A DNA stretch of 64,000 bases. It comes from Clostridia bacterium. Its GTDB lineage: Bacteria > Bacillota > Clostridia > Oscillospirales > CAG-272. A model generated the notes under the pieces. That model had not been told where the DNA came from, did not search any database, and saw nothing but the letters and a program-made list of their open reading frames with translations. The DNA is taken from positions 75,408 through 139,407 of the forward strand of contig JAFVWS010000035.1 of NCBI GenBank assembly GCA_017501545.1. The letters run 5' to 3'. How positions within the stretch are numbered: the stretch's first letter is position 1; every line of letters begins with the position of its first letter. Positions 1 through 64,000 of this stretch are shown piece by piece. Position numbers and translations under genes: made by a program.

Positions 1-1053
1 CAGGTAGTTGTGACCGTTTGGTGAATTGTCATAATTTGTTATGTTTCTTTTTTCTTCAGCGTCACAGCGTGTGCAGGTGTATAAGTCATAGCCCTTTAGC
101 ATACAAGTTGCCTTTACCGTATCGGTAAGCTGGAAGTTGTGGCCGAGTGCATCAGATGGGCTATGTCTTGTGCCTTGACAAGCTTCACAGCTATAAATTG
201 AATATCCACTTTCCTCACAGGTTGCAGTGGTATCTATAAGCACGTATTTATGCTTGCTTGGGTCAGGGGCGGTTTCGTCTCTTTTTTCCGTTTCACCACA
301 GCGCCTGCAGGTGTAAAGCAGGTATCCGCCATTTGCACACGTAGCCAAATACTCCACTGGGTCGCCAAAGTCGTGGCCAAGGGCATTAGTTAGAATATCG
401 TATTCGAAGCTTCCACAAGCTACGCAGGACCTTACAATCGAAACATCCTCTGTACAGGTTGCCACGCTACCCTTTGTTTGCCAGTCACTCCACGTATGGT
501 TTTCTGTGCCATCAACACAAAGCGCCTTTTGTTGCCAAATTGGGTAAAGGGTCATACTATTATTGATAATAGTATCAATTCTGACAACGTTGCCGTCCTT
601 ATCCTGCCAGCCTGAAATTCTATATCCCTCACGCTCAGGCGCTGGCATTTTTGTGATAGCTGAGCCAAGCGTCTCTCCCTTGAAAACTTTATAGCTATCA
701 ATTTTCTCTGTGCCTTGGTTATCGTACACAAAATCTACTGTAACCACATCGCCGTCTGGCACCCATTTTGCGTAAACGGACATATTACTTGTAAGTGGCT
801 CATTCAGAATAGAATTAACGGTAAATGGTCTTTGCCAAGTTCCATTATCCCAGTACCAGCCACCAAAGGTATAGCCCTCCTTGGTTGGGTTTTGTGGCAT
901 TTGAATTATCTCATCACCTGTTGTTGTGATAGTAGCAATAACCTCGCCGTCAGAAACGAAGCTAATATCAAACTTAACAGGGCTGGAGCAGCTTGCAAAT
1001 ACTATAACAAATAGTAAAAGCAATGATGCTATTATACTTAGCCTTTTTTTCAT
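1..1053 (-). CDS. Surface lipoprotein with Listeria-Bacteroides (InlB B-type) repeats and Cys-rich modules; the C-terminus runs off the window
   Basis: Absent from the ORF track because it is open to position 1. My translation from the ATG at 1053-1051 gives MKKRLSIIASLLLLFVIVFASCSSPVKFDISFVSDGEVIATITTTGDEIIQMPQNPTKEGYTFGGWYWDNGTWQRPF... This shows a lipobox (FASC) and the EGYTFxGWY repeat. It is a close paralog of the N-terminus of 1193..3820. In frame near nt 60-125 it also encodes ATCMLKGYDLYTCTRCD. Confidence 0.6.
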   Translation of the reverse strand, partial: MKKRLSIIASLLLLFVIVFASCSSPVKFDISFVSDGEVIATITTTGDEIIQMPQNPTKEGYTFGGWYWDNGTWQRPFTVNSILNEPLTSNMSVYAKWVPDGDVVTVDFVYDNQGTEKIDSYKVFKGETLGSAITKMPAPEREGYRISGWQDKDGNVVRIDTIINNSMTLYPIWQQKALCVDGTENHTWSDWQTKGSVATCTEDVSIVRSCVACGSFEYDILTNALGHDFGDPVEYLATCANGGYLLYTCRRCGETEKRDETAPDPSKHKYVLIDTTATCEESGYSIYSCEACQGTRHSPSDALGHNFQLTDTVKATCMLKGYDLYTCTRCDAEEKRNITNYDNSPNGHNYL

Positions 1054-1155
1054 ATTTTCTCTCCTACAATTTAATTTGTTATATTAATTGTATCACAATC
1101 ACGATGTTAAATCAATATATATTGATTTTGTAAACAAATTTTTTGATAATAATTA

Positions 1156-1188
1156 AGCCAGCCAACGCACAAGGCGTAGGCTGGCTAT
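1156..1188 (-). terminator. Hairpin downstream of 1193..3820
   Basis: agccagcc (1156-1163) pairs with ggctggct (1179-1186), with inner acgc/gcgt pairing. The trailing T-run on the minus strand is weak. Confidence 0.4.
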
Positions 1189-1192
1189 TTAA

Positions 1193-3820
1193 TTAATTAT
1201 TTATCACAAACGCGCCAAGCTCGTGCCAATAGTCCAAGCCATTAGATGGGTATTGCATATATATTTCTATTTTTGTTACTGTGTCCTCTATTGTAAATGC
1301 CATGGTCGTGCCATCAGCTACAAATGAGCCAACGCCAACCATAATTTCTCTTCCATCAGCATACGTAACTGTTACCGTATATGCTGCTGAGCCTGTGCCT
1401 GTCACAGTAAATATATCAATATACGTTGCGCTTTTAGCCTCAAGTGTAACTGTTAGAGCGCTTGTTCCATTGCCTGCAACCTTTTTATCCTTAAAGTCGC
1501 CGTCTATAAGATTAATAGGCGCGCCTGAACCATAATAGTAATTTCCATCTATAGTTGGTATAGAGAAATTAGCATACGTGATATTATTTAAGATCTTTTG
1601 CTCGACTAAATCGCAGTGGACGCAATCTCTTATTAAGATCACCGCACCCGTGTCGCTTACGCGTACTGTTTCAATGAAATAGTGTCCGTTGCTTTCCTCC
1701 TTGCCCTCTACATAAGCACCAAGCTCTTGGAAGTAGTCCATTCCTTGAGACGGACTTGGCATAGAAACCTCTATTTTAACAACCTCTGCCTCAACTATAA
1801 ATGCTTTAGTTGTGCCATTTTCCCCAAATGAGCCAATACCAAGGTCTTTACTTGTACCATCTGAATATACAACTGATACTGTATAGGCTGATACGCCCTT
1901 TCCTGTAACTGTAAATATATCAATATAAGTCGCTTGCTTTGCTTCAAGTGTAATGGAAAATTCAGAAGCGCCTGTTGGGCATACGCTTCCAGTTGTTGCA
2001 TTTGAAATATAGCCGTCTATAAGGCTATTAACATTACCTGCGCCCCAACATACGCCATCTGTAATTGGAGTATTAAAATTGTCGTAGGTAATGTTTTCAT
2101 ATGCTGTTATAAAGATTCCATCGCATTTTTTGCACGTTCTACTTCTGCATACGATGCCCTCAACAACGTCAAGCTTAGATTCAGATAGCTCGTGTCCTGT
2201 TGGCTCTGCATAATATTTTGTTTCCCTATGTCCACATATGCCACATACTCTTTCCATTGTGCCTGCCTCTGTGCAGGTTGGGGTACTTCCTGTTTGCCAT
2301 GCTCCCCATCCGTGGTTTTCCGTGCCGTCAAGACAGTAAACAATTCTTTCCCAAATTGGAGAAAGGGTCATATCCGTTGTCACCTTGGTTGTAGCTGTCA
2401 CATATGTGCCATTTGCGTCTTTCCAGCCACCAAATCTATAGCCTGTCTTGCTTGCTGTTGGAAGCTCATTTAAAACGGTGCAAATTCTTTCACCCTTTAA
2501 TATTTCAAAATAAGTGATTTCGCCCTGCATCTCTTCACCCGTAGTGAGCATAAACTCAACCACTACAAGCTCACCAAGGCTTTTCCACTCTGCCACAAGC
2601 TCTATGTCCTTTTCAACCACATAGGTTTGATTTACTTTACGATATCCATCTACATACCAGCCCTCAAAGCTAAAGCCGTATTTTGTAGGAATTGGCAATG
2701 CCCCTATTGCTTCACCCTTTTTGATTTGAACTGTATCAGAAGTGCCATCAGGCATTTTTCCACCGTCGGTATCAAAATATACCATTCCTGCCTCTGCCCA
2801 CACAGCGCTAAGCGTTATATGTGATTCTGGAGTATAAGGGAATGAGATAATCTCTCCGTTTAACGCCCAACCCTCGAACTTGTATCCATTTTTGGTTGGC
2901 GTTGGTAATTTTTCTATTGCTTCGCCCCATTCAAAGCTTAGACTTGTCTTTTCATCGTCATTTAGGCTACCATCATTTAATTCAAGTGTCACACTGCACA
3001 AGGGGGCACGCTCTCTTTCAATTTCCACAGTGTACTGTGACTTGTTTGAGCCTGAGCCTGAGGTAACGAGAATGTAAAATACGTTTTTGCCCTCGTTAAG
3101 GGTTACTGTGCCGGTTGGGATAGCCTCATTGCCCTCAATATCCTTGCTTACCATATAAGTGGCGCTTGGGCTTACCTTAATAAGCGCAGACACAGCCACG
3201 TTTTCCTTTTCATATGGAACAGTCATTTTTAGGGTGCTTCCGTCCATCTCAAAGCCATCGGCTGAAATAATTTCTGCGCCCTCATTGTCGTTTGCCGACA
3301 CCCATTTTGCATAAATGGTTGTTTTGCCAGTTACCTTATCAGTTGCAAAATCCCACTTGCCTTGCAGGTCGGCATCCTTATACCAGCCTGCAAAAATATA
3401 ACCGTTTTTAGTTGGCTCAGCTGGCTCACTAACAAAGCCGTTATATTTTACAATTTGTCCATTTACATCGCTTCCACCCATTGTGTTAAAGCTTACCTCA
3501 AAGGACTCGTTTTCTAAATCCTTAGGTGTCCATTTTGCATAAACCGACATATCACCATTTAGTGGCTCATTTAAAAGTGAGCTTGCTGTAAATGGTCTTT
3601 GCCACGTATCCTTGTCCCAGTACCAGCCGTCAAAGGTATAGCCCTCTTTAACTGGGTTTTCTGGCATTTTAATTGTTTCGTCCCCTGTGGTAGAAATGGT
3701 GTGAATGATTTCACCATCGGAAATAAAATTCACGTCAAATTCTAGGGCGCCCATACAGCCAGCAAAAATTACTGTGACCATTAGAAGCGCAAGAGATAAT
3801 GTTAATAGCTTTCTTTTCAT
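1193..3820 (-). CDS. Large surface lipoprotein with Listeria-Bacteroides repeats, Cys4 modules and two C-terminal jelly-roll/discoidin-like modules
   Basis: The signal peptide carries a lipobox (VIFAGC). There are at least 6 copies of the (K/E)GYxFxGW(Y) repeat. A TPTCTEAGTMERVCGICGH motif is present. A module of about 130 aa is duplicated (ITY(D/A)NF...LIDG...TYIDIFTVTG(K/T)G..AYTV.V.Y.DG...YFQELGAYV / YWHELGAFV). Confidence 0.75.
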   Translation of the reverse strand: MKRKLLTLSLALLMVTVIFAGCMGALEFDVNFISDGEIIHTISTTGDETIKMPENPVKEGYTFDGWYWDKDTWQRPFTASSLLNEPLNGDMSVYAKWTPKDLENESFEVSFNTMGGSDVNGQIVKYNGFVSEPAEPTKNGYIFAGWYKDADLQGKWDFATDKVTGKTTIYAKWVSANDNEGAEIISADGFEMDGSTLKMTVPYEKENVAVSALIKVSPSATYMVSKDIEGNEAIPTGTVTLNEGKNVFYILVTSGSGSNKSQYTVEIERERAPLCSVTLELNDGSLNDDEKTSLSFEWGEAIEKLPTPTKNGYKFEGWALNGEIISFPYTPESHITLSAVWAEAGMVYFDTDGGKMPDGTSDTVQIKKGEAIGALPIPTKYGFSFEGWYVDGYRKVNQTYVVEKDIELVAEWKSLGELVVVEFMLTTGEEMQGEITYFEILKGERICTVLNELPTASKTGYRFGGWKDANGTYVTATTKVTTDMTLSPIWERIVYCLDGTENHGWGAWQTGSTPTCTEAGTMERVCGICGHRETKYYAEPTGHELSESKLDVVEGIVCRSRTCKKCDGIFITAYENITYDNFNTPITDGVCWGAGNVNSLIDGYISNATTGSVCPTGASEFSITLEAKQATYIDIFTVTGKGVSAYTVSVVYSDGTSKDLGIGSFGENGTTKAFIVEAEVVKIEVSMPSPSQGMDYFQELGAYVEGKEESNGHYFIETVRVSDTGAVILIRDCVHCDLVEQKILNNITYANFSIPTIDGNYYYGSGAPINLIDGDFKDKKVAGNGTSALTVTLEAKSATYIDIFTVTGTGSAAYTVTVTYADGREIMVGVGSFVADGTTMAFTIEDTVTKIEIYMQYPSNGLDYWHELGAFVINN

Positions 3821-3878
3821 TTTTTTCTCCTTGAAATTTATTTGATGTGCTAATTATATTAAATTTTACTTTTCCATT

Positions 3879-3981
3879 CAACCACCTTGTGGTTGCATTA
3901 TGTAAACCATAGGTTTACTTTTTCGTTCCTCTGTATAAATATCCCAAATTGGGATATTTTAATTATACCACAATGGTATAA
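3879..3981. promoter_or_regulatory. Divergent intergenic control region with four perfect palindromes
   Basis: The palindromes are caaccac-ctt-gtggttg (3879-3895), gtaaacc-ata-ggtttac (3902-3918), aatatcccaa-a-ttgggatatt (3938-3958) and ttatacca-caa-tggtataa (3963-3981). The last one overlaps an extended -10 (TGgTATAAT, 3974-3982) that sits about 30 nt upstream of the XRE gene start. Confidence 0.45.
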
Positions 3982-4012
3982 TTGTGTCAAGAGATAAAAA
4001 TAGGAGACTATT

Positions 4013-4219
4013 ATGAGGCTTAAACTGTTACGAAAGCAAAGAGGGATTTCCCAGCTAAAGCTTGCTATGGACTTAAATATGAACCAAAACAGCATAAGCC
4101 GTTACGAAAACGGCGAGCGAGAGGCTGATTATAGAACCCTTATATTATTTGCAGACTATTTTAACGTTTCAATTGATTATTTGCTTGGACGTACAGACAA
4201 CCCAACCATTAATAGATAA
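4013..4219 (+). CDS. XRE-family helix-turn-helix transcriptional regulator (68 aa)
   Basis: LRKQRGISQLKLAMDLNMNQNSISRYENGEREADYRTLILFADYFNVSIDYLLGRTD is a typical Cro/C1 HTH sequence with the YLLG tail. An RBS (aggag) precedes the ATG. Confidence 0.85.
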   Translation: MRLKLLRKQRGISQLKLAMDLNMNQNSISRYENGEREADYRTLILFADYFNVSIDYLLGRTDNPTINR

Positions 4220-4222
4220 AGG

Positions 4223-4251
4223 AAAAACGGCTTGAAATCAAGCCGTTTTTT
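4223..4251. terminator. Bidirectional rho-independent terminator
   Basis: aaaacggcttga-aa-tcaagccgtttt is flanked by A- and T-runs. It lies between the convergent genes 4013..4219(+) and 4254..5249(-). Confidence 0.7.
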
Positions 4252-4253
4252 GT

Positions 4254-5249
4254 TTAGTCAAATTTGTATGCGTGAACGTAGTTTCCACTGGTAAATTTAC
4301 CGAAGATGTATTTTGCAGATGCAGACTCGTTCATTATATAAATCTTGCCATCAAGGTACACCATTTCCTCTGCCATTGGTGGCGCTGTGATTGTGTCCAC
4401 AAGAGATTCACTGTCTATATAATAAAGAGTTGTCTTCCCACCAAAGAAATCGATTTGACTTGTTGCATCATTGTTTACCTTATCAAAATCATAAACGTAA
4501 AGCTTTGATTTTGAAATGCCCCATGAGGTTGAAAGAACAATTTTATTATCCTTTGTAATGCAAATGCCCTGCACCTGACTTGGAATTGAGTATGCTATAT
4601 TTGTTGTTTCGTCAATGCCAAAGCTTTCCTTCTTTGCTGGGTCAACGTCGTGCACTGTCATAATTGCAGTATTTTCTTCACCATTTAGGGTGTTCATAAT
4701 GTACTTATCGCTGTCGTAATCAGTATCTGCCTTATAGAAGGTGCCTGTGTACATTTTGCCCTCGTGAATATAGCAAAACGCAGGCTTTACTCCGACGTCA
4801 ACCGTGCCCTTGCAAACAGCCTCATCACAGCCAAGAATGTCGCTTAGCATAAATACCTGCACGCCAGAGTCCTCACTTGTTACGTAAACGTAGTCACCAC
4901 TATGTGCAATACCACCAGCGTGGGTTGTGTTTCTGCCACCTGTTTGGTTTCTTAGCTTTGTAAAGCCAATTACCTTTTCGTCCTCTCTGTCAACAACGTA
5001 AACACGTGATGATGAGCCGTCCTTCATATAGCCAGAAACAAGGAACACATCCTCGCTTTCAACGTAGTCAAAGCCCTGCTGGATAAAGCCGTCTGCTATA
5101 CCGGGGGTTTTAAACTCTGTTGTGGCGTTAGAATAAAACGATGTGAAAAGAAGTCTTTCTCCAACCTTTACAAGTGCAAGAAGACAAATAACCAAAAGAA
5201 CAATTGAAACAACGGCAATTAATGCGATTTTCATTATTTTCTTTTTCAT
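4254..5249 (-). CDS. Membrane-anchored hypothetical protein (331 aa), probably an extracytoplasmic beta-rich domain
   Basis: Long intact ORF with an N-terminal TM helix (IALIAVVSIVLLVICLLALV). I recognised no family. Confidence 0.5.
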   Translation of the reverse strand: MKKKIMKIALIAVVSIVLLVICLLALVKVGERLLFTSFYSNATTEFKTPGIADGFIQQGFDYVESEDVFLVSGYMKDGSSSRVYVVDREDEKVIGFTKLRNQTGGRNTTHAGGIAHSGDYVYVTSEDSGVQVFMLSDILGCDEAVCKGTVDVGVKPAFCYIHEGKMYTGTFYKADTDYDSDKYIMNTLNGEENTAIMTVHDVDPAKKESFGIDETTNIAYSIPSQVQGICITKDNKIVLSTSWGISKSKLYVYDFDKVNNDATSQIDFFGGKTTLYYIDSESLVDTITAPPMAEEMVYLDGKIYIMNESASAKYIFGKFTSGNYVHAYKFD

Positions 5250-5253
5250 AAAT

Positions 5254-8200
5254 TTAGTTCTTAGGCGCTGGTTTTTCGCCCAAGTCCTCTCTTTCTATTT
5301 TTTTCTTTGCTACTGACAGCATAAGCTTAATTCTGTTAAGCTGATTAACCTCTGATGCGCCTGGGTCATAGTCGATTGCAACTATATTTGACTCAGGGTA
5401 GCTTGAGCGCACCCTTTTAATTACGCCCTTGCCAACAACGTGGTTTGGTAAGCACGCAAACGGCTGAATACAAACTACGTTTGGCACACCTGACTCAATA
5501 AGCTCAATCATCTCGCCAGCCAAGAACCAGCCCTCACCATATTGGTTGCCTATTGACAAAAATGGCTTGGCAAGCTTAGCAACCTTGGTAATGTGCATTG
5601 GTGTGTCAAAGCGCCTGCTCTTGTTAAGCGCACGCTTCGCAGGACCTCTTACTGCCTCAATAACAGCGACACCAAGACGTGCAATAAGCAAGCTTGTTAG
5701 CTTAAAGCCGAAGAATTTATGCTTATACTCTGAATTATACACGCAATAGTTGAAAAAGTCAAGCATATCCGGCACAGTTACCTCTGCGCCCTCACTTTCA
5801 AGAAGCTCAACCAAGTGGTTGTTGGCAAGTGGCATATACTTAACAAGTATTTCACCAACAATGCCGACACGTGGCTTGACCAGGCCCTCTTTAAGTGGTA
5901 AATTATCAAAGTCAGCCACAATACCACGACAAATTTTGCCATAAGACATATGACCCTTTTTATTTGTTACGTTATCAATGCAGATTTTATTCCACTTCTC
6001 GTAAAGCTCCTCGGCTGAGCCCATATCACGCTCATATGGACGGGTGCGATATAGACAGCGCATCAAAAGGTCACCAAAGACCAAAACCTTAACAGCACCT
6101 ATTAGGGCACGCTTAGGAATTTTAAAGCCAGAGTTTTTCTCCATACCAGTTAAGTTAAGAGAGATAACTGGAATGTGGCTTAAATTAACCTTGTCAAGGG
6201 CACGCCTTATGAAGCTTACGTAGTTGCTTGCACGACAGCATCCACCAGTTTGTGTCATTATGATTGCCAGCCTGTCAGTATCATATTCACCCGACAAAAC
6301 AGCGTGCATAATTTGTCCGACCATTGAAATTGATGGGAAGCACGCGTCGTTATTTACGTACTTAAGGCCCGTATCAATTGCGTCCTTGGTGGTGTTGGAC
6401 AAAACAACGAAGTTATAGTTATATTTTCTGAATAGTGGCTCAAGAAGCTTGAAATGTATTGGCGACATTTGAGGCGCCAGGATTGTATAGCCCTCTTTAA
6501 ACATTTCCTCGGTAAATTCAGCACGCTTATAGTTAATTTCCTCAGCGTGTGGACGTATGCCCTTTTTTGCCCTCATATTCATTGCGCTTATTAAGCTACG
6601 CACACGAATTCTTATTGCACCGAGGTTATTAACCTCGTCAATCTTAAGAGAGGTATAAAGCTTACCGCTATTTTCAAGAATTTCAGACACTTGGTCCGTT
6701 GTAACCGCGTCAATGCCACAGCCAAAGGAGTTTAGCTGAATTAGCTCTAAGTGGTCGTATTTTCTTACGTACGCAGCTGCATTATATAGTCTTGTATGGT
6801 AAACCCACTGGTCGTTTACACGAAGCTTCTTTATCTCGTCGTAAATTTCTGGCAGTGAGTCCTCAGTTAAAACTGCAAAGCCATATGAGGAGATAAGCTC
6901 TGGAATTCCGTGGTTGATTTCTGGGTCAAGGTGATATGGTCTGCCCGCTAAGACAATGCCACGTCCGCCCTCCTTTTCAAGCAAATCTAAGACACGTCTG
7001 CCCTCTTTTTTGATATCTGCCTTTGCATTCTTCTGCTCACGCCATGCAAGCCTTACGGCGCGCTTAATTTCGCCCTCACTAATATCATATCCTCTTTCGT
7101 GGTGAAAATATCTTGCTAAGCGATTGGCAACCGTCTTTTCGCTTGTGAATGCGATAAACGGGCGTAGATACGTAATTTCGCCACTGCCGATTTCCTCAAA
7201 GTTGTTTTTAATATTTTCTGAGTTTGAAACAACTATTGGGCAGTTATAGTGGTTTTGCGCACCACTTGATTCTTGATTTTCATAGAAAATACAAGGATAG
7301 AAGATTGTTTTTGCGCCGTTTTCAATTAGCCACCTTATATGTCCGTGGGTGATTTTAGCAGGATAACACTCCGACTCTGATGGGATTGTATCCATACCCA
7401 TTTCGTAAATTGCCTTGGTGGACTTTGGTGATAGCATTACGCTAAAGCCAAGCTCCTTAAAAAACGTCGCCCAGAATGGGTAGTTTTCGTAAATATTTAA
7501 TGCTCTTGGAATACCAATTACGCCACGCTTTGCTTCTTCCTTAGAAAGCGGTGGGTAATTAAACATTCTATCAAGCTTGTAGCTTGCTACGTTTTCGCCC
7601 TTTTTGGTGCTTTGTGTGCCCTGTGCGCCTCTTTCGCATCTGTTTCCTGTTATATGGCGTCTGCCACCCTCAAATGCGTTAACTGTCAAAATGCACTGGT
7701 TTGAGCATCCCTTACACCTTACTGTTGACGAGGTATATGTAAGTGCCTCTATTTTTTCAAAGGACAAAATTGAGCTCTTAGCGCCCTTTCTGTTTTCACG
7801 TGCAATTAGCGCCGCACCGAATGCGCCCATAATGCCCGAAATGTCAGGGCAAGTAACCTTAACCCCTGCTATGCTTTCAAGCGCGCGCAAAACTGCGTGG
7901 TTATAAAACGTTCCGCCCTGCACAACCACGTGATGTCCAAGGTCGTCAGCGGTATTTAGCTTAATAACCTTAAATAGCGCGTTTTTAATTACGGAATAAG
8001 CAAGGCCCGCTGAAATATCGGGCACGCTTGCACCCTCCTTTTGCGCCTGCTTAACGTTTGAGTTCATAAATACGGTACAGCGAGTGCCGAGATCTATCGG
8101 ATTTTTTGCAAAAATTGCTTCCCTTGCAAAGTCACGCGCGCTATAACCAAGCGATGACGCAAAGGACTCAATGAACGAGCCACAGCCAGAGGAGCAAGCC

Positions 8201-9525
8201 TCGTTTAGTAAAATAGTATCGACTGAGCCGTTTTTGATTTTAATGCATTTCATATCCTGTCCGCCGATATCAAGCACACAGTCAACCTCAGGGTTAAAGA
8301 ATGATGCGGCTGTGCAGTGGGCAATGGTTTCAACCTCGCCCATATCAAGATTAAATGCAGATTTTAAAAGGTTTTCGCCATAGCCAGTTGAGCAGGCATA
8401 GGCAATTTGGGTTTTATCGTTAATAAGCTCGCTAAGCTCCTTCATTGCGCGCTTAGCGGTAGCAATAGGTGAGCCCTGATTGCTTGAATAAAACGAGTAT
8501 AAAAGCTCTCCATTTTCGCCAATTAATGCAAGCTTTGTGGTTGTAGAGCCTGCATCAATGCCAAGGTATGCATTACCCTCGTAGGCTTTTATATCGCCAC
8601 GTGCAACGCGTGCGCCCTCGTGTCTTGCTTTAAACTCGCTATACTCCTCCTCGTTTTCAAATAGTGGAGGTAGCCTTTTAAGCTCAAACTTCATCTTAAC
8701 GCCTTGGCTTAGCTTTTCAAGAAGCAAGCTTAGCTCTATGCCCTCGGCGTCCTTTGCCTCAAGCGCTGAGCCATATGCGGCGAAAAGATGTGAATTTTCC
8801 GGGTCCACGGTTGTTTCGGGTGTAAGCTTTAAGGTCCTTATAAAGGAAGCCTTTAATTCTGTCAAAAAGTGTAGTGGGCCACCAAGAAATGCAACAGTGC
8901 CACGAATTGGCTTACCACACGCAAGGCCTGAAACGGTTTGGTTTACAACCGCTTGGAAAATTGAGGCTGAAAGGTCAGGCACGCTTGCACCCTCGTTAAT
9001 TAGTGGCTGAATATCTGTCTTTGCAAAAACGCCACAGCGTGCGGCAATCGGATAAATACGCTCGTATTTCTTTGCCTCGTCATTAAGCCCCTTTGCATCG
9101 GTTTGCAAAAGTGACGCCATTTGGTCAATGAAGGAGCCTGTGCCACCTGCACAAATTCCATTCATTCTCTCCTCGATATTTGAGCCCTCGAAGTAGATGA
9201 TTTTTGCATCCTCACCACCAAGCTCAATTGCAACGTCGGTATTTGGGGCAAGGTGCTTAAGCGCCTCAGCAACTGCGCTTACCTCTTGGACAAAGCCGAT
9301 GTCAAGCGCCTTTCCAAGGTTAATAGCGCCAGAGCCAGTGATTTTTGCTTTAATTATAGAGTCGCCAAGCGCCTCTTTTAGGTCGCAAAGAAGTGAAAAT
9401 AGCTTATCCTGTGTGTGTGATAGGTGTCTTTCGTACTTACCAAAGACAATTTCATCTGAGTCATTAATAGCAACAACCTTAACAGTTGTTGAACCAATGT
9501 CAATTCCTACGCGATAAACGTTCAT
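5254..9525 (-). CDS. Fused acyl-CoA dehydratase activase (two BcrAD/BadFG ATPase domains) and 2-hydroxyacyl-CoA dehydratase-like domains
   Basis: Two actin-like ATPase starts are present (VGIDIGSTTVKVVA and LGIDAGSTTTKLAL). A Cys cluster (CKGCSNQCILT) and a long dehydratase-like C-terminal half follow. I place the start at ATG 9525, which is preceded by aaggagg, rather than at the ORF-track start 9555. Confidence 0.85.
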   Translation of the reverse strand: MNVYRVGIDIGSTTVKVVAINDSDEIVFGKYERHLSHTQDKLFSLLCDLKEALGDSIIKAKITGSGAINLGKALDIGFVQEVSAVAEALKHLAPNTDVAIELGGEDAKIIYFEGSNIEERMNGICAGGTGSFIDQMASLLQTDAKGLNDEAKKYERIYPIAARCGVFAKTDIQPLINEGASVPDLSASIFQAVVNQTVSGLACGKPIRGTVAFLGGPLHFLTELKASFIRTLKLTPETTVDPENSHLFAAYGSALEAKDAEGIELSLLLEKLSQGVKMKFELKRLPPLFENEEEYSEFKARHEGARVARGDIKAYEGNAYLGIDAGSTTTKLALIGENGELLYSFYSSNQGSPIATAKRAMKELSELINDKTQIAYACSTGYGENLLKSAFNLDMGEVETIAHCTAASFFNPEVDCVLDIGGQDMKCIKIKNGSVDTILLNEACSSGCGSFIESFASSLGYSARDFAREAIFAKNPIDLGTRCTVFMNSNVKQAQKEGASVPDISAGLAYSVIKNALFKVIKLNTADDLGHHVVVQGGTFYNHAVLRALESIAGVKVTCPDISGIMGAFGAALIARENRKGAKSSILSFEKIEALTYTSSTVRCKGCSNQCILTVNAFEGGRRHITGNRCERGAQGTQSTKKGENVASYKLDRMFNYPPLSKEEAKRGVIGIPRALNIYENYPFWATFFKELGFSVMLSPKSTKAIYEMGMDTIPSESECYPAKITHGHIRWLIENGAKTIFYPCIFYENQESSGAQNHYNCPIVVSNSENIKNNFEEIGSGEITYLRPFIAFTSEKTVANRLARYFHHERGYDISEGEIKRAVRLAWREQKNAKADIKKEGRRVLDLLEKEGGRGIVLAGRPYHLDPEINHGIPELISSYGFAVLTEDSLPEIYDEIKKLRVNDQWVYHTRLYNAAAYVRKYDHLELIQLNSFGCGIDAVTTDQVSEILENSGKLYTSLKIDEVNNLGAIRIRVRSLISAMNMRAKKGIRPHAEEINYKRAEFTEEMFKEGYTILAPQMSPIHFKLLEPLFRKYNYNFVVLSNTTKDAIDTGLKYVNNDACFPSISMVGQIMHAVLSGEYDTDRLAIIMTQTGGCCRASNYVSFIRRALDKVNLSHIPVISLNLTGMEKNSGFKIPKRALIGAVKVLVFGDLLMRCLYRTRPYERDMGSAEELYEKWNKICIDNVTNKKGHMSYGKICRGIVADFDNLPLKEGLVKPRVGIVGEILVKYMPLANNHLVELLESEGAEVTVPDMLDFFNYCVYNSEYKHKFFGFKLTSLLIARLGVAVIEAVRGPAKRALNKSRRFDTPMHITKVAKLAKPFLSIGNQYGEGWFLAGEMIELIESGVPNVVCIQPFACLPNHVVGKGVIKRVRSSYPESNIVAIDYDPGASEVNQLNRIKLMLSVAKKKIEREDLGEKPAPKN

Positions 9526-9662
9526 TCTCTTTTCCTCCTTTGCTTTTTCTATCATATTATTTTATAAACCCAAAATAAACTTAATATAAACTTTATAATA
9601 TTATATTATACATCATTTTTTTACAGTTTTGTTGTTTTTTTCAATAATTTTAGATAGAATGC

Positions 9663-9692
9663 AAAAAAGCCACGGAAATTCCGTGGCTTTTT
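9663..9692. terminator. Palindromic terminator, copy 1 of 3
   Basis: aaaaaagccacgg-aaatt-ccgtggcttttt, downstream of 9743..10264(-). The same hairpin recurs at 10513-10542 and 12076-12105. Confidence 0.7.
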
Positions 9693-9742
9693 GCTTTGAT
9701 AAAATGACGTTAGGACACACCACCGTCCTCTGTCTTACCCTC

Positions 9743-10264
9743 CTATATTTTTTCGAATTCAACACAATCTATATCAACTTTTCGCATTTTTAACACAAGG
9801 CATCTTTGATATAACATAGTAGAATCATCTTTTTCGCTTTTCTCTAATTCTATTTGGACAGTTAGGTTCGTGTTTTGTCGTTTAATTTCCTTTAAATTAT
9901 AATTCCTATATGGATTCATGTCGGAAAATATATAAAGAATTACAATCTCTTTTTCAAAATCAACGTCTATTTGAGTTTTAGAAAAAATTCTATTAAACTC
10001 GTCTTTGTTAGATATTATAAAAGTTCTTGAGCTTGGCGATTCTGTATCCATGATATATTTATCGCTTACATTGCTTACCCCTTCTACATAATTCTCATTA
10101 AGATAATACCCTTTCACTCTGTTTTCTTTCAAAAAATCTTCTTTCACCCATTCCTTTGTTTGATTATATAATGTAGCATCAAATTCTTCGGAGGAACAAC
10201 TTGTTGAAAAAATTAAAACCATAAATATCACTAGTCCCATCGCTATAAATCTTGTTTTTATCAT
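9743..10264 (-). CDS. Hypothetical lipoprotein (173 aa)
   Basis: Signal peptide with lipobox (IFSTSC). The coding sequence looks AT-rich. No family recognised. Confidence 0.6.
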   Translation of the reverse strand: MIKTRFIAMGLVIFMVLIFSTSCSSEEFDATLYNQTKEWVKEDFLKENRVKGYYLNENYVEGVSNVSDKYIMDTESPSSRTFIISNKDEFNRIFSKTQIDVDFEKEIVILYIFSDMNPYRNYNLKEIKRQNTNLTVQIELEKSEKDDSTMLYQRCLVLKMRKVDIDCVEFEKI

Positions 10265-10439
10265 AGTGTTTTCTCCTTAAAAAATTTATTAAATGATTCA
10301 TCTGAAATTAAAATAGTTCATTGGTCTGTCCACCATTTTTTGCCTTACATAATATAAAACACTTAAAAATAAAAAAACGGGTCACTTTTTTGAAAAAATT
10401 TGAAAAAATTTTATTTTTTATTGTTTTTTCTCTAATTTT

Positions 10440-10468
10440 ATTGTAGCAAGTACCATTAATTTTGTCAA
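10440..10468 (-). promoter_or_regulatory. Consensus sigma-A-type promoter for 9743..10264
   Basis: On the minus strand it reads TTGACA (10468-10463), a 17-nt spacer, then TACAAT (10445-10440). It lies inside a module that is duplicated at 11757-11785. Confidence 0.65.
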
Positions 10469-10512
10469 CTGCGTTTCATGGTTAGCAATGCTTGCCCCAG
10501 CATTTTTGGCAC

Positions 10513-10542
10513 AAAAAAGCCACGGAAATTCCGTGGCTTTTT
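10513..10542. terminator. Palindromic terminator, copy 2 of 3
   Basis: aaaaaagccacggaaattccgtggcttttt lies immediately downstream of the stop of 10548..11585(-). Confidence 0.7.
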
Positions 10543-10547
10543 ATTTT

Positions 10548-11585
10548 TTATGGACTGTAGTAAATATCACTGCCCGCAGTACGATACGTGGTTACCATAT
10601 AATCAATTACGTTTAAATTAATCTGTGGATTTGAATTAACATTTTCCAAAATTTCACTTGGAACTTCGATAAAGCACAAGCGCAAGCAATTGCTTTCACC
10701 ATAATATCCGTCTACAATTGTCCTTTGTACTGTTATTTCGATATCTCCGTTTTCATCAACCATAAGGTTATCAAAGCCAATGAAGGAGCTCTCCCCTGTT
10801 TCCAAATATCCCCGCAGGGAGTTGTTTAAGCATATTGCCAAAAGCTTGTTTTGCTTAGGGATATCAAAGCACCAATAAAAAATATTTTCTATTCCGTGGC
10901 TTGTTAAAAACTCGCCTGCCTCGGTTATGTTTTCAAAAACGCCTATATAACCATTATCAACCGTTTCACATGGCTCGGTAATGTATGCTCTATATTGTTT
11001 TAGATATGTGCGCTTGATTTTTAAATATCCACTTGATTTTCCGTTAATCTCAAGGGATGATTTTGTTGTACGAGGAATTAATAAATAGTAATAAAATAGT
11101 CTTATGTCTTCTGTCTCCCCCATACCAACCTCGTCCATATCATCTACCATTATGCTTCCCTCTTGTGGGTTATAATTTCTCATGCCAATTTCATCATATG
11201 AGCTATGATGGCATCTCCTCAAAACCAAAACATAATTGTCGATAAAATGCTCAGGGGATAACGCAGATGGGTCTTCAACGGATGCGCAGAACTCATCATA
11301 TGTAAAAATTTCATAAAAATAGTTACTATAATCACTACAATCCGTCAAGGTATCCTTCAAAAAATTACCTGCGTAAACGTAAGGATAGTACCCACCTATG
11401 CTCTTTGTTGGTTGCAATGGCTGGTTTTCTTGCCCGACATTTTCCGTGCCACCACTTGTATCGGCAGTATCGGTGTTAGTGTCATCTCCCTGTGAGTCCG
11501 TATCGGTATTATTAGGCGCGCCACAAGCTGTAAGTAATGCTATTAGCATTAAGGAAACAAGCATTATTGAAAGTAGTTTTTTCAT
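10548..11585 (-). CDS. Hypothetical lipoprotein (345 aa)
   Basis: Signal peptide with lipobox (LLTAC), followed by an acidic T/D/G-rich linker. No family recognised. Confidence 0.6.
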   Translation of the reverse strand: MKKLLSIMLVSLMLIALLTACGAPNNTDTDSQGDDTNTDTADTSGGTENVGQENQPLQPTKSIGGYYPYVYAGNFLKDTLTDCSDYSNYFYEIFTYDEFCASVEDPSALSPEHFIDNYVLVLRRCHHSSYDEIGMRNYNPQEGSIMVDDMDEVGMGETEDIRLFYYYLLIPRTTKSSLEINGKSSGYLKIKRTYLKQYRAYITEPCETVDNGYIGVFENITEAGEFLTSHGIENIFYWCFDIPKQNKLLAICLNNSLRGYLETGESSFIGFDNLMVDENGDIEITVQRTIVDGYYGESNCLRLCFIEVPSEILENVNSNPQINLNVIDYMVTTYRTAGSDIYYSP

Positions 11586-11756
11586 AAGGTTTCCTCCTTT
11601 TTTGAGGTTTTTTGCAAATTAGGTGTAAAATTCGAGGGGTGTCGGTTAGGGCACACCACCGTCCCCTGCCTTCACATAATATAAAACACTTAAAAATGGA
11701 AAAATGGTTCACTTTTTTGAAAAAATTTTATTTTTTATTGTTTTTTCTCTAATTTT

Positions 11757-11785
11757 ATTGTAGCAAGTACCATTAATTTTGTCAA
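11757..11785 (-). promoter_or_regulatory. Consensus sigma-A-type promoter for 10548..11585 (duplicate of 10440-10468)
   Basis: It has the identical TTGACA-aaattaatggtacttgc-TACAAT on the minus strand. About 100 nt of downstream leader is shared with the other copy. Confidence 0.65.
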
Positions 11786-11841
11786 CTTTTCAAGTATACT
11801 GTTCAGGCAATGTAGATAAGTGATAAAATCGCTTTGATACT

Positions 11842-12026
11842 GAGATCCTATCGCTATCGCTCCAGGATGACATGAAGGCGCGTGTTGTCATTGCGATTCG
11901 CTACGCTTGTATGCATAATTTCCACTAACGAAAGCAAGCTTTCAAGTGTCATTCTGGAACGCAACGCAGTGAAGTGATAGAATCTCTTTGAATTCGAGAT
12001 CCTATCGCTATCGCTCCAGGATGACA
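11842..12026. repeat. Cluster of REP-like palindromic units (gtcatcctggagcg...gatctc family)
   Basis: A perfect 31-bp direct repeat, gagatcctatcgctatcgctccaggatgaca, occurs at 11842-11872 and 11996-12026. Oppositely oriented related units occur at about 11885-11905 and at 11947-11986 (tgtcattctggaacgcaacgcagtgaagtgatagaatctc). The last two units form a long imperfect hairpin. Confidence 0.65.
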
Positions 12027-12075
12027 AAAAAGTTTTGTTACGGACGAGCAATGCTTGCCCCAGCATTTTTGACAC

Positions 12076-12105
12076 AAAAAAGCCACGGAAAATCCGTGGC
12101 TTTTT
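12076..12105. terminator. Palindromic terminator, copy 3 of 3 (downstream of PFOR)
   Basis: aaaaaagccacggaaaatccgtggcttttt, about 20 nt after the PFOR stop. Confidence 0.7.
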
Positions 12106-12124
12106 ATTTTTATGAAGGTTTATT

Positions 12125-15100
12125 TTACTTATAGAGTTCAATAAATCTCTTAAGTCTTTCGTACTTAGCCTTAGCAGCCTCTTCACTTGCTGTAAATAGC
12201 TTTTCTGCTCTGTCTGGGAATTGTTGAGCAAGACGGCTGTAACGTGTTTCGTTTGTAAGGAATGCACGGTAGTCGCCTGTTGGCTCCTTAGAGTCAAGTG
12301 AGAATGGATTTTGTCCCTCTGCCTTAAGTGCTGGGTTGTATCTAAAGAGATCCCAGTAACCAGCCTCAACAGCCTTCTTCATTTCGCCTTGGCAGTTTGT
12401 CATACCACCCTTAAGTCCGTGCATTTCACATGGAGCATAACCGATGATAAGTGATGGACCCTTATAAGCCTCAGCCTCAGCTATCGCCTTGATGGTTTGT
12501 GCTGGGTCAGCGCCCATAGCGATTTGAGCAACATATACGTAGCCATATGACATAGCAATTTCAGCAAGGTTCTTCTTACCGATAGCCTTACCAGCTGCAG
12601 CAAATTGTGCAACCTGACCGAGGTTAGAAGCCTTAGAAGCTTGTCCACCAGTATTTGAGTAAACCTCTGTGTCGAATACCATTACGTTAACGTCTTCGCC
12701 AGATGCAAGAACGTGGTCAAGACCACCAAATCCTATATCGTAAGCCCAACCGTCACCACCAAAGATCCATACGGATTTCTTTGAGAGGTATGTCTTGTCA
12801 GCAAGGATTTCTGGAGCTACTGGGCATCCTGCCTCAGCTGCCTTCTCAAGCTCTACGATGAGAGCCTTTGTAGCGCCCTCGTTTGCCTTACCGTCGTCAA
12901 CTGTGTCAAGGTAAGCCTTTGCAGCTGCCTTGAATTCGTCAGAAGCCTTGTCGCTTTCTGCCATTTCAGCAACCTTGCGGATAAGCTTTTCACGGAGAGT
13001 CTTTTGACCAAGGTACATACCAAGACCATGCTCAGCGTTGTCCTCAAAGAGTGAGTTAGCCCAAGCTGGACCACGGAGAGAATCCTTGTTTACTGTGTAT
13101 GGTGTAGCAGGAGCTGAGCCACCCCAAATGGATGAACAGCCTGTTGCGTTAGAAATGTACATTCTCTCGCCGAAGAGCTGTGTGATAAGACGTGCATATG
13201 ATGTTTCTGCACAGCCTGCACATGAGCCTGAGAACTCGAGAAGTGGTTGGTTAAATTGGCTACCCTTAACTGAAATTTCGTTAAATGGAAGCTCCTTCTT
13301 AGAAACGTTTGCAACTGCATAGTCAAATGCTGCTTGTTGGTCAAGCTGTGTAGCTTGTGGAACCATTCTAATAGGTGTCTTTTCTGGAGTGCCGTTTGCC
13401 TTAGCCTTAAGAGCAACTGGACAAACGTTTACACAAAGACCACAACCCATACAGTCAAGTGGGCTGATAGCGATTGTGAACTTGTAGTCCTCGCATCCCT
13501 TACCGATCATCTTAGCTGTGAACTTTGTTGACTCAGGAGCGTTTGCAGCCTCATCAGCATTCATAGCGAATGGACGGAGTGTTGCGTGTGGACATACATA
13601 TGAGCATTGGTTACATTGGATACAGTTTTCTGGAATCCACTCAGGAACAGTAACTGCAACACCACGCTTCTCGTATGCAGCAGCACCTTGTGGGAATGTA
13701 CCGTCAACGTAGTCAACGAATGCAGAAACAGGAAGCTTATCACCCTCCATCTTTGATACAGGGAGAAGTACGTTTTCAACATACTTAACAAGCTCAGGAC
13801 GCTTGCCCTCAACTGTTTCCTTAACGTCTACAACGTCAAGAGCTGCCCAAGCGGCAGGAACGTTAACCTTAACAAGTGCTTCCTTACCAGCGTCGATTGC
13901 CTTGTAGTTCATTTCAACCACAGCCTCGCCCTTCTTTAGGTAGGACTTCTTAGCCATGTATTTCATCTTTTCGATTGCTTCATCAATTGGCATGATGTTA
14001 GCAAGTGCGAAGAATGCAGATTGGAGAATTGTGTTTGTTCTCTTACCCATTCCAATTTCGATAGCCTTGTCAATAGCGTTTACAATGTAGAATTGTACGT
14101 TATTGTCAGCGATGTACTTCTTAACCTCTGCTGGGAGATGAGCATCAAGCTCAGCCTCTGTCCATTGGCAGTTGAGGAGGAATGTACCACCTGGCTTAAC
14201 GTCGTTAACAATCTTGTAGCCCTTGAGCATGTATGAAGGGTTATGGCATGCAACAAAGTCTGCTTTTGTTATGTAGTATGGGCTCTTAATAGCTGAATCA
14301 CCGAAGCGAAGGTGTGAAATTGTAACACCACCGGTCTTCTTTGAGTCATATTGGAAATAAGCTTGGATAAACTTATCTGTGTAGTCACCGATAATCTTAA
14401 TGGAGTTTTTGTTAGCACCAACTGTACCGTCACCACCAAGACCCCAGAACTTGCAAGAGATTGTACCCTTAGCGCTGGTGTCAACGTTAACTGTTTCAGG
14501 AAGTGAAAGACCAGTTACGTCGTCAACGATACCGATTGTGAAGTTAGCCTTTGGCTCATCAGCCTTAAGGTTTTCATATACTGCGAAGATTGAAGCAGGT
14601 GTTGTGTCCTTAGAACCAAGACCGTAACGACCGCCAACAACCTTAGCGTTAACACCCTTAATTGCGAGTGATGTAACAACGTCGAGGTAAAGTGGTTCAC
14701 CAAGTGAGCCTGGCTCCTTAGTTCTGTCAAGAACTGCTACCTTCTTAGCTGTAGCTGGGATAGCCTCAACAAGCTTCTCTGCTACGAATGGACGGTAAAG
14801 TCTTACCTTAACAAGACCAACCTTTTCGCCCATTGCTGTGAGGTAATCAATAACCTCCTCGCAAACGTCACATACTGAGCCCATAGCAACGATAACTCTT
14901 TCAGCATCTGGTGCACCGTAGTAGTTAAAGAGCTTATAGTCAGTACCGATTCTCTCGTTTACCTTGTTCATGTAGTTTTCTACGATTGCTGGGAATGCAT
15001 CGTAGTATTGGTTACAAGCCTCTCTGTGTTGGAAGAAGATGTCACCGTTTTCAGCAGAACCACGAAGAACTGGATGCTCTGGGTTGATTGAGCGAGCACG

Positions 15101-15712
15101 GAATGCGTTGATAGCATCCTTGTCAACCATTTCTTCAAGATCCTTATAGTCCCAAACCTCAATCTTTTGAATTTCGTGTGAGGTACGGAAGCCATCAAAG
15201 AAGTTAAGAACAGGAACTCTACCCTTAATTGTTGAAAGGTGAGCAACTGCACCAAGGTCCATAACCTCTTGTGGGTTTGTGCAAGCCATCATAGCATAAC
15301 CTGTTTGACGGCAAGCATATACGTCGGAGTGGTCTCCAAAAATGTTAAGAGCATGTGAAGCTACGCAACGAGCTGAAACGTGAATTACGTTTGGAAGAAG
15401 CTCACCAGCGATCTTGTACATGTTAGGAATCATAAGGAGCAAGCCTTGTGATGCTGTATAAGTTGTTGTTAGGGCACCAGCAGCAAGTGAGCCGTGTACT
15501 GTACCAGCAGCACCAGCCTCAGATTGCATCTCTGTAACCTTTACTTGTTCACCAAAAATGTTCTTTAAGCCTGTAGCACTCCATGAGTCGGTGAGCTCAG
15601 CCATAACACTTGATGGTGTGATTGGGTAAATCGCAGCAACCTCTGTAAACGCATAGCTGACAGTAGCGGCAGCGGTATTACCGTCCATTGACTGTTTCTT
15701 TCTTGTTATCAT
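12125..15712 (-). CDS. nifJ: Pyruvate:ferredoxin (flavodoxin) oxidoreductase, single-chain NifJ/PFOR type
   Basis: Two ferredoxin-type clusters are present (CIQCNQCSYVCPHA and CMGCGLCVNVCP), together with a TPP motif (GGDGWAYDIGFGG). The length is about 1195 aa. The start is set to ATG 15712 (MITRKKQSMDGN), which has an upstream ggagg. The ORF-track start at 15817 is an upstream in-frame extension. Confidence 0.95.
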   Translation of the reverse strand: MITRKKQSMDGNTAAATVSYAFTEVAAIYPITPSSVMAELTDSWSATGLKNIFGEQVKVTEMQSEAGAAGTVHGSLAAGALTTTYTASQGLLLMIPNMYKIAGELLPNVIHVSARCVASHALNIFGDHSDVYACRQTGYAMMACTNPQEVMDLGAVAHLSTIKGRVPVLNFFDGFRTSHEIQKIEVWDYKDLEEMVDKDAINAFRARSINPEHPVLRGSAENGDIFFQHREACNQYYDAFPAIVENYMNKVNERIGTDYKLFNYYGAPDAERVIVAMGSVCDVCEEVIDYLTAMGEKVGLVKVRLYRPFVAEKLVEAIPATAKKVAVLDRTKEPGSLGEPLYLDVVTSLAIKGVNAKVVGGRYGLGSKDTTPASIFAVYENLKADEPKANFTIGIVDDVTGLSLPETVNVDTSAKGTISCKFWGLGGDGTVGANKNSIKIIGDYTDKFIQAYFQYDSKKTGGVTISHLRFGDSAIKSPYYITKADFVACHNPSYMLKGYKIVNDVKPGGTFLLNCQWTEAELDAHLPAEVKKYIADNNVQFYIVNAIDKAIEIGMGKRTNTILQSAFFALANIMPIDEAIEKMKYMAKKSYLKKGEAVVEMNYKAIDAGKEALVKVNVPAAWAALDVVDVKETVEGKRPELVKYVENVLLPVSKMEGDKLPVSAFVDYVDGTFPQGAAAYEKRGVAVTVPEWIPENCIQCNQCSYVCPHATLRPFAMNADEAANAPESTKFTAKMIGKGCEDYKFTIAISPLDCMGCGLCVNVCPVALKAKANGTPEKTPIRMVPQATQLDQQAAFDYAVANVSKKELPFNEISVKGSQFNQPLLEFSGSCAGCAETSYARLITQLFGERMYISNATGCSSIWGGSAPATPYTVNKDSLRGPAWANSLFEDNAEHGLGMYLGQKTLREKLIRKVAEMAESDKASDEFKAAAKAYLDTVDDGKANEGATKALIVELEKAAEAGCPVAPEILADKTYLSKKSVWIFGGDGWAYDIGFGGLDHVLASGEDVNVMVFDTEVYSNTGGQASKASNLGQVAQFAAAGKAIGKKNLAEIAMSYGYVYVAQIAMGADPAQTIKAIAEAEAYKGPSLIIGYAPCEMHGLKGGMTNCQGEMKKAVEAGYWDLFRYNPALKAEGQNPFSLDSKEPTGDYRAFLTNETRYSRLAQQFPDRAEKLFTASEEAAKAKYERLKRFIELYK

Positions 15713-15932
15713 AAAAAACCCTCCAGTTTTATTTTTTGCAAAAATTTTTGCGCCTTTTCTGAATTTAGGCGCGAAAAAAGCACGCACGCGCGTACCCGTA
15801 CATAGTAATAATAGCACTTTTTATTTTCAATTTCAATACTTAAGGGTTATTTTTTTAATTTTTGTTACATATATATATAAAATTTAGCATAAACGGGATT
15901 CTTATATATAATTGATACAATATTGTCTTGCG

Positions 15933-15962
15933 CAAAAAAGGAACAGCAAAATTTGCTGTTCC
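15933..15962 (-). terminator. Rho-independent terminator that closes the T7SS/kinase/TIR operon
   Basis: The hairpin ggaacagcaaa/tttgctgttcc is followed on the minus strand by tttttt. It begins 8 nt after the stop of 15970..18111. Confidence 0.75.
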
Positions 15963-15969
15963 TTTAATC

Positions 15970-18111
15970 CTATTGTATGTAAGCCTCAGCGCCTGCTTCT
16001 CTTAATTCATTGAGAACGTAGTTTGCCTCCTCAAGAGTGTCAAGCTCTGCAATTACGCAAGGAGCTGCATCAATCATATCCTTTGCGGTTCTTAAATCAA
16101 CCTCAAACATTTCCTTTATTGAGTTCATAACCGCAAGCTGATTTAGTCCACCTGATTGTAAAACCACGCTATACTTGCCTTCCTCACTGTCACTATCCTC
16201 TACGCACGCTTCCTCCTCACCGTCAGAAACCGCCTCGTATGTGCCAGTGTTTTCGCCCTCGTTTTGCATAAAGTTGATTTTTTGATTAATTTGTGCAATT
16301 GCGCTTCTTGCTGTATCAATATTAGCCTGAACAGCCATAATATCGTTCTCAATTTCGTGTACAGCCTCGCTTTGCTTGCCAATATTGCCAGGTCTATATC
16401 TTACAAGTGTTTTGATTGCTTGAATATGCGAAACCAAGCCACCGGTAAGAAGCATATCCGCAGGAATTAATCCAGCACGCTTAATCATTGCAAGCAAAAC
16501 GATGCCAGAAATAGTACGCACAACAATCATTGTAACAACTGAGCCTACATGGCTTCCATCTCCGCCAGTGCTTACCAAGTTTATAAATCCACTAAGAAGG
16601 GTGAAAATATATGCAATGGTAATAATCAGGTGCACTCCTGCAACCACGTTTAGCTTAATTGCATTTTTCTTGTTAAACTGACCGTGTCGCGCCCTTTCAG
16701 CAGCCTCTTCAAGGTCTTTCTTTTGTTTCAAGAACTCGCCTATACGGTTAGATGCGTTTTGTCTTGCGTTATATAGCGCTTGAAGCTCGCTTTGTCTTTG
16801 TGCCTCAAGCTCTGCATTTTCTCTAATTTGACGTTCTCTTTCTCTGCGCTCAGCCTCAAGCTTTTCAAGAGTTTCCTTAATCTGCGTATTATAACCGATG
16901 ATTCTTGTTGCCGTCTCGTCGTCTAAGAAACGAATTGCATTTTTGTAGGCTGCATAGTTTTCAAAAACTGTTGTGCAGTAAACGAGGTCAGATTCCTTTG
17001 TGCATTTTAGCTGAGCAAGAAGCTTGCCAAGATAAGCGCGTCCGTTTTCAGGGTCATTATCAAGCACCTTTTCAGCATATTCATCAGCGCTTGACCAATC
17101 CTCTGACTCAAGGAAGAGATATACACGCTTTAGAAGCGCCTCAGTATTTGCAGCCGGTGCTTGAATAGCTGTTGGCGCAGCCTGTGCTTGTATAGGTGCC
17201 TGCACCCTTTGCTCATTCTTTTTGCCTATGATTTTCTTAATACCTCTAATGAGGTCAGGCATAAAGCCAAGCTTGCTCATATCCTGTGCCTGTAGGTGGG
17301 AAAATTCTTGTGGCAAATCGTAAGGGTCCATATCCTTATATGCAGGAATTAGCACCTTTCTCGCACCATTTTTAATAAGTGAAAGATATCTTGACCACTC
17401 ATTCTTCACCCAAACTGCATTAAAGAATTCAGGCTTTGTTCCAAGAACAACCATTACCTTTGCACTATTAAGTGCAGCGAAGATATATGGCTCATAAGCA
17501 ACACCAAGCTTATCCTCAAGAGTAATACGGGCAAAGAACACCTTAAAGCCCTCTCTCTTTAGCTCGTGATAAAGCTCTGTTGCATAAACCGAATCGTGGG
17601 TTCTTCTTCCGTTTTCGTCTGTTTCCTTATAGCAAATAAATACATCAAATGGCTCTTCCTTTTGAGAAATATCAAGGATTCCCTTTTGAATTTCATTTAT
17701 TGCCCTTGCCTCCTCCTCATAAATAAGCTTTTGAGAAATGTCGGCATATTTTATAGCTGACTTATAGTTGTCATCGTCGAAAATTGACGTATATTGAGCA
17801 CGGTTAACGGTAGGAATTCTCTTCTTTGTTAGAGGGTCCTCTACGTATTCAATGCCATATTTACAAAGGACGATTGACCAATAGCTTTCCGCATCCTCGA
17901 TGTTTTCATTAAGAATCTCCTCATAGATTCCCATTGCCTTATCAAATTCATTGTTTCGGCGAAAATGATTTGCGCGGTCGTAAAGCCTTTCAATCATATC
18001 ATCATTAAGCCTTGGAAGCGTTTGCTGACTGCCACAATAATCGCAGGTGATTGTTGTGCTATTTTCAACATTTAATGCGCCACCACACATTTTACACTTA
18101 AAAACTGCCAT
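15970..18111 (-). CDS. Zn-ribbon / TIR / TPR-like / coiled-coil / 2-TM / L7-L12-C-terminal-domain-like protein (713 aa)
   Basis: From N- to C-terminus I see: a Zn ribbon (CKMCGG...CDYCG); a TIR-like block (FDVFICYKETDENG...VFFARITLE...AKVMVVLGT...AVWVKNEWSRY); TPR-like helices; a charged coiled coil (EAERRERERQIRENAELEAQRQ); two hydrophobic helices (VVAGVHLIITIAYIFTLLSGFINLV and VGSVVTMIVVRTISGIVLLAMI); and a C-terminus (YSVVLQSGGLNQLAVMNSIKEMFEVDLRTAKDMIDAAPCVIAELDTLEEANYVLNELREAGAEAYIQ) that resembles the ribosomal L7/L12 CTD. Confidence 0.8.
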   Translation of the reverse strand: MAVFKCKMCGGALNVENSTTITCDYCGSQQTLPRLNDDMIERLYDRANHFRRNNEFDKAMGIYEEILNENIEDAESYWSIVLCKYGIEYVEDPLTKKRIPTVNRAQYTSIFDDDNYKSAIKYADISQKLIYEEEARAINEIQKGILDISQKEEPFDVFICYKETDENGRRTHDSVYATELYHELKREGFKVFFARITLEDKLGVAYEPYIFAALNSAKVMVVLGTKPEFFNAVWVKNEWSRYLSLIKNGARKVLIPAYKDMDPYDLPQEFSHLQAQDMSKLGFMPDLIRGIKKIIGKKNEQRVQAPIQAQAAPTAIQAPAANTEALLKRVYLFLESEDWSSADEYAEKVLDNDPENGRAYLGKLLAQLKCTKESDLVYCTTVFENYAAYKNAIRFLDDETATRIIGYNTQIKETLEKLEAERRERERQIRENAELEAQRQSELQALYNARQNASNRIGEFLKQKKDLEEAAERARHGQFNKKNAIKLNVVAGVHLIITIAYIFTLLSGFINLVSTGGDGSHVGSVVTMIVVRTISGIVLLAMIKRAGLIPADMLLTGGLVSHIQAIKTLVRYRPGNIGKQSEAVHEIENDIMAVQANIDTARSAIAQINQKINFMQNEGENTGTYEAVSDGEEEACVEDSDSEEGKYSVVLQSGGLNQLAVMNSIKEMFEVDLRTAKDMIDAAPCVIAELDTLEEANYVLNELREAGAEAYIQ

Positions 18112-18132
18112 TTCTAATGTCCGTTGCTCCTA

Positions 18133-18858
18133 TTACTTTAATATTTTGCATTTAGCATTTCTTTCGCTAATAAGAGCAGATAGCTCCTTGGAAAACACAG
18201 CTGCGTTTTCTGCGTTTTTCTCATCAACAGCTACTGAAAATTCAGCAAATTTTTCTGTGATTCTACCCTCGACTGATTCGAGTGCTGGGTCTGACATAGG
18301 GTCGCTGTATCTAATTTCCTCATATACATTTCTTGCCAAAAGAGAAAGCTCCTCGCCGTCCGCCCTTGCCTTTAGCGCCTCTGCCTCGCTGATAAGCCAT
18401 CTCATATAAGTTGTCTTTGCTTCAACCCTTGCTTCTACAGCCGCAGCGTGCTCACCGCTTACCTTTGCGCCAAGTATAGAAATAACACCTACAACTAAGG
18501 TAATAGCACAAGCGATTATTCCAATCCAAGAAGCAACATAGCCATATACAGCTATGCAAATACCACCAATAACCAAGGTGACAATTAGAGTTGTTATGCT
18601 TGTTGAAATCATTGGAAGATTTAAAAATCTCTTATCCTTGCTCTTTTCACTAAGTGCAATAAATGCAATGGCAAGCTGACCAATAAAGGAAATTGTAATT
18701 ACAATATAAGCCGCCCAGAAAATACCCGTGCCAAGCTTATCAACCTCAACACCATTTATTTCTCTATATCTTGGTGTTACAAACGCAATTAGATTGAAAA
18801 GGCCAAGGGACAACGCCCAGCCAATAATATAATAAATAAAGCTTTTAGCGAATTTCAT
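18133..18858 (-). CDS. 4-TM membrane protein with a helical cytoplasmic tail (241 aa)
   Basis: Four clear hydrophobic helices are followed by an Ala/Glu-rich helical C-terminal domain of about 100 aa. A good RBS (ggagg) is present. No family recognised. Confidence 0.65.
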   Translation of the reverse strand: MKFAKSFIYYIIGWALSLGLFNLIAFVTPRYREINGVEVDKLGTGIFWAAYIVITISFIGQLAIAFIALSEKSKDKRFLNLPMISTSITTLIVTLVIGGICIAVYGYVASWIGIIACAITLVVGVISILGAKVSGEHAAAVEARVEAKTTYMRWLISEAEALKARADGEELSLLARNVYEEIRYSDPMSDPALESVEGRITEKFAEFSVAVDEKNAENAAVFSKELSALISERNAKCKILK

Positions 18859-18873
18859 TTTTCATCCTCCTTA

Positions 18874-21561
18874 TTAAAGCTTTTCGCCACATTCTGGGCA
18901 GAATTTTGGATTGCCGTTAATCTCTGTGTCACACTTCGCACATTTGCGAGCAAGGGCTGCCCCACATTCGCCACAGAATTTACCCTTAGCTGTCTTTTGA
19001 CCGCATGATGGGCAAATAACCTCATTGTCGTTAAGGCTTTCTATTTTTGCGCCACATTCTAAGCAGAACTTAGAGGTTGAAGGCACGCTCGCATTACATT
19101 TTGGGCAGGTTGTAGCAGGTGCAACTGGCTCTTGTGGCTGGAAGCCCTTAAACATATCGCCCATTTGTGGAGCAATGTGTCCTGCTGCTGCAAGACCAAC
19201 ACCAAGTCCAACCATATCACCAGCAACTGAGCCACCACCTGTGATTGTCATATTGCCAATGCCCTTTGCATATTCCTTTTGAACCTCAGCCTGAATAATG
19301 TCTCTTTGGTTGTAGCCTTGTGCCTGCATAATTTCAGCCTGTGCGAAGCCGTCCATCTTTTTAGCCTGAGCCTCTGCCTGAGCCTTAATAAGGTCTCTTT
19401 CAGCCTGACGCTTTGCAATTTCTGTTGCTGTTAGCTCGCCCTCAAGGATTGTTTCTCTGTCTGCCTTTATTTTAGCTGTTCTTACAGCTGCCTCTGCCTC
19501 TGCAACCTTTGTTTGCAGAGAGATTGTATGAAGCTCACGAAGCTTTTTGAAGTTAGGGTCGTTTTCCGGAAGATTGATTGTTGTTATGTAGAACTGTGGA
19601 ATTGTAAGACCATATTCCTCAAGTGCCGGTGTAATGTTTCTTCTTAATACCTCGGAAAGAAGCTCAAGGTTTTCGTCAACATCCAAAAGATCAATATTTT
19701 GAGATTTTATCGTTGCTGCAAGATGTGTCTTTACAGCAGTTGTGATAAGTGGACGGAAGCAATTTTGAAGCGACTTTGTAAAGAACGCACCACGCTCCTC
19801 CCATGCAATACCATTCGTTGTACCAACAAGCTTAATAAGAAGCTTACGAGCGTTGGAAACTGCTAAATTAAGCTCACCAGATGCGCCAATTTCAAGAGGA
19901 ATACCAAGCGTTGGCTCAACAAAGCGCACAAGCTCAGGTGTGCCCCATTTAATGCCCATTTGAACAGTCTTATTAATAAAGTAAACCTCACAGTGGAAGG
20001 GTGATTCTCCACCTGCCACTCTCTTCATTGATTTTCCAACAAGTGGAAGGTTTTGTGTTTCAAGAGTATGACGACCTGGGCCAAACAAATCAAGCGCTTG
20101 ACCATTAAGGAAGAATACTGCCTCCTGTGATTCGTGAACTATAAGCTGTGTATAATTGTTGAAATCCTCGCGTGGGTGCTTCCAAATAAAGGTATTGTTA
20201 TCACCCTCATATTTAATTACGTCTACCACATTGTTAGCCATAATAATTGTCCTTTCCCCTGCTACTGCCGGTTTTGTTGAATTTACAAAAGAATCATCGT
20301 CCCTTGACGAATTAGCGCCTCCAAAATTTGGCGGTGGCACAACCCAATTTGCTGATGCAATCTTTGAATCTGCCACTGGCGCAGAAGGCTTTGGTGCTTC
20401 AATAGGTGGAGCCTTAGGCGCGCCTGATGAAAAGTCATTTTTTGGTGAAGGTGCTTGTGTCTTAGCTGGTGCTGAAATTGTATCAAATAAATGACGGTCC
20501 TCCTCTGAAGGAAGCGTTTCATTCATAGATGAAGGCGCACCAACTGCTATCGTTTCCTCTGCAGCCTTGCCTTGTGACACCGCTTTGCCTTCAGTCCTGC
20601 TTGAATTGATTGGGGTGCCCTCCATTACAACATCATCAAGGGCTTTTTCTCCCATTTCCTTTTCACATTCTAAGAGCGCATCATAAAATTCCTTTGCAGA
20701 ATCGTATCTTTGTGCGCGTGGACTGATTGCCTTGACTATTACCTCTCCAAGCTTATTTTTCGCCATCACAGGCGCGCTTGGCATCTTGCCTGTCATTCTC
20801 GTTTCAAATGCAATATCCTCGTCCTCTGTTGAATATGGCTCTGGAAATTCTGGCAGGAATGGATTTCTTGATTTATTTAATAGCTTATATAAAACTATTC
20901 CAAGTGAATATAAATCCACTGTATTATCGTACTTTTCTTTTCCAAGGTATACCTCAGGTGCTATGAAGTTTGGTGTGCCCTTGACGGACTCAGCACGTGA
21001 CTTGTCCTTTAGCATTTTGGATACACCAAAGTCCCCAAGCTTATATTCACCCTTGGAGGAAACAAATATATTGTCGTCCTTAATATCTCTGTGAATGATG
21101 CTCTTTTCGTGACAGGAAATTAAGGCTGTCAATATATCCTTACCTAATTTTATTACGTCCCTTACAAGTATAGGCTTGCTTTCTATATAGTCTGTAAATG
21201 GTGTTAAAAACTCCATCATTATGTAAATGTCGTATGTTTTTGGAGATGGCGTCTCGATAATATCATTTTCATAATATCTAACTATGTTTTTAGTGCCACT
21301 CTCTGATAACGTGCTTAAAATTTGTATTTCACTAACTATATCATTAAGCACGCTTGCAAAATAATCGTCTGCCTTCGCATAGTCGCCGCCCATTGAGTTA
21401 AGCACGCTTGCATACTGCTTTTTTGTAGGCAATGTAATATGCTTTAGTGCCCTTACGTATGTTCCTGCGGCGTTTGTTTTTGATACCTTATAAACCGTTC
21501 CGAATCCGCCGGAGCCGATTTTTTCATCAACATGATAGCCTAATATTTCTTTACCGATCAT
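18874..21561 (-). CDS. Hanks-type Ser/Thr kinase fused to an SPFH/Band-7 (YdjI-like) domain and three C-terminal zinc ribbons
   Basis: Kinase motifs are intact (GSGGFGTVYKV, RALK, HRDIKDDN, DFG, APE). A P/A-rich linker follows, then an SPFH-like region (VIKYEGDNNTFIWKHPREDF...FHCEVYFINKT...), a coiled coil, and three CxxC...CxxC ribbons. ATG 21561 is preceded by ggag. The ORF-track start at 21564 is a TTG one codon upstream. Confidence 0.85.
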   Translation of the reverse strand: MIGKEILGYHVDEKIGSGGFGTVYKVSKTNAAGTYVRALKHITLPTKKQYASVLNSMGGDYAKADDYFASVLNDIVSEIQILSTLSESGTKNIVRYYENDIIETPSPKTYDIYIMMEFLTPFTDYIESKPILVRDVIKLGKDILTALISCHEKSIIHRDIKDDNIFVSSKGEYKLGDFGVSKMLKDKSRAESVKGTPNFIAPEVYLGKEKYDNTVDLYSLGIVLYKLLNKSRNPFLPEFPEPYSTEDEDIAFETRMTGKMPSAPVMAKNKLGEVIVKAISPRAQRYDSAKEFYDALLECEKEMGEKALDDVVMEGTPINSSRTEGKAVSQGKAAEETIAVGAPSSMNETLPSEEDRHLFDTISAPAKTQAPSPKNDFSSGAPKAPPIEAPKPSAPVADSKIASANWVVPPPNFGGANSSRDDDSFVNSTKPAVAGERTIIMANNVVDVIKYEGDNNTFIWKHPREDFNNYTQLIVHESQEAVFFLNGQALDLFGPGRHTLETQNLPLVGKSMKRVAGGESPFHCEVYFINKTVQMGIKWGTPELVRFVEPTLGIPLEIGASGELNLAVSNARKLLIKLVGTTNGIAWEERGAFFTKSLQNCFRPLITTAVKTHLAATIKSQNIDLLDVDENLELLSEVLRRNITPALEEYGLTIPQFYITTINLPENDPNFKKLRELHTISLQTKVAEAEAAVRTAKIKADRETILEGELTATEIAKRQAERDLIKAQAEAQAKKMDGFAQAEIMQAQGYNQRDIIQAEVQKEYAKGIGNMTITGGGSVAGDMVGLGVGLAAAGHIAPQMGDMFKGFQPQEPVAPATTCPKCNASVPSTSKFCLECGAKIESLNDNEVICPSCGQKTAKGKFCGECGAALARKCAKCDTEINGNPKFCPECGEKL

Positions 21562-21574
21562 CAACTTGCTCCTT

Positions 21575-22393
21575 TCAGAATTCTATCAATATAAGCGTAA
21601 TGTTATCACCATAGCCGGCATTGCGCCCAAGTGCACGCTCTATAAGAATTTTTCCAATTTGTTTAATGTCTTGATTTGTTTTAAATATCTCTGTCATTTC
21701 CTCATCGCTTAATACATCCGTCAAGCCGTCGGTGCATAACAGTAATTTTGTTGTATAGGCGCTTTTTTCAATTTTAAATGCGTCCGCAACCAATTCCCCA
21801 TTATATCCAATATATCTATATAGGTTTTTTCTTCTTGGGAATTTTTCGCACTCCTCCTTGGACAGAAGCCCTAAGCCTAAGAGCCTTTGTCCCTCTGTAT
21901 GGTCAACGGATAGCTGCTCCAGCTCCTCTCCTCTATAAGAATAAAGCCTGCTATCACCTACGTTAAAGCCATAAAGCTCACCGTTTTTGCGGACGAAGCC
22001 ACAAAGCGTTGCGCCCATTCCGTGAAGCTCCTCGCGCTCTCTTGCGCTTTCTACAACATAACGATTTAGCTTTGATATTTCGCCCTTCAAGGCTTCCTTA
22101 GTAATAGATGCAGGGTCAAAAATTCTTCTGCTATTTTCAGCCAAGTAGCCAACGCTCATCGCGCTTGCCACCTCGCCCGAGGCATGCCCCCCCATTCCAT
22201 CGGAGACGGCAATTATAAGATTATCCTCAAGATTACATTCGTATGCCAATTCATACGTCTGCCTGCTTTGAGAAATATAAAGCACCTCTTCCCTTGAAAG
22301 AATTCGTCCGTTGGCAATTAGCGCATTATCTTCTTGATTTTCGCGACTGTTTCCAACGCTTGAGGCAAAATATACAGAAGTTTTATCGGTCAT
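21575..22393 (-). CDS. PP2C-family Ser/Thr phosphatase (272 aa)
   Basis: Typical PPM motifs are present (EDNAL, SDGMGGHASGEVAS, CTDGLTD, DNITLILIEF). Its ATG shares one nucleotide with the stop codon of the upstream radical-SAM gene. Confidence 0.85.
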   Translation of the reverse strand: MTDKTSVYFASSVGNSRENQEDNALIANGRILSREEVLYISQSRQTYELAYECNLEDNLIIAVSDGMGGHASGEVASAMSVGYLAENSRRIFDPASITKEALKGEISKLNRYVVESAREREELHGMGATLCGFVRKNGELYGFNVGDSRLYSYRGEELEQLSVDHTEGQRLLGLGLLSKEECEKFPRRKNLYRYIGYNGELVADAFKIEKSAYTTKLLLCTDGLTDVLSDEEMTEIFKTNQDIKQIGKILIERALGRNAGYGDNITLILIEF

Positions 22394-23232
22394 TACCTAC
22401 ACCCCATTTTCCATTCGTGTTCGTTTTCCTTCATTTCTTCAATAGTACGATATCGCCATTTTTGTAATTTGGAGCACGGAGATATTGTTCCGTCTACATT
22501 TATAAATATCGCGCTTTCGCCAATGTCTAAACACCTAAATTCACTATTTGTAGTATACTCCCAATATTCTTTAAAGCATTTTTCTATTCGATACAAACTT
22601 GGATTTTTCGCTATTATATTTTGAATGCGTTGAATTGTATGAGTTGAAATGGTTGGACTGTATATTCCACTAAAAGATTTCACGGGGCGAAGTATGTCTA
22701 TTTTTTTCACGCCAATATTTACAAGATATTGAGACAATTTTTCAAAATTGTCAATATTTTGATCAGACAATACGACATTGGCACAGCATAATACACCCAC
22801 ATCGCAGGCATCTTTAATTGCCGCCATGCCAATATCATATGTATCACGAGTTAACGAGTTTATACTTTTGTCTATATCATTCATCGATATGCACAAAACA
22901 TCCAAACCGTTTTTTTTAAGTTCTGAGTATTTCTCTCTTGAATGATTGTATCCAGATGTTGCAAGAAAAACGAACCTTCTATTGCCCTTGCATTCTTTTA
23001 TCAACAAAGATAAATCCTCATGCATAAGCGGTTCTCCACCGGTTATTTGAACCACCTCAACATCTTTTGTCTGTGGTAAATTTAAAATTTCTTTTACTAC
23101 ATCCAATGATATATACCTGTCCCCTTTTTCGGTGTAGCAGTAGTTGCAATTATAGGGACAAGAATTGGTACATTGAATAACACAAGCCTGCAACCGCAAG
23201 ATTTTATTCCTTTTCCTTTTCTTGTTGGTCAA
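22393..23232 (-). CDS. Small radical-SAM enzyme with a short C-terminal Cys-containing (twitch/SPASM-like) tail
   Basis: It carries a CPYNCNYCY (CxxxCxxC) motif near the N-terminus, a GGEPLM motif, and a C-terminal FINVDGTISPCSKL. The start is uncertain. Position 23232 is a TTG that overlaps DUF4176 by 29 nt. In-frame TTGs at 23199 and 23193 lie just after the DUF4176 stop, with aaggaa upstream. No ATG precedes the Cys motif. Confidence 0.75.
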   Translation of the reverse strand: MTNKKRKRNKILRLQACVIQCTNSCPYNCNYCYTEKGDRYISLDVVKEILNLPQTKDVEVVQITGGEPLMHEDLSLLIKECKGNRRFVFLATSGYNHSREKYSELKKNGLDVLCISMNDIDKSINSLTRDTYDIGMAAIKDACDVGVLCCANVVLSDQNIDNFEKLSQYLVNIGVKKIDILRPVKSFSGIYSPTISTHTIQRIQNIIAKNPSLYRIEKCFKEYWEYTTNSEFRCLDIGESAIFINVDGTISPCSKLQKWRYRTIEEMKENEHEWKMGCR

Positions 23233-23485
23233 GACGAATTAATTTTTGCAAGAACTCCATTCCTTCTGCATCTTGAAGTCCAACAAAGAACAATTTGTCT
23301 ATTTGATCAAAGTTAAACAGGTATAGCTTTTCAGGATTTATTATTCCTTCAGGATACAAGCATCCGCTAAAATCCCACATTTTACCATTATCAATCTGTT
23401 TTTGTCTTAATCCAACCACCATAACTCGTTTGTTACTATTTTTCAAAAGCACAACGGAGCCGATTGGAAGATATTTGTTTTCCAT
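23204..23485 (-). CDS. DUF4176-family small protein (T7SSb accessory type, 93 aa)
   Basis: YLPIGSVVLLKNSNKRVMVVGLRQ...W(D)FSGCLYPEG matches my recollection of the DUF4176 signature. The gene lies directly downstream of a putative T7 substrate. Confidence 0.65.
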   Translation of the reverse strand: MENKYLPIGSVVLLKNSNKRVMVVGLRQKQIDNGKMWDFSGCLYPEGIINPEKLYLFNFDQIDKLFFVGLQDAEGMEFLQKLIRLDQQEKEKE

Positions 23486-23570
23486 GACTAATTTAAACCT
23501 TTCTTTCTCACATTATCCAAAAATCTTTTGTAAAGTGTATTTTATGTATTTTGATTGTCAAAAAAGATAC

Positions 23571-24728
23571 TTACCAAGAGGTTATGGCATTCCAAAAGCT
23601 CTTTGCTCCATCCGCAATCGTTTCGCCAACATCACTGAAAAAATCGCCTACTGCATTAACAGCGTCGTTAACAAAATCACCTACTGCTTCAACAGTGTCG
23701 CTAACAAAATCACCTACTGCTTCAACAGCGTCGCTAACGGTTTCTTTAAAATTTTCCCATCCTGCATCATTAAATCCAATTTCAATGCCAAGAGAAAATC
23801 CCAATATTGCTGCGACTCCGCCTTCCATTTTGAATTTTCCGTTTTCAAATCCAATCTCGCCCTCTGCTCCAATAGCTCCTGCATATCCACCGGCGCTGAT
23901 TTTTATATCCAATCCAAAAATGCTGAATGTCGCCTCTGCTTTTCCTTGAGCCGCGGCGACCATCGCCTTGCCTTCGGCTTTTGCTATAACTTTACCGTCA
24001 TCATCAATTTTCATGCCAATCTCGCCTTTTGCTTCAGCTACTCCAATGCCTCCTTCGCCACTTATGCCAAATCCCGCCATATCGTCACCGATATTTAAGG
24101 ATCCTTCAGCTCCTAGAACTTGGACTGAAGCTCCAACCTCGGCGCCAATAGATATAAATTCCATGGTTTCTTTTTCTTCCCATGTACCATCTTTCTTTTT
24201 TTCGCGCGTCTTTGTAGCTTTTCCAAAAGCAAACGAAGTGTCAAAGCTAGCCTCTGCTTTTCCTACGTAGGCATCTACTTCTGCGTTTCCCCAACCCCAA
24301 TCAGCACCGGCATAAGCATTGACTAAGTATGCACTTGCACTATTATCTGTAACCTTTGTTCCAAGTCCGTTAACATATGCGGAGCCCCATTTATCAGGTT
24401 TTTCAAGATCAGTCAAGCCTAAATCAATTTTAGCCGGCAAATATATATCAGGAGAATTCATTCCCAAAGGATCGTCTAAGCTTGCATAAACTATTGCAAC
24501 TTGAGATAGAAGCGCTCCCATTTGATTCAATGTAGTGGCCTCTTTTTTTAATTCCTCTGGAATCGAAAATATTTTTTCCTTTGCGCCAGAATGATATAAA
24601 ATATCCGTTTCTGCCGAGTTGATCGTTTCTACATAGGTATTATACACTCTTACCAATTCTTGTGTATATGAATTAATTGTGGAAGAATAGTCATTGATTT
24701 TGTTTACATTAACTTTAATATAAGGCAA
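23571..24728 (-). CDS. Putative T7SS substrate/toxin with an N-terminal helical (LXG/WXG-like) region and a Gly/Ala-rich repetitive C-terminal domain
   Basis: The gene follows the WXG genes. It has a TTG start with ggagg 7 nt upstream. The N-terminal 90 aa or so look helical. The rest is rich in GxxxG/A strings (GAEVGASVQVLGAEGSLNIGDDMAGFGISGEGGIGVAEAKGEIG...). The C-terminus carries a 3x 11-aa repeat, D(A/T)VEAVGDFV(S/N). There is no signal peptide. I could not point to a literal LxG motif. Confidence 0.45.
   Translation of the reverse strand: MPYIKVNVNKINDYSSTINSYTQELVRVYNTYVETINSAETDILYHSGAKEKIFSIPEELKKEATTLNQMGALLSQVAIVYASLDDPLGMNSPDIYLPAKIDLGLTDLEKPDKWGSAYVNGLGTKVTDNSASAYLVNAYAGADWGWGNAEVDAYVGKAEASFDTSFAFGKATKTREKKKDGTWEEKETMEFISIGAEVGASVQVLGAEGSLNIGDDMAGFGISGEGGIGVAEAKGEIGMKIDDDGKVIAKAEGKAMVAAAQGKAEATFSIFGLDIKISAGGYAGAIGAEGEIGFENGKFKMEGGVAAILGFSLGIEIGFNDAGWENFKETVSDAVEAVGDFVSDTVEAVGDFVNDAVNAVGDFFSDVGETIADGAKSFWNAITSW
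23640..23738. repeat. 3 x 33-bp in-frame tandem repeat inside 23571..24728
   Basis: The unit aaaatc(g/a)cctactgc(a/t)t(t/c)aacag(c/t)gtcg(t/c)taac occupies 23640-23672, 23673-23705 and 23706-23738. Confidence 0.9.
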
Positions 24729-24754
24729 ACTATTTCCTCCTATGTATTATCAAT

Positions 24755-25054
24755 TCAACTTTGTTGTGCTTGTGCGCCTTGTACGTTTGCATTTTCAGTA
24801 GCATCGTACGTGTCTGCTGCTTTCTCGAGAAATGTTGCATAGCTTATAATTGTCGTATAAATATCATCAAAATTATCAGCCAAGCCTTGGAACTTTGCAA
24901 CTGTTGTTTCTGCTGATTCGCCTTGCCAGGTTGATCTTAAGCTTTCGATTTCAGCAGTCATTTCGCCTGTGAATGTTTTAATAGAGTTAGCAACTGTCTT
25001 AAATGAGTTTGCCTTGTCTCTCATTGATGTAGAATTAACCTTAATTGTAGCCAT
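24755..25054 (-). CDS. WXG100-family protein (99 aa)
   Basis: The size fits, a central WQGES motif is present, and the helical composition and Q-rich C-terminus fit the family. The gene lies in the T7SS operon. Confidence 0.75.
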   Translation of the reverse strand: MATIKVNSTSMRDKANSFKTVANSIKTFTGEMTAEIESLRSTWQGESAETTVAKFQGLADNFDDIYTTIISYATFLEKAADTYDATENANVQGAQAQQS

Positions 25055-25068
25055 TTTAAAATTCCTCC

Positions 25069-25380
25069 TTAGATTCCTGTATGAAGATTGCTTGCGGCAC
25101 CTTTAATTGCCTCTTCTGTTTTAACGTAATTTTCCGCAGCTGCCCTAAGATACTTTACATATTGCAAAAGCACTGCCGACATTGTTTCAAAGTCGTTTCT
25201 GTAAGCCTCAAGCTTTGCATTAAACGTGTCACTTGCAATACCTTGCCATTGCGCAGATTTCAAGTTTTGAATTTCTGTGTAAAGCTTTGCCCACTCAGCG
25301 TTGTAGCGTGCGGTTTTCTCCTCGATTACGTTTGCAGAAGAAACCAATCTTTCTGTTGTTACTGCCCATTCGTTTGCCAT
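25069..25380 (-). CDS. WXG100-family protein (103 aa)
   Basis: A central WQGIAS motif (W-x-G) is present, with the expected helical hairpin size. It is adjacent to the other WXG gene. Confidence 0.7.
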   Translation of the reverse strand: MANEWAVTTERLVSSANVIEEKTARYNAEWAKLYTEIQNLKSAQWQGIASDTFNAKLEAYRNDFETMSAVLLQYVKYLRAAAENYVKTEEAIKGAASNLHTGI

Positions 25381-25438
25381 AGTTGTTATTTCCTTTCTTT
25401 TTACAGCTGTTGCTGATTTTTATTAATTATTTTCGCTA

Positions 25439-25681
25439 TCATCTAAGATTTTTAGCAGCACGTTCCATAGCGTTTGATACATCTGACATGCTTTGCTTCG
25501 TTTTTTGTATATCCGAAATAATCTTTGATAAACGGTTTTGAAACTCTTCGGATGCGGGACCTCTCCATTCATTTTTCATTTTATCTCGCAAAATCTCCAG
25601 CGAGAGAATTTTGCAGTCCAAATCCGACTCCAAATTATGGATTTGTTCGACTTGGCTAATAGCCTTTGAATAATCAGCCAT
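25439..25681 (-). CDS. Small WXG-like helical protein (80 aa)
   Basis: It has a WRGPASEEF motif and lies between the esaB-like gene and the WXG genes. It is shorter than typical EsxA. Confidence 0.5.
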   Translation of the reverse strand: MADYSKAISQVEQIHNLESDLDCKILSLEILRDKMKNEWRGPASEEFQNRLSKIISDIQKTKQSMSDVSNAMERAAKNLR

Positions 25682-25694
25682 GATGATACCCCCG

Positions 25695-25952
25695 TTATAT
25701 TAGCAATAGTTTTTCGCCGTGAGTGATGCCTAACTGCTTGAAATTACAGCCTGAATTAAGCACCTTGCCTGTTGACGCCTGCATAAGCGCGCCAGCTTGA
25801 AGCTTACTACGCTTAATTCCAGGATATTCCTCGCTGATTGCGTTTTGAATTAGCACAGTAGCATCTAACACACTCATTTCAAACGGAATAAGAAAATTAT
25901 GCTCGACGTTTAAGGAGAGAACCTTTATATTTACCGATAATTTATCTACCAT
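25695..25952 (-). CDS. YukD/EsaB-like ubiquitin-fold T7SS protein (85 aa)
   Basis: The size fits, and it lies 10 nt downstream of essC. The sequence pattern looks like a beta-grasp (LSVNIKVLSLNVEHNFLIP...GEKLLLI). Confidence 0.6.
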   Translation of the reverse strand: MVDKLSVNIKVLSLNVEHNFLIPFEMSVLDATVLIQNAISEEYPGIKRSKLQAGALMQASTGKVLNSGCNFKQLGITHGEKLLLI

Positions 25953-25962
25953 TTTATCCTCC

Positions 25963-28900
25963 TTATATCTTAACGTAAGCTATTTCGTCCTTCGAATAAA
26001 CGATAGCCTCACCATCATCTAATTTAATCTCGCGCGATTTTGTTGGCACACTGTATATGTCTGTCGTTATCGCCTGGGCAACGGAGTTATTAATCTCGCC
26101 ACCGATAATTACACCACATTGTGCGCGAACAAGCATTGAGTAAAGTCCGGCGCTTTGATATTCACCCCAGCGTTGCATATCATCAAGCGTAACTATATGA
26201 AGCCTTGGGCTTCTTGATACTATCTTCTCAAATTTGTTAAGCGCCTCATCAGAAATTCTATCAAAGAAATCACAAAATCCGTCTATAACTATAATTATAT
26301 CCGTTAGGTCGCTTTCCTCCTTTGCCCACAAATCATCAACAAAAGCATCAATGTCGTCGACAAATTCAAGTTGAGAAAGCTCCTCGTCACGATTAGAGGA
26401 TATTATGTATGCTTTTTTACCCTGCCTTACGATACTTGCCTTGAGCTTTTTCGCAAGCCCGCTGCTTGCACGTGTGCCGATGAAGATTCTTTTAGCGCTC
26501 GAATAATTAAATCCAACCTCTTCGCCACTTGCCTTATCAACGCCAACAAGCATATCACCCTCGTCAGATGGCGCATATTTGTATCTTTTACATTCGATTT
26601 TTTGAGCTGTAGGAATCAATGATGAAATATCCTTAATGGGTGCGTTTTTCTCGGTGCTTGATTTTATTTTTCTTTTGCTTGAATAGCTGTTGCCCTTAGA
26701 GACCTTAGCCATTTCAGCATATATCTCATTTATTTTTGAAGCACGAAGTGATTCGTTTGAGGCATTAAACGGAACAGCAAACTGCACCTCCGTCGCCTTA
26801 CCGCCCTTAACCACTAAGCCTCTGCCCTTAGCCTGCTCCGGCATAATTGGAACAGACACGTTAAGAATATCTCTGTACGCGCCAGAATCATTCATATTAA
26901 GGACTATTCTTTCTGAAATATGCTCAGTTACCCTATAGTAAATTGCACCCTTGCTATTACCTGTAACAATGAAATAAATACCACAGGCGCGCGCAGCGGA
27001 CACTAACTGAACAAGCGTATCCTCTACCCTGTGCGTTTTTTCACGGAATGCTGCATAGTCGTCAAGTGCAAAAATTATCATTGGCATTTTTTCATCAGTA
27101 AGTCTTATATATGACTCGTAGTTTGCACAATGGCTCTTTGTAAATATCTCTCTTCTTTCTGCAATTATTCCGTTTAGAATATCAAGCATTTCGTTTAATC
27201 CTGCATCATCGCTATCGGAAACATACCTTGAGCAATGAGGCATTGAAGCGAGGCTTGCAAGTCCTCCACCACCAAAGTCAGCCACAAATAGATTTAGCAT
27301 CTCTGGCGAAAGCTTAAGCGCCAAGGAGAACAGAATTGTTTGAATAAGTGTACTTTTTCCAGTACCTGAAGCGCCATATATTGCCAAATGTCCGTTTTCC
27401 AAGAAATCAACACTATATTGCTCCTGCTTTTGCTTTTCCGGCAAATCAACCATACCACAAATAGCCTGCATTTGTGTATCTGTATCCCACTCGTCAATAT
27501 TAAGAGCAAGTGCGCTGTTAAGGCACCTTTCAAGGAGTAAGGATGTGGAAAGAGGTGGAAGCCATAGCTTTTTCGCCCTGAGCTTCTGCTGCTCACCAAT
27601 GCTTGCAAGAAGCGACACTGTCTCCTCAAGCTGTGTACGCTCACTCTTTTTGTCAGCAACGGATTTTTTAGAGGTTCTTATTCTTTCCGCGTGCCAGTTT
27701 ACCATGTCAACTGAAACGCTGTCCTCATCTATATATTCCTTTTGCTCTATATAGTCAGCACCACTATATCCAGATTGAATCTGCTCAAAGATTTCGTCGT
27801 AGCCAACCTGAACAAACGCACGACCTGGTTGCTTAATGAGTGCAGCCTCTGGCTTGCCAAGCATATCCATACTATCCTGCTTGTCAAGAACCTTTAGGCA
27901 AACCTTAAACTTTGAGTTGCTCCAAATTTGTGGGTCAACAACACCACTTGGTCTTTGCGTCGCCAAAATAAGATGTATTCCAAGGCTTCTACCAACCTGT
28001 GCTATGTCTATAAGCTTGGACATAAACTCGGGATGCTGGGATTTTAGCTGAGCAAACTCGTCGATTACAATAATCAAGTGAGGAAGTGGTTGATCCAGCT
28101 TTTTGTCCTTGAAATATTTATGGTATGAGTTGATATCAATCTTATCAACTCCTAATATCTCTGCAGATTTATTGAAAAGGCTTTGTCTGCTCTTCACCTC
28201 TGCCTCTAAGGAAATGAGCGCCCTGTGTAGCGTATTTCCAGAAAGGTTTGAAATGGTTGCCGCAAGGTGAGGTGAGCGCAAGAATGGTCTTGCCATATCG
28301 CCACCCTTAAAGTCAACCAGAACAAAGGCAACCTCATTAGGGCTATAGTTTATCATCATTGATAAAATATAAGCCTGTAAGAATTCACTCTTACCTGAGC
28401 CTGTTGTTCCCGCCACTAAGCCGTGACAGCCGTGATACTTTTCGTGAATATCAAGCGAGAATATCTCGCCACCTGCCTTAACGCCAATAGGTGCAGCAAG
28501 GCTCCTTTCCGATACGTTTGTGCCCCAATGGTTTGTAATCTCCAAGGCACCAACGTTTCCAACCCTGAACATATCAAGGAAGGTTACTCTGTCTGGAATT
28601 GCCTCTGTGGTTTTATCAATTTTCACAGGAATTTGATTTATTTCGCTGCAAAGCTGTTTCATTAATGAATCAGAAACAGAGTCGGATTTATATTTTATAA
28701 AGCGGTTGTTGTTTTCATTTTTAACATACATACCGCAAACCTCTGCGTCCTTTTGAATTATAGCAACGCATTCCTTTGGAATATTACTAAATCTCTTTCC
28801 AAAGAACACAGTAGAAATACCAGAGGTGTTGTCCTTGTCAATTAAACGCTTTCTAAACGGCAAATCCTCAATTAAATTATCATCCAGCACCAAAACAACA

Positions 28901-30501
28901 TATCTTGGTAGCATATCCTCATTGCCCTCTTGGCTTGTCTCGCGGTCTGAAACAACCTCATCAAGATGTGCAAGAAGCGCCCTTGCCTCTTGTGGAGTGG
29001 TTGCCACGTATCGACGCTTTCTATCATTGCTCCATGTATGTGGTAAATCGTTAGCCCACTTAAGTGAAGACAAGTCTGAGGAATTATAAATCAATGCGAT
29101 TTTAACCTCATCTGGTGAGTGAAGCGCAACTATATTTGAAACAATAACCTTGAAAACCTCCTTGGTGTCGCCAACAACGCCAATTACCCTTTTGTCAGCC
29201 AAGGAAATAGCAATTGGAACATCGGTTAATGTTTCGTATCTGTTTTTTAGGTCAAGCGCCTGCTCAACCATTGGGTCATCCTCAAGGGTGAATGCCTTTT
29301 CTGGTGCTTGGATGTTCAATGGCGTGTCAATTTCACCAACACCTAAGCGTACAAGCAAAAAGTCCTCGTCTGTTGGCACCCTTTCCCAAAGGCGCCTGTT
29401 TCTGTCAAATATAAATTTCGACGTGTCAGCAGGAGATGGCATTGCGCTTTCCTTCAAAACGCGTGCATTCCTTTCATGCTTTTCCTTTATTTCGCCTTCC
29501 TTTTCAGCCAAATAAAGCTCATATCTTTTTATTCTATACTCCTCGTTTAGCCTTTCCTGCTTTTTGTTATATCTTCTCAAAAGCACTGGCCAAAGAAGCG
29601 CACCTGCAAGCATGCTGACAGCCATTACACTGCTTGTTATAACTGATGCAATGCCATTGCCCTTAACAGCATTTGCTATCGTAATACCAACGCTGGCAAG
29701 CATAGCAAGTGACATTGTAATAGAAGGGCCTGCCGTCAACAAAAACGGTGGTTGCTTTGATTTTTGAGGTGGTGTTGGGGCATCAATTACTATTTTGTCC
29801 TTGTCAACGGACTTGATAATTCTTGGCGTCCTTACATAATCACTTTCCTCCTCGTCCTTTTCAGGAGATGCGATTTCATACTCTTGAAGCAAGCTAAGCG
29901 CATTTGTCCTAATGTTTGATGGCAAAACTAATGCTCCGTCAAAGTAAACCATTGTTGTTCCCATTAAGTAAATCTCATCGCCATTCTCAAGCTTTCTTGA
30001 TGACTCTCTTTTTCCATTAACATAAATTGGCGTCTTTGTAGACAAGTCCTCAAGCACATAAGCGTCATTTTCCTTGTGAATAGCGGCGCATTTACGAGAA
30101 ACATTTGCATTGATGTCTATTATTATATTCGACTCCTCTGAGCGTCCAATAAATACATTTTCTTCACCAAGCATATATATATTCGATGACATAGAAAGCG
30201 TGCTACAATCAACGAAAAGAGCTGAATACACAACTCCATCGTTATCAAAGGTTAAATAGTCACCGTGTGAGATTTGCAAGGAGCCCTCTGCCTCTTGTCC
30301 TGCACTATAAATTTTTACAGCTGAGGATTTGCTTTGCAAGGTGTAATATTCCGCCTGAATATGAATAGGCAAATATATTTTCTTGTTTCCAAAAACAAAG
30401 CTCTTATCAACATAACCATTGAACGAATTTTGAATAAGCTCATCAATTTTATATTGACACATTTTATTATTTACAAAAATCGTTACTATAAAATTGTTCA
30501 T
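25963..30501 (-). CDS. essC: EssC/YukB-type FtsK-SpoIIIE T7SS ATPase with N-terminal FHA-like modules (1512 aa)
   Basis: The N-terminus is FHA-like (IGRSEESNIIID...VSRKCAAI...STKTPIYVNG...GDEIYLMG). Two TM helices follow. Walker A motifs GTTGSGKSEF and GASGTGKSTL are present, with Walker B IVIDEFAQL and a degenerate third ATPase domain. Confidence 0.9.
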   Translation of the reverse strand: MNNFIVTIFVNNKMCQYKIDELIQNSFNGYVDKSFVFGNKKIYLPIHIQAEYYTLQSKSSAVKIYSAGQEAEGSLQISHGDYLTFDNDGVVYSALFVDCSTLSMSSNIYMLGEENVFIGRSEESNIIIDINANVSRKCAAIHKENDAYVLEDLSTKTPIYVNGKRESSRKLENGDEIYLMGTTMVYFDGALVLPSNIRTNALSLLQEYEIASPEKDEEESDYVRTPRIIKSVDKDKIVIDAPTPPQKSKQPPFLLTAGPSITMSLAMLASVGITIANAVKGNGIASVITSSVMAVSMLAGALLWPVLLRRYNKKQERLNEEYRIKRYELYLAEKEGEIKEKHERNARVLKESAMPSPADTSKFIFDRNRRLWERVPTDEDFLLVRLGVGEIDTPLNIQAPEKAFTLEDDPMVEQALDLKNRYETLTDVPIAISLADKRVIGVVGDTKEVFKVIVSNIVALHSPDEVKIALIYNSSDLSSLKWANDLPHTWSNDRKRRYVATTPQEARALLAHLDEVVSDRETSQEGNEDMLPRYVVLVLDDNLIEDLPFRKRLIDKDNTSGISTVFFGKRFSNIPKECVAIIQKDAEVCGMYVKNENNNRFIKYKSDSVSDSLMKQLCSEINQIPVKIDKTTEAIPDRVTFLDMFRVGNVGALEITNHWGTNVSERSLAAPIGVKAGGEIFSLDIHEKYHGCHGLVAGTTGSGKSEFLQAYILSMMINYSPNEVAFVLVDFKGGDMARPFLRSPHLAATISNLSGNTLHRALISLEAEVKSRQSLFNKSAEILGVDKIDINSYHKYFKDKKLDQPLPHLIIVIDEFAQLKSQHPEFMSKLIDIAQVGRSLGIHLILATQRPSGVVDPQIWSNSKFKVCLKVLDKQDSMDMLGKPEAALIKQPGRAFVQVGYDEIFEQIQSGYSGADYIEQKEYIDEDSVSVDMVNWHAERIRTSKKSVADKKSERTQLEETVSLLASIGEQQKLRAKKLWLPPLSTSLLLERCLNSALALNIDEWDTDTQMQAICGMVDLPEKQKQEQYSVDFLENGHLAIYGASGTGKSTLIQTILFSLALKLSPEMLNLFVADFGGGGLASLASMPHCSRYVSDSDDAGLNEMLDILNGIIAERREIFTKSHCANYESYIRLTDEKMPMIIFALDDYAAFREKTHRVEDTLVQLVSAARACGIYFIVTGNSKGAIYYRVTEHISERIVLNMNDSGAYRDILNVSVPIMPEQAKGRGLVVKGGKATEVQFAVPFNASNESLRASKINEIYAEMAKVSKGNSYSSKRKIKSSTEKNAPIKDISSLIPTAQKIECKRYKYAPSDEGDMLVGVDKASGEEVGFNYSSAKRIFIGTRASSGLAKKLKASIVRQGKKAYIISSNRDEELSQLEFVDDIDAFVDDLWAKEESDLTDIIIVIDGFCDFFDRISDEALNKFEKIVSRSPRLHIVTLDDMQRWGEYQSAGLYSMLVRAQCGVIIGGEINNSVAQAITTDIYSVPTKSREIKLDDGEAIVYSKDEIAYVKI

Positions 30502-30590
30502 ACTGTCTCCTTGCGCTTAGCTTTCTAATAATTAAGAAATTTCGCGGGTAAAACTAATAAACAGTAGCGCCCGCGAAAAATATATAATAA

Positions 30591-30619
30591 ATTATAACAT
30601 ATTATTCATAATTTGTCAA
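30591..30619 (-). promoter_or_regulatory. Consensus sigma-A-type promoter of the essC operon
   Basis: On the minus strand it reads TTGACA (30619-30614), a 17-nt spacer, then TATAAT (30596-30591). The roughly 85-nt leader contains an 8-bp stem ttcgcggg/cccgcgaa (30541-30578). Confidence 0.7.
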
Positions 30620-30656
30620 TATTTACAACAAATTTCCACTTATTTTGCGCGATATT

Positions 30657-30688
30657 ATAAAAGCGCGTGAGTTTTCACGCGCTTTTTT
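30657..30688. terminator. Palindromic terminator downstream of 30690..30899
   Basis: The hairpin aaaagcgcgtga-gttt-tcacgcgctttttt separates the RHH-like gene from the essC promoter. Confidence 0.6.
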
Positions 30689-30689
30689 G

Positions 30690-30899
30690 TTATTCTTCGT
30701 CTGAAAATTCATCAAGCGATATGCCTTGTAGCTCCTCGCTTTTAATATTGCCCTTTACTCTTTCGTAATACGAGATTTTTTGGCGTATCATAGCGGTAAT
30801 TTCGTTTTGCACGCTCATTTTCTCGTTTTTTGAAACAACGGCAAGCTTTTTTGCTACGTCCTCGCTTAAGCGAATTTTTAATATCTTGTTCTTTTTCAT
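30690..30899 (-). CDS. Small ribbon-helix-helix-like protein (69 aa)
   Basis: The N-terminus KILKIRLSEDVAKKLAVVSKNEKMSVQNEITAMIRQ fits a beta-strand plus two-helix CopG/Arc pattern, and the tail is acidic. The assignment is tentative. Confidence 0.4.
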   Translation of the reverse strand: MKKNKILKIRLSEDVAKKLAVVSKNEKMSVQNEITAMIRQKISYYERVKGNIKSEELQGISLDEFSDEE

Positions 30900-30907
30900 G
30901 GTTTCAC

Positions 30908-31206
30908 CTAATTAAAGTATTTCTTGTCAAACAAATTTTAGTTAAAGTATTTCTTATCAAGTGAGCGCAGTCCTATTGCCTCCGCCAGATGTACTTGCCT
31001 TCCCCTTGAGGGGACACATTGACACTAGAAAACTTGTTTTCTCAAGTGGAAAGCGTGCATGCGAGTGAAGTGAGTCGCAAGGGGGACCACAGCCACCAAG
31101 CTGTAAATACACTCTCGCTTTATAAGTGGTGGATGAGGTGTTTTTACAAATTTTAGTTAAAATATTTCTTATCAAGCGAACGCAGTCCTATTGCCTCTGC
31201 CAGGTG
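30908..31206. repeat. Duplicated comM 3' end flanking a 154-bp REP-like element
   Basis: The 61-bp segment 31146-31206 contains the last 16 sense codons of comM, its stop codon and about 7-10 nt downstream. It is repeated at 30931-30991 with about 5 mismatches, and a partial third copy lies at 30908-30930. The intervening 30992-31145, read on the minus strand, starts aaacacctcatcc and ends cccctcaaggggaaggc. These are the same termini as the element in the 55.9-kb array. Confidence 0.75.
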
Positions 31207-32700
31207 TTGTGGCATAATATCCTTACTACCACCAAGGTCTGCAATTGTGCGTGCAAGCCTTAAAATTCTGTCGTGTCCACGTGCTGAAAGGCCAAGGGCT
31301 GTAAATGCCCTTTCCATAAGGGCCGAGCATTCTGGCGATAGTGCGCAGTATTTTCTTAGGTGCTTTGATTCCATTTGCGCATTACATGTAATTTTTGCGC
31401 CTGCTTCTGTTGTGTCGTTTTCAAAGCGAGCCTGCATTATTTTGCGTGCGCTGTTTACCCTTTGTCTGATTGAAAACGAGGACTCTGCCTCTTGCTTTTT
31501 AGAAATTTCGTCATAGTTTAGCGAGGAAACCTCAATTTGAATATCTACTCTATCAAGAAGAGGCCCGCTGATTTTTGAAACGTATTTTTTAATTTCCTCT
31601 TTTTTGCAGGTGCAGGGGCGCGTTGGATGCCCAAAGTAGCCACACTTACAAGGGTTCATCGCCGCAACTAACATAAATCTGCACGGATATGTAATTCTGC
31701 CCGCCGCCCTTGTTATCGTGATTTTTCCGTCCTCAAGCGGCTGACGAAGTGACTCAGTCACCTGACGGTTAAACTCTGGTAGCTCATCAAGGAACAAAAC
31801 CCCATTAGAAGCAAGAGAAACCTCACCTGGAACCGGAATTTTGCCACCTCCAACCAAGGCTGGCGCCGACATTGTATGGTGAGGGGCACGGAAGGGTCTT
31901 TCTCTTATAAGAGAAACGCCCTCTGGTAAAATGCCAGAAACTGAATGTATTTTCGTTGTTTCAATCGACTCGTCAAAGGTCATTTCGGGAAGGATTGATG
32001 GTATACGCTTGGCTATCATTGATTTTCCTGTGCCAGGTGGGCCGATAAGAAGCATATTGTGTCCGCCCGCTGCTGCAATTTCTGTTGCACGGCGCACAGC
32101 TGCTTGCCCCATTACGTCGCTAAAGTCTGGGTAGGCTGGTGATTTTTCGGAGTCGTCTAATCCACCTACAACCGGTGCGATTTTATCTACCTCATTAAAG
32201 TGATTTACAAGCTGAGTTACGTTTCTTACCCCGTAAACCTCTATATCCCTTAAGGCGCTTGCCTCCCTTACGTTTTCAAGTGGCACAAAAAGCTTTTTCT
32301 TTCCTGCATTTTTGGCAGCCGATGCCATACATAAAACACCATTTACACGGCGCACGTCTCCAGAGAGTGAAAGCTCACCGATGAAGCAACATTCATCAAG
32401 CGCCTCCGGCTTTGAAAAAATCTCACCATTTAAAAGAATACTTACTAAAATTGCAAGGTCAAAGCTTGAGCCCTCCTTGCGCTTGTCCGCTGGCGCTAAG
32501 TTAACTATTATTTCCTTTTGCGGAAATGGCAATTTAGAGTTAATTGCCGCAGCCTTAACCCTCTCCTTTGCCTCCTTAATCGCGTTATCAGGAAGTCCAA
32601 CTATTTCAAAGCACGAAAGATTTCTTGTAGAGTGGCACTCAACTGTCACTAAGTATCCGTCAATTCCGAAAAGTCCTGCACTATAAGCCTTGCTAATCAT
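31153..32700 (-). CDS. comM: YifB/ComM-family Mg-chelatase-like AAA+ ATPase (515 aa)
   Basis: It has an N-terminal Lon-like domain, Walker A LLIGPPGTGKSM, Walker B GVLFLDELPEF, a Cys cluster CKCGYFGHPTRPCTC, and a conserved C-terminal tail. Confidence 0.9.
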   Translation of the reverse strand: MISKAYSAGLFGIDGYLVTVECHSTRNLSCFEIVGLPDNAIKEAKERVKAAAINSKLPFPQKEIIVNLAPADKRKEGSSFDLAILVSILLNGEIFSKPEALDECCFIGELSLSGDVRRVNGVLCMASAAKNAGKKKLFVPLENVREASALRDIEVYGVRNVTQLVNHFNEVDKIAPVVGGLDDSEKSPAYPDFSDVMGQAAVRRATEIAAAGGHNMLLIGPPGTGKSMIAKRIPSILPEMTFDESIETTKIHSVSGILPEGVSLIRERPFRAPHHTMSAPALVGGGKIPVPGEVSLASNGVLFLDELPEFNRQVTESLRQPLEDGKITITRAAGRITYPCRFMLVAAMNPCKCGYFGHPTRPCTCKKEEIKKYVSKISGPLLDRVDIQIEVSSLNYDEISKKQEAESSFSIRQRVNSARKIMQARFENDTTEAGAKITCNAQMESKHLRKYCALSPECSALMERAFTALGLSARGHDRILRLARTIADLGGSKDIMPQHLAEAIGLRSLDKKYFN

Positions 32701-32841
32701 AACTCACACCTCTAAAAATCGTACTAAGAAAAGTTTACCATACTTTGAATAAAAATTCAAGAAAAAGAAAGAGGCACACTAACGAAAATTAGCGCCCTCT
32801 TTGCTTTAAATTTTATTCTATGCCTACTACGGCAGTCACCA

Positions 32842-33495
32842 CTATGCCTCGATAGCCTTGAGAATCTTACGTGCAATCATCATTCCACCAACCCAGTTAG
32901 GATGAACTCTATCCCAAGAAATGTAAGCTGGATAGCGATATTTAAGGTGGTTATCAAAGTCCTCTTGCACGTCTATGTATTTGATGTTGTACTTCTCTGC
33001 GTATTTTTCTACAACCTCTTTGCAAATTTGTGCATATTCAAGAATACGCTTTTTCATTGGGTCCTCGTTATTTGCTTCCATATAAAATGGGCTGATAACA
33101 AACATACCCTTTACGTTTGGAAGCGTACGCTCACAAACTGCCTCAAGGTTATTACGATATGGGTCTGGCATTAATGCGCTATTATCAAGATTTGGCTCAT
33201 CAAACTGACGCCAAACGTCATTTGCACCTATCATAACGAAAACCCAGTCAGGCTTGCACGCCTCAACGTTTTTCTCCCAGTTGGCAAGCATATCCTTGCT
33301 GGCAGCGCCACTCTCGCCAACGTTTATAATGCGAAGCATTCTTTCGGGATAGTCAATTGCGAGGCTTGAGTCAACCATACGAACGTAGCCGTTGCCAAGT
33401 CCCTCCCAAAGTCCCATACCATAAGGGCGCTTTCTTCCACAGTCAGTAACTGAATCTCCTGCGAATACTATTGTTTCTCCATTTTGAAAAATCAT
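32842..33495 (-). CDS. SGNH/GDSL-family hydrolase (217 aa)
   Basis: Block I is VFAGDSVTD, GAND is present, and block V is DRVHPN. Confidence 0.75.
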   Translation of the reverse strand: MIFQNGETIVFAGDSVTDCGRKRPYGMGLWEGLGNGYVRMVDSSLAIDYPERMLRIINVGESGAASKDMLANWEKNVEACKPDWVFVMIGANDVWRQFDEPNLDNSALMPDPYRNNLEAVCERTLPNVKGMFVISPFYMEANNEDPMKKRILEYAQICKEVVEKYAEKYNIKYIDVQEDFDNHLKYRYPAYISWDRVHPNWVGGMMIARKILKAIEA

Positions 33496-34082
33496 TTCTT
33501 TTCTCCTTGCTTTTTATTTAGAGGCTTTTTCTTTTTTACCGAAAAGCCGAATTTACCAATACGCTCACCGAGTCTATAATACTCTCCGTGGGCAAATGCG
33601 CAAAGATGTGCGCGATTAATGCAAAGCTTGTCACCCTCTAAGAGTGACTTATCTACGTTTACTGCCAAAATATCAGCAAGAAACATATCGTGTGAGCCAA
33701 GAGGTATTACGTCAGTTACCTTACACTCAATTGAAATAGGACACTCCCCTATCATAGGTGCTTCAATTTTCGTTGCTTTTTCCTTGGTCAGCTTGCATTT
33801 TTCAAACTTGTCAATCTTGCGCCCTGTGTACATTCCGCAAAAATCCGCCACCTTGGCAAGGGACGAGGGCGTTAGGTTTATTACAAACTCACCGGTTTTC
33901 TTTAAAATTTCATATGAATATCGCTCAGGGCGAACGGAAATATACGTTTTTGGTGGGACAGTGTTTGTAATTCCACACCAAGCAACCGTAATTATATTTG
34001 ATTTTTCCATATCTCCAAGCGAAACCATAACCGCAGGCACCGGAGCAACAAGTGCGCCACCACGCCAACTAATCTTCTCCAT
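33492..34082 (-). CDS. Flavin reductase-like (FMN-binding split-barrel) protein
   Basis: ITVAWCGITNTVPPKTYISVRPERYSYEILKKTGEFVINL is typical of the flavin-reductase domain. I prefer the ATG at 34082 to the TTG at 34097. Confidence 0.7.
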   Translation of the reverse strand: MEKISWRGGALVAPVPAVMVSLGDMEKSNIITVAWCGITNTVPPKTYISVRPERYSYEILKKTGEFVINLTPSSLAKVADFCGMYTGRKIDKFEKCKLTKEKATKIEAPMIGECPISIECKVTDVIPLGSHDMFLADILAVNVDKSLLEGDKLCINRAHLCAFAHGEYYRLGERIGKFGFSVKKKKPLNKKQGEKK

Positions 34083-34584
34083 ATCGCTTCTCCACAAAAT
34101 GAGGACATAAATTTATTATTTCAAGCCCGCTACGCCTTGCGTATCTAAAGGTTTGTCCTGTGCCTGAAATATAAGTGCCGTCGTAGTAGGTAATTAGGTA
34201 CGAGGCACTATCCACCATTTTATAATTTCTTATTTTCATACAATCCTTAGTATAAGTATAGCTTGGCATATCAACAAAATCTGCCTTTTTTAGTATCTCC
34301 TTATACTGTCGCCTGTCGCCAAAGCTCCACCTTGACTCCTGCCCCTGGCAAGGCACATAAATGTGAAGCTTAATCTGCGGGTGTGATTTTTTAAGGCCTA
34401 AAATACACAGGGCAACCTCTGTGTCAAAGCCGAGTGCGCCACCAGCAATAAAGGTGTCAATGCCCTTTTCTATCAAGGCTTCAACTGCGCCAATCAGCTT
34501 GCTTCTTGAATAGTCACTATCTAAATATCTATGTCCTGAAAAGCAACATGCATTTTCCCTTGACAAATCAGACCCTCCCTTCAA
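34069..34584 (-). CDS. DUF1273/YpsA-like SLOG-family protein
   Basis: FSGHR and GGALGFDTEVA motifs are present. The start is uncertain: the track start 34584 is a TTG, and the TTG at 34566 has gggaggg upstream. Confidence 0.65.
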   Translation of the reverse strand: MKGGSDLSRENACCFSGHRYLDSDYSRSKLIGAVEALIEKGIDTFIAGGALGFDTEVALCILGLKKSHPQIKLHIYVPCQGQESRWSFGDRRQYKEILKKADFVDMPSYTYTKDCMKIRNYKMVDSASYLITYYDGTYISGTGQTFRYARRSGLEIINLCPHFVEKRYGED

Positions 34585-34772
34585 GAACTAAACTATTTTC
34601 ATTATATCACCAAGGGAGCATAAATACAATAAAATATCAAGATTTTATGCTTTGTTTTTTGAAAAAATTACTTTTTTATCGACATTTACCGACACCACAT
34701 CTATAAAAGGCTGTGTATTCTTTCTTTTACAATAATCCATCATCAAAAAGCACGCGCTTTTGACACCGTGCT

Positions 34773-34805
34773 TTGACAAAATCCCCACCTCTACATATGT
34801 ATAAT
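34773..34805 (+). promoter_or_regulatory. Candidate spoIIE promoter with a 21-nt spacer
   Basis: TTGACA (34773-34778), a 21-nt spacer, then TATAAT (34800-34805), about 26 nt before the ATG. A second TTGACA lies at 34760-34765. Spo0A-box-like sequences occur at 34678-34684 (atcgaca) and 34688-34694 (accgaca). Confidence 0.5.
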
Positions 34806-34831
34806 TAAATAAAAAACGAAAGAGGTATTTT

Positions 34832-37147
34832 ATGATAAAAGCTTTGTTTAAGAAAAAAATCAAGCTACCAGCCGAGGCTAAGGCTATAATAAGTGAGCTT
34901 TTAGTCTTTTTCCTTGCGCTGATTATTACGCCCGTGCGCTTTGCATTTGGGATTTATCCATTTGGAATTGCACTTTGTGCAAGCACAAGGCGTCACACTC
35001 CATTTGCATTAGCAGGTGCTATCACAAGTATCGTTTTCTTTATGGATTTTAATATTGTCTACTTAGTTGCATTCCTTGCATTACTTGTCTTAAGGCTTCT
35101 TGCCTCGTTTTTAAAGAAGCCAGATAAATCACCACTGTTAGGTGAAAGGCGCACAAAGCACATCTTCAAGGAAATTTTTGAGGAAAACGTAATTTTCAAG
35201 GTGCTAATAGCGCTTAGCGTTTCCTTGGGAATTGGAATTTACTACGTAATTATAAACGGATACTTGTTTTATGACATTTTTTCACTTGTATTTTTTATTT
35301 GCGTATCTCCTATTCTTGCCTACCTGTTTATAGGTGCTTTTAATGGCAACACTAAGTCAAAAGCATTTCTAATTTCAATCGTTGCTATACTCTTCTCCCT
35401 TGCATATGCCCTAAGCGGTAAAGAGCTTGGAGGAATCGATTTTTCAATTGTAATTTCTCTTGCCTTGACTCTTTATGTTTCTAAAAACTCGTCAACTCTG
35501 TACGCATGTGTGCTTGGCTTAGTGCTTGGACTGGCAGGCGAGCCAAGCTTTGCGCCAGTTTACGCCTTGTGCGCGCTTGTTGCTGGACTTTTATGGCGTG
35601 TTTCGTCTTATCTTGCCATTATGTGTGGCTTTATTGTTTCAATGGGATATGCTATTTTTGTAAGTGGCTATGAGGCCATTGCCTACCTTGCGCCAGAGGC
35701 TCTTGGTGCTTCCTTGATTTCCTACCCTATTTTGCGTTTTGAGCTAATTCCAAGGCCTGCCTTTTTAGACGCTAACGAATCATCACGAGAAAGCGCCAAG
35801 GAGCTTGATTTAAAAAAGCAAAATGAGCAAAGCCGACACAGCCTTGAAAATATGGCGCACGCATTTGGCGACATTTCAAAAATTTTCTATGACGTGTCAA
35901 AAAGAACAAGGGTGCCGACAAGAAGTGAGCTTGAAAGGACCTGCCTTGAGGCGTGCGAAGCATACTGCTACTCCTGTCCTAAGGAGGAAATTTGCTGGAA
36001 AAAGGACGTGCCAACAACAGAAACAAGCATAAAAAGCATGAGCGAAAATGCATTTTTCCTTGGGAAGGCAACAAAAAGCACGCTTGACGAAAGGTTTTTG
36101 CACCGTTGTCCAAACGTGGATAAAATTATCAATCGAATTAACAAAAGGACTGAGTCGTTTTTTGAGGGTGGCATCAAAAACGACAAGCTTGAAATTAGTG
36201 CAAGTAGCTTTGAGTTAACCTCGAAAATTCTGCACTCAGCATCAACTGATGGGATTGAGGACGAAATGAAAAACAAGGACCTTGCTAATACTCTTTCAAA
36301 GCGTGCCTCTCTTCTTGGCTTAGTCTATGATAAAATCGAGGTCTTTGGTGGCAGAAAGAAGCGCATTTTAATCGTCGGGGTTGACACGTTGCGCAGTGGC
36401 ACGCTTCCAAGTGAGCTTTGTGCGTCCTTTGAGGAGGCGCTAAAAATCAAGCTTTCCGAGCCGATTATTTCATATGCCGACGATACTGCCACGATTGAAA
36501 TAAATGAGCTTCCACCATATAAAATCACCTCAAAAATTGCGTCCGTTCCTCTTGACCCAAGCGCAAACGGTGACAGCGTCCTCACCTTTAAAAACGACTT
36601 TGACAAGGAATATTTTTTAATTTGCGATGGCATGGGCAGTGGCGAGAGTGCAAGCATTACCTCAGGCATGTGCGCCTCATTTTTGGAAAAGCTTCTTAGC
36701 GTTACAAAGGAAAAGGAAATTGCAGTTTCTATGCTTAATAACTTTGTTAGGGCGAAAAATAAGGAGTGCTCCTCAAGCATTGATTTACTTGAGGTTGACG
36801 TGGCTTGTGGTGAGGCTTCATTCTTAAAAAGTGGTGCTGCACCATCGTTTATCAAGCGTGGCTCACACGTGTTTAAGCTTTCGTCCAAAACTGCCCCTAT
36901 TGGAATTATGAAAAGGCTTGACTCAGAAAAATTATCCTTTACCTTTATGCGTGGTGATATTTGCATTATGCTAAGCGATGGCACCTTGGATGGCAAGAAA
37001 AATCAGGATGCATCCTTTATTGTTTCATATCTTGAGGAAAACGAAAATACTGACCCTGAAAAAATTGCAAACGATATTATTTCTCTTGCGCGTGAGGCAG
37101 GGGCAAAAACGGATGATATGAGTGTGCTCGCCTTGAAATTTGAATAA
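34832..37147 (+). CDS. spoIIE: Stage II sporulation protein E (polytopic membrane PP2C phosphatase)
   Basis: About 10 N-terminal TM helices are followed by a central regulatory region and a C-terminal PP2C domain (FLICDGMGSGESAS...DDMSVLALKF). The length is 771 aa. Confidence 0.85.
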   Translation: MIKALFKKKIKLPAEAKAIISELLVFFLALIITPVRFAFGIYPFGIALCASTRRHTPFALAGAITSIVFFMDFNIVYLVAFLALLVLRLLASFLKKPDKSPLLGERRTKHIFKEIFEENVIFKVLIALSVSLGIGIYYVIINGYLFYDIFSLVFFICVSPILAYLFIGAFNGNTKSKAFLISIVAILFSLAYALSGKELGGIDFSIVISLALTLYVSKNSSTLYACVLGLVLGLAGEPSFAPVYALCALVAGLLWRVSSYLAIMCGFIVSMGYAIFVSGYEAIAYLAPEALGASLISYPILRFELIPRPAFLDANESSRESAKELDLKKQNEQSRHSLENMAHAFGDISKIFYDVSKRTRVPTRSELERTCLEACEAYCYSCPKEEICWKKDVPTTETSIKSMSENAFFLGKATKSTLDERFLHRCPNVDKIINRINKRTESFFEGGIKNDKLEISASSFELTSKILHSASTDGIEDEMKNKDLANTLSKRASLLGLVYDKIEVFGGRKKRILIVGVDTLRSGTLPSELCASFEEALKIKLSEPIISYADDTATIEINELPPYKITSKIASVPLDPSANGDSVLTFKNDFDKEYFLICDGMGSGESASITSGMCASFLEKLLSVTKEKEIAVSMLNNFVRAKNKECSSSIDLLEVDVACGEASFLKSGAAPSFIKRGSHVFKLSSKTAPIGIMKRLDSEKLSFTFMRGDICIMLSDGTLDGKKNQDASFIVSYLEENENTDPEKIANDIISLAREAGAKTDDMSVLALKFE

Positions 37148-37186
37148 AACAAAAATACACCTCATATATTTAATCGAGGTGATTTT

Positions 37187-37678
37187 ATGAAAAGGCTTGC
37201 TTTTTTCCTTATGCTTTTATGTACCCTGTGTTTTTTGGGGTGCCAAGGTCAAAATTACGACATTCTTTCCTATCAAAATAAAAATATAAGCGCAATTTGT
37301 ACTCTAAACGACGAATACAAAATCAAGGTTGAAAGAAAAAACGATTTAAGCAGTGTTTCCTTTTTAGAGCCAAAGGAGCTAAAGAGTGTGATATTTACTT
37401 TAAAAAATGACGAGTTAAGCGCCTCGGCTGGTGAGGTTAACATTCCTCTTTCCAAAGAAAATGCTGACGGAATTTATGCAATTTTAAATATGTTTTCCCT
37501 TGACACAGCCACAGTTAAAACTGCCAAGGATGACGGCGAATTTGACGTGTTAGAGTTTGATACCGAAATAGGACTTTATACCCTTTTGATGGGAGAAAAC
37601 AATTTACCAAGCAAGATTATAATTTCGGGGGATGGGTATTTTTTCGAAATATTAATTGATGAAATTTCTCTTTCATAA
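37187..37678 (+). CDS. Hypothetical lipoprotein (163 aa)
   Basis: Signal peptide with lipobox (CFLGC). No family recognised. Confidence 0.55.
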   Translation: MKRLAFFLMLLCTLCFLGCQGQNYDILSYQNKNISAICTLNDEYKIKVERKNDLSSVSFLEPKELKSVIFTLKNDELSASAGEVNIPLSKENADGIYAILNMFSLDTATVKTAKDDGEFDVLEFDTEIGLYTLLMGENNLPSKIIISGDGYFFEILIDEISLS

Positions 37679-37714
37679 AACGAAAAAGGAGTGTCGTTTG
37701 ACACTCCTTTTTAA

Positions 37715-38659
37715 TTATCTTTTAAGGCTTAAAGCAATTTTTACCTTTTCGCAAATTCCCTTTGCGTTTAAGCCATAGTATTCAATAAGCTCCTTTGCTG
37801 GACCACTCTTACCAAACACATCGTTTACGCCGTGCTTAACTACTGGCACTGGGTAATTTTCACCGATTGCCTCAGCAACTGCGCTACCAAGACCACCGAT
37901 AATATTGTGCTCCTCGCTGACAACAACTGCGCCAGTGATTTTTGCATCATCAACAATAGTCTTTACGTCAAGTGGCTTAACCGTGTGGGCGTTGATTACG
38001 GATGCTGAAATGCCATTTTCAAGAAGCATTTTTCTTGCCTCAAGCGCCTCGTAAACCATCATTCCGTTTGCTACGATTGTAACGTCCTTACCCTCGGCAA
38101 GCTTGATTGCCTTGCCTATTTCAAACTTGTAATCATCGTTGTCATTAAAGATAGGAAGTGCAAGTCTGCCAAAGCGAATATATACTGGACCATTATAGTT
38201 TATTGCTGCCTCAACTGCGCATCTTGCCTCAACTGCGTCACTTGGGTTGATTACAACCATACCAGGGATTGTACGCATCAGGGCAATGTCCTCGTTGCAT
38301 TGGTGAGTTGCACCATCCTCACCTACTGAAATGCCTGCGTGTGTTGCGCAGATTTTTACGTTTAGGTGTGGGTAACCGATTGAGTTTCTTACCTGGTCAA
38401 AGCTTCTGCCCGCTGCGAACATAGCAAAGGTGCTTGCAAATGGGATTTTTCCACAGGTGGAAAGGCCGGCTGCAACTGAATACATATTGTTTTCTGCAAT
38501 ACCGCAGTCAAAAAATCTCTCTGGGAATTTTTTCTTAAATATACAAGTCTTTGTAGCCTCGGCAAGGTCTGCATCAAGCACTACAATGTTTTCGTACCTT
38601 TCACCAAGCTCAGCTAATGCATTACCATAGGCTTCTCTTGTTGCAATCTTGTCTGCCAT
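37715..38659 (-). CDS. Transketolase, C-terminal (pyrimidine-binding) subunit
   Basis: It has the split-transketolase architecture, with FDCGIAENNM and HAGISVGEDGATHQ motifs. Its ATG overlaps the stop of the N-terminal subunit gene by 1 nt. Confidence 0.9.
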   Translation of the reverse strand: MADKIATREAYGNALAELGERYENIVVLDADLAEATKTCIFKKKFPERFFDCGIAENNMYSVAAGLSTCGKIPFASTFAMFAAGRSFDQVRNSIGYPHLNVKICATHAGISVGEDGATHQCNEDIALMRTIPGMVVINPSDAVEARCAVEAAINYNGPVYIRFGRLALPIFNDNDDYKFEIGKAIKLAEGKDVTIVANGMMVYEALEARKMLLENGISASVINAHTVKPLDVKTIVDDAKITGAVVVSEEHNIIGGLGSAVAEAIGENYPVPVVKHGVNDVFGKSGPAKELIEYYGLNAKGICEKVKIALSLKR

Positions 38660-39507
38660 TAGTTGTTACCTCCCAAGGAATTTTTGTAAGCTGTAAGCTC
38701 TGAAACTGCAATATTATATTGCTCCTCATTTGGAGCCTTGCCATGCCATGAGGCTTGGTTTTCCATAAATGAAACGCCCTTGCCCTTTATGGTTTTTGCC
38801 ACGATTACGCTTGGCTTGCCCTTGGTCGCCCTTGCATTTTCAAGCGCGCCAAGAATTTCTTCAATATTATGTCCATCAATTGTGATTACGTTCCAGCCAA
38901 AGGCAAGAAGCTTGCTTTCATAAGGCATAGTGTTCATAACGTCTGACACCTTACCATCAATTTGCAAGCCATTATTGTCTATAATTAGACAAAGGTTGTC
39001 AAGCTTATAGTGTGCGGCAAACATAATTGCCTCCCAAACCTGACCCTCTTGGCTTTCGCCATCACCGATAAGGGTATATGTACGATAATTTTTGCCGTCC
39101 ACCTTGCCTGCAAGCGCCATACCACAAGCGCATGAAAAGCCTTGTCCAAGTGAGCCGGCTGACATATCAACGCCCTTAATCGCCTTCATATCAGGGTGTC
39201 CCTGTAAAAGTGCGCCTGTGTGTCTGAAGCTTTTTAATTCCTCTGCTGGGAAAAAGCCCTTAAGTGCAAGTGCAGAATAAAGACCTGGGCAGGAATGTCC
39301 CTTTGAAAGGACAAATCTATCGCGTCCCTCCCACTTTGGGTTATTTACATCAACATTAAGCTCGCTAAAGTATAAGCACGCAAGGATATCAGCTGAGGAA
39401 AGTGCGCCACCTGGGTGTCCACTTTTTGCATTATAAACTGCCTCAACTGCACCAAGACGGATATCAGTTGCGATTTTTTTGAGTTCTAAAATCTTTTGCT
39501 TGTCCAT
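38659..39507 (-). CDS. Transketolase, N-terminal (TPP-binding) subunit
   Basis: GHPGGALSSADI, LSKGHSCP and GDGESQEGQVWEA motifs are present. Confidence 0.9.
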   Translation of the reverse strand: MDKQKILELKKIATDIRLGAVEAVYNAKSGHPGGALSSADILACLYFSELNVDVNNPKWEGRDRFVLSKGHSCPGLYSALALKGFFPAEELKSFRHTGALLQGHPDMKAIKGVDMSAGSLGQGFSCACGMALAGKVDGKNYRTYTLIGDGESQEGQVWEAIMFAAHYKLDNLCLIIDNNGLQIDGKVSDVMNTMPYESKLLAFGWNVITIDGHNIEEILGALENARATKGKPSVIVAKTIKGKGVSFMENQASWHGKAPNEEQYNIAVSELTAYKNSLGGNN

Positions 39508-39643
39508 TTTGCTCTCCTTTAAGCCAAGTGAGTTCCTTGGCGTATATTACATATACACCATTTTAGCATTTTTAAAGCTTAATGTCAATATTATTTAAGA
39601 GGTAAGTTTTGCTGTTTTTAGATGAGGTAATACGAGAGAAATG

Positions 39644-40528
39644 CTATGAGGCTAATCGCTGATTTGTAACATAAACCTTGAATTTTTGCAAATAATCAAT
39701 TTTCTTGATAATGCCACCACGGTGCTCATCCACTACCCACGAAAAGCTTGAGTACATTTGAATAATGCCTGAGGTGATATACATCACAATTTGAAGGGTG
39801 TTCCAAATAAGCACTGCTGGATTTATTTCACTTACGAAGGTAACGCCAAAGTAGCCAAAAATCACAGCCATCACAACGCGTGAAAGTGCATCTGAAAGGT
39901 TTTTCTCTCTTGCGTATTCTCTTTTGCTTTTTCCAAAGTCAAAGGGGTTATTTTCCTTGACTCCGTCACACGTTAAGGCGCTTGGAGTTAAGTGCTTGAT
40001 TTTTAAATTTGATGCCTTGTCGTACGCCCTTTTTCTTTTGAAATTTTCAAAAATCATTTTGCGCTTTTTTCTGCCCTTAGCGCCCTTTATTTCCTCGTCG
40101 GAATATAATTCATAGCTTGATGAGCATAAAATGCCCTCGCTATCAAAAAAGTCATTATAATGCAGTCCTGCAGTGGCTAAGATTTTGCGTCTTAACGAGG
40201 AAATTGCACGCTTATTTTCCATTTCGCAAAAATCCTCAAGCTTGTCAACGTAAGGGGAAATTTCCTCTATGCTTTTTGAATATAGCTGTGCAGTTTTAAT
40301 TGTCCTTTCGTCGCTTTCTCCCTTGTTAATTCCTATAGAACGGAAAACGCCGTTAATAAGAAGCCCGACAAGCATACTGATTACACCCGTGGCAATTATC
40401 TCGCCAACGCTTTTTCCCGTCTTTGAAATAAGAATAAAGCTTCCACCTATGTAAACAAGGGAAATTAGGACTACTGCAATATAGCCTGCGTTTTTATATA
40501 ATGCGTCAAAGAGTGTGATTTTTTTCAT
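39644..40528 (-). CDS. Membrane protein (294 aa), last gene of the island
   Basis: Two N-terminal TM helices, a basic/charged central region (GAKGRKKRKMIFENFKRKR) and two C-terminal TM helices. No family recognised. Confidence 0.55.
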   Translation of the reverse strand: MKKITLFDALYKNAGYIAVVLISLVYIGGSFILISKTGKSVGEIIATGVISMLVGLLINGVFRSIGINKGESDERTIKTAQLYSKSIEEISPYVDKLEDFCEMENKRAISSLRRKILATAGLHYNDFFDSEGILCSSSYELYSDEEIKGAKGRKKRKMIFENFKRKRAYDKASNLKIKHLTPSALTCDGVKENNPFDFGKSKREYAREKNLSDALSRVVMAVIFGYFGVTFVSEINPAVLIWNTLQIVMYITSGIIQMYSSFSWVVDEHRGGIIKKIDYLQKFKVYVTNQRLAS

Positions 40529-40529
40529 A

Positions 40530-40937
40530 TTATACCCGTCCAGAAATTGATTCTATTGCGCTTTTTACTGCCGACTCTGTTTTTTGGTAGGATTTTTTCT
40601 CCTTCTCTTTTCTTATAAAGATGCGTACAACTGCCGAAAGGATTTCTCCCACTAGTGCAAGCAAGGAAAAAACAACGATGTCAGAAATAATGCTTTCCAA
40701 AAGATATGAAAGAATCAAAAGCCCTGCAAAAAACGCAATTGAGCTTTTGATTTTCAAAAAGCCAAGAGCTTTTATTATCAAGATTGCAATTACAAAAATT
40801 GCGCCGAAAAGAAGCTTTATTCCCTCTGGCACGCTTCTTATATACCTATCGTGATTTACTATAAAGTAAATCAAAACTGGCAAAACGCTAAAAAGCACGC
40901 TAAGAATATATAAAAGTGGTAGCTTCATTCTTTTCAT
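40530..40937 (-). CDS. Small polytopic membrane protein (135 aa), holin-like in size and topology
   Basis: Four hydrophobic helices and a charged C-terminal tail. It lies 1 nt from the next gene. Confidence 0.5.
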   Translation of the reverse strand: MKRMKLPLLYILSVLFSVLPVLIYFIVNHDRYIRSVPEGIKLLFGAIFVIAILIIKALGFLKIKSSIAFFAGLLILSYLLESIISDIVVFSLLALVGEILSAVVRIFIRKEKEKKSYQKTESAVKSAIESISGRV

Positions 40938-40939
40938 AA

Positions 40940-41521
40940 TTATTCCTCCTTACAGCTAAGCCTTTCGCACTCTGCCAAAAGTCCACTAATCTTGGCGCCG
41001 TTTCCACTCTTTATTACGTCCTTATTTTGGCTAAAGCCAAGGGACACCATTTTTCCTATATACGTACATTCTGTAATTAGCTTCTGGGTGGACTCTTCAA
41101 GCTCTATTAGTTGCTTTTCAAGACGAGGAATATCTGAAACTATTTTCTTTAATTCCTCTGCCTTTGCGTTTAAGTACTCACTCTGTGCCTTAAAGGACGT
41201 GTCGCGATTTTTCGCCTCTTTTTCAAAGGACTCCTTAGCGCTTCTAATCTTGGCAAGTGAGCTTCTGATGCCTGCCAAGGTCGCAAGTAACGCTGAAACT
41301 GAGGTTAAAACACCAACAATGACAGGTATGATTTTTTCCTTTATGTATTCCTTAATATCTGTTTTTTCCTCGCCGTTTTCCGCCTCGGACAAGCCACCTG
41401 CATCCGTTTCCAAGCTTTCGTCTGGCGTCACGTCGGTAGCAGACGCGCACGAGCGGAAGGCAAACAAAAAAACAAAGGTAAGGACCAAAGCAACTGAAAT
41501 TGTTATAATTAATTTTTTCAT
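40940..41521 (-). CDS. Bitopic membrane/coiled-coil protein (193 aa)
   Basis: N-terminal TM or signal segment, acidic linker, second TM (IIPVIVGVLTSVSALLATLAGI), then a coiled coil (EELKKIVSDIPRLEKQLIELEESTQKL). Confidence 0.5.
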   Translation of the reverse strand: MKKLIITISVALVLTFVFLFAFRSCASATDVTPDESLETDAGGLSEAENGEEKTDIKEYIKEKIIPVIVGVLTSVSALLATLAGIRSSLAKIRSAKESFEKEAKNRDTSFKAQSEYLNAKAEELKKIVSDIPRLEKQLIELEESTQKLITECTYIGKMVSLGFSQNKDVIKSGNGAKISGLLAECERLSCKEE

Positions 41522-41754
41522 TTTTCCTCCTTGAATTTTGGCACGATATAGCCGTTTTCTATTTCGTAAGAGATTATTTCGCCCTCGCCCTCAATTTCTA
41601 AAAGTGGGTACTTGCCCACCATTCTAAAATCATCGTATGATGGGTTGGTTTTCACTCTTCTCTTACCATTTTTGTCGGTATATTCAATTTTATTTTCGAG
41701 GTTTTTTTGTAGCTTTCCCTCGACCAAGCTATAAACGCTTTTATATGCAAGCAT
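41518..41754 (-). CDS. Small hypothetical protein (78 aa)
   Basis: It is translationally coupled on both sides, with a 4-nt overlap downstream and a 1-nt overlap upstream. Confidence 0.5.
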   Translation of the reverse strand: MLAYKSVYSLVEGKLQKNLENKIEYTDKNGKRRVKTNPSYDDFRMVGKYPLLEIEGEGEIISYEIENGYIVPKFKEEK

Positions 41755-43181
41755 TATTCTGCCTCCTTATAAATTAAACTTACTTCCGTATCTTTCTGCG
41801 CCACGCCCTCAATAATTTCACTCGTACGAGTATAGCCAGAAATGTGTGGCACAATGATTTGGTATTTTGAGCCAAGCCTTATAGTGTGTGATTTCGGACT
41901 TGAAATTTCAACACCGCTTTCGTCCAAATACCTTATTAAAAGCGCTCTCTTTTCTTCGTTTTCTTGGCTCATTGAATAGTAGGTTGCCGAAATTCCATTA
42001 GCGCCTATTCCCGAAGCGCTTAGCGTGCCATTTTTGCCACGAGGCACCAAGATGGAAAGCAGTGCTCTTCCAAGGTCGCTATTTGAAATATCATGTGTTA
42101 ATGCCACCCTTCTTTTTAAAAGAATTTTCATAGGACTTCCTGCTATATACAGGTTTCTTATCTGGTTTTTAAAAGCACTTGCCCTTTGAGCCATTTGCGA
42201 GTTTGTAAGGCCTGTGTCGTTTTGATCAGTTTTTATGTAAAGCTGCTTTGTGTTAATGCTAAATATATTGTCCTTTCTTGGTGGCGGATATGTCCAAGGC
42301 TCAAGTGGGAATCTTGTATTGTATCCAACGTTAGGTTCTGCTGCAACCGACAAGCTATACATAAAGAAAACGCCATATCCGGCAGTCATTGCTGAACCAT
42401 ATACACTTGTGCCCTCTATGCCATTATAGATCTTTTGATAGCTCCCCTCCTCGTAAATTACCGTTTTGCTTTTTAAATCCACCCTGAGCGAGTCAAACTC
42501 ACTCATAAGAAGTGTAACGGTTTTGTCAGCTAAGCTTATCTTTTTAGGAAGCTCAATTGTGCTTTTTTCGCCATCGACCTCAAGCGTTAATAGAATGCCA
42601 CTGTCGCCTGCATTTAAAATCGGCGTGTCTATTTCAAAGCAAATAGGCGCCACTGCTGAAAGAGAGTAGCCGTCCCAAAGCTCAATTAGCTCAGTTAGGA
42701 CGTGGACTATATCGCCGTTTTCGTCAGTTACGTCGTCACCCTGTATACCACCAACCATTAAATATGAATATTCCCCACCCGTGTAGCTACTAAGCGTGCC
42801 GTCCTCTGAAAGAAGAGGCACTGTGCTTGCAAAAAGCGGATTTGTACCGTCGCTTAGACTAACCGTTACGCCCAAGACCTGATCCGTTTCAAGAAGCGTA
42901 TAGGTCATATTAACGCCCACCCACTCGCTTGGCAATGGAATATAGTAGTAGCCTGCCACGCCTGCCGAGGAATAATTTGAGATGGTTTTAAAATATTCGC
43001 TCATATTTAAGCCTCTGTCCTCAATGGGCTGAGTTGTTTTGCCCTTGATTAAAAGTGTGCTAAGAGGCGCGCCTGCACTGTCAATAATTTCTATTTTATC
43101 CACACCCGTGGCTGTTCTAAGCGTGCCACTTATCGGATTATTAAAGATTAGGCGCCTTCTTGATAAGTCCTTTTTTCTCAT
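41754..43181 (-). CDS. Putative receptor-binding / tail-fibre-type protein with a C-terminal MucBP-like domain (475 aa)
   Basis: The C-terminal LLIRYLDESGVEISSPKSHTIRLGSKYQIIVPHISGYTRTSEIIEGVAQKDTEVSLIYKE fits the MucBP pattern (xYxDxxGxxI...G..Y......GY......G......V...Y). An ATGA overlap joins it to the upstream gene. Confidence 0.45.
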   Translation of the reverse strand: MRKKDLSRRRLIFNNPISGTLRTATGVDKIEIIDSAGAPLSTLLIKGKTTQPIEDRGLNMSEYFKTISNYSSAGVAGYYYIPLPSEWVGVNMTYTLLETDQVLGVTVSLSDGTNPLFASTVPLLSEDGTLSSYTGGEYSYLMVGGIQGDDVTDENGDIVHVLTELIELWDGYSLSAVAPICFEIDTPILNAGDSGILLTLEVDGEKSTIELPKKISLADKTVTLLMSEFDSLRVDLKSKTVIYEEGSYQKIYNGIEGTSVYGSAMTAGYGVFFMYSLSVAAEPNVGYNTRFPLEPWTYPPPRKDNIFSINTKQLYIKTDQNDTGLTNSQMAQRASAFKNQIRNLYIAGSPMKILLKRRVALTHDISNSDLGRALLSILVPRGKNGTLSASGIGANGISATYYSMSQENEEKRALLIRYLDESGVEISSPKSHTIRLGSKYQIIVPHISGYTRTSEIIEGVAQKDTEVSLIYKEAE

Positions 43182-44257
43182 TCAATTACCTCATAGTCAA
43201 CTGCTCCAACACGTGCAACCAAAGATCCTAAGACTCTTTTTATGCTTATTTCATAAAGCCTGCTTGATACTGGATAAAATGAGCCGTATAGCGTATCGTC
43301 ACCAAGAAAATATAGCTCATACGGTGCGTCAAGCACTGTGGCGCTTGCACCAGATTTAAAATTAATCAGCGCATCAAGGCATTGTGAGTCTGAAACGCTA
43401 AGGGTTAGCTCTGTTAGCGTGCCAAGATTATATTCATAGCCGTTTTCGACTAAAAGATTTGACCCACTATTTTCAATGGTAATTAGTGCGCTTTCCTTTT
43501 TAAGTAGCTCAGCCTCTGCTATCTCAATGCGTGCCTCGTGACTATTTAGCTCTGCCTCTAAGTCGTTTAATTCCTCTCTTTTGGCAAGGCGTGAGGTTTC
43601 AAGGCTTCCCTCGCTGGAAATAAGTCTGACCCCGCCTACAAAATAGCTTAAATCTGGGTATAGTGCAAGCTCACCACTTGCGATTTTCTCGCTATCAAGG
43701 GCTATATCGTCATCTCTTTTTTGAATATTTACGTTAAAGACCGTAAAGTCAGGGGATGCTGGGTCGGCAATTAGATATATGTCGCCAACGCCAGCCTCAC
43801 CTCCACCATTAATATAGTCAAGCATTTCAATTACGTCATCAAAGGTGGAAACACGGCTTTTTCCACTGGCAAGGGCAAGCGCTAACTCGTTTTGCGCCTT
43901 AAGCTCGCTTAGCCTTTGGCTAAGTGCTTGATAACTTGCGCTTATTTTATCTCTTATATCACCATGGGAGGTGTCAAGCTGGTCGTGCTGTGCAATTTGG
44001 CTAACTATCGCCTCACCAAGTGACGTGTCCTTCTTTTGAAGCTCTGAAATTATCCCCTCATACTCATTAAGAAGCGTGTTTATTTCGCCCATATGCAAAT
44101 TGATTTTTTCTGCAAGAGTACGAATGAAATCGTAAAAGTATTTTTTTATTTGTGTTGCCCTTTGTCCAAGTGAGGCTGGTGAGTCTGCCAAGGAATAGGG
44201 CGAATGTAAAATAACCTCAGTTATTTCCTCGTTTGTTAGTTTGAATTTCTCACTCAA
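43178..44257 (-). CDS. Coiled-coil fibre-like protein (359 aa)
   Basis: TTG start with ggaggg upstream. It has long heptad-like stretches (ELKAQNELALALAS and LNDLEAELNSHEARIEIAEAELLKKESAL). The N-terminal SLGQRATQIKKYFYDF resembles prophage tail-fibre N-termini as I recall them. Confidence 0.4.
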   Translation of the reverse strand: MSEKFKLTNEEITEVILHSPYSLADSPASLGQRATQIKKYFYDFIRTLAEKINLHMGEINTLLNEYEGIISELQKKDTSLGEAIVSQIAQHDQLDTSHGDIRDKISASYQALSQRLSELKAQNELALALASGKSRVSTFDDVIEMLDYINGGGEAGVGDIYLIADPASPDFTVFNVNIQKRDDDIALDSEKIASGELALYPDLSYFVGGVRLISSEGSLETSRLAKREELNDLEAELNSHEARIEIAEAELLKKESALITIENSGSNLLVENGYEYNLGTLTELTLSVSDSQCLDALINFKSGASATVLDAPYELYFLGDDTLYGSFYPVSSRLYEISIKRVLGSLVARVGAVDYEVIE

Positions 44258-46754
44258 TTATATTTCCCTCCATATAAATTGCTCCAAGTGAAAATGGCTG
44301 GTCGTTTTCGGTTTTTATAGATACTGCAATATAATCAAAATCGCGGATTATCATTTGTACTGGCACAAGAGTATCAAAGGAAGCATCAAAGCTAAGGGCG
44401 TTGAAGCTCAAGGAGTCAAAGGAAAGGACTGGCGCAAGCTTAACTGTGCGCAAATAATTTGTCTTTTTTGTCCTTGCCTCTAAGAAAATCTCGCCACACG
44501 TGCCCTCGAAAACCGTCAAAAGTATTCTTTTAAGCACTGCCCCTTTTCTTGTTTGGCTCATCATAAACGGCTCCGTTTCATATTGGCACAAAATATCTCT
44601 TGTCCAGGTAAGGCTTATTTCCTTTATGGAGCCTTCAAGCTTAATTTTTTCGCCTCCATCAATTAAAATACAGCCACCCGTTAGCTCATTTACCTCATAT
44701 TCCTTTTTTTCAAGCACCAAATATAAATCGTATTTTTCGTTGCTATCAAGCTCACATTCAGACAAGGTGATTTCTGCCGTATATGGGTTTATTTTTTCAA
44801 TTTGTGCCTCGTTAGTTGTGCCGTCCTTTGCGACAAGTGCAAGGGTGTCGCCCTCGAAAAGCTTAACTCCACCGTCCCTTGAAAAAAGCTCGTTTGGTAA
44901 AAGAGAAGCCTTTAAATCGTTTACCGAGGCTTCCCTTTTTATAAGCCTTTTGTGCGCGCCCAAGGTGGCTTTTATTCTTTCGCCAGCCTTGGTTTTGTGC
45001 ATTGTTTTGTCTATGACAAAAACCGTATAATCCTTATCGTTGTTTACGCTAAGGGTTAAATTATCCACGCTATACGTGTGCGTGTCAGCATCACAAAAGC
45101 CGTCGTAAAGTTTTCTAATTTGGCCACCCTCTGTGCCAAAATATATTTCACTTGCGCTTGCAAAAACTGCTCTTGCTGGCACGTTTTTCCAAAAATACCA
45201 GCTATATTCGCTATTACTTGAAGCTCCTCTTTTTTGGCGCGTATCGGCAATATAGGCGTTTTCGCCTATGAATAAATAGTAGTAGCCGTCGAAGAAAAGT
45301 GAGGTTGCGTTTTGCTTTTCCTCATAACTGTATCCCTTTAACTCACTACAAATATCGCTGGAGCGCTGACTAAGTGCGCTTTTTACGTTAGTAAGAGACT
45401 TATAGTCGCTCACACCAAAAACACCTCTTTCGTTAAATACCAAGCAGTCGTCATCACCGTGGCATGATGAGAAAATGCTATATGCGCCAGCCGTATCTGA
45501 CGAGGTATAAACCTCGTATGGATGGGCTCCACCTGTTAGCACCACTCTAAAAAAGCTATCTTTTTTAAAGGCGCCAAAGATATTGTCCCAAAGCTGAATT
45601 AGCGAGGTGATTTTTTCACCATCTGAGCCAAGGGAGATTTTATTGCTTTTCGGCAGATAGAAAAAGCCCCTTTCCTCGTCGCTGAAATAAATATCGTTTC
45701 CACCAAGGGTTAAGGCTAAAACCTGTCCACCCTTAGCGCCGTTTGTGACTGTGCCCATTTCAATTTGACTGCAAAGCTCCTCGTTTTTCACCTCAGCCTC
45801 GTATTCAACCGTGATATTTTCCTTGTCCTGCCAAGGCGTTGGCACCTCGAAGCCTAAGGAAATTTCACGCTTATTTGAAATTGAAACGCCAAACGGTAGC
45901 TCGTCAAAATCACATATTTTATCGTTATATTTGATTCTGATTTTTGCGCCCTGCTCGTCCAAAATAGGCTCTGCAAGGAAAATTATAGTGCCTGCGCCCA
46001 AGCTGTCTCTTTCGTATCTTAGGGTGACTATTGTGCTTACCTCGTTTCCGTCTGCATCTATGCCGATATACGAGGTGTTGTTTTCATTTACCTCCTCATC
46101 GCTTGTGCGTGTACGGATTTTTACCTCTAACACAAATTTACTGTTGTTGGCAATTTTTTCGTCAAGCAAAAAGACTGACGCCTTACCACTTTTATACTTT
46201 GTGTTTGCGCCGATAAGCTTATTAATTCTGCGTGGGGTTAAAAGGTTTGCGCCCTCGCACTCTATACTTTTGGCGCCGTTTTGATTGTCAGTAATTCCTA
46301 TCGCGGTTACTGGCACGTATGCGTTTTCATTTTCATATGCGCGCTTCACCTTGATACCATCGTATATTAAAAGGTCGCCAGCGCCAACGATAAAGAGGCT
46401 TTCATTCATTAAAAACGCGCTTGAGCGTGCGTCCTTTATCTTAATTCCAACGTCATAAGTAAGCTCGCGTGGGCTTGAAAAGTCCTCATTTAATTCAAAA
46501 AGGTGCGCCCCTGCGTGTACGATTTTGCATTTTACAATCTCACCATTTTTTATATATGAGTAGCTAAAAATGCCGTTAATTCTCAGGGGGCTTTGCAAAG
46601 CGTCCTTAATAGTTATTACGTTTTTGTGGCCCTTGCGCTTTACAAGCCCATTACCACTTGAAATAAGGTTGCAAAGCGCCCCTGTGCGCCTTTTTCCCTC
46701 TATTTTTGTGCCGTTTGCAAGCTCTACCTTAAGTAAGTTTCTTTTAAGTGCCAT
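44250..46754 (-). CDS. Large beta-rich structural-type protein (about 834 aa), possibly tail nozzle/baseplate-like
   Basis: Intact ORF. I prefer the ATG at 46754 (gaggt upstream) to the TTG at 46766. It has repeated strand-turn patterns (SLFFDGYYYLFIGENAYIAD...YSWYFWKNVPARAVFASASEIYFGTEGGQIRKLY) that suggest a beta-propeller. No enzymatic motif was seen. Confidence 0.4.
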   Translation of the reverse strand: MALKRNLLKVELANGTKIEGKRRTGALCNLISSGNGLVKRKGHKNVITIKDALQSPLRINGIFSYSYIKNGEIVKCKIVHAGAHLFELNEDFSSPRELTYDVGIKIKDARSSAFLMNESLFIVGAGDLLIYDGIKVKRAYENENAYVPVTAIGITDNQNGAKSIECEGANLLTPRRINKLIGANTKYKSGKASVFLLDEKIANNSKFVLEVKIRTRTSDEEVNENNTSYIGIDADGNEVSTIVTLRYERDSLGAGTIIFLAEPILDEQGAKIRIKYNDKICDFDELPFGVSISNKREISLGFEVPTPWQDKENITVEYEAEVKNEELCSQIEMGTVTNGAKGGQVLALTLGGNDIYFSDEERGFFYLPKSNKISLGSDGEKITSLIQLWDNIFGAFKKDSFFRVVLTGGAHPYEVYTSSDTAGAYSIFSSCHGDDDCLVFNERGVFGVSDYKSLTNVKSALSQRSSDICSELKGYSYEEKQNATSLFFDGYYYLFIGENAYIADTRQKRGASSNSEYSWYFWKNVPARAVFASASEIYFGTEGGQIRKLYDGFCDADTHTYSVDNLTLSVNNDKDYTVFVIDKTMHKTKAGERIKATLGAHKRLIKREASVNDLKASLLPNELFSRDGGVKLFEGDTLALVAKDGTTNEAQIEKINPYTAEITLSECELDSNEKYDLYLVLEKKEYEVNELTGGCILIDGGEKIKLEGSIKEISLTWTRDILCQYETEPFMMSQTRKGAVLKRILLTVFEGTCGEIFLEARTKKTNYLRTVKLAPVLSFDSLSFNALSFDASFDTLVPVQMIIRDFDYIAVSIKTENDQPFSLGAIYMEGNIIE

Positions 46755-46762
46755 ATTCAACC

Positions 46763-47395
46763 TCAAATACTATAAACAGTCATTACTGCCCCGCCACCAG
46801 TTGGCTTGATTAGAACGCTATTCAAAGCACTTAAAAACTCGTTTTTTGCGTCCTTAGCGCCCTTTTCGTCCTCGCCTAAAATTAACTCCGACCTTACAAA
46901 GTACGGAATTAGCTCTAAAATGGCAGAGTCAAGCTCAATTTCGTATGAATCGCTTGTTTTTTCGCTAATGCGTGGGATTTTTGAATTATATAAAATCTCA
47001 ACCTCGCCATTTTGCGACTCCACAAGCAAAATGCCATCTGCCTCCTTGGTAAAATTAACGCTTTTGCCATTTTGATAAATTGCAATTACGTTGTGCGCCT
47101 CCTTCACTTCATCCTTCAGAGGAACACGCACCATTCCACCTATTTTTGCTTTACCCTTAAGACTTATAGTCTTAATTTCTGTTTTTGACGCGCCCTTTGA
47201 CTCAATAATTGAAAGCGCGCGGTTGATGGCGCCCACGCACGAGTCAAGGTAGCCCTTTAGTGTTGGGTCGCATTTTAAATTAGCGACTGCACTATTTATG
47301 CTTTCGGCGTTGTCGCTATCGAAATGCAAATCAAGCTCTGGAAACACAAGCCTTAGTGCTTCACACTTAATTTCTCCAATTTTAATTTTCTCCAT
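46763..47395 (-). CDS. Hypothetical protein (210 aa), head-tail connector/adaptor-like by size and position
   Basis: Intact ORF directly preceding the 834-aa gene. No motif recognised with confidence. Confidence 0.35.
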   Translation of the reverse strand: MEKIKIGEIKCEALRLVFPELDLHFDSDNAESINSAVANLKCDPTLKGYLDSCVGAINRALSIIESKGASKTEIKTISLKGKAKIGGMVRVPLKDEVKEAHNVIAIYQNGKSVNFTKEADGILLVESQNGEVEILYNSKIPRISEKTSDSYEIELDSAILELIPYFVRSELILGEDEKGAKDAKNEFLSALNSVLIKPTGGGAVMTVYSI

Positions 47396-47403
47396 CTCCT
47401 TTT

Positions 47404-47742
47404 TTAAAAGTCCTCAAACTTCTTATATTCCACCTGCACCTTTTCTCCCTCCTTGAGCTTGTTGCCCGAGGAATCTCTTAAGAAAACAGCCGCCTGTGTA
47501 TCTCCGTTTGAGGCCTTTATTATTTGTGCTAATAAAATCGCCTCTTGATAGCTGATTTTTTCAAAGGGCGATTTTCTTATCGCCTCAGGAAGTGCCTCCT
47601 TGGGCACCTCCTTGGCGAGTAAGCTTTCTAAGGAGTCCTTAAACGTGGTGCGTTTTTTTCTCCTTTTCCTATTTGTTTTTTTCGGTGCTTCGTTTGAGTT
47701 TTCTTTTAGCATTTTATCTCGTTTTCTCCTTTTTCTTCGCAC
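47404..47742 (-). CDS. Small highly basic protein with a small-terminase-like C-terminal motif
   Basis: The N-terminus is RRKRRKR...KKTNRKRRKKR, and the C-terminus has YQEAILLAQIIKASNGDTQAAVFLRDSSGNK. The start is ambiguous between GTG 47742 and ATG 47712. Confidence 0.4.
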   Translation of the reverse strand: MRRKRRKRDKMLKENSNEAPKKTNRKRRKKRTTFKDSLESLLAKEVPKEALPEAIRKSPFEKISYQEAILLAQIIKASNGDTQAAVFLRDSSGNKLKEGEKVQVEYKKFEDF

Positions 47743-47800
47743 CCTTATTATCCCATAATCAAAGCGGTACCAACCGGTACACTTTTCAAAAAATGCAAAA

Positions 47801-47861
47801 AAATAAAGCCCCTAAAATGGGGCTTGGCGTAAAAAAAGAACAGGCATTTGCCTGCTCTTTT
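47801..47861 (-). terminator. Two tandem hairpin terminators downstream of 47867..49480
   Basis: Read on the minus strand, they are gagcaggca-aat-gcctgttc followed by ttttttt (47832-47861) and aagcccc-atttta-ggggctt followed by tattttttt (47801-47826). Confidence 0.6.
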
Positions 47862-47866
47862 ATTAT

Positions 47867-49480
47867 TTATTTTTTAGAAACAGCCTCATAGGTAAGACCT
47901 ACAACTAAGTTAGAGGTTGTGCCATCATTTAAGTAATATGTTTTTCCGTCATTTACTAAATATGCGCAGAAAACTATTGTTGTTTTCTCCTTTTCCAAAG
48001 GAACATTTGTAATCTTTATATTAAAGTAATCATAGTCAAGCTCCTTAAATGAGGCGCTTACCATATTAGCACTTTCAAGAGGAGAAACCTCAGCCCCATC
48101 CTCGTTTAGCATTGCAACAACGCCAAAATCATAGCTGTTTTCAAGATATTTTGTCATTTCCTTATTAACCTTGAATAGCTGTGTCATTGAGCGAGTTGCG
48201 TCAGCGTACTGTGCATATGAAAATCCACGATTGACAAATAGTGGGTCTGCGCTTGGTGTTGTTTCAGCCGTAGCTATGCTACATCTTGCACAAACGCCCT
48301 CGTATGCACCATTTCCAAAATAGTTTTCCCATGTAACGCCTGTAGCTGTTTCCTCGGTTATATTGTGGCCAAGGGCTGGGTTGTCAATTGAATATTGTTC
48401 AACCACTGTTTCAAGAGAATCAAAAGATGTTATATATTCAGCTGTTCCCTGCACTGCTTCGCTATATGCTTGGCGTCCTACTTTTTCACAGGTAGCAGTC
48501 TCTGTAATTGTGACCTTTGCATTTCCTTCTCGGTCGCCCTTTATCTCAATGGAATAATCCTCTGGGAATGTACAATCAATAAAGTTTAATGAATATCTGC
48601 CAGTCCAAAAATAAATGTTTTTGTTTTCAAATATTACATTTTCAATCTCAACAGGCTCTTTTGGACAAGCAGCAACCTCTAAATAACTATCAAAGTAAGC
48701 CTTATGCTTTGCTATTCTTGTATTTTTTATATATGAGCCTTCGCTAAATGAAACACTTTCTTTTCCGCCACCTAATCCGTAAATAACGCTATCCTCGATT
48801 TGGGTCAACGATTGTTTTAATGTGCCGCCAGCATCTCTTCTTCCAACTGCCAAAAGGCTATTTGAATCAGGCACTCTTACAATAGAATTGCTAATCTTTA
48901 CGTTATGCACATGATCACTACTACCCATCATAAATATCGCCCATTCACCTGTGTGATATTGATTGATATACATATTGTTTAACTCAATTGAGCCTTTAGC
49001 AATATATATTGATGGACCGTTAGATGCATAGTCTGGTGATTTTATTCCAGCTGCCTCGTTAGGGTCATTTACTTCTCCGTTTGAAATTGAGATTTTTTGG
49101 TCATTTGGTGCAACATAATTAACAGGGTCAACATCCCAAGTACCATTCAAAATCAATTTTGCATCATTAGAATTTACATACATTCCATAAACAGTGCCAG
49201 CACCTGCCGAACCTGCGTTTGCATAAATTGTATAGCCATTAAAGTTAATAGTAACTGTTTTTGCACCATCAACCTTTATTGCACTGGATGTATTTGGAAT
49301 AGCAATATCCTTTGTTAAATCAATTACAACGCTATCAGTATCCTGTGCGCCGGCTATTGCTGTATGAATGTCATCAAGACTATCAGCTTCTATCTTTATT
49401 TCAGCAGCAAAAACGCCTATTGCGAAAAGGCAAGCTGCCAAAACAGTAAGTGCCAAGGCGATAAAAATTTTCTTTTTCAT
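47867..49480 (-). CDS. Secreted protein (537 aa), possibly a right-handed beta-helix
   Basis: It has a signal peptide (ALALTVLAACLFAIGVFAAE). The N-terminal half has short repeated beta-strand rungs (VVIDLTKDIAIP..., TVTINFNGYTIYAN..., AKLILNGTW). The assignment is tentative. Confidence 0.5.
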   Translation of the reverse strand: MKKKIFIALALTVLAACLFAIGVFAAEIKIEADSLDDIHTAIAGAQDTDSVVIDLTKDIAIPNTSSAIKVDGAKTVTINFNGYTIYANAGSAGAGTVYGMYVNSNDAKLILNGTWDVDPVNYVAPNDQKISISNGEVNDPNEAAGIKSPDYASNGPSIYIAKGSIELNNMYINQYHTGEWAIFMMGSSDHVHNVKISNSIVRVPDSNSLLAVGRRDAGGTLKQSLTQIEDSVIYGLGGGKESVSFSEGSYIKNTRIAKHKAYFDSYLEVAACPKEPVEIENVIFENKNIYFWTGRYSLNFIDCTFPEDYSIEIKGDREGNAKVTITETATCEKVGRQAYSEAVQGTAEYITSFDSLETVVEQYSIDNPALGHNITEETATGVTWENYFGNGAYEGVCARCSIATAETTPSADPLFVNRGFSYAQYADATRSMTQLFKVNKEMTKYLENSYDFGVVAMLNEDGAEVSPLESANMVSASFKELDYDYFNIKITNVPLEKEKTTIVFCAYLVNDGKTYYLNDGTTSNLVVGLTYEAVSKK

Positions 49481-49551
49481 ATTATTTCTCCTATAATATA
49501 CTCATTTCTATTGACAGAATACCACATTTTTCTTTTTTTGTCAACTGTGGC

Positions 49552-51378
49552 TTATTTAAGGTTTTTTATAGCGCTTATAATGTCATCCCTTGTAAATTTG
49601 CAAGCGCTATATAGGTCGCTAAGCAAGCCGTGCTCAACAAAGCCCTCTATTGCGTGGACGTGGACTCTTTGGTGGGATAAAATTGCGCTAATTTTTTCGC
49701 CTACGCCACCGTTTACGTAGCCCTCGTCAATAATATAAACAAGCTCCTTGCCATTGGTAAGTGATTTTAATTTTTCTTTATCGAATGGGAAAATGCGCAC
49801 AAGCTTTATTAGTGCTGTGTCACTATCAAGCCCCTTTATTACCTCGTTTGCAATTCTTGTCATTCTGCCATAGGTAATTATTACCTTTTTAGCCTCTGAA
49901 ATGTTTTTTGAATACGCAAGGCACGCCTCACTGTCGTAAATCATTTCGCACGCACACTCATACTCAGAATATGCGCCCTTAGGATATCTTATTACGTCAA
50001 GAGTGTCACTTGAAATAGATACGCTAAGCACATTTTTTAATTCCTCATAGGTTTCAGGGGAATAAATTTTTGCGTTTGGCACAGCGGTAAATATTGGGTA
50101 ATCAAAAATGCCCTGATGGGTAATTCCATCACCCTCAACAAGACCACATCTGTCAAGAAGCAGGGTTAGTGGCAAATTTTGCAATGAAACGTCATGCAAA
50201 AGCTGGTCATACACTCTTTGCGCAAAGGTTGAATATAGCGCAACCACTGGCTTCAAGCCACTTACGCTAAGTCCTGCGCCGAAGGTTAAGGCATGCTCCT
50301 CAGCAATACCAACGTCGAAAAACCTGTCTGGGTGCTTTTCTTGAAATATGTTAAGTCCTGTGCCATCTGCCATTGCGGCAGTAATTGCACATATTTTTTC
50401 GTCCTCGTCTGCCATTTCTGTAAGGGTAGCGCCAACAAAGCTTGAATAGCTTTCTCTTGGCTCACTAATTACACCTACGTCCTTATCAAATGGGCAAACA
50501 CCGTGATACCTGCTTGGCTCCTTCTCTGCAGGTAAATAGCCAAGCCCCTTTTTGGTTCTTATGTGAATAACCGTTGGCATTTCACGCTTTTTAGCCTCGG
50601 TTAAAACCGTCACAAGCTTTTTAATATTGTTGCCGTCAACTGGGCCTATATAGTTAAGCCCTAAATCCTCAAACATAGTGCTTTTTAAAAAAAGCCTTCT
50701 AAACGCATTTTTCATAAGTGCAAAAAGCTTAACAAAGGGCTTGCCAAGAAGTGGTAAAATACCAATACCACGCTTAGCACCACGCTTGAATCTAAAGTAG
50801 CTACGGCTTATGCGAATGTTTGAAAGGTATTTTGGAAGCCCACCAACGTTTTTAGAAATCGACATTTCATTATCGTTTACGATAATGATTAGCCTCAAAT
50901 CCTTGTCATTACAGTTATTAAGCGCCTCGTAAACCATGCCGTTGGTAAGTGAGCCGTCGCCTATTACTGCAATAGCGTAGCCGTCATTTCCCTGCATTTT
51001 ATTTGCAGTCGCAATTCCAATAGCTGAGGAAACGGAGGTGCCACTATGCCCCTCGGTTAAAACGTCATGCTCACTTTCACGTCTGCTTGGAAAGCCAGAA
51101 ACACCACCAAAGGTGCGAAGGGTGTCAAATTCGTCCTCTCTGCCGGTTAAAATCTTATGCGCGTATGACTGGTGCCCAACATCGAAAATAATTTTATCAT
51201 GTGGGGAGTCAAAAACGTGGTGTAAGGCAATAGTTGCCTCAACCATACCGAGGTTAGATGCTAAGTGACCGCCATTTTTAGAAACAGCAGAAACTATCTT
51301 TTCGCGTAGCTCGCCTGACAAGGCTTGCATTTCCTTTGGTGTCATTGTCTTAAGCTCACTTAAATAATCACGTCCCAT
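49552..51378 (-). CDS. dxs: 1-deoxy-D-xylulose-5-phosphate synthase
   Basis: GGHLASNLGMVEATIALHHVF..DKIIFDVGHQSYAHKILTGR, GDGSLTNGMVYEALN and AEEHALTFGAGL motifs are present. The length is 608 aa. Confidence 0.95.
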   Translation of the reverse strand: MGRDYLSELKTMTPKEMQALSGELREKIVSAVSKNGGHLASNLGMVEATIALHHVFDSPHDKIIFDVGHQSYAHKILTGREDEFDTLRTFGGVSGFPSRRESEHDVLTEGHSGTSVSSAIGIATANKMQGNDGYAIAVIGDGSLTNGMVYEALNNCNDKDLRLIIIVNDNEMSISKNVGGLPKYLSNIRISRSYFRFKRGAKRGIGILPLLGKPFVKLFALMKNAFRRLFLKSTMFEDLGLNYIGPVDGNNIKKLVTVLTEAKKREMPTVIHIRTKKGLGYLPAEKEPSRYHGVCPFDKDVGVISEPRESYSSFVGATLTEMADEDEKICAITAAMADGTGLNIFQEKHPDRFFDVGIAEEHALTFGAGLSVSGLKPVVALYSTFAQRVYDQLLHDVSLQNLPLTLLLDRCGLVEGDGITHQGIFDYPIFTAVPNAKIYSPETYEELKNVLSVSISSDTLDVIRYPKGAYSEYECACEMIYDSEACLAYSKNISEAKKVIITYGRMTRIANEVIKGLDSDTALIKLVRIFPFDKEKLKSLTNGKELVYIIDEGYVNGGVGEKISAILSHQRVHVHAIEGFVEHGLLSDLYSACKFTRDDIISAIKNLK

Positions 51379-51486
51379 ATCTAACCTCCTTTAATATTTA
51401 CGCAAAGCGCGCATTAGTATCTATACTATAATTTAACATATATAATTTTTAAAGTCAAGAAATTTTTGTGTGCGCACAGGTGAATA

Positions 51487-51516
51487 TAAAAAGACGCACA
51501 CAGGGTGCGTCCTTTT
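51487..51516. terminator. Hairpin terminator after 51517..51840
   Basis: gacgcac-acagg-gtgcgtc is flanked by A- and T-runs. Confidence 0.65.
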
Positions 51517-51840
51517 TTATTTGTCTTTCTCTTCGTTTTCAGATGGGAAATCATTTGCAATCTCGCTTGCCATTTCAATCGGCACATCTACTGCAATAAC
51601 CTTAGCATCATCAACAATTTCAAGTGCGTCACTTGCAATTTCATTTACAACGTCCTTGCTTTCGTCCGTCACCATTTTTACCACATCATCACAAGGAGGC
51701 AAAACCTCACGCCCTTGCTTTGTTTGCTTGGATTTTAAAATTGAAATATTTGAAATAATTAAAAGAAGTGTAAAGACAAAAACGCCTATTTCAACAAGGA
51801 AAATAAGCACAACTAAAAGCGCAACTATAATCCAAAACAT
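51517..51840 (-). CDS. Small membrane-anchored acidic protein (107 aa)
   Basis: N-terminal TM helix or helices (MFWIIVALLVVLIFLVEIGVFVFTLLLII) and an acidic C-terminal tail. Confidence 0.5.
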   Translation of the reverse strand: MFWIIVALLVVLIFLVEIGVFVFTLLLIISNISILKSKQTKQGREVLPPCDDVVKMVTDESKDVVNEIASDALEIVDDAKVIAVDVPIEMASEIANDFPSENEEKDK

Positions 51841-51904
51841 ATTCTTTTCCTCCCTTTAATCAAATCTTATTTACATTATACAGTAACAATTTTGCATTGT
51901 CAAG

Positions 51905-52729
51905 TTAAAGTGTGGGTGTGCCAAGTGGCTTTGGCGCATTACCATTAAAAATTGCACGTGCATTTTCTGAAAAATCACTAATTAAAAGGTCGCGCTCTCT
52001 TTTTATTGTCCAAGGCGCATTTAGTCCAATTTCGTATAGCCACATCTTATCGTAGCCAACCTCTTTAAGTGCCAAAAGTAGCGCCTGCCAGTCTATTTGT
52101 CCCTCTCCCGGAAGCCAGTGGCGCTCATCCTTAAAATCATAGTCTGAAATATGAGTTGATGCAATATTTTTGCCGAGGACGTGGATGAATTTGATATAAT
52201 CCTCGCCCAAAAGGTGGTTGGTGTCAAAGCAAGCCTTAAGCGCCTTGTGTGCGCTTAAAAGCTCCAAGATCTCACTTGAATTTCTGCCAAGGCACGTGCG
52301 TGGTAAATTTTCAACAAGCACATATGCCCCCCTTTTTTCTGCATAGGTGGCAAGGTCACAAAGGCTCTTTTTTGCAGTTTCCATGCGCACTGCCCTTTCG
52401 CTAACATCAATTGGCTCACCACTTGCGTGGATTACAAATTTATCTATGCCTATTTTAGTTGCCTTATCGATATAGCCCTTTAGGTATTCTACGCTATATT
52501 CTGCCAATTCCGGCTTTGAAATATCAATTTCGCTAAATGGCCAAAATGGCAGGTGAAATGACCATAGATTTATTTCGTATTTTTCTGACCACTCCTTGAT
52601 TTTTCCGTAGTCTAATTTCTCAGAAAGCTCCTTTGAAACGGAAATTTCCATATCTGTTATACCAGCGTCTTTCATATCGCAAAAAAGCTGTTCATTTATA
52701 AAATCTGGGGTTGATAATCCAAGTCTCAT
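51905..52729 (-). CDS. Sugar phosphate isomerase/epimerase (xylose-isomerase-like TIM barrel)
   Basis: The size (274 aa) and the pattern (FHLPF..., VIHASG, VLVENL, DTNHL, HISD) are typical of the AP-endonuclease-2/TIM-barrel family. Confidence 0.65.
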   Translation of the reverse strand: MRLGLSTPDFINEQLFCDMKDAGITDMEISVSKELSEKLDYGKIKEWSEKYEINLWSFHLPFWPFSEIDISKPELAEYSVEYLKGYIDKATKIGIDKFVIHASGEPIDVSERAVRMETAKKSLCDLATYAEKRGAYVLVENLPRTCLGRNSSEILELLSAHKALKACFDTNHLLGEDYIKFIHVLGKNIASTHISDYDFKDERHWLPGEGQIDWQALLLALKEVGYDKMWLYEIGLNAPWTIKRERDLLISDFSENARAIFNGNAPKPLGTPTL

Positions 52730-52850
52730 AATTCTCTCCTTAGTTTTGATAATTTATTATACCACTTTATAAAAATATCGTCAATAATTTATTGAAATAT
52801 CATTTTTAAAATGATATACTTAAATTAATTACAATCCAAAGGAGTCTATT

Positions 52851-55043
52851 ATGGCTATCATTATTAACGAGCAGGCAAAAACCTACACCATTCAAACAAA
52901 AAACACCACGTATCAAATGGCTGTAAACCCATTTGGCGTGCTTTTGCATACGTACTATGGCAGAAAAATCGAAAATGACGATTTGTGCTACACCGTGTAT
53001 AACGATATGCGTCCATTTACTCCCAAAAGCGAGGAAATAAAGGGTGATGAGGCTTGGGCAAAGGTTGACCACATTCCTCAGGAAATTTCGTGCTTTGGCT
53101 GTGGCGATTATCGTGAAAGCGCAATTAATATAAGGAATAGTGACGGCACACTTGGTATTCAGCCTGTTTTTCATAGTTTAGAGGTAAAAAAGGGCAAGTA
53201 TAATCTTGACTCCTTGCCTGCCTTCTATGGTGAGGAGGGCGAAACGCTTATCGTTACCTTAAAGGACAGAGTTTACGATATTTATCTACATCTATACTAT
53301 GGTGTTTTACCAGAATATGATTTAATTACAAGATGCGTAAAAATTGAGAATAGGACAAGCGAAAAAATCAATGTGGAAAAGGCGCTTTCCTTAAATCTCG
53401 ACTTTAATTATGGGGACTTTGACTTAGTTTCCTTTGAGGGACGTTGGGCGAAGGAAAGACACTTTCAAAGAGCGCCGGTTGTGCATGGTAAGAGTCAAAT
53501 TTTCTCCACAAGAGGCGCAAGTGGTCATATTATGAACCCATCCTGTATTCTTTGTAGCAAGGATGCAACCGAGGTGTCGGGAGATGCCTATGCTCTTGCC
53601 TTTGTATATAGTGGTAGCTTTTTAATTAGCGCCTCAAGGAACTTTACTGACAGCACTCGTTTAGTTATGGGCATCAACCCAGAGAATTTTAATTTTGCAC
53701 TAAAGAGTGGTGAGTCCTTCCAAACGCCAGAGGTTGCAATGACCTTTTCGTATAACGGCTTTGAGACAGCCTCACAAAACCTACATAAAGCAATTAGAAA
53801 CAACCTTTGTCGTGGCAAATACAAAAATGCGCGTCGCCCTATTCTTATAAACAACTGGGAGGGCACATATTTTACATTTAATGCAGACAAATTAGTTTCT
53901 ATGGCTAAGGATGCCTCAGAGCTTGGTGTTGAGCTATTTGTTATGGACGACGGCTGGTTTGGCAAGCGCGATGATGACTTCTCTGGCCTTGGTGACTGGA
54001 CACCAAATGAGAAAAAGCTTGGCTGTACCTTAAAGGAGCTTGCTGAGCGAATTAATGAAACAGGTATGAAATTTGGCATTTGGTTTGAGCCAGAGGCAGT
54101 AAACGAGGACTCCGACCTATATCGCGCCCACCCTGATTACGCATTTAAAATGCCTAATCGTCAGCCTACCCTTGCGCGTCATCAGCTTATTCTTGATATG
54201 TCAAGAAAAGAGGTTAGAGACAATATCTATAACCAGCTTTGTAAAATCCTTGACTCAGCAAATATCTCTTACGTAAAATGGGACTTTAACAGAAACATAA
54301 CCGACCTATATAGCTGTGAGGTTCCAGCCGAAAGGCAAGGCGAAATTTATCATAGATACGTCCTTGGCTTATATGACCTTCTTGAAAGAATTACCTCTCG
54401 CTACCCTGATATTTTATTTGAAAGCTGCTCGGGCGGTGGTGGTCGCTTCGACTGTGGTATGCATTACTATATGCCACAGGCTTGGACAAGTGACGACACT
54501 GACCCAATTGAAAGACTAAAAATTCAGCACGGCACATCCTTTATCTACCCTGTTTCAACTATGGGCGCACACGTTTCTGCCTCACCTAACCACCAAACAG
54601 GCAGAGTAACACCATTGAAAACCAGAGGAAACGTTGCTTACTTCGGTACATATGGCTTGGAGCTTGACGTAAACAAGATGACAAACGAGGAAAAGGTAGA
54701 AATCAAGCGTCAAATTGAGGAATTTAAGCGTCACTATGAGCTAATTCAAAGAGGTGAATACTCTCGTCTGCGCTCACCATACGAGCAAGAGAGTCTATAC
54801 TGCATTTGGCAGGTTAGCGCAAGTGATAAGAGTGAGGCGCTTGTTTGCGCTGTTAAATATAAAAACGAGTCAAGCGCTCGCCCAGAAATCGTACGCCTGC
54901 GCGGTCTTGACGAAAATAAATACTATAAGGTAAACGATGGTAAAATTTATCAAGGCGCTTCCCTTATGTATAACGGACTTATGTTAGCTGATGGCTGGGG
55001 AGATTACGAGTCACAGTTATATTACATACAAGAGGTAAAGTAA
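52851..55043 (+). CDS. GH36 alpha-galactosidase
   Basis: FVMDDGWFGKRDDD, YVKWDFNRN and ESCSGGGGRFD motifs are present. The length is 730 aa. Confidence 0.9.
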   Translation: MAIIINEQAKTYTIQTKNTTYQMAVNPFGVLLHTYYGRKIENDDLCYTVYNDMRPFTPKSEEIKGDEAWAKVDHIPQEISCFGCGDYRESAINIRNSDGTLGIQPVFHSLEVKKGKYNLDSLPAFYGEEGETLIVTLKDRVYDIYLHLYYGVLPEYDLITRCVKIENRTSEKINVEKALSLNLDFNYGDFDLVSFEGRWAKERHFQRAPVVHGKSQIFSTRGASGHIMNPSCILCSKDATEVSGDAYALAFVYSGSFLISASRNFTDSTRLVMGINPENFNFALKSGESFQTPEVAMTFSYNGFETASQNLHKAIRNNLCRGKYKNARRPILINNWEGTYFTFNADKLVSMAKDASELGVELFVMDDGWFGKRDDDFSGLGDWTPNEKKLGCTLKELAERINETGMKFGIWFEPEAVNEDSDLYRAHPDYAFKMPNRQPTLARHQLILDMSRKEVRDNIYNQLCKILDSANISYVKWDFNRNITDLYSCEVPAERQGEIYHRYVLGLYDLLERITSRYPDILFESCSGGGGRFDCGMHYYMPQAWTSDDTDPIERLKIQHGTSFIYPVSTMGAHVSASPNHQTGRVTPLKTRGNVAYFGTYGLELDVNKMTNEEKVEIKRQIEEFKRHYELIQRGEYSRLRSPYEQESLYCIWQVSASDKSEALVCAVKYKNESSARPEIVRLRGLDENKYYKVNDGKIYQGASLMYNGLMLADGWGDYESQLYYIQEVK

Positions 55044-55044
55044 T

Positions 55045-55905
55045 ATGAAAAAAATTGCCGTATTTATGATTTTTGGTCAATCAAACGCCACAGGACACGG
55101 CGTGCCTATGACTGAAAACGACATTATCAAGGAGCCACTTAAAAACGTTTTCGGCTTGAATCGTGAGCCAAACCAGTCCTTTGACACGGAAAAATTAAAG
55201 TTTACCGGCTATACAAGCTACGGTATGAACTTGGCTGAAAACCAAGACAACACCTACTCTGTGCCCAACTGCCTTGCTAAAAACTGGCAGGCGGAAATTG
55301 ACAATGGTGCAAAGTTGCCCGACCTATATATAATTCAAATTTCCATAGGCTCACAGGGTGTATATGGAATGTGGTCACCAACGCGCCCTAAAAAGCTAAT
55401 TCCTGGCAAGCTGGGGGACTGCGACATTTCAATGTATCCATATGCGTGCCACGTGCTTTCTTTGTTTAATAAATATTTGAATGAAAACGAGCTTGAGCCT
55501 GACTTTGTCGGCATGCACTGGCGTGGCGGTGAGCAGGAGTTTTGGCAGAGTGTGCCTAATTTAAAGGACAACGACAGACTAAAAAACACATATAAGACTA
55601 TCTTTAGTGGTCTTAGAAGCGCCCTTGGCTACGAGTGCCCTATTGTGCTTCACAAAATGAACTTTGAGGCTGTGCTTACTGGCATTGAGGACGGCAAGCA
55701 CCTACCAAGCATGCACTTTATAAACGAGGTGTTTAACGATTTATGCAATGAGGTGCCAAATGTAACTATGTTTGATAGCACCCGTGCCCCACACTATAAT
55801 CCCGAAAACCCATATACACTATTCAGATGGGATTTAATTCATTATAGTCCTGAGACAAACAACTGGGTATCCCGTGACATTTTAGAGGAATACAAAAACA
55901 GATAA
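55045..55905 (+). CDS. SGNH-like carbohydrate esterase (sialate O-acetylesterase-type GQSN motif)
   Basis: The N-terminal IFGQSNATGHG motif is present. The gene starts 2 nt after the GH36 stop. Confidence 0.55.
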   Translation: MKKIAVFMIFGQSNATGHGVPMTENDIIKEPLKNVFGLNREPNQSFDTEKLKFTGYTSYGMNLAENQDNTYSVPNCLAKNWQAEIDNGAKLPDLYIIQISIGSQGVYGMWSPTRPKKLIPGKLGDCDISMYPYACHVLSLFNKYLNENELEPDFVGMHWRGGEQEFWQSVPNLKDNDRLKNTYKTIFSGLRSALGYECPIVLHKMNFEAVLTGIEDGKHLPSMHFINEVFNDLCNEVPNVTMFDSTRAPHYNPENPYTLFRWDLIHYSPETNNWVSRDILEEYKNR

Positions 55906-56292
55906 ACACCTCATCCGTCAACCAAGTTGACACCTTCCCCTCAAGGGGAAGGCTACAAACTAGGTATCCTGTGACATTTTAGAGGAATACAAAAACAGAT
56001 AAGCACCTCATCCGTCAACTACGTTGACACCTTCCCCTCAAGGGGAAGGCTACAAACTATGTCTCTCGTGACATTTTAGAGGAATATAAAAACAGGTAAA
56101 CACCTCATTCGTCAACTGCGTTGACACCTTCCCCTCAAGGGGAAGGCTACAAACGAGGTCTCCCGTGACATTTTAGAGGAATATGAAAACAGGTAAACAC
56201 CTCATCCGTCAACTGCGTTGACACCTTCCCCTCAAGGGGAAGGCTACAAACTATGTCTCTCGTGACATTTTAGAGGAATACAAAAATAGGTA
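55864..56292. repeat. Tandem array of period 97 bp (4 full copies plus 1 partial): gene 3' end plus a double-hairpin REP-like element
   Basis: cacctcat starts at 55907, 56004, 56101 and 56198, giving an exact 97-bp phase. Each unit is gt(a/c)tc(c/t)(c/t)gtgacattttagaggaata...taa (a copy of the last 11 or so sense codons plus the stop of 55045..55905) followed by acacctcatccgtcaac..gttgacaccttcccctcaaggggaaggctacaaac. Confidence 0.9.
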
Positions 56293-56295
56293 AAA

Positions 56296-56460
56296 ATGGA
56301 AACAAGATATTATAAGGTAACAAAAATAGAGGGTGAATATGCCACCCTTACCGACTTAGACACGGGCGATGAAATATTTATTGCGCTATTCCTTTTGCCA
56401 GAGGGGACTGACCTTGGCACTAAGCTTAAATATGAATTGCTTGAATATGAGATAATATAA
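56296..56460 (+). CDS. DUF3006-like small protein (54 aa; below the ORF-track cutoff)
   Basis: My translation is METRYYKVTKIEGEYATLTDLDTGDEIFIALFLLPEGTDLGTKLKYELLEYEII. The IEG(E/D)xA.L......LP.G pattern matches DUF3006 as I recall it. A terminator follows. Confidence 0.45.
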   Translation: METRYYKVTKIEGEYATLTDLDTGDEIFIALFLLPEGTDLGTKLKYELLEYEII

Positions 56461-56463
56461 AAG

Positions 56464-56493
56464 AAAAACAGCGACACTGGGTCGCTGTTTTTT
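56464..56493. terminator. Bidirectional terminator
   Basis: acagcgac-actgg-gtcgctgt followed by tttttt. It lies between 56296..56460(+) and 56498..58480(-). Confidence 0.75.
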
Positions 56494-56497
56494 ATTG

Positions 56498-58480
56498 TCA
56501 TAGTGTAGCCTCATACAGGTCTATAATCGCTTGATACCCTTGACGTTTTTCTTCGGCAAGCTCTTCGTTTTTCAGTTGTTCTTTAAGATAATATATAATT
56601 ACTTGCTTTTCTTCGTCGGTGTAGCCAGATGGCAAGTACCACACTGCCGACTCGTCATATAATGGTAGTTGTTCTTCCTCGATTGGTGAATCAGGAGTCC
56701 AAATCATATTAGAATTATCTTTCTGCGAGATGCACATAATTCCAGTCTCCCCGTCTTTTACGCCAAATGCGCAAACAACTATGGCTTTACAGTTATGGCA
56801 TTCCGCTGCAAATTGGGCGATAGGTTCAAATTCTAATGGCACTTTATAGTCAATAAGCATATTCGCATACTCAAATTTGCACCCTTCTTGGCAACGTCCA
56901 AACGACTCTAAGAGCGTTTGAAGTGCTTCTGGCACTAAATTCTCGGGCTCATCTGGTGCATCTGGCTCATCTGGTTCTTCTGGCTCATCTGGCTCTTCCG
57001 GTATAACAGGCAATTTAGACGAAGTGGGTATTTCAAACTCCTCGTCTGGGAAAATTGTCTTTAGTCGTTCTTCAATTACCTGCTTTTCCTCCTCAAGCGC
57101 ATATCTTGATTTAAAAAGAACGTATTTGTCAGTTGGTGCCTCATCGGTAAGAATTTTTACCGCACCCTTGCTTTGATAAATAATTTCACCATTATATATG
57201 GCGCTAATAAACTTAAATATGCAATCACCAACGTCTGTGCTTACAACTAAGTAGCCATCAAAAACACAAAGTCCGCAATCATACGTATATACCATCTCAT
57301 CATCAAATCCAACCACGCCCTCGGGCATAAACGCGCTTACGTCAATCAAGGTATATGTAGAACTTATAACAGGAGCATTTGGGGCGCCGTGGGAACGCAA
57401 GCGGTCCCAGTTAATGCTTACTGTTTCTTTTTTTGCACCACACGCGCAAGCATTTGTTATTTCAAGCACATCATCTTGGAATGGGCTATCGCATCCACAA
57501 TAATTGTTAAGATTAATTTTGGTTTTTAATTGCAAATGGGCGTTATCAACAATATCCTTTTCAAATGAAAGCTCATCATTTATTATAAGCTTTGATGTAT
57601 GATACGTTGTCTGCATACAAGGAGATGCCTCATCTCCCCATTTTTCCTCTAAAGTTAAGCCACACTCAGTGCACGTCTTTATTTGTGTTACGTGCTCCAC
57701 CCCGTCACTATCAGTGGTTGACTCCCTTGTTGTTTCCAAAAGCGCGCGATTGCACTTATAATTAATGTCTAATCTTGAATTTTTTCCACACTCACACTCG
57801 TAAAGTGCCACGTAGCCACCACAGTAGCCATAATCTTCAAGATTATATCTTGCAACCTCTCTTTGCGTTGTGTGGTCTTGGGTATAATACTCTCTGAGTA
57901 AAATACCACACCATTTACATTTTTCTATATGCTTTACAGGGTCAAGGCAATTTTCTCCTGAAGGAATTTTTTCGAGGTAGCTACTGTGAAAAGTAGTTTT
58001 TCCTTCCTTTATTTTTTCGGTATAATAGGTTTTGCCCTTGTAGCTTGCCTCTGCCGTAAATTTTCTTATTTCTATTCGTTGACAGGTGGCTGACTGAATT
58101 ACGTCTCCACCTATTGTTTTACTTGTGATTCTTCCATTAAAGGAATAATCATGTGAGGAGTCATATGGGCACTTAAGGTAAATTGCAACGGCTGCATTTT
58201 TATTATACCACTCCCAGCTTACCTCATAATCACACTCTGTCTTTGGTACGACAATCGTGTTTTTTTCGCTACAGTAGGAGCATCTTAATATTTTTTCACC
58301 TTCGCTTGCACAGGTTGGATATTTTTGGCTTTCTAAAACCCACCTATGCTCACATTCCACCTCTGCCTCATCGTTATCATTTTTCTCGCCCTTTTCCTTG
58401 TCATCTCCACAGGCACAAAGAGAAAGTGCTAAAATAAGCGATAGCAATAAAAGCGCTAATGTTATTATCCGTTTTTTCAT
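56498..58480 (-). CDS. Cys-rich surface lipoprotein (660 aa), paralog of 58506..59837
   Basis: It has a lipobox (LSLCAC). The N-terminal HRWVLESQKYPTCASEGEKILRCSYCSEKN module aligns with the neighbouring gene. Many CxxC and C..C pairs are present, along with an acidic PE(E/D)PDEP linker. Confidence 0.65.
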   Translation of the reverse strand: MKKRIITLALLLLSLILALSLCACGDDKEKGEKNDNDEAEVECEHRWVLESQKYPTCASEGEKILRCSYCSEKNTIVVPKTECDYEVSWEWYNKNAAVAIYLKCPYDSSHDYSFNGRITSKTIGGDVIQSATCQRIEIRKFTAEASYKGKTYYTEKIKEGKTTFHSSYLEKIPSGENCLDPVKHIEKCKWCGILLREYYTQDHTTQREVARYNLEDYGYCGGYVALYECECGKNSRLDINYKCNRALLETTRESTTDSDGVEHVTQIKTCTECGLTLEEKWGDEASPCMQTTYHTSKLIINDELSFEKDIVDNAHLQLKTKINLNNYCGCDSPFQDDVLEITNACACGAKKETVSINWDRLRSHGAPNAPVISSTYTLIDVSAFMPEGVVGFDDEMVYTYDCGLCVFDGYLVVSTDVGDCIFKFISAIYNGEIIYQSKGAVKILTDEAPTDKYVLFKSRYALEEEKQVIEERLKTIFPDEEFEIPTSSKLPVIPEEPDEPEEPDEPDAPDEPENLVPEALQTLLESFGRCQEGCKFEYANMLIDYKVPLEFEPIAQFAAECHNCKAIVVCAFGVKDGETGIMCISQKDNSNMIWTPDSPIEEEQLPLYDESAVWYLPSGYTDEEKQVIIYYLKEQLKNEELAEEKRQGYQAIIDLYEATL

Positions 58481-58505
58481 ATTAATGCCTCCTTTTTAAA
58501 GGGTG

Positions 58506-59837
58506 TTAATCGTTTGAAAATTCGTACTCGTATTTTACCTCGCCATTAATTTTCAGTGTATAGCTTGTAAATGAATTACCATTTAAAATATATTCGTCAT
58601 AAACAAGCTCAAGTCCACAGTCCTTGCACATATATGTTTTAGTTGTATGAACCTCGTTCTCTGTCTCAAATAAGTCATAATTATATTCTGCGTCGCAAGT
58701 GATGACAAAAATTGCGTCTTCCTTTTCGCCACAAGGACATTCCTTCTTTTGTAGATATCCACCACAAGCGCCAAAATCGCTAAAGCTTATTTTTTCAGTT
58801 GGGAAGGTAACTGCATGGTCGTTTCTTTCTACGTCCGCCTCATAGCCACATGCTTTACATTCAACGTGGCAGGTGTAGCCGTTTTCACAGCTATCAATTT
58901 CACCACCCTCATAGGTATAAACCAAGGCGTGATTATATTGAGCGTCGTATTTTTCGCTAAGTATGGAGAAAAGCACCTCTTCTCCGTCCATTACGTTATA
59001 AACGCAGTTTTGATAAGCGATACATTCATCCTCAGTTACGTAACGGTCATAGATAATTTCAAAATCACATCTTATGCAGAATTTATGCTCAAAATTATGG
59101 ATTATGCCATCCTCGTCCTCTTCACTCCAGCCTTCCTTTTCTACCTCACCAAGGCAACCCTCTGGCTCAAAGAAATCAACCTCCTTGCCACATGGGCACG
59201 CGCTGAATACTGCATATCCACCACAGGTCTTAAATTTAGCAAGTGGGAAAAGAATGTGGTCCTCATGGCTTGAGTTAACCTCCTTGCCACAGTTTTTGCA
59301 AACTGCATTTGCATCATATCCGTGAATACAGCTTTCGCCCTCAAGGTAAAATTCATATTCAAAATCGCACTCACCTACTGGAAGCACAACCTCCTTTGTG
59401 TCCTCGTAGGTTTTAATAATTTCTATTGTCGCAGTATATTTAATCAAGCCCTCGCTTTGGCAGGTTGGGTCTGTTTGCTCCTTTTTTACAACTGCGCTAA
59501 TGGTCTTGTTGTGTGCTGGGTCGGCAGGACAAGTAAGAACAGCATATGCACTGCTATAATCCTCGCTCCAATGCCACTGTTCGACATAGTCACAGCCCTG
59601 CGCCTCTATACGCACGGTCTTTGTTTCACTACAAAGTGCGCATTTCAAATTGCGCTCACCAGCCTCGGTACAGGTTGGTATTTTTTCTCCCTGAAGCCTC
59701 CAGTCGTGCTGGCACTCAACTGCTTCATCTGTGTTTTCCTCGTTTTGCTCCTTTTCGTCACCACATGCAGTGAGCATTGCCACGCACAAAAGTGAAAGAA
59801 GCACCAAAAGAATGCTTATAAAAATCTTTCTTTTCAT
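58506..59837 (-). CDS. Cys-rich surface lipoprotein (about 443 aa)
   Basis: The start is set to ATG 59837 (MKRKIFISILLVLLSLLCVAMLTAC). It carries HDWRLQGEKIPTCTEAGERNLKCALCSETK and repeated C-rich modules. Confidence 0.65.
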   Translation of the reverse strand: MKRKIFISILLVLLSLLCVAMLTACGDEKEQNEENTDEAVECQHDWRLQGEKIPTCTEAGERNLKCALCSETKTVRIEAQGCDYVEQWHWSEDYSSAYAVLTCPADPAHNKTISAVVKKEQTDPTCQSEGLIKYTATIEIIKTYEDTKEVVLPVGECDFEYEFYLEGESCIHGYDANAVCKNCGKEVNSSHEDHILFPLAKFKTCGGYAVFSACPCGKEVDFFEPEGCLGEVEKEGWSEEDEDGIIHNFEHKFCIRCDFEIIYDRYVTEDECIAYQNCVYNVMDGEEVLFSILSEKYDAQYNHALVYTYEGGEIDSCENGYTCHVECKACGYEADVERNDHAVTFPTEKISFSDFGACGGYLQKKECPCGEKEDAIFVITCDAEYNYDLFETENEVHTTKTYMCKDCGLELVYDEYILNGNSFTSYTLKINGEVKYEYEFSND

Positions 59838-59889
59838 ATTCTCTCTCCATATAATAAGACGAATTTTTTGGTTCAATAGTTACAATTTT

Positions 59890-59919
59890 ATTATAGCATA
59901 ATAAATATATTCGTGTCAA
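59890..59919 (-). promoter_or_regulatory. Sigma-A-type promoter for the Cys-rich lipoprotein genes
   Basis: On the minus strand it reads TTGACA (59919-59914), an 18-nt spacer, then TATAAT (59895-59890). Confidence 0.55.
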
Positions 59920-59944
59920 TATAGTGCTGTCTATTCAAAATTAG

Positions 59945-60232
59945 CCTCCAAGGGCGAGCGTGGTGCTTGTAACGAGTGGCACAATAGATTTAGTTTCTTC
60001 TAACAACGCTTTAGAGCGTGTAGAAATTAGCGAGTTTGTAACCGAAATTTGGTCATATGCATTTGAAGATTGCGATTCGCTTGCAGAGGTTGTTTTCGAC
60101 GAGCCAAATGGTTGGGTTGCGTACGATTATTTGAGTGATAGCTACATAACAATTTCAGGACTTTCAGATTCTGAAACGGCTGCACTTTATTTGACAAGCA
60201 TTTACTTAGACTGTGACTGGTACAATAGCTAA
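59945..60232 (+). pseudogene. C-terminal remnant of a BspA-type leucine-rich-repeat surface protein
   Basis: The frame opens right after a stop at 59942-59944. It has no ATG, signal peptide or RBS. The sequence (LERVEISEFVTEIWSYAFEDCDSLAEVVF...ETAALYLTSIYLDCDWY) resembles one LRR plus the usual C-terminal tail of that family. Confidence 0.35.
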
Positions 60233-60235
60233 AGC

Positions 60236-60262
60236 AAAAAGAGACCGATTTGGTCTCTTTTT
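60236..60262 (+). terminator. Rho-independent terminator
   Basis: aaaaagagacc-gattt-ggtctcttttt. Confidence 0.7.
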
Positions 60263-60309
60263 CTTTTGTTTTTCGACACAGGGTGGGCTTTTTGGACTAA
60301 AAATTTTTA

Positions 60310-60338
60310 TTGACACGGAGGCATCATTATGATAGAAT
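60310..60338 (+). promoter_or_regulatory. Sigma-A-type promoter for 60361..61002
   Basis: TTGACA (60310-60315), a 17-nt spacer, then TAGAAT (60333-60338). This shows that the ORF-track start at 60310 lies inside the promoter. Confidence 0.6.
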
Positions 60339-60360
60339 AAAGAAAAAAGGGGTTTTTATT

Positions 60361-61002
60361 ATGCCTACCAACGAATCAATTAAAGTTGTTACCAAAGGTA
60401 AAAATTTATCACTGAGGGTGTCAAAGGGACACTTTGCAACAAGCCATAGCCATATAAATTACTATATTGACGTTTCTATGCAAAAGACAAGGCTTTCCGA
60501 GGCGCAGGCAGTTGCACACGAGCTTGTTTCGTATTATTCCTCCAACACAATTGTTGACACTATTTTATGTCTTGACGGCATGGAGGTTGTTGGCACGTGC
60601 CTTGCAAATGAGCTTACTGCTGGTGGCTTTCAATCAATAAACGCGCACCAAACAATTTATATTGTCACTCCAGAGCATACCTCGGGCAGTCAGCTTATCT
60701 TTCGAGATAATATTGCTAACGCAATCAAGGGCAAAAACGTTTTAATTTTGGCTGCGTCTGTTACAACAGGCTATACCGCCACAGCAGCCGCTGAGGCAAT
60801 TAAATATTATGGTGGCAACGTTGCAGGAATTGCATCAATATTCGCAACAACTCCAACCTGTGCTGGCTACACCGTGCGCTCAGCCTTTGACCCAAATGAC
60901 CTAAGCGACTACTCCACATATCCATCTCACGAATGTCCGATGTGCAAAAACGGAGAAAAAATTGACGCCTTGGTAAACAGCCACGGATACTCAAAAATTT
61001 AA
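60361..61002 (+). CDS. Phosphoribosyltransferase-family protein (213 aa)
   Basis: It has a PRPP-binding-type loop (VLILAASVTTGYTA) and a C-terminal CPMC. The start is ATG 60361 (MPTNESIKV). Confidence 0.65.
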   Translation: MPTNESIKVVTKGKNLSLRVSKGHFATSHSHINYYIDVSMQKTRLSEAQAVAHELVSYYSSNTIVDTILCLDGMEVVGTCLANELTAGGFQSINAHQTIYIVTPEHTSGSQLIFRDNIANAIKGKNVLILAASVTTGYTATAAAEAIKYYGGNVAGIASIFATTPTCAGYTVRSAFDPNDLSDYSTYPSHECPMCKNGEKIDALVNSHGYSKI

Positions 61003-61004
61003 CT

Positions 61005-61034
61005 AAAAAAGAACGGCAATGCCGTTCTTTTTTT
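61005..61034. terminator. Bidirectional terminator
   Basis: aaaaaagaacggc-aat-gccgttcttttttt lies between convergent genes. Confidence 0.8.
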
Positions 61035-61035
61035 A

Positions 61036-61509
61036 TTAGCAATCGCTTGTATCTACGCAATAGTATTCAAGCTCTATTTCAAAGTCAGCGCTTTCGCCCG
61101 CTATTCTTATCTCATAGGAGCTCTTTGGGTTATTGATAATAATTTTCTGGTCCTCGCCAATTGGCAAATCCCTTACTATCTCGCCATCGTGTATCAAAAC
61201 AGCCCTAAAATTACCACCATCAAGCTCTAAATCGTAATTGATTTCAAGCCATTTACCACCAGTAAATGTAATCTTTTTTATGGTCCTAACGCCTGAAAAT
61301 TTTTCACAACTAAGCTCTACGCTGTTTTTCGTTTTGTTGATTATTGAATTCGTTTCTGTATACGAGGACGAGCCATTTATCAGCTTATCCTCTGTTATCT
61401 CAACAAGCGAATAATCATCTGGTCCGTTTTTGTCCTCAATGTGGCATGCGCACAGGCAAAGCATAACGCCTACACATAAAGCTAAAAGCAATGCTATTTT
61501 TCTTTTCAT
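61036..61509 (-). CDS. Hypothetical lipoprotein (157 aa)
   Basis: Signal peptide with lipobox (LCLCAC). No family recognised. Confidence 0.55.
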   Translation of the reverse strand: MKRKIALLLALCVGVMLCLCACHIEDKNGPDDYSLVEITEDKLINGSSSYTETNSIINKTKNSVELSCEKFSGVRTIKKITFTGGKWLEINYDLELDGGNFRAVLIHDGEIVRDLPIGEDQKIIINNPKSSYEIRIAGESADFEIELEYYCVDTSDC

Positions 61510-61552
61510 AAACGCCTTCCTTTCTAAAATACAGACACAGGGTGCTTCCTTT

Positions 61553-62377
61553 TTACATTGTTTTCTGATAATTTTCTATTTTTTGGTCTGTGCGATAGTT
61601 TTCCATATCCGGCGTTATGCCAGCCATTCTTTGCATCATATCGTATGATGTCTTATGTAGTCTTTCAACCTCTAAATATGTGGGCGTTTCCTTATTAGGA
61701 ATAAGCACCTTGCCAATATGTAGGTCAACACACGGCTTTTTAGTAAATAGCCTCGTTATACCCTTTCTTTCCCTAAAGGAAAATGCCATAGGAATTATGG
61801 GTCTTTGGTGCTTTACTGCCATTTTGAAAACAGCTGTCTTTAGGGGTCTAATGTCTGGGTAGTAGTACCACATTGAGCCCTCTGGGAAAAAGTGCACCCA
61901 TTTTTTAGTTGACAAAACCTCATCCATTGCATCCTTAAAGGCACGCATTGCCCTTATATTGTCAGTCGGAATAGGCATTCCGCCAGCCCACCTGATAATA
62001 CCTCTTTCAGAGCCCTCAAAGTTGGTTTTCCAAGCAGGAAAGCGCTCAAGACGCGGGCGAATCGCCTTCAAAACGCACAGATAATCCCACTTGAAAACGT
62101 GGTTGGAAATTGTAATTGCACCACCTTTTAAAAGCTCCCTTTGCTCCTTTAAATTCTTCTTTCCGTGAATTCTTAGCCCGTGGGTAATATGCAAGAGGGG
62201 AAATACAATAAGGTTCATCGCAAGCCAAAAGAATGCATTTTTTATTTTTCTACTAAAGCGCTTGTCTATATAATCGTAATTTTCATCAAAATGCGTGTCA
62301 TGCTTGTGCTTTACGGTTATCATATGCTCGTCGCTTTTTTCAGGATATATATAATTCAAGCTATGCCTATAGTACAT
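61553..62377 (-). CDS. PlsC-type lysophospholipid acyltransferase
   Basis: The H(X)4D motif (NHVFKWD), an FPEGS block and an N-terminal TM segment are present. Confidence 0.75.
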   Translation of the reverse strand: MYYRHSLNYIYPEKSDEHMITVKHKHDTHFDENYDYIDKRFSRKIKNAFFWLAMNLIVFPLLHITHGLRIHGKKNLKEQRELLKGGAITISNHVFKWDYLCVLKAIRPRLERFPAWKTNFEGSERGIIRWAGGMPIPTDNIRAMRAFKDAMDEVLSTKKWVHFFPEGSMWYYYPDIRPLKTAVFKMAVKHQRPIIPMAFSFRERKGITRLFTKKPCVDLHIGKVLIPNKETPTYLEVERLHKTSYDMMQRMAGITPDMENYRTDQKIENYQKTM

Positions 62378-62443
62378 TTTATTCTCCTTGCATTTATCCT
62401 TGTTAATTAGATTATATCATAATAATATTGTTTATTCAAGATA

Positions 62444-62470
62444 TAAAAAAGGCAAGCCAAGCTTGCCCTT
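62444..62470 (-). terminator. Terminator after 62478..62936
   Basis: On the minus strand the hairpin ggcaagc-ttg-gcttgcc is followed by tttttt. Confidence 0.7.
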
Positions 62471-62477
62471 TAGCTTA

Positions 62478-62936
62478 TTAAGATGCACTTAACAAAGCAA
62501 TTGTAAGAATAAGTCCCAAAACCGTCATAACTATTCCAATTGGAATTGCAACAGTTGAAATTATCTTTCCTGCCTTTACAAATCCGTTTGATGGATATCC
62601 TGCATCAAAGTGCTTGTTCTTGAAGGATCTGCTAAGTGACACAAACACGATAAAGCATGGAAGCATAAAAATCAAGCCAAGAATTGGATAGCATGCAAGT
62701 AATGCAAATTCAATTGATACTGCACCGAACACCATTGATAAAATTGAATATTTTTTGCTGTATTTTTGTCTTACTGGTTGTTGATAGCTTGGCTGGTAGC
62801 TTTGTTGATAGCTATTATTTGGTGCTGACTGATAGCCTTGGTTATTAACGTCATTTACGCTATTTACCTTTGTTCCACAGTATTGGCATGTATCACTCTC
62901 TGGCTTAAGCATAGCGCCGCAAATTGGACAAAACAT
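62478..62936 (-). CDS. Zn-ribbon / Q,N,Y,P-rich linker / 2-TM protein, tandem paralog 1
   Basis: MFCPICG...CQYCGTKV is followed by NNQGYQSAPNNSYQQSYQPSYQQP and two TM helices. A GYP(S/Q)NGF(V/Y)KAG(K/R)I.STVAIP.G motif is shared with the next two genes. Confidence 0.6.
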   Translation of the reverse strand: MFCPICGAMLKPESDTCQYCGTKVNSVNDVNNQGYQSAPNNSYQQSYQPSYQQPVRQKYSKKYSILSMVFGAVSIEFALLACYPILGLIFMLPCFIVFVSLSRSFKNKHFDAGYPSNGFVKAGKIISTVAIPIGIVMTVLGLILTIALLSAS

Positions 62937-63075
62937 AATTATCCTCCTTTTAAATATTTTCTATATTATAATACTATATTTTATTTTTGTCAAGGAAACG
63001 ATAAGATTTTAATCCTCAAATTCAACAAAAAAAGAAAGCAAGCACTCACACTTGCTTACTTTTTTCTTTTTAATA

Positions 63076-63525
63076 TCAATAAGAAGCTGCAATTACTATA
63101 ATGAACATCAACATAAACATCAGCCCATATAAGCCATAGACAACTCCCAAAGGAATTGCAACCGTTGAAAGGATTTTACCCGCCTTGACAAATCCGTTTT
63201 GAGGGTAGCCCAATTCAAGATGCATCCTCGCGTATTTTTTGCTAAGTGCACAAAATGTAATAAATGCAGGCAAGAACATAAAAAGTCCAAAAAACGGAAT
63301 AAATGACATTACCGAAAATTCAAGTGCTGCCCCACCAAATGCCATTGACATAATTGAATTCTTTAGGTTGTATTTTGGGCGTGGCTGTTGGTAATATACG
63401 TAGCTGGGCGCACCTTGGGTGTCCTGTAGATAAGCTTGTGTGCTTCTTTCTATCTTAGTGCCACAATACGGACAAAAGTCGTGCGTTGGCTGAAGCCCTG
63501 CGCCACAAATAGGACAAAAATTCAT
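63076..63525 (-). CDS. Zn-ribbon / linker / 2-TM protein, tandem paralog 2
   Basis: I prefer ATG 63525 (MNFCPICG), which has ggagg upstream. The architecture and C-terminal motif match 62478..62936. Confidence 0.6.
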   Translation of the reverse strand: MNFCPICGAGLQPTHDFCPYCGTKIERSTQAYLQDTQGAPSYVYYQQPRPKYNLKNSIMSMAFGGAALEFSVMSFIPFFGLFMFLPAFITFCALSKKYARMHLELGYPQNGFVKAGKILSTVAIPLGVVYGLYGLMFMLMFIIVIAASY

Positions 63526-63540
63526 ATTCACCTCCGGGGC

Positions 63541-64000
63541 TTAGCCCTTAATAAGCATGCAAGTTAAAATGAATCCAAAGAAGGAAAATACTGCACCGAG
63601 CGGAATTGCAACCGTTGAAACAATCCTTCCTGCCTTATAAAAGCCGTTTTGTGGATAACCAAGACCAATGTGCTTTCTTGCAAATTTTTTGCTCAGCGCC
63701 GTAAATACAATAAACGCAGGCATAAACGCAATTAAGCCAAGGAGAGGATAAAGCGCAAATATTCCAAAGTAAATTGCCACTATACCAAATACCATTGACA
63801 TAATTGAGTATTTTAGGTTATATCTTGGGCGTGGTCTTGGTTGATAATATGGATTATATCCGTTTTGATAATTTGGTTGGTAATTATTTTGTGGCATGCC
63901 ATAGCCTTGATTTGGCTGATTATATGCCTGATATTCTTGTGTAGGGGCTTGTTGGCAAATCACCTTCGTGCCACAATATTGACAGGTGTCAGAGCCCGCC
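63541..64000 (-). CDS. Zn-ribbon / Q,N,Y,P-rich / 2-TM protein, tandem paralog 3 (the N-terminus runs off the window)
   Basis: The frame stays open upstream of 63963. Nucleotides 63964-64000 encode ...GSDTCQYCGTKV, the second half of the Zn ribbon. A Q/N/Y/P-rich linker and the conserved TM/C-terminal motif follow. Confidence 0.55.
   Translation of the reverse strand, partial: AGSDTCQYCGTKVICQQAPTQEYQAYNQPNQGYGMPQNNYQPNYQNGYNPYYQPRPRPRYNLKYSIMSMVFGIVAIYFGIFALYPLLGLIAFMPAFIVFTALSKKFARKHIGLGYPQNGFYKAGRIVSTVAIPLGAVFSFFGFILTCMLIKG

Follow-up and report, generated by a model that had tools for sequence, protein, structure and literature searches.

The window analysed here is a 64,000-nucleotide stretch of a gut Clostridia genome. 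On its minus strand, which carries all genes given with coordinates below, is a gene set for type VII secretion (T7SS) that extends over about 10.4 kb from essC to a kinase gene (about 30.68 to 20.24 kb). Upstream of essC are found a promoter, a hairpin terminator, a 69-aa ORF and then comM, the same content as had been listed in the sequence-only reading. The promoter (30591..30619, minus strand) is of the consensus sigma-70 type, TTGACA-17-TATAAT with an extended TG (12 of 12 matches), and lies just downstream of the terminator (30659-30686) of the 69-aa ORF (p69; 30690..30899). As p69 adjoins comM in relatives without a T7SS, it was placed outside the system, in the flanking chromosome.

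The essC gene (25963..30501) encodes a protein of 1512 aa (EssC/TsxC) with tandem FHA domains (Pfam FHA, 7e-11), two transmembrane (TM) helices (residues 261-309) and FtsK-type ATPase domains (FtsK_SpoIIIE, 1e-54; two FtsK modules). It passes the NCBIfam EssC model TIGR03928 (973 bits for a 778-bit cut-off), and its best sequence match in the PDB is YukB of Bacillus subtilis (9qks, 1e-116); for an AF2 model of its N-terminal part, the top folds were EssC tandem FHA entries (9qks_H, 5fwh and 1wv3). Walker A motifs occur only at 698 and 1043, and D3 is degenerate. Among 94 homologues, FHA residues G119, R120, S135 and R136 are near-invariant, the Arg/Ser pair, which aligns to the FHA domain of GarA, being present in 93 and 91 of the 94. 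The FHA2 pocket is only partly canonical: the His position is H, C or T in the family and Cys here, and the canonical Asn position is Thr.

Directly 3' of essC, as in all loci examined, comes a gene for an 85-aa ubiquitin-like protein of the EsaB/YukD type (TsxB; 25695..25952), which lacks a C-terminal Gly-Gly. An HMM search of families gave no match for it, and YukD came on top of a PDB profile search with a non-significant E value of 0.22; its L018 orthologue has a weak PF08817 match. The AlphaFold (AF2) model has a ubiquitin/beta-grasp fold (pLDDT 86.2), matched by Foldseek to ubiquitin and SUMO (TM 0.66 to 0.77, probability 1.0). Three WXG100 genes follow. Protein 1 (25439..25681; 80 aa, WRG motif, PF06013 1.3e-6) is shorter than its orthologues of 100 to 128 aa, to which it is 36 to 47% identical. 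Protein 2 (25069..25380; 103 aa, WQG, YVKTE as YxxxE, PF06013 2.5e-10) is highly conserved, with 67 to 85% identity between loci, and protein 3 (24755..25054; 99 aa, WQG, YDATE as YxxxE, PF06013 1.2e-13) shows 52 to 86%; these two are probable heterodimer partners.

Next lies a gene (23571..24728) for a polymorphic-toxin-like substrate of 385 aa, with a helical N-terminal targeting region and a variable C-terminus. Only the conserved N-terminus, of about 85 residues (1-85), aligns with the proteins of 366 to 446 aa that occupy this position in L015, L016, L018 and L037; the C-terminus is Gly/Ala-rich and glycine-zipper-like. Pfam, NCBIfam and PDB searches gave no match for this protein, and no immunity gene adjoins its gene in this cluster. 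A DUF4176 gene (23204..23485; PF13780, 3e-27) is conserved 3' of the toxin/immunity genes in all loci tabulated, and its product is likely a chaperone or stabiliser of the toxin, as the title of an S. suis paper (PMC12482557) suggests. The following gene (22393..23232) encodes a small radical-SAM enzyme (PF04055, 4e-20) with a short SPASM/twitch-like tail. It has the same position in L015/L040, L037, L038, L041, L042 and L056, is missing from L016, L018, L039, L046, L047 and L054, and is an accessory gene of one family sub-branch.

The last two genes of the cluster encode a TsxF-like PP2C/PPM Ser/Thr phosphatase (21575..22393; PF13672, 1.4e-14) and a TsxD-like Hanks Ser/Thr kinase domain followed by a Pro/Ala-rich linker (20242..21564; Pkinase, 1e-40). 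The phosphatase shows 44 to 56% identity in all complete loci and 52% in a T7SS-less module (L055); in family loci, the kinase is always paired with it. The HRD, DFG and APE motifs and the Gly loop of the kinase are intact, and it is 62 to 79% identical to kinases of 611 to 724 aa in relatives. These have 2-TM or 4-TM C-termini, by virtue of which their predicted topology would be EssB-like. Every other locus has the membrane domain, but it is missing here: the kinase ends before it and reads in frame into a resident YdjI-like SPFH gene with double zinc ribbons (18874..20241; Band_7_1 2.5e-37, DZR). The resulting 896-aa ORF keeps internally the native SPFH start codon (ATG, M442) and an RBS-like AGGGGAAAGG, and residues 2-498 of a standalone protein (P0124) align at 60% with residues 444-896 of the ORF, the standalone SPFH protein being contained at full length from its residue 2. 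The SPFH part is 66 to 70% identical to standalone genes of the same genus, versus 29 to 35% for T7SS-linked SPFH genes. When the fusion was sought among 5.8 billion clustered proteins, only one of the 120 best matches, a 99%-identical protein, had both domains together. It is encoded on an independent ENA metagenome scaffold (L022) with the same gene order, the arrangement being 98 to 100% identical to the window. Judged from these matches, the fusion is essentially unique to this species.

Gene contexts were compared in L015, L016/L017 (E. cecorum), L018, L037, L054, L056 and a table of 12 named MAG loci. The 94 EssC clusters (44 to 63% identity) form a conserved family, hosted by Oscillospiraceae, Lachnospiraceae, Ca. 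Scatosoma and Enterococcus cecorum; among congeners, just 1 of 36 sampled has an EssC of this family. The usual order is an optional HTH gene, an SPFH/zinc-ribbon protein, tandem-FHA EssC, the ubiquitin-like protein, three WXG100 proteins, a polymorphic toxin, DUF4176, an optional radical-SAM enzyme, the PP2C phosphatase, a Hanks kinase with membrane domain, and a Zn-ribbon/TPR protein. Most loci thus have a YdjI-like SPFH/zinc-ribbon gene upstream of essC and a Zn-ribbon/TPR gene downstream; L037 is a natural locus without either. The cluster in the window lacks the family's own SPFH, HTH and Zn-ribbon/TPR genes, and the genome has no second copy of them. The cluster is a member of this conserved family, and not a stripped-down T7SSb.

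The sequence-only reading had described a T7SSb-type core without recognised EsaA, EssA or EssB, and had proposed that the missing parts are either encoded elsewhere or replaced by other operon members. The whole-genome profile search that it recommended was run on the assembly that contains the window, of 1.86 Mb in 49 contigs and 93.9% complete, and nothing was found above cut-off. The profiles PF10140 (YukC) and TIGR03926 (EssB) had no match, PF10661 (EssA) matched only fragments of 15 to 17 bits with stop codons, and the EsaA N-terminus (TIGR03929) reached 12.6 bits for a 122-bit cut-off; a Bacillus subtilis positive control was above cut-off in every EssB, EsaA and EssA profile search. 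None of ten other cluster-carrying genomes (G074-G083) had EssB/YukC, EsaA or EssA above cut-off. Given these repeated negatives and the positive control, we conclude that the absence is real and family-wide, and not an assembly gap; as completeness here is 94% and every carrier is a MAG, this conclusion rests on repetition and not on one closed genome. The noted absence is therefore confirmed and the structurally divergent T7SS that it implied is supported; by these searches, no other place in the genome encodes the missing parts.

The SPFH gene belongs to a resident cassette. Its second gene (18133..18858) encodes a predicted 4-TM protein that has a helical tail in the cytoplasm and 1711 homologues. 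The HMM of this 4TM family matches six kinases over its full length (P0137, P0188, P0154, P0143, P0174 and P0145; 1e-85 to 1e-95). The 4TM protein is homologous to the membrane domain found at the C-terminus of 'type A' kinases of the family, and by this homology it could supply the lost kinase domain in trans. The third gene (15970..18111) encodes a Zn-ribbon/TPR/TIR protein with two TM helices and an L12-C-like tail (TIR_2 4.6e-11, Ribosomal_L12 7e-10), whose first 287 aa show identities of 81% in G004 and G019 and of 79% in L055, with a T7SS nowhere near. The 4TM gene lies 3' of SPFH-DZR in G004, G019, G010 and L021, and the cassette occurs without a T7SS in G004, G019 and L021; L055 combines cassette, kinase and PP2C, yet has neither essC nor WXG genes. 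As for the site itself, p69 is found 3' of comM (69 to 76% identity) in G001, G013, G072 and G010, all without a T7SS. The order is comM-p69-PFOR in G001, G072 and G013, comM-p69-SPFH-4TM in the closest relative, G010, where the T7SS is absent from the site, and comM-p69-[T7SS]::SPFH-4TM-TIR-PFOR in the window. By parsimony, we infer that the T7SS was inserted between comM-p69 and the resident cassette, as opposed to being lost in G010. Because G010 has the cassette at the site without a T7SS, and because the kinase is fused to SPFH, the 4TM and TIR genes are not ancestral T7SS parts; with the cluster inserted upstream, they are cassette genes now placed downstream in the same transcription unit, which is co-directional from the essC promoter to the cassette, without a strong internal terminator.

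Could this nevertheless be an ordinary T7SSb, with esaA, essA and essB in the unassembled 6% or so of the genome, or too diverged for recognition? The genome is indeed an incomplete 49-contig MAG, EssC passes a T7SSb-type model, and detection is difficult for a small single-TM protein like EssA. However, esaA, essA and essB belong to the essC operon of T7SSb, whereas more than 12 loci of this family keep a conserved operon order that lacks them; no ORF of the cluster is of EsaA-like size or has an EssB-like pseudokinase-plus-TM architecture; and the negative result obtained in the own genome was repeated in ten independent carriers belonging to several families. Within the reach of these tools, repeated absence refutes this explanation, to which we give hardly any credence. 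Replacement of EsaA, EssA and EssB in the channel by the kinase-SPFH, 4TM and 2-TM TIR proteins as structural subunits, along the lines proposed earlier, seems quite improbable to us. It would agree with their place in one unit behind the essC promoter, with the homology of the 4TM protein to a kinase membrane domain, with the SPFH-DZR paralogue that family T7SS loci carry of their own, and with the Zn-ribbon/TPR/TIR proteins encoded just 3' of the cluster in L042 and L044. But the cassette predates the T7SS at the site and stands alone elsewhere, even the kinase/PP2C-bearing module of L055 lacks essC and WXG genes, no TIR gene is found at the T7SS clusters L037, L054 and L056 (nor an SPFH gene in L037), the Zn-ribbon/TPR protein resembles the TIR-protein N-terminus only generically, and a large extracellular domain of the EsaA type is seen in none of these proteins. 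The 4TM and TIR proteins are not supported as T7SS substitutes in the form proposed, their genes belonging to a resident cassette found free of a T7SS in G010, G004, G019 and L021. The true kinase was well chosen as a conserved partner, but the 896-aa protein put forward is a fusion of a truncated kinase to SPFH, made by the insertion.

A system without a membrane anchor on its kinase and without the SPFH, HTH and Zn-ribbon/TPR genes may be impaired in this strain. One may go further and see in it a crippled remnant, non-functional or unregulated and decaying, with a kinase::SPFH fusion that is a functionless accident. The rarity of the fusion, the loss of a membrane domain kept in every other locus, the missing genes without a second genomic copy, the isolated occurrence among congeners, the shortened WXG protein 1 and the toxin without immunity gene all point that way. 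Still, all ten T7SS ORFs are intact and strongly identical to their orthologues, the perfect promoter is kept, the same arrangement recurs in an independent metagenome, SPFH_T7 and Zn-ribbon/TPR are dispensable in the natural locus L037, and a 4TM homologue of the lost membrane domain is encoded immediately downstream; we regard such decay as unlikely.

The probable explanation is that the essC cluster is a copy, gained by horizontal transfer, of a conserved non-T7SSb variant, inserted beside a resident cassette and fused to it. The core consists of the T7SSb-like EssC, the ubiquitin-like EsaB/YukD-type protein, a WXG100 pair plus a third, and a polymorphic toxin with DUF4176, and the PP2C and an active Hanks kinase always stand in place of EsaA, EssA and EssB. 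A hexamer of EssC would be both motor and sole dedicated channel component, and the membrane kinase would fill the topological place of the EssB pseudokinase. The kinase may control assembly or firing through threonine phosphorylation, read by EssC FHA2 with its conserved Arg/Ser pair, and PP2C would reset the switch. In this strain, the cluster would have arrived without the family's SPFH and Zn-ribbon/TPR genes, or lost both later; the kinase would have been cut within its linker, leading to in-frame reading into the resident SPFH gene, and the SPFH fusion may keep the kinase at the membrane.

The closest well-known system is the T7SSb of S. aureus (Ess) and B. subtilis (Yuk/Yue), where the paired names are EssC/YukB, EsaB/YukD, EsxA/YukE, EssB/YukC, EsaA/YueB and EssA/YueC. 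Both have an EssC with tandem N-terminal FHA domains, two TM helices and FtsK-type ATPase domains, a small ubiquitin-fold protein right after essC, WXG100 substrates, and a polymorphic toxin that has a helical targeting region at its N-terminus and DUF4176 as its helper. In contrast to T7SSb, EssB, EsaA and EssA are nowhere in the family genomes searched, the WXG100 genes number three, two of them forming a conserved pair that is not identical, where T7SSb has one esxA, an active kinase and PP2C are within the operon, and FHA2 retains the phosphate-binding Arg/Ser pair. The flotillin FloA, an SPFH-family scaffold, contributes to T7SS assembly in S. aureus. In E. faecalis, the membrane Ser/Thr kinase IreK, which senses envelope damage, activates the T7SSb (cited in PMC11217815). 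The genes of IreK and FloA lie at other places in the genome, and both proteins act on a canonical T7SSb, whereas kinase, phosphatase and SPFH are operon members here. As to the cassette, the PspA-YdjGHI (SamGHI) membrane-stress module of B. subtilis includes YdjI, a soluble SPFH protein of the Band_7_1 type that has a zinc finger at its C-terminus and that two membrane proteins, YdjG (Zn-ribbon-led) and YdjH, recruit to the membrane (PMC8581546; PMC13713150). The cassette likewise combines an SPFH-DZR protein with a polytopic membrane protein and a Zn-ribbon-led one, homology being established only for SPFH (PF13421); unlike that module, it has no pspA, and it closes with a TIR domain or, in relatives, is linked either to a kinase/PP2C pair or to a T7SS.

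The idea of an EssB-less T7SS is already published: Garrett, Higginson & Palmer (2024, Microlife; PMC11217815) described T7SSc to T7SSj, without EssB and with kinases and phosphatases. T7SSe/T7SSj have an FHA-TsxC, TsxB, TsxA/A2, the kinase TsxD and the PPM TsxF, and T7SSc has a membrane kinase, TscD, that is topologically EssB-like. The present family shares with them TsxA/TsxB/TsxC without EssB, EsaA and EssA, a cluster that encodes a membrane Ser/Thr kinase and a PPM phosphatase, an ATPase bearing FHA and the proposed phospho-regulation; the EssC of a T7SSe-type locus (L020) is 35% identical to the one here. It differs from them in that the DUF6382-FHA protein TsxJ is not in its cluster (none in the own genome or six of ten carriers, and on different contigs in the other four). 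The giant Ig-like TsxI, TsxH/K, the AAA+ TsfV and the vWA TscE are absent from every family locus compared. Conversely, the YdjI-like SPFH/double-zinc-ribbon and Zn-ribbon/TPR genes, the fixed DUF4176, the optional radical-SAM gene and the '4TM'-family membrane domain on the kinase are unmentioned in PMC11217815 and the supplements searched. The gene set matches none of the types T7SSc-j as described, and this is apparently a widespread T7SS sub-type that is not yet described. The family may be competent for secretion and regulated by phosphorylation. A membrane Hanks kinase, PP2C and FHA are also encoded in the type VI secretion cluster (PpkA, PppA, Fha1), with the A. tumefaciens TssL-Fha case of threonine phosphorylation cited in PMC11217815. 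That machine is a different one, and here FHA is within the ATPase itself; by analogy, kinase, PP2C and FHA would form an on/off switch resembling PpkA/PppA/Fha of type VI.

If missing contigs accounted for the lack of EssB, EsaA and EssA, one would expect these genes to appear in other genomes carrying the same cluster. Profile searches of the window's own assembly (1.86 Mb in 49 contigs, 93.9% complete) returned zero matches to EssB/YukC (PF10140 and TIGR03926), a best score of 12.6 bits with the N-terminal model of EsaA/YueB (TIGR03929; cut-off 122 bits) and, for EssA/YueC (PF10661), a short and poorly conserved family, only 15-17-bit fragments with stop codons. The B. subtilis positive control was above cut-off in every one of these searches. 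PF10140, TIGR03929 and PF10661 were above cut-off in none of ten other carriers (G074-G083, all MAGs, reached via loci L038-L047), and no large polytopic EsaA-type ORF with an extracellular domain is present in the cluster itself. Since the three components are absent from the own genome and from 10/10 carriers, missing contigs do not explain their lack. The sequence-only reading had recognised no EsaA, EssA or EssB; the whole-genome profile-HMM search it proposed found nothing above cut-off, and its observation was thus borne out.

The gene calls of the window place thirteen co-directional ORFs on the minus strand, from 30.5 kb to 16.0 kb. EssC (25963-30501, minus strand; 1512 aa) has FHA and two FtsK_SpoIIIE modules (Pfam) and scores 973 bits with TIGR03928, against a cut-off of 778 bits. 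The other members, all on the same strand, encode the 85-aa protein after essC, without Pfam or NCBIfam family match; three WXG100 proteins of 80, 103 and 99 aa (PF06013), each with a WxG motif; a 385-aa toxin-like protein (23571-24728), also without family match; a DUF4176 protein (Pfam); a small radical-SAM enzyme (22393-23232; Pfam), with CxxxCxxC and a short SPASM/twitch-like tail; a PP2C phosphatase (Pfam); and an 896-aa protein in which Pkinase, Band_7_1 (SPFH) and double zinc ribbons are joined. Downstream are the genes for a 241-aa protein with four TM helices (4TM; 18133..18858) and a 713-aa protein (15970..18111) with a Zn ribbon, TIR_2, TPR, two TM helices and an L12-C-like tail; the PFOR gene comes next after the latter. 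Even at relaxed thresholds, Pfam and NCBIfam gave nothing usable for the 85-, 385- and 241-aa proteins or for the 69- and 72-aa ORFs near comM (p69 and p72).

The essC promoter (30619->30591, minus strand) is an extended -10/-35 promoter with a 12/12 consensus match. Directly before it is a bidirectional hairpin terminator (30659-30686), and further 5' are p69 and then comM. The 12-gene block contains weaker terminator-like matches and no strong terminator-like site; the next convincing terminator lies past the block, at 15804-15781. The promoter of the SPFH/4TM/TIR cassette is present in G010, the closest relative, which has no T7SS, and is gone in the window. This resident cassette is now probably co-transcribed with the T7SS. 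Pfam, NCBIfam and promoter analysis showed the earlier description of the genes, and of the promoter, terminator, small ORF and comM upstream, to be accurate.

Structure prediction resolved EssC residues 1-205 into two consecutive FHA-type beta-sandwiches. Their best three PDB matches were 9qks (the B. subtilis T7b core unit), 5fwh (EssC FHA) and 1wv3 (S. aureus), behind which came the classical phosphothreonine-binding FHA domains of GarA, OdhI and Rv1747. In the alignment of 94 EssC homologues, the phosphate-contacting FHA residues are near-invariant (G119-R120 in at least 93, S135-R136 in 91). At the structural His of the FHA domain, family members have H, C or T, with Cys in the window, and the position of the canonical FHA Asn is Thr in EssC. 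Walker A and B are intact in ATPase domains D1 and D2 (GTTGSGKS at 698, GASGTGKS at 1043); D3 (residues ~1280-1512) is degenerate, with no recognisable Walker A. The 85-aa protein was predicted as a beta-grasp (pLDDT 86.2), and its model matched ubiquitin, SUMO and NEDD8 with a Foldseek probability of 1.0 and TM scores of 0.66-0.77. By sequence, PF08817 gave no significant match, and YukD was the best PDB profile match, again not significant. The protein ends in ...KLLLI, without Gly-Gly, and its gene lies directly 3' of essC in every related locus. The earlier designation as EsaB-like is therefore confirmed at the level of modelled fold (the AF2 and Foldseek ubiquitin fold) and position. Both WXG103 and WXG99 carry WQG and a C-terminal YxxxE motif, and the kinase keeps its catalytic motifs (Gly loop, Lys, HRD, DFG and APE).

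We then considered whether this gene set recurs. Metagenomes and MAGs yielded 94 clusters of EssC homologues at 44-63% identity, among them one annotated as Enterococcus cecorum (50% identity). Neighbourhoods were compared for seven EssC homologues and for twelve loci from named genomes (Clostridia, Oscillospiraceae, Eubacteriales, Ca. Scatosoma and Lachnospiraceae MAGs). The recurring order, with optional genes in brackets, was: [HTH, ~125 aa], SPFH/double-zinc-ribbon protein of 378-396 aa, EssC, 85-aa protein, three WXG100 proteins, a 366-446-aa protein, [a variable protein of 239-274 aa], DUF4176, [radical SAM], PP2C, kinase of 611-724 aa, Zn-ribbon/TPR protein of 197 aa and [a ~210-aa protein]. 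The kinases of relatives are of two kinds: type A (648-666 aa), with four TM helices and a tail, and type B (about 620 aa), with two TM helices and a helical tail. The window cluster is thus a member of a conserved family and not a reduced T7SSb.

Within this order, the 385-aa protein aligns only over its first 85 residues with the proteins at the same position in relatives; such N-terminal-only conservation typifies polymorphic toxins whose targeting domain is conserved. A PDB sequence search with it found no match, and no immunity gene adjoins it. Its C-terminus holds D(A/T)VEAVGDFV(S/N) repeats, and the toxin-adjacent slot of relatives is filled by a 239-aa soluble or a 274-aa polytopic protein. 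A radical-SAM gene within a T7SS operon is unusual. It is fixed between DUF4176 and PP2C in one sub-branch of the family (L015 18112-18906, L037 11565-12377, L038 12759-13559, L041 4164-4961, L042 13148-13942, L056 2159-2968) and absent from the other; no precursor peptide or substrate for the enzyme was evident. In E. cecorum, the whole cluster adjoins a DDE_Tnp_1 transposase (L016 203-2053, GCA_022807045.1; L017 6322-8172, GCA_022807175.1), and the SPFH genes of Lachnospiraceae loci are 82-89% identical to its own. Together, the transposase and the SPFH identity suggest a recent transfer of the cluster from Clostridia to Lactobacillales. Another T7SS layout was seen at locus L019 (Logan ERR13612550), whose EssC is 39% identical to that of the window: a 761-aa kinase gene lies directly upstream of essC, WXG genes and DUF4176 are present, and the flanks hold CsgG-, LPP20- and LpoB-like lipoprotein genes together with genes for a CHAP and a CAP-domain protein. 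Near this essC, neither PP2C nor SPFH was found.

Compared with T7SSb, the window has an EssC of the T7SSb type with tandem FHA and FtsK-type ATPase domains, has WXG100 EsxA-type substrates (the three PF06013 proteins) and matches the ubiquitin-like EsaB/YukD by fold only, whereas the EssB/YukC pseudokinase, EsaA/YueB and EssA/YueC all lack a counterpart in its genome. Such a composition has precedent, since types T7SSc-j have already been published without EssB, EsaA or EssA; this is also the precedent for the central idea of the sequence-only reading, a divergent T7SS without these parts (PMC11217815). These types keep the ATPase, WXG100 proteins and, except for T7SSd, the ubiquitin-like protein; they often encode kinases, PPM phosphatases and FHA proteins. 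Garrett, Higginson and Palmer (2024) proposed phospho-regulation and pointed out that the membrane kinase TscD shares its topology with EssB (PMC11217815). The window resembles types e, j and f in having an FHA-bearing TsxC, TsxB, TsxA and a counterpart of the PPM phosphatase TsxF, and types e and j in having a counterpart of the kinase TsxD; kinase and phosphatase are both conserved in the family. However, TsxJ of types e, j and f (DUF6382 + FHA; PF19909) is absent from the own genome and from 6/10 carriers; in the remaining four, PF19909 lies on contigs other than that of the cluster. Neither TsxI, the giant Ig-like protein of types d, e and j, nor TsfV, the AAA+/TadZ-like ATPase of type f, occurs in the window cluster or in 12 related loci, whereas these genes are plain in a real T7SSe-type locus, L020, whose EssC is 35% identical to that of the window. 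T7SSc is distinguished by a TscC without FHA, the vWA protein TscE and the EspG-like TscG; the window EssC has tandem FHA, and no cluster protein gave a vWA match. Judged by the published descriptions of the types, the gene set fits none of T7SSc-j. The main text of that study does not mention SPFH, DUF4176, radical SAM, TIR, Ruminococc- or Lachnospir-; the accessible part of its supplements does not mention cecorum, Band 7, SPFH, DUF4176 or Ruminococc-, which leaves some room for an earlier listing (PMC11217815). Our literature search found no paper tying SPFH proteins or E. cecorum to a T7SS cluster.

The history of the locus was approached through a synteny series drawn from comM neighbours in the genus. 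In three genomes (G001, G072 and G013), the order is comM-p69-PFOR-BcrAD. In G010, whose comM is 85% identical, it is comM-p69-SPFH-DZR-4TM, followed by the contig end. In the window, it is comM-p72-p69-[essC...PP2C-kinase]::SPFH-DZR-4TM-TIR-PFOR-BcrAD. This series places about 10.4 kb of T7SS DNA between p69 and the start of the resident SPFH gene. On the left, DNA homology to G010 ends at ~30682, and on the right it begins again at 20224; the right junction can be placed only to codons ~395-441 of the fusion, the intergenic DNA being too diverged. By parsimony, we infer an insertion in the window rather than a loss in G010. An orthologous EssC was present in only 1/36 sampled congeners (G029), where a T7SS-type SPFH gene occupies its usual place upstream of EssC. 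Two further congeners, G004 and G019, were rejected as 'empty sites': both hold the cassette, in unrelated genomic contexts. Between comM and p69 lie p72 and a duplicated comM 3' end (window 30957-31175; L053 3484-3620); partial copies of the repeat also occur in G001, which has no T7SS, so it is unrelated to the insertion.

The kinase::SPFH fusion is essentially unique. When 5.8 billion clustered proteins were searched with the 896-aa protein, just one of the best 120 matches combined both domains; it is 99% identical and is encoded, in the same gene order, on a scaffold from an independent metagenome (L022), so that the fusion rests on two independent assemblies. The kinase part (residues 1 to about 390) is 62-79% identical to family kinases. 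The SPFH/zinc-ribbon part (444-896) shares 55-70% identity with standalone proteins of ~455-500 aa, and only 29-35% with T7SS-linked SPFH genes. As the two halves match different protein sets, they are of different origin. A standalone SPFH protein aligns to the fusion from its own residue 2, and the native SPFH ATG (M442, nt 20241-20239) and an RBS-like AGGGGAAAGG are kept inside the fusion ORF. Neither the locus nor any other part of the genome contains the family HTH, SPFH and Zn-ribbon/TPR genes or the membrane domain of the kinase. In the window strain, the system may be fully active, mis-regulated or inactive, the last of which seems unlikely to us.

The sequence-only reading had proposed the 4TM protein and the 2-TM TIR protein as substitutes for the missing T7SS parts. 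As original components they fail: the standalone SPFH gene heads a cassette (SPFH-DZR, 4TM, Zn-ribbon/TPR/TIR) that is found at the G010 site and, without any T7SS, in L021 and in congeners G004 and G019. Since the cassette was at this site before the T7SS and is found elsewhere without it, 4TM and TIR are not ancestral T7SS components. A functional link is kept open, on homology and gene order, by three observations. An HMM of the 4TM family (about 1700 proteins) aligns over its full length with the C-terminal domain of type A kinases (E 1e-85 to 1e-95), and weakly with type B kinases (1e-8 to 1e-4); the domain lost by the window kinase is therefore encoded, as a paralogue, by the next gene. 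A second observation is L055 (7882-13955, GCA_054291365.1), a locus without essC or WXG genes that encodes SPFH-DZR (414 aa), PP2C (265 aa), a kinase-4TM protein (666 aa) and a TPR/TIR protein (631 aa). Identities to the window proteins range over 42-79% (kinase 77%, PP2C 52%, TIR protein 79% over the N-terminal 296 residues), and the composition of L055 implies that kinase and PP2C also belong to the SPFH/4TM/TIR module. The secretion genes of T7SS loci occupy the gap between SPFH and PP2C, where L055 has nothing; on its own, the four-gene module may be a candidate for a role in defence or stress. In L042 (16649-20306) and L044 (17355-20309), lastly, the T7SS cluster is closely followed by the gene for a Zn-ribbon/TPR/TIR protein that is 53-57% identical to that of the window over the N-terminal 287 residues. 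In both loci, a 437-446-aa protein without family match and the TIR protein follow the kinase or ZnR-TPR genes, and a further SPFH gene follows in L042; TIR cassettes thus recur beside this T7SS family. A blastp match (5e-4) had hinted that the 197-aa Zn-ribbon/TPR protein is a homologue of the TIR N-terminus; this was rejected, as an HMM of 9 orthologues gave 4-11 bits, from generic TPR repeats. PADLOC named no defence system for the cassette, with only generic kinase, viperin-like radical-SAM and weak TIR matches.

In B. subtilis, YdjG and YdjH bring YdjI, a soluble Band_7_1 protein whose C-terminus holds a zinc finger, to the membrane (PMC8581546). The cassette is YdjGHI/SamGHI-like in having a soluble Band_7_1 SPFH protein (PF13421, 2.5e-37) with DZR and no TM helix, an adjacent, co-conserved 4TM gene and a Zn-ribbon-led membrane gene; no pspA was seen in the window cluster. 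By analogy, fusion to SPFH could hold the truncated kinase at the membrane via the 4TM protein. The genes concerned occur in four arrangements: SPFH/4TM/TIR (G010, G004, G019 and L021); SPFH/PP2C/kinase-4TM/TIR without secretion genes (L055); SPFH/[essC...DUF4176]/PP2C/kinase-TM/ZnR-TPR (most T7SS loci); and [T7SS]/PP2C/kinase::SPFH/4TM/TIR (the window). The two independent fusions, kinase-4TM in relatives and kinase-SPFH in the window, argue for a three-protein complex. It is conceivable, if still rather doubtful, that SPFH-DZR, 4TM, Hanks kinase and PP2C form one membrane-integrity sensing module with interchangeable output. If so, this T7SS family would be the secretory 'effector arm' of a defence-like envelope-damage sensor, the toxin being fired once the sensor has phosphorylated a target that the FHA domain of EssC reads, and in the window genome one sensor may drive both the TIR effector and the T7SS. 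The re-use of the kinase/PP2C/SPFH/4TM set with TIR or T7SS hints that envelope-damage sensing, defence and interbacterial antagonism are linked.

The tandem FHA domains of T7SSb EssC normally dock on the EssB pseudokinase. In the machine that we propose, EssC hexamers would be the motor and provide the only dedicated transmembrane segments, and the ubiquitin-like protein and the WXG103/WXG99 pair would play the same roles as in other T7SS. The toxin would be targeted by its N-terminal helical domain, with DUF4176 assisting. On the FHA domains of EssC, the kinase would sit where T7SSb has the EssB pseudokinase; FHA2 would read phosphorylation, and PP2C would reset the switch. To our knowledge, structural T7 models rest solely on EssB/EsaA/EssA (T7SSb) or EccB/EccD/EccE (T7SSa). 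For annotation, 'incomplete T7SSb' is the wrong label for such loci, and the 4TM and TIR genes that follow do not belong in a count of secretion components. A T7SSb-type EssC with real kinase, phosphatase and SPFH scaffold genes is a natural experiment on the minimal translocon and on the EssB-FHA contact, which may have descended from a phospho-dependent switch or been replaced by one. The family, common in gut Clostridia, has also spread to E. cecorum, a culturable species in which the question can be tested.

Follow-up and report, generated by a model that had tools for sequence, protein, structure and literature searches.

Nine consecutive genes on the minus strand of a bacterial chromosome, at positions 39644-47742 of the 64-kb stretch of DNA that was analyzed (the window), have the appearance of a phage late operon without its head genes. 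The explanation that we favor, with moderate confidence, is that this island is a domesticated fragment of a podophage late operon, in which a small terminase (TerS), a tail and a membrane module work with TerL, portal and capsid proteins supplied in trans. The bacteria appear to use the island, because the block has been kept intact beside the transketolase genes in a group of uncultured gut Clostridia.

The listing of ORFs agrees with the earlier note, which had described nine co-directional ORFs with coupled junctions. Genes g6 and g7 overlap by 4 nt (41518-41521) and g5 and g6 by 1 nt (at 41754); the g4/g5 and g3/g4 overlaps are at 43178-43181 and 44250-44257, respectively. The gap between g2 and g3 is 8 nt when g3 starts at ATG 46754, the start used by gene callers in relatives. 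From the promoter onwards, the features are:

47747..47781, minus strand: conserved promoter/operator, from a motif alignment across nine species
47404..47712, minus strand: g1, shortened TerS-like protein, 102 aa, from phrog_2412, a family HMM and the C-terminal motif
46763..47395, minus strand: g2, predicted podovirus head-to-tail adaptor (T7 gp11 / P22 gp4 class), 210 aa
44250..46766, minus strand: g3, predicted podovirus nozzle / tail tubular protein B (T7 gp12 / P22 gp10 class), 838 aa from TTG 46766 or 834 aa from ATG 46754
43178..44257, minus strand: g4, fiber-like protein, 359 aa, from alignment and HMM
41754..43181, minus strand: g5, 475 aa, putative receptor-binding protein ending in a MucBP domain
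41518..41754, minus strand: g6, small conserved protein, 78 aa
40940..41521, minus strand: g7, membrane protein, 193 aa, from hydropathy
40530..40937, minus strand: g8, small polytopic membrane protein of 135 aa, predicted from hydropathy to cross the membrane 3-4 times, C-terminal tail basic
39644..40528, minus strand: g9, membrane protein of 294 aa in which a charged domain of ~150 aa lies between two transmembrane pairs

Two terminator-like hairpins at about 47806-47861, 3' of the gene upstream of the island, correspond to the tandem terminators that had been noticed before the operon; no terminator was found between g9 and tktN. A split transketolase (37715-39507) flanks the island on one side, and a 537-aa secreted protein and dxs (47867-51378) on the other, as had been described. 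No direct repeats bracketing the island were found, and the 64-kb window contains neither tRNA genes nor genes for an integrase, TerL, portal, capsid or endolysin, so that the reported absence of att-like border repeats and of these phage genes was borne out. Hydropathy analysis gave 2-4 hydrophobic helices in each of g7, g8 and g9, the three proteins that had been taken for membrane proteins, and no signal peptide or transmembrane segment in g1-g6.

Genes g2-g9 are collinear with an eight-gene block of gut-virome podophages of ~40 kb. The gene order in UViG_3300032167_007420 (L030/L031) is terS-terL-portal-scaffold-MCP-121aa-adaptor-nozzle, continuing with g4-g5-g6-g7-g8-g9-371aa-2517aa, and it is also seen in L096, L097 and L092. 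The island lacks the terL, portal, scaffold and capsid genes that separate terS from the adaptor gene in the phages, and also the next two genes after g9 there, one of which encodes the giant injected protein. A tblastn search with the TerL, portal, scaffold, capsid and giant protein of the related phages found no homologs in the window, and homologs of TerL, portal, scaffold, MCP and the giant protein are also absent from the flanks of the island loci (~10 kb on either side of the hits). The PHROGs profiles detected nothing phage-like among the ORFs scanned between 47.8 and 64 kb.

At one locus, L066, phage-like portal, scaffold, MCP, adaptor and nozzle genes are joined to island-like g7-g9 beside tkt. 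The phage-like genes are 66-81% / 65% / 44% identical to those of L031, and the closest relatives of its g9 (84%) are ordinary headless islands. The head-bearing L066 is best regarded as derived and mosaic. It appears to show contact between live phages and the island, although its metagenome assembly could be chimeric.

The AlphaFold2 model of g2 has a pLDDT of 87.6. Its top 17 Foldseek matches in the PDB are all podovirus portal-tail or neck chains of adaptor size (193-243 residues), with E values of 7e-7 to 1.6e-3 and TM scores of up to 0.58; the phages represented include KHP30, SU10, N4, phicrAss001, DEV, GP4 and A4. Furthermore, g2 matches phrog_13046 and has the MKxGExK, INR and IPYF motifs in common with phage adaptors. 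The g3 model (pLDDT 88.8, pTM 0.84) finds only chains of podovirus portal-tail complexes among its top 25 PDB matches, with E values down to 9e-21, and these include a chain deposited as the T7 nozzle gp12. The names of its BFVD matches are 'stabilization protein', 'tail tubular protein B' and 'P22 Gp10' (best E 4e-55, TM 0.73). Both proteins fall among phage adaptors and nozzles and not among non-phage families, and the predicted structures identify g2 as a podovirus adaptor and g3 as a podovirus nozzle. The same assignment had been guessed from the order and size (210 and about 834 aa) of the two proteins.

The island resembles T7 (gp11/gp12) and P22 (gp4/gp10) in the folds of these two proteins, in the adaptor-then-nozzle order and in the proximity of fiber genes. 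However, the identity to the T7/P22 hub is only 7-15%, and the island is chromosomal and has no portal or capsid genes. Its tail genes are followed by a trio of membrane proteins, whereas phages of the T7/P22 type have ejection proteins. Compared to their counterparts in the collinear phages, the adaptor and nozzle of the island show only 25-35% identity, so that they may not be compatible with present-day phage portals.

The small-terminase-like motif that had been seen in the first gene turned out to reflect membership of g1 in a TerS family. The protein matches phrog_2412 (E 2.6e-8), and its family HMM matches the ORF directly 5' of terL in the phage locus L024. P0324 has a fusion of a g1-like N-terminus with a TerL nuclease domain (2wbn, E 1e-35). 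The N-terminus of g1 is basic, the helical core EAILLAQIIKAxNGDTQAAVFLRDSSGNK is conserved and the C-terminal KFEDF is invariant. Among 4,951 ORFs, 33 end in KFED[FL]; every one of them is an island g1 protein or a TerS of the phage lineage, and the shorter ending FED[LF] is confined to these proteins as well. The motif is preserved despite synonymous codon changes. Part of its conservation in the phages could have another cause, because the terL ribosome-binding site and start codon overlap the KFED[FL] codons there. Translation of g1 is likely to start at ATG 47712 (102 aa) and not at GTG 47742 (112 aa), because the latter falls within the leader/promoter motif (GGTGCGA) that is conserved across species; 102 aa is also the length called in a sister strain. 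Thus characterized, g1 appears to be a shortened small terminase, kept with its TerS C-terminal tail although the island has no TerL. The C-terminus of TerS is the segment that interacts with TerL (PMC6854486), and the shared C-terminal peptide suggests that g1 may bind phage TerL.

Alignment resolves g4 into two conserved domains, one N-terminal (~55 aa) and one C-terminal, on either side of a coiled coil that contains HNxSxxAHxDIR repeats. The g4 HMM matches the post-nozzle gene of the closest phages over its full length (E 6e-129 to 1e-79), but the match to the post-nozzle gene of more distant phages, which is of variable length, is much weaker (E ~1e-8). The MucBP-like C-terminus attributed earlier to the 475-aa protein is genuine by the Pfam criterion (28 bits compared to a cut-off of 23, E 3.8e-6). 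The ortholog of g5 is found at the corresponding place in phage L030/L031 (HMM E 7e-145) and also in L096/L097. Of the island genes, g5 evolves fastest (dN/dS 0.23-0.29), still under purifying selection. The small protein g6 is 62-68% identical across species, is missing in L005/L010 and has orthologs in phages L030, L096 and L097.

The promoter contains two direct boxes, TGTACCG/GGTACCG, 10 bp apart, at 47781-47775 and 47771-47765. A T-rich spacer, an extended -10 element TGnGATAAT (hexamer at 47752-47747) and the conserved GGTGCGA leader follow. The consensus in nine species is TGTACCG-N3/4-GTACCG-(C/G)TTTTTTTATGCAATAAT-N6-GGTGCGA. The motif is present in one copy per bacterial locus, always 5' of g1; it has no exact match in IMG/VR or the metagenome collection and is found in no phage contig. 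The closest full phages have tandem TGTACCTAA boxes 5' of terS, TTTTTTTTTTGCAATAAT is present in one phage, and a similar extended -10 is seen in a few. Judging by the alignment, the island promoter is its own, conserved and of the activator type. The shared TGTACC boxes and the extended -10 of a few phages are the whole basis of the idea that a phage factor might induce the island.

The island is directly upstream of tktN-tktC in at least 13 species-level genomes; its hosts are uncultured gut Clostridia, all represented by MAGs. Loci L003-L016 and L093 agree in position and gene order. In L064, L065 and L098, which form a second deep lineage, the outer flanks differ, but the island is again directly 5' of tktN-tktC. 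The dN/dS ratios across all nine genes are 0.05-0.35, the dS of the island is about that of the flanks (1.15 for g3 compared to 1.18 for dxs), and the distances of island genes follow those of the hosts (Mantel r 0.77-0.90, p <= 0.0065). The conserved position, purifying selection and co-divergence with the host point to long-term retention; they support the suggestion of the earlier note that this is a domesticated tail module or a helper-dependent element, and its view that the block is not decaying. In one relative, L098, the nozzle is broken up into pieces of 661 and 160 aa, possibly as a result of decay.

According to the favored explanation, the island would have come from the late operon of a podophage lineage infecting these uncultured gut Clostridia; g1-g6 would be, in this order, a shortened TerS, the adaptor, the nozzle, a fiber, a receptor-binding protein and a small protein, and g7-g9 the membrane proteins. 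By analogy with model phages, it probably cannot build a particle alone, because the podovirus adaptor assembles on the portal, on which it oligomerizes in well-studied podoviruses, and because g1 keeps a TerL-docking tail in an island without TerL. Dependence on head genes in trans is favored both by this retained tail and by the need of the adaptor for a portal. TerL, portal and capsid would most likely come from related podophages, whose TerS has the same tail and which are found as prophages in similar MAGs, and less likely from an unlinked head locus on the chromosome. In this arrangement g1 would engage the TerL of the helper, and the island adaptor, nozzle and fibers would be mounted on helper heads. 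If this is true, the host chromosome would determine the tail of the particle, and possibly its DNA content, much as in a gene transfer agent. It counts against this explanation that long vertical inheritance is unusual for elements dependent on an outside helper.

RcGTA of Rhodobacter capsulatus is similar to the island in having phage-derived structural genes and no integrase or replication genes, in vertical inheritance, purifying selection and a host-type promoter, and in its very short TerS (gp1, 107 aa, compared to 102 aa for g1) with a conserved C-terminal TerL-interaction segment (PMC6854486). RcGTA is siphovirus-like, however, and its main cluster has TerL, portal and capsid genes, whereas the island has a tail and TerS but no head or TerL at its locus, and no head locus was found in the window or in the flanks of the island loci. 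The genes of RcGTA are spread over several loci. Like the island as read here, satellites (cf-PICIs, SaPI/PICI, PLE and P4) obtain the half of the virion that they lack from a helper phage, whose packaging motor they redirect or block by means of a TerS or a TerL-binding protein of their own. The cf-PICIs, which make heads and steal tails, are a mirror image of the island. However, satellites are horizontally mobile and are equipped for integration (integrase), excision and replication, whereas the island has none of these functions and no att repeats, and co-diverges with its host. In the literature searched, no satellite encodes a tail while lacking a head, and there is no podovirus-type equivalent of a tailocin, a gene transfer agent or a tail-encoding satellite.

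It is unlikely, though conceivable, that the island specifies an autonomous, capsid-free complex of podovirus type, tailocin-like or adhesive, made of the adaptor, nozzle, fiber and receptor-binding protein. Such a complex would assemble in the cytoplasm, exit via the holin-like trio and act on neighboring cells or surfaces. The complete set of tail parts under purifying selection, the island's own conserved promoter, the weak holin-family hints for g7 and its phage ortholog and the MucBP domain of g5 are all consistent with this, and R-type and F-type tailocins are a precedent for the domestication of headless tails. These tailocins (pyocins, diffocins, monocins) are, like the island, headless, chromosomally fixed phage-tail clusters under selection. 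However, their tails are contractile or long and flexible (sheath, tube, tape measure, baseplate), they have lysis cassettes and they need no portal or terminase, whereas the island has a podovirus adaptor and nozzle, has retained TerS and lacks an endolysin. A headless particle leaves the retention of a TerS-like protein with an invariant TerL-docking tail unexplained, and the portal on which an adaptor oligomerizes is absent from the window. Furthermore, we know of no killing mechanism that a podovirus tail has of its own, and the literature searched describes no podovirus-type tailocin.

An equally improbable alternative is that the island interferes with phages, as a defense made of phage parts and not a particle-forming system. 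The g1 protein would be a decoy for the TerL of an incoming phage, phage portals would receive an unproductive cap in the form of the diverged adaptor and nozzle, and the membrane trio would block entry or trigger premature lysis. The C-terminal tail of g1 is the same as in the TerS of phages infecting the clade, g8 and g9 are the most constrained genes of the island, and L066 suggests that phages do meet it. Precedents are the PLE protein Gpi, which binds and blocks phage TerL, and the mimicry of the phage pac site by PLE (10.1101/2024.04.22.590561); in addition, a prophage protein is reported to be able to block virion assembly (PMC10884400). Gpi, from the Vibrio cholerae PLE that acts against phage ICP1, resembles g1 as a small island protein expected to bind phage TerL, and both PLE and the island have sequences resembling the region upstream of phage terS (pac mimicry and TGTACC boxes, respectively). 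Gpi is unrelated to TerS, however, and PLE is mobile. An intact fiber and receptor-binding protein would be superfluous in a decoy, yet purifying selection acts on both g4 and g5. Defense islands are usually patchy and mobile, whereas this one is fixed and co-diverges with its host, and the PADLOC models gave no significant match.

There is very little to recommend the view that the block is an ordinary prophage end or a decaying remnant without a function of its own, which the data already contradict. Phage relatives exist for all nine genes, the L098 nozzle is split and L066 has head genes at the same site; but the host genes dxs and tkt are on both sides within the window, so that the block is not the end of a normal prophage, nine intact genes occupy the same site in at least 13 diverged genomes, selection and congruence with host distances are as given above, and L066 itself appears derived. 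Still less credible, and likewise contradicted, is an ordinary cell-surface adhesin operon with a chance resemblance to phages, for which the MucBP domain of g5, the gut hosts and the three membrane proteins might be cited: this, like the adhesin-module variant raised earlier, is not favored because the export signal is only in the membrane trio, g2-g5 having no signal peptide and no detectable membrane or sorting segment, and g2 and g3 have specific podovirus folds within a block that is collinear as a whole with phage genomes.

In the domesticated late operon that we favor, release (holin-like) and control of entry are candidate roles for the membrane trio. In g7, an N-terminal transmembrane/signal segment is followed by an acidic stretch whose length varies, then by another transmembrane segment and, at the C-terminus, by a coiled coil; in most phages of the lineage the g7 ortholog precedes those of g8 and g9 at the end of the tail module. 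The identity of g8 across species is 53-61% (dN/dS 0.12-0.20), and its phage orthologs are found with E values of 1e-21 to 5e-48. The most conserved protein of the island is g9, with 60-73% identity across species and a dN/dS of 0.055-0.12. Its family comprises more than 251 clusters and is present both in full prophages (L030, L096, L097) and in headless tkt-adjacent islands (L064, L065, L093, L098).

The island consists of nine minus-strand genes, g1 to g9, at positions 39644-47742. The ORF listing bears out the earlier note's description of nine co-directional ORFs with coupled junctions. The two terminators described ahead of the operon are also present, as the hairpin and T-run pair of the upstream gene (~47806-47861), and a direct-repeat search around the island agreed with the first reading in finding no att-like repeats at its borders. 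No tRNA gene lies in the 64-kb window, and the base composition of the island is not distinguishable from that of the rest of the window. The immediate surroundings are as follows.

37715-38659, tktC, flank of the island, split transketolase
38659-39507, tktN, flank of the island, split transketolase
47781-47740, minus strand, island promoter with the shared motif and the -10 hexamer GATAAT
47867-49480, minus strand, 537-aa secreted protein with a signal peptide, between dxs and the island
49552-51378, dxs, outer flank beyond the 537-aa secreted protein

A longer form of g1 would begin at GTG 47742. This codon is inside GGTGCGA, a motif that all relatives share in their untranslated leader, so that the start is most likely ATG 47712, giving a protein of 102 aa and matching the call in a sister strain. 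According to hydropathy analysis of g1-g9, transmembrane segments are confined to g7, g8 and g9, and none of g1-g6 carries a signal peptide.

Direct Pfam and PHROGs scans of the island detected nothing but a C-terminal MucBP domain in g5 (Pfam) and two unnamed families, phrog_2412 for g1, a PHROG without annotated function, and phrog_13046 for g2. The same scans, run also on the larger neighboring ORFs, contained no integrase, large terminase (TerL), portal, capsid or lysin, none of which had been recognized by eye either, and no replication or lysogeny genes. Families for a sheath, tube, tape measure, baseplate or lysis cassette are likewise missing from the Pfam and PHROGs results for the island, and the PADLOC defense models gave no significant match to it. 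An intact or inducible prophage is thus rejected, since its integrase, replication, lysogeny, TerL, portal, capsid and lysin genes and its att repeats were not found.

The island derives from the late operon of a podophage, of which it is a fragment passed on vertically and kept under selection. For the 834-aa g3 about 40 relatives were found, with identities of 39-44%, all of them in MAGs of uncultured Clostridia/Eubacteriales from human and ruminant guts; the genome collection was queried with a 15-sequence alignment. Every locus with enough flanking sequence (L003, L005, L007-L016 and L093, among them nine GTDB species representatives) has the order dxs - (variable secreted protein) - g1...g9 - tktN - tktC - 163-aa lipoprotein - spoIIE. 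In a second, deeper lineage, represented by L064, L065 and L098, the tkt genes are 75-78% identical and the outer flanks are different, and g1...g9 are again found immediately upstream of tktN-tktC. The earlier note had proposed checking related genomes for the island between tkt and dxs; it is kept, at the same site, in at least 13 of them. Identities of the related loci to the window are listed below.

tktN and tktC, 83-89%
dxs, 63-65%
spoIIE, 41-55%
g9, 60-73%
g8, 53-61%
g1, 52-67%
g2-g5, 31-53%

Pairwise dN/dS is 0.05-0.35 for all nine island genes at dS of 0.7-1.7. The dS of the island equals that of its flanks (for L003 and L008, for example, 1.15 for g3 and 1.18 for dxs), and a matrix comparison shows the distances of seven island genes (g1-g4 and g7-g9) to be correlated with those of tkt (Mantel r 0.77-0.90, p <= 0.0065). 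The island is confined to particular lineages, because none of 80 metagenome loci in which tktN is 61-79% identical contains island genes; one of these loci has a tktN that is 77% identical and 1.4 kb of upstream sequence. The headless island L098, from the deep lineage, has its nozzle gene broken into two ORFs of 661 and 160 aa (4754-7199), which is either a frameshift error or the beginning of decay.

The earlier note compared the 210-aa and ~834-aa proteins, by size and order, with podovirus adaptor and nozzle proteins, and AlphaFold2 (AF2) models searched with Foldseek prove that comparison correct. The g3 model, calculated from a 43-sequence alignment, has a pLDDT of 88.8. Every one of its top 25 Foldseek matches in the PDB is a chain from a podovirus portal-tail complex, with E-values down to 9e-21 and TMq of 0.29-0.48. 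They include cyanophage A4, T7, P-SCSP1u, Kp7/Kp9, LME-1, SU10 and P22/Sf6, and one of the T7 chains was deposited as the nozzle gp12. In BFVD, a library of viral models, the best match has an E-value of 4e-55 and a TM-score of 0.73, and the names attached to matches there are 'tail tubular protein B', 'stabilization protein' and 'P22 Gp10'. The predicted structure of g3 is therefore a multi-domain, β-propeller-based nozzle fold of the T7 gp12 / P22 gp10 class. The g2 model (pLDDT 87.6) has as its top 17 PDB matches podovirus portal-tail or neck chains only, all of adaptor size (193-243 residues), with E-values of 7e-7 to 1.6e-3 and TMq of 0.39-0.58; these are from KHP30, Moo19, phicrAss001, SU10, N4, DEV, GP4 and A4. 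The model has the adaptor fold of the T7 gp11 / P22 gp4 class, comprising a helical bundle, a β domain and a C-terminal arm. In podoviruses the nozzle is a hexamer situated beneath the dodecameric adaptor, which sits on the portal. The window and the island loci contain no homolog of a portal cognate to g2; portals occur only in full phages and in the mosaic locus L066.

Weak tblastn matches pointed to the Bacillus podophage Page and to a fecal phage scaffold, in which g2-like and g3-like genes follow terS-terL-portal-scaffold-capsid. HMMs of the nine island families, built from related loci and run on IMG/VR contigs, uncovered a well-populated lineage of ~40-kb podophages, the closest members of which are UViG_3300032167_007420 (L030/L031), L092, L096 and L097. 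The head part of their late operon has the order terS - terL - small ORF - portal - scaffold - (anti-defense gene) - capsid - 121 aa, and the tail part continues as adaptor - nozzle - g4 - g5 - g6 - g7 - g8 - g9 - ~350-370 aa - giant protein of >2,300 aa. The last of these is polyvalent and, in L096, contains an ART-PolyVal domain. The island has g2 followed by g3, and the same adaptor-nozzle pair comes after the capsid gene in L002, L022, L030/31, L092, L096 and L097. Island genes g2-g9 are an uninterrupted, collinear, eight-gene segment of the podophage late operon. What stays constant across the phage lineage is the adaptor, nozzle and g7-g8-g9 trio, with variable fibers in between. The TerL, portal, scaffold, capsid, 121-aa, 371-aa and giant proteins of four phages have no tblastn match, either in the window or among the island loci.

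The early region of the phages, in the opposite orientation, encodes a C5-methyltransferase-like ORF (judged by its FAGGGG motif), an XRE-type regulator and a 147-aa sigma-70 region-4-like protein. The anti-defense genes between scaffold and capsid contain Acb2/Tad1-hairpin or Sequestin domains. A reverse transcriptase, so annotated in its PHROG family, lies in the fiber region of one phage; it can be read as part of a diversity-generating retroelement, by which some of the fibers would be diversified. The accessory-gene regions in full phages are the following.

L031, 8377-8778
L092, 7277-7669
L096, 8012-8374
L097, 979-1353
L022, 13601-14686
L096, 19153-22955

Host-type genes are found within ~0.7-1 kb of terS in the full prophages: an XRE regulator and GH10 in L031 (1-2071), GH43 in L092 (1-816), and peptidase M14 and GDSL lipases in L096 (1-1999). 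Only the intergenic region, plus one small ORF in L096, separates them from terS. These flanks (GH10, GH43, peptidase M14/GDSL) have no similarity to the window, and no integrase was noticed in the parts of the full prophages that were read, of which few ORFs were scanned against Pfam.

Profile searches of the fiber-like g4 and of g5, the putative receptor-binding protein, against PDB sequences found nothing meaningful, and none of g4, g5 and g9 had a tblastn match among GenBank phages. The MucBP domain might suggest that g5 is a Gram-positive surface adhesin, a candidate that was rejected because N-terminal hydrophobic, transmembrane and anchor segments are all absent from its hydropathy profile. 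The membrane trio g7-g9 is the most conserved part of the island. Its orthologs end the tail module in the phage lineage, with no recognizable lysin adjoining; the proteins of 371 and 715 aa encoded after g9 in the phages have no PDB or Pfam match and hence are not identifiable as lysins. The collinearity of g2-g9 with the phage late operon indicates that the three membrane proteins are also phage-derived. Holin-family hints are weak, and the candidate roles of g7-g9 are release, entry control or something else. The trio constitutes a large uncharacterized family of more than 250 clusters, which closes the tail module of the whole phage lineage.

One locus, L066 (1-10888; GCA_052836005.1, JAZMOS010000003.1), combines a head with the island and has the order portal - scaffold - capsid - adaptor - nozzle - g4...g9 - tktN. 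The element is at exactly the chromosomal site of the island, with the same outer flanks. Its proteins compare with those of phage L031 and of the islands as follows.

Portal, scaffold and capsid, 66-81% identical to L031; no island counterpart
Adaptor, 65% to L031; 26-34% to islands
Nozzle, 44% to L031; 23-29% to islands
g7, g8 and g9, 32%, 40% and 57% to L031; 34-54%, 43-62% and 54-67% to islands

If L066 were the ancestral state, its head, adaptor and nozzle would not be expected to resemble L031 so much more than they resemble any island, and the loci whose g9 is closest to that of L066 (84-85%) carry an ordinary headless island. The locus is thus a derived mosaic, resulting either from a phage that recombined into a resident island or from an assembly chimera across the homologous region. 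A true recombination would mean that phages of this lineage infect island-bearing hosts.

The first gene of the island appears to encode a shortened small terminase (TerS) that retains a putative TerL-docking tail. Four lines of evidence tie this TerS-like protein to TerS. The g1 family HMM matches the ORF immediately upstream of terL in the podophage contig L024 (E 2e-4), where the core motif ...LSLWRSVINKGDTSAFIALRDTVGEKP corresponds to EAILLAQIIKAxNGDTQAAVFLRDSSGNK in g1. An exhaustive search of 1.84 billion representative proteins found 118 small relatives of g1 and one 531-aa protein, P0324, that joins a g1-like TerS domain at residues 26-103 to a TerL nuclease domain at residues 348-530 in a naturally occurring fusion; the nuclease domain is similar to SPP1 G2P (2wbn, E 1e-35). 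The HMM search of IMG/VR contigs did not find g1 itself in the closest podophages; tblastn against GenBank phages gave a single weak match, and a profile search against PDB sequences gave no match to a solved TerS.

In a survey of 4,951 ORFs of at least 60 aa from all sequences fetched, FED[LFIM] is the C-terminus of 33, and all 33 are either island g1 or the TerS of the related phage lineage. Island g1 ends in ...KKFEDF, and the phage-lineage TerS ends in ...VKKFEDF or ...VKFEDL. In the phages, the KFED[FL] codons overlap the ribosome-binding site and start codon of terL. There is no terL after g1 in the island, and GAA/GAG, GAT/GAC, TTT/TTC and AAA/AAG alternate within these codons in islands and phages alike, which shows that the KFED[FL] peptide itself is conserved. 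The C-terminus of TerS is its TerL-interaction segment (PMC6854486). The TerS of RcGTA, the gene transfer agent of Rhodobacter, has 107 aa, and the TerL-interaction segment is the part that stays conserved (PMC6854486). With 102 aa, g1 is about half as long as the TerS proteins of the lineage (160-203 aa), among which one gives an HTH_28-type match. By its sequence g1 has the same look as the RcGTA protein, shortened and with the putative TerL-interaction segment kept.

Upstream of g1, all species share the motif TGTACCG-N3/4-GTACCG-(C/G)TTTTTTTATGCAATAAT-N6-GGTGCGA, in short form TGTACC-N12-TTTTTTNATGCAATAAT; the deep-lineage locus L064 retains the -10 and the T-run. The boxes are two direct repeats one helical turn (10 bp) apart that end 12 bp before an extended -10, and there is no -35. 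Direct-repeat boxes ahead of an extended -10 without a -35 are the layout of an activator-dependent promoter, and the island promoter, judged by eye, looks to be of this type. It has one copy per locus. The exact pattern has no match in IMG/VR or in the metagenome collection; hence neither a second locus nor a phage with this promoter was found there. Upstream of terS, the intergenic region of each of the three closest full phages contains TGTACCTAA boxes in tandem, and in another phage TTTTTTTTTTGCAATAAT directly precedes terS. These boxes suggest, as a lead, that the island promoter, or a TerS or activator site within it, may descend from the phage terS control region; the match is short and its spacing differs. 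A sporulation-sigma promoter, considered because spoIIE is nearby, was rejected since the motif by eye is unlike the sigma E, K, F and G consensus, and no SOS/LexA box was seen by eye at the island.

No terminator was found between g9 and tktN (39508-39643), so that island transcripts may read into the transketolase genes. There is also a strong sigma-70-type promoter belonging to tktN itself.

39588-39560, minus strand, tktN promoter, near-consensus TTGACA-17-TAAAAT with TG

The adjacency of island and tkt is kept even in the deep lineage, where the flanks are otherwise different.

In well-studied podoviruses the adaptor assembles on the portal. The island probably forms no particle alone, because its adaptor would lack a portal to assemble on and the TerS tail, in the absence of TerL, would have nothing to bind. 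Most economically, the island would act together with TerL, portal and capsid from another source. This source is likeliest to be the related podophages, since they have the TerS tail in common with the island and are present in similar MAGs as prophages. An unlinked chromosomal head locus could also provide them, making the island one part of a split podovirus-type gene transfer agent (GTA). No head locus was seen within ~10 kb on either side of each match, and there are no head-only loci among the IMG/VR loci centered on the capsid gene of the lineage. Pure interference with phages is less favored than the making of working tails, because the fiber and receptor-binding genes are intact and selected.

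With related podophages as the source, the island would be a fixed, host-owned donor of tails and TerS. A related podophage, resident or incoming, would make heads and TerL; g1 would take over the phage motor by means of its mimicked KFEDF tail, and the TGTACCG boxes before g1 might be the loading site. Host DNA would then be packaged, and the heads would be finished with the chromosomal adaptor, nozzle, fiber and receptor-binding protein. Such a helper-dependent podovirus-type GTA, the reverse of the capsid-forming PICIs, is a tentative proposal and rather unlikely to be correct as it stands.

Like GTAs, the island consists of phage-derived structural genes that are inherited vertically and kept by purifying selection, but it has no head half and a different tail type; RcGTA, the best-studied GTA, is siphovirus-like. 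With phage satellites (PICI/cf-PICI/PLE/P4) it shares the logic of dependence, as a mirror image of capsid-forming PICIs, but it lacks integrase, excision and replication genes and att repeats, and it has a fixed site and co-diverges with the host. It differs from R- and F-type tailocins in its podovirus-type tail, retained TerS and missing endolysin. To our knowledge, the phage-tail domestications (R-/F-type tailocins, eCIS and T6SS) all derive from long-tailed phages, and the literature searched contained no podovirus-type tailocin or GTA and no satellite with a tail but without a head. Nor is a short podovirus tail known as a module retained by a host. The island belongs among domesticated phage structural modules, and there is a real chance that it may prove more distinctive. 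A podovirus adaptor, nozzle and fiber set, together with a GTA-sized TerS, is held by selection at one chromosomal site; its retention spans gut Clostridia of two or more deep lineages, and live phages related to it have been identified. Should the island turn out to complete phage heads or redirect them, the gut microbiome would have a new way of transferring genes or of interfering with phages, and tails encoded on the chromosome would be assembled naturally in trans with heads encoded by phages.

Two proteins encoded near the island, neither with a Pfam or PHROG match, are unusual in their rates of change. The 537-aa secreted protein (47867-49480), which occurs in only some species (L008, L009 and L015), is hypervariable, with dN of 0.43 and dS of 0.62 between two near-identical strains whose flank dS is 0.02-0.08. 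The second is unusually conserved, being 91-94% identical across species in which dxs is 63-65% identical.

55045-55905, plus strand, 286-aa protein directly after a GH36 α-galactosidase
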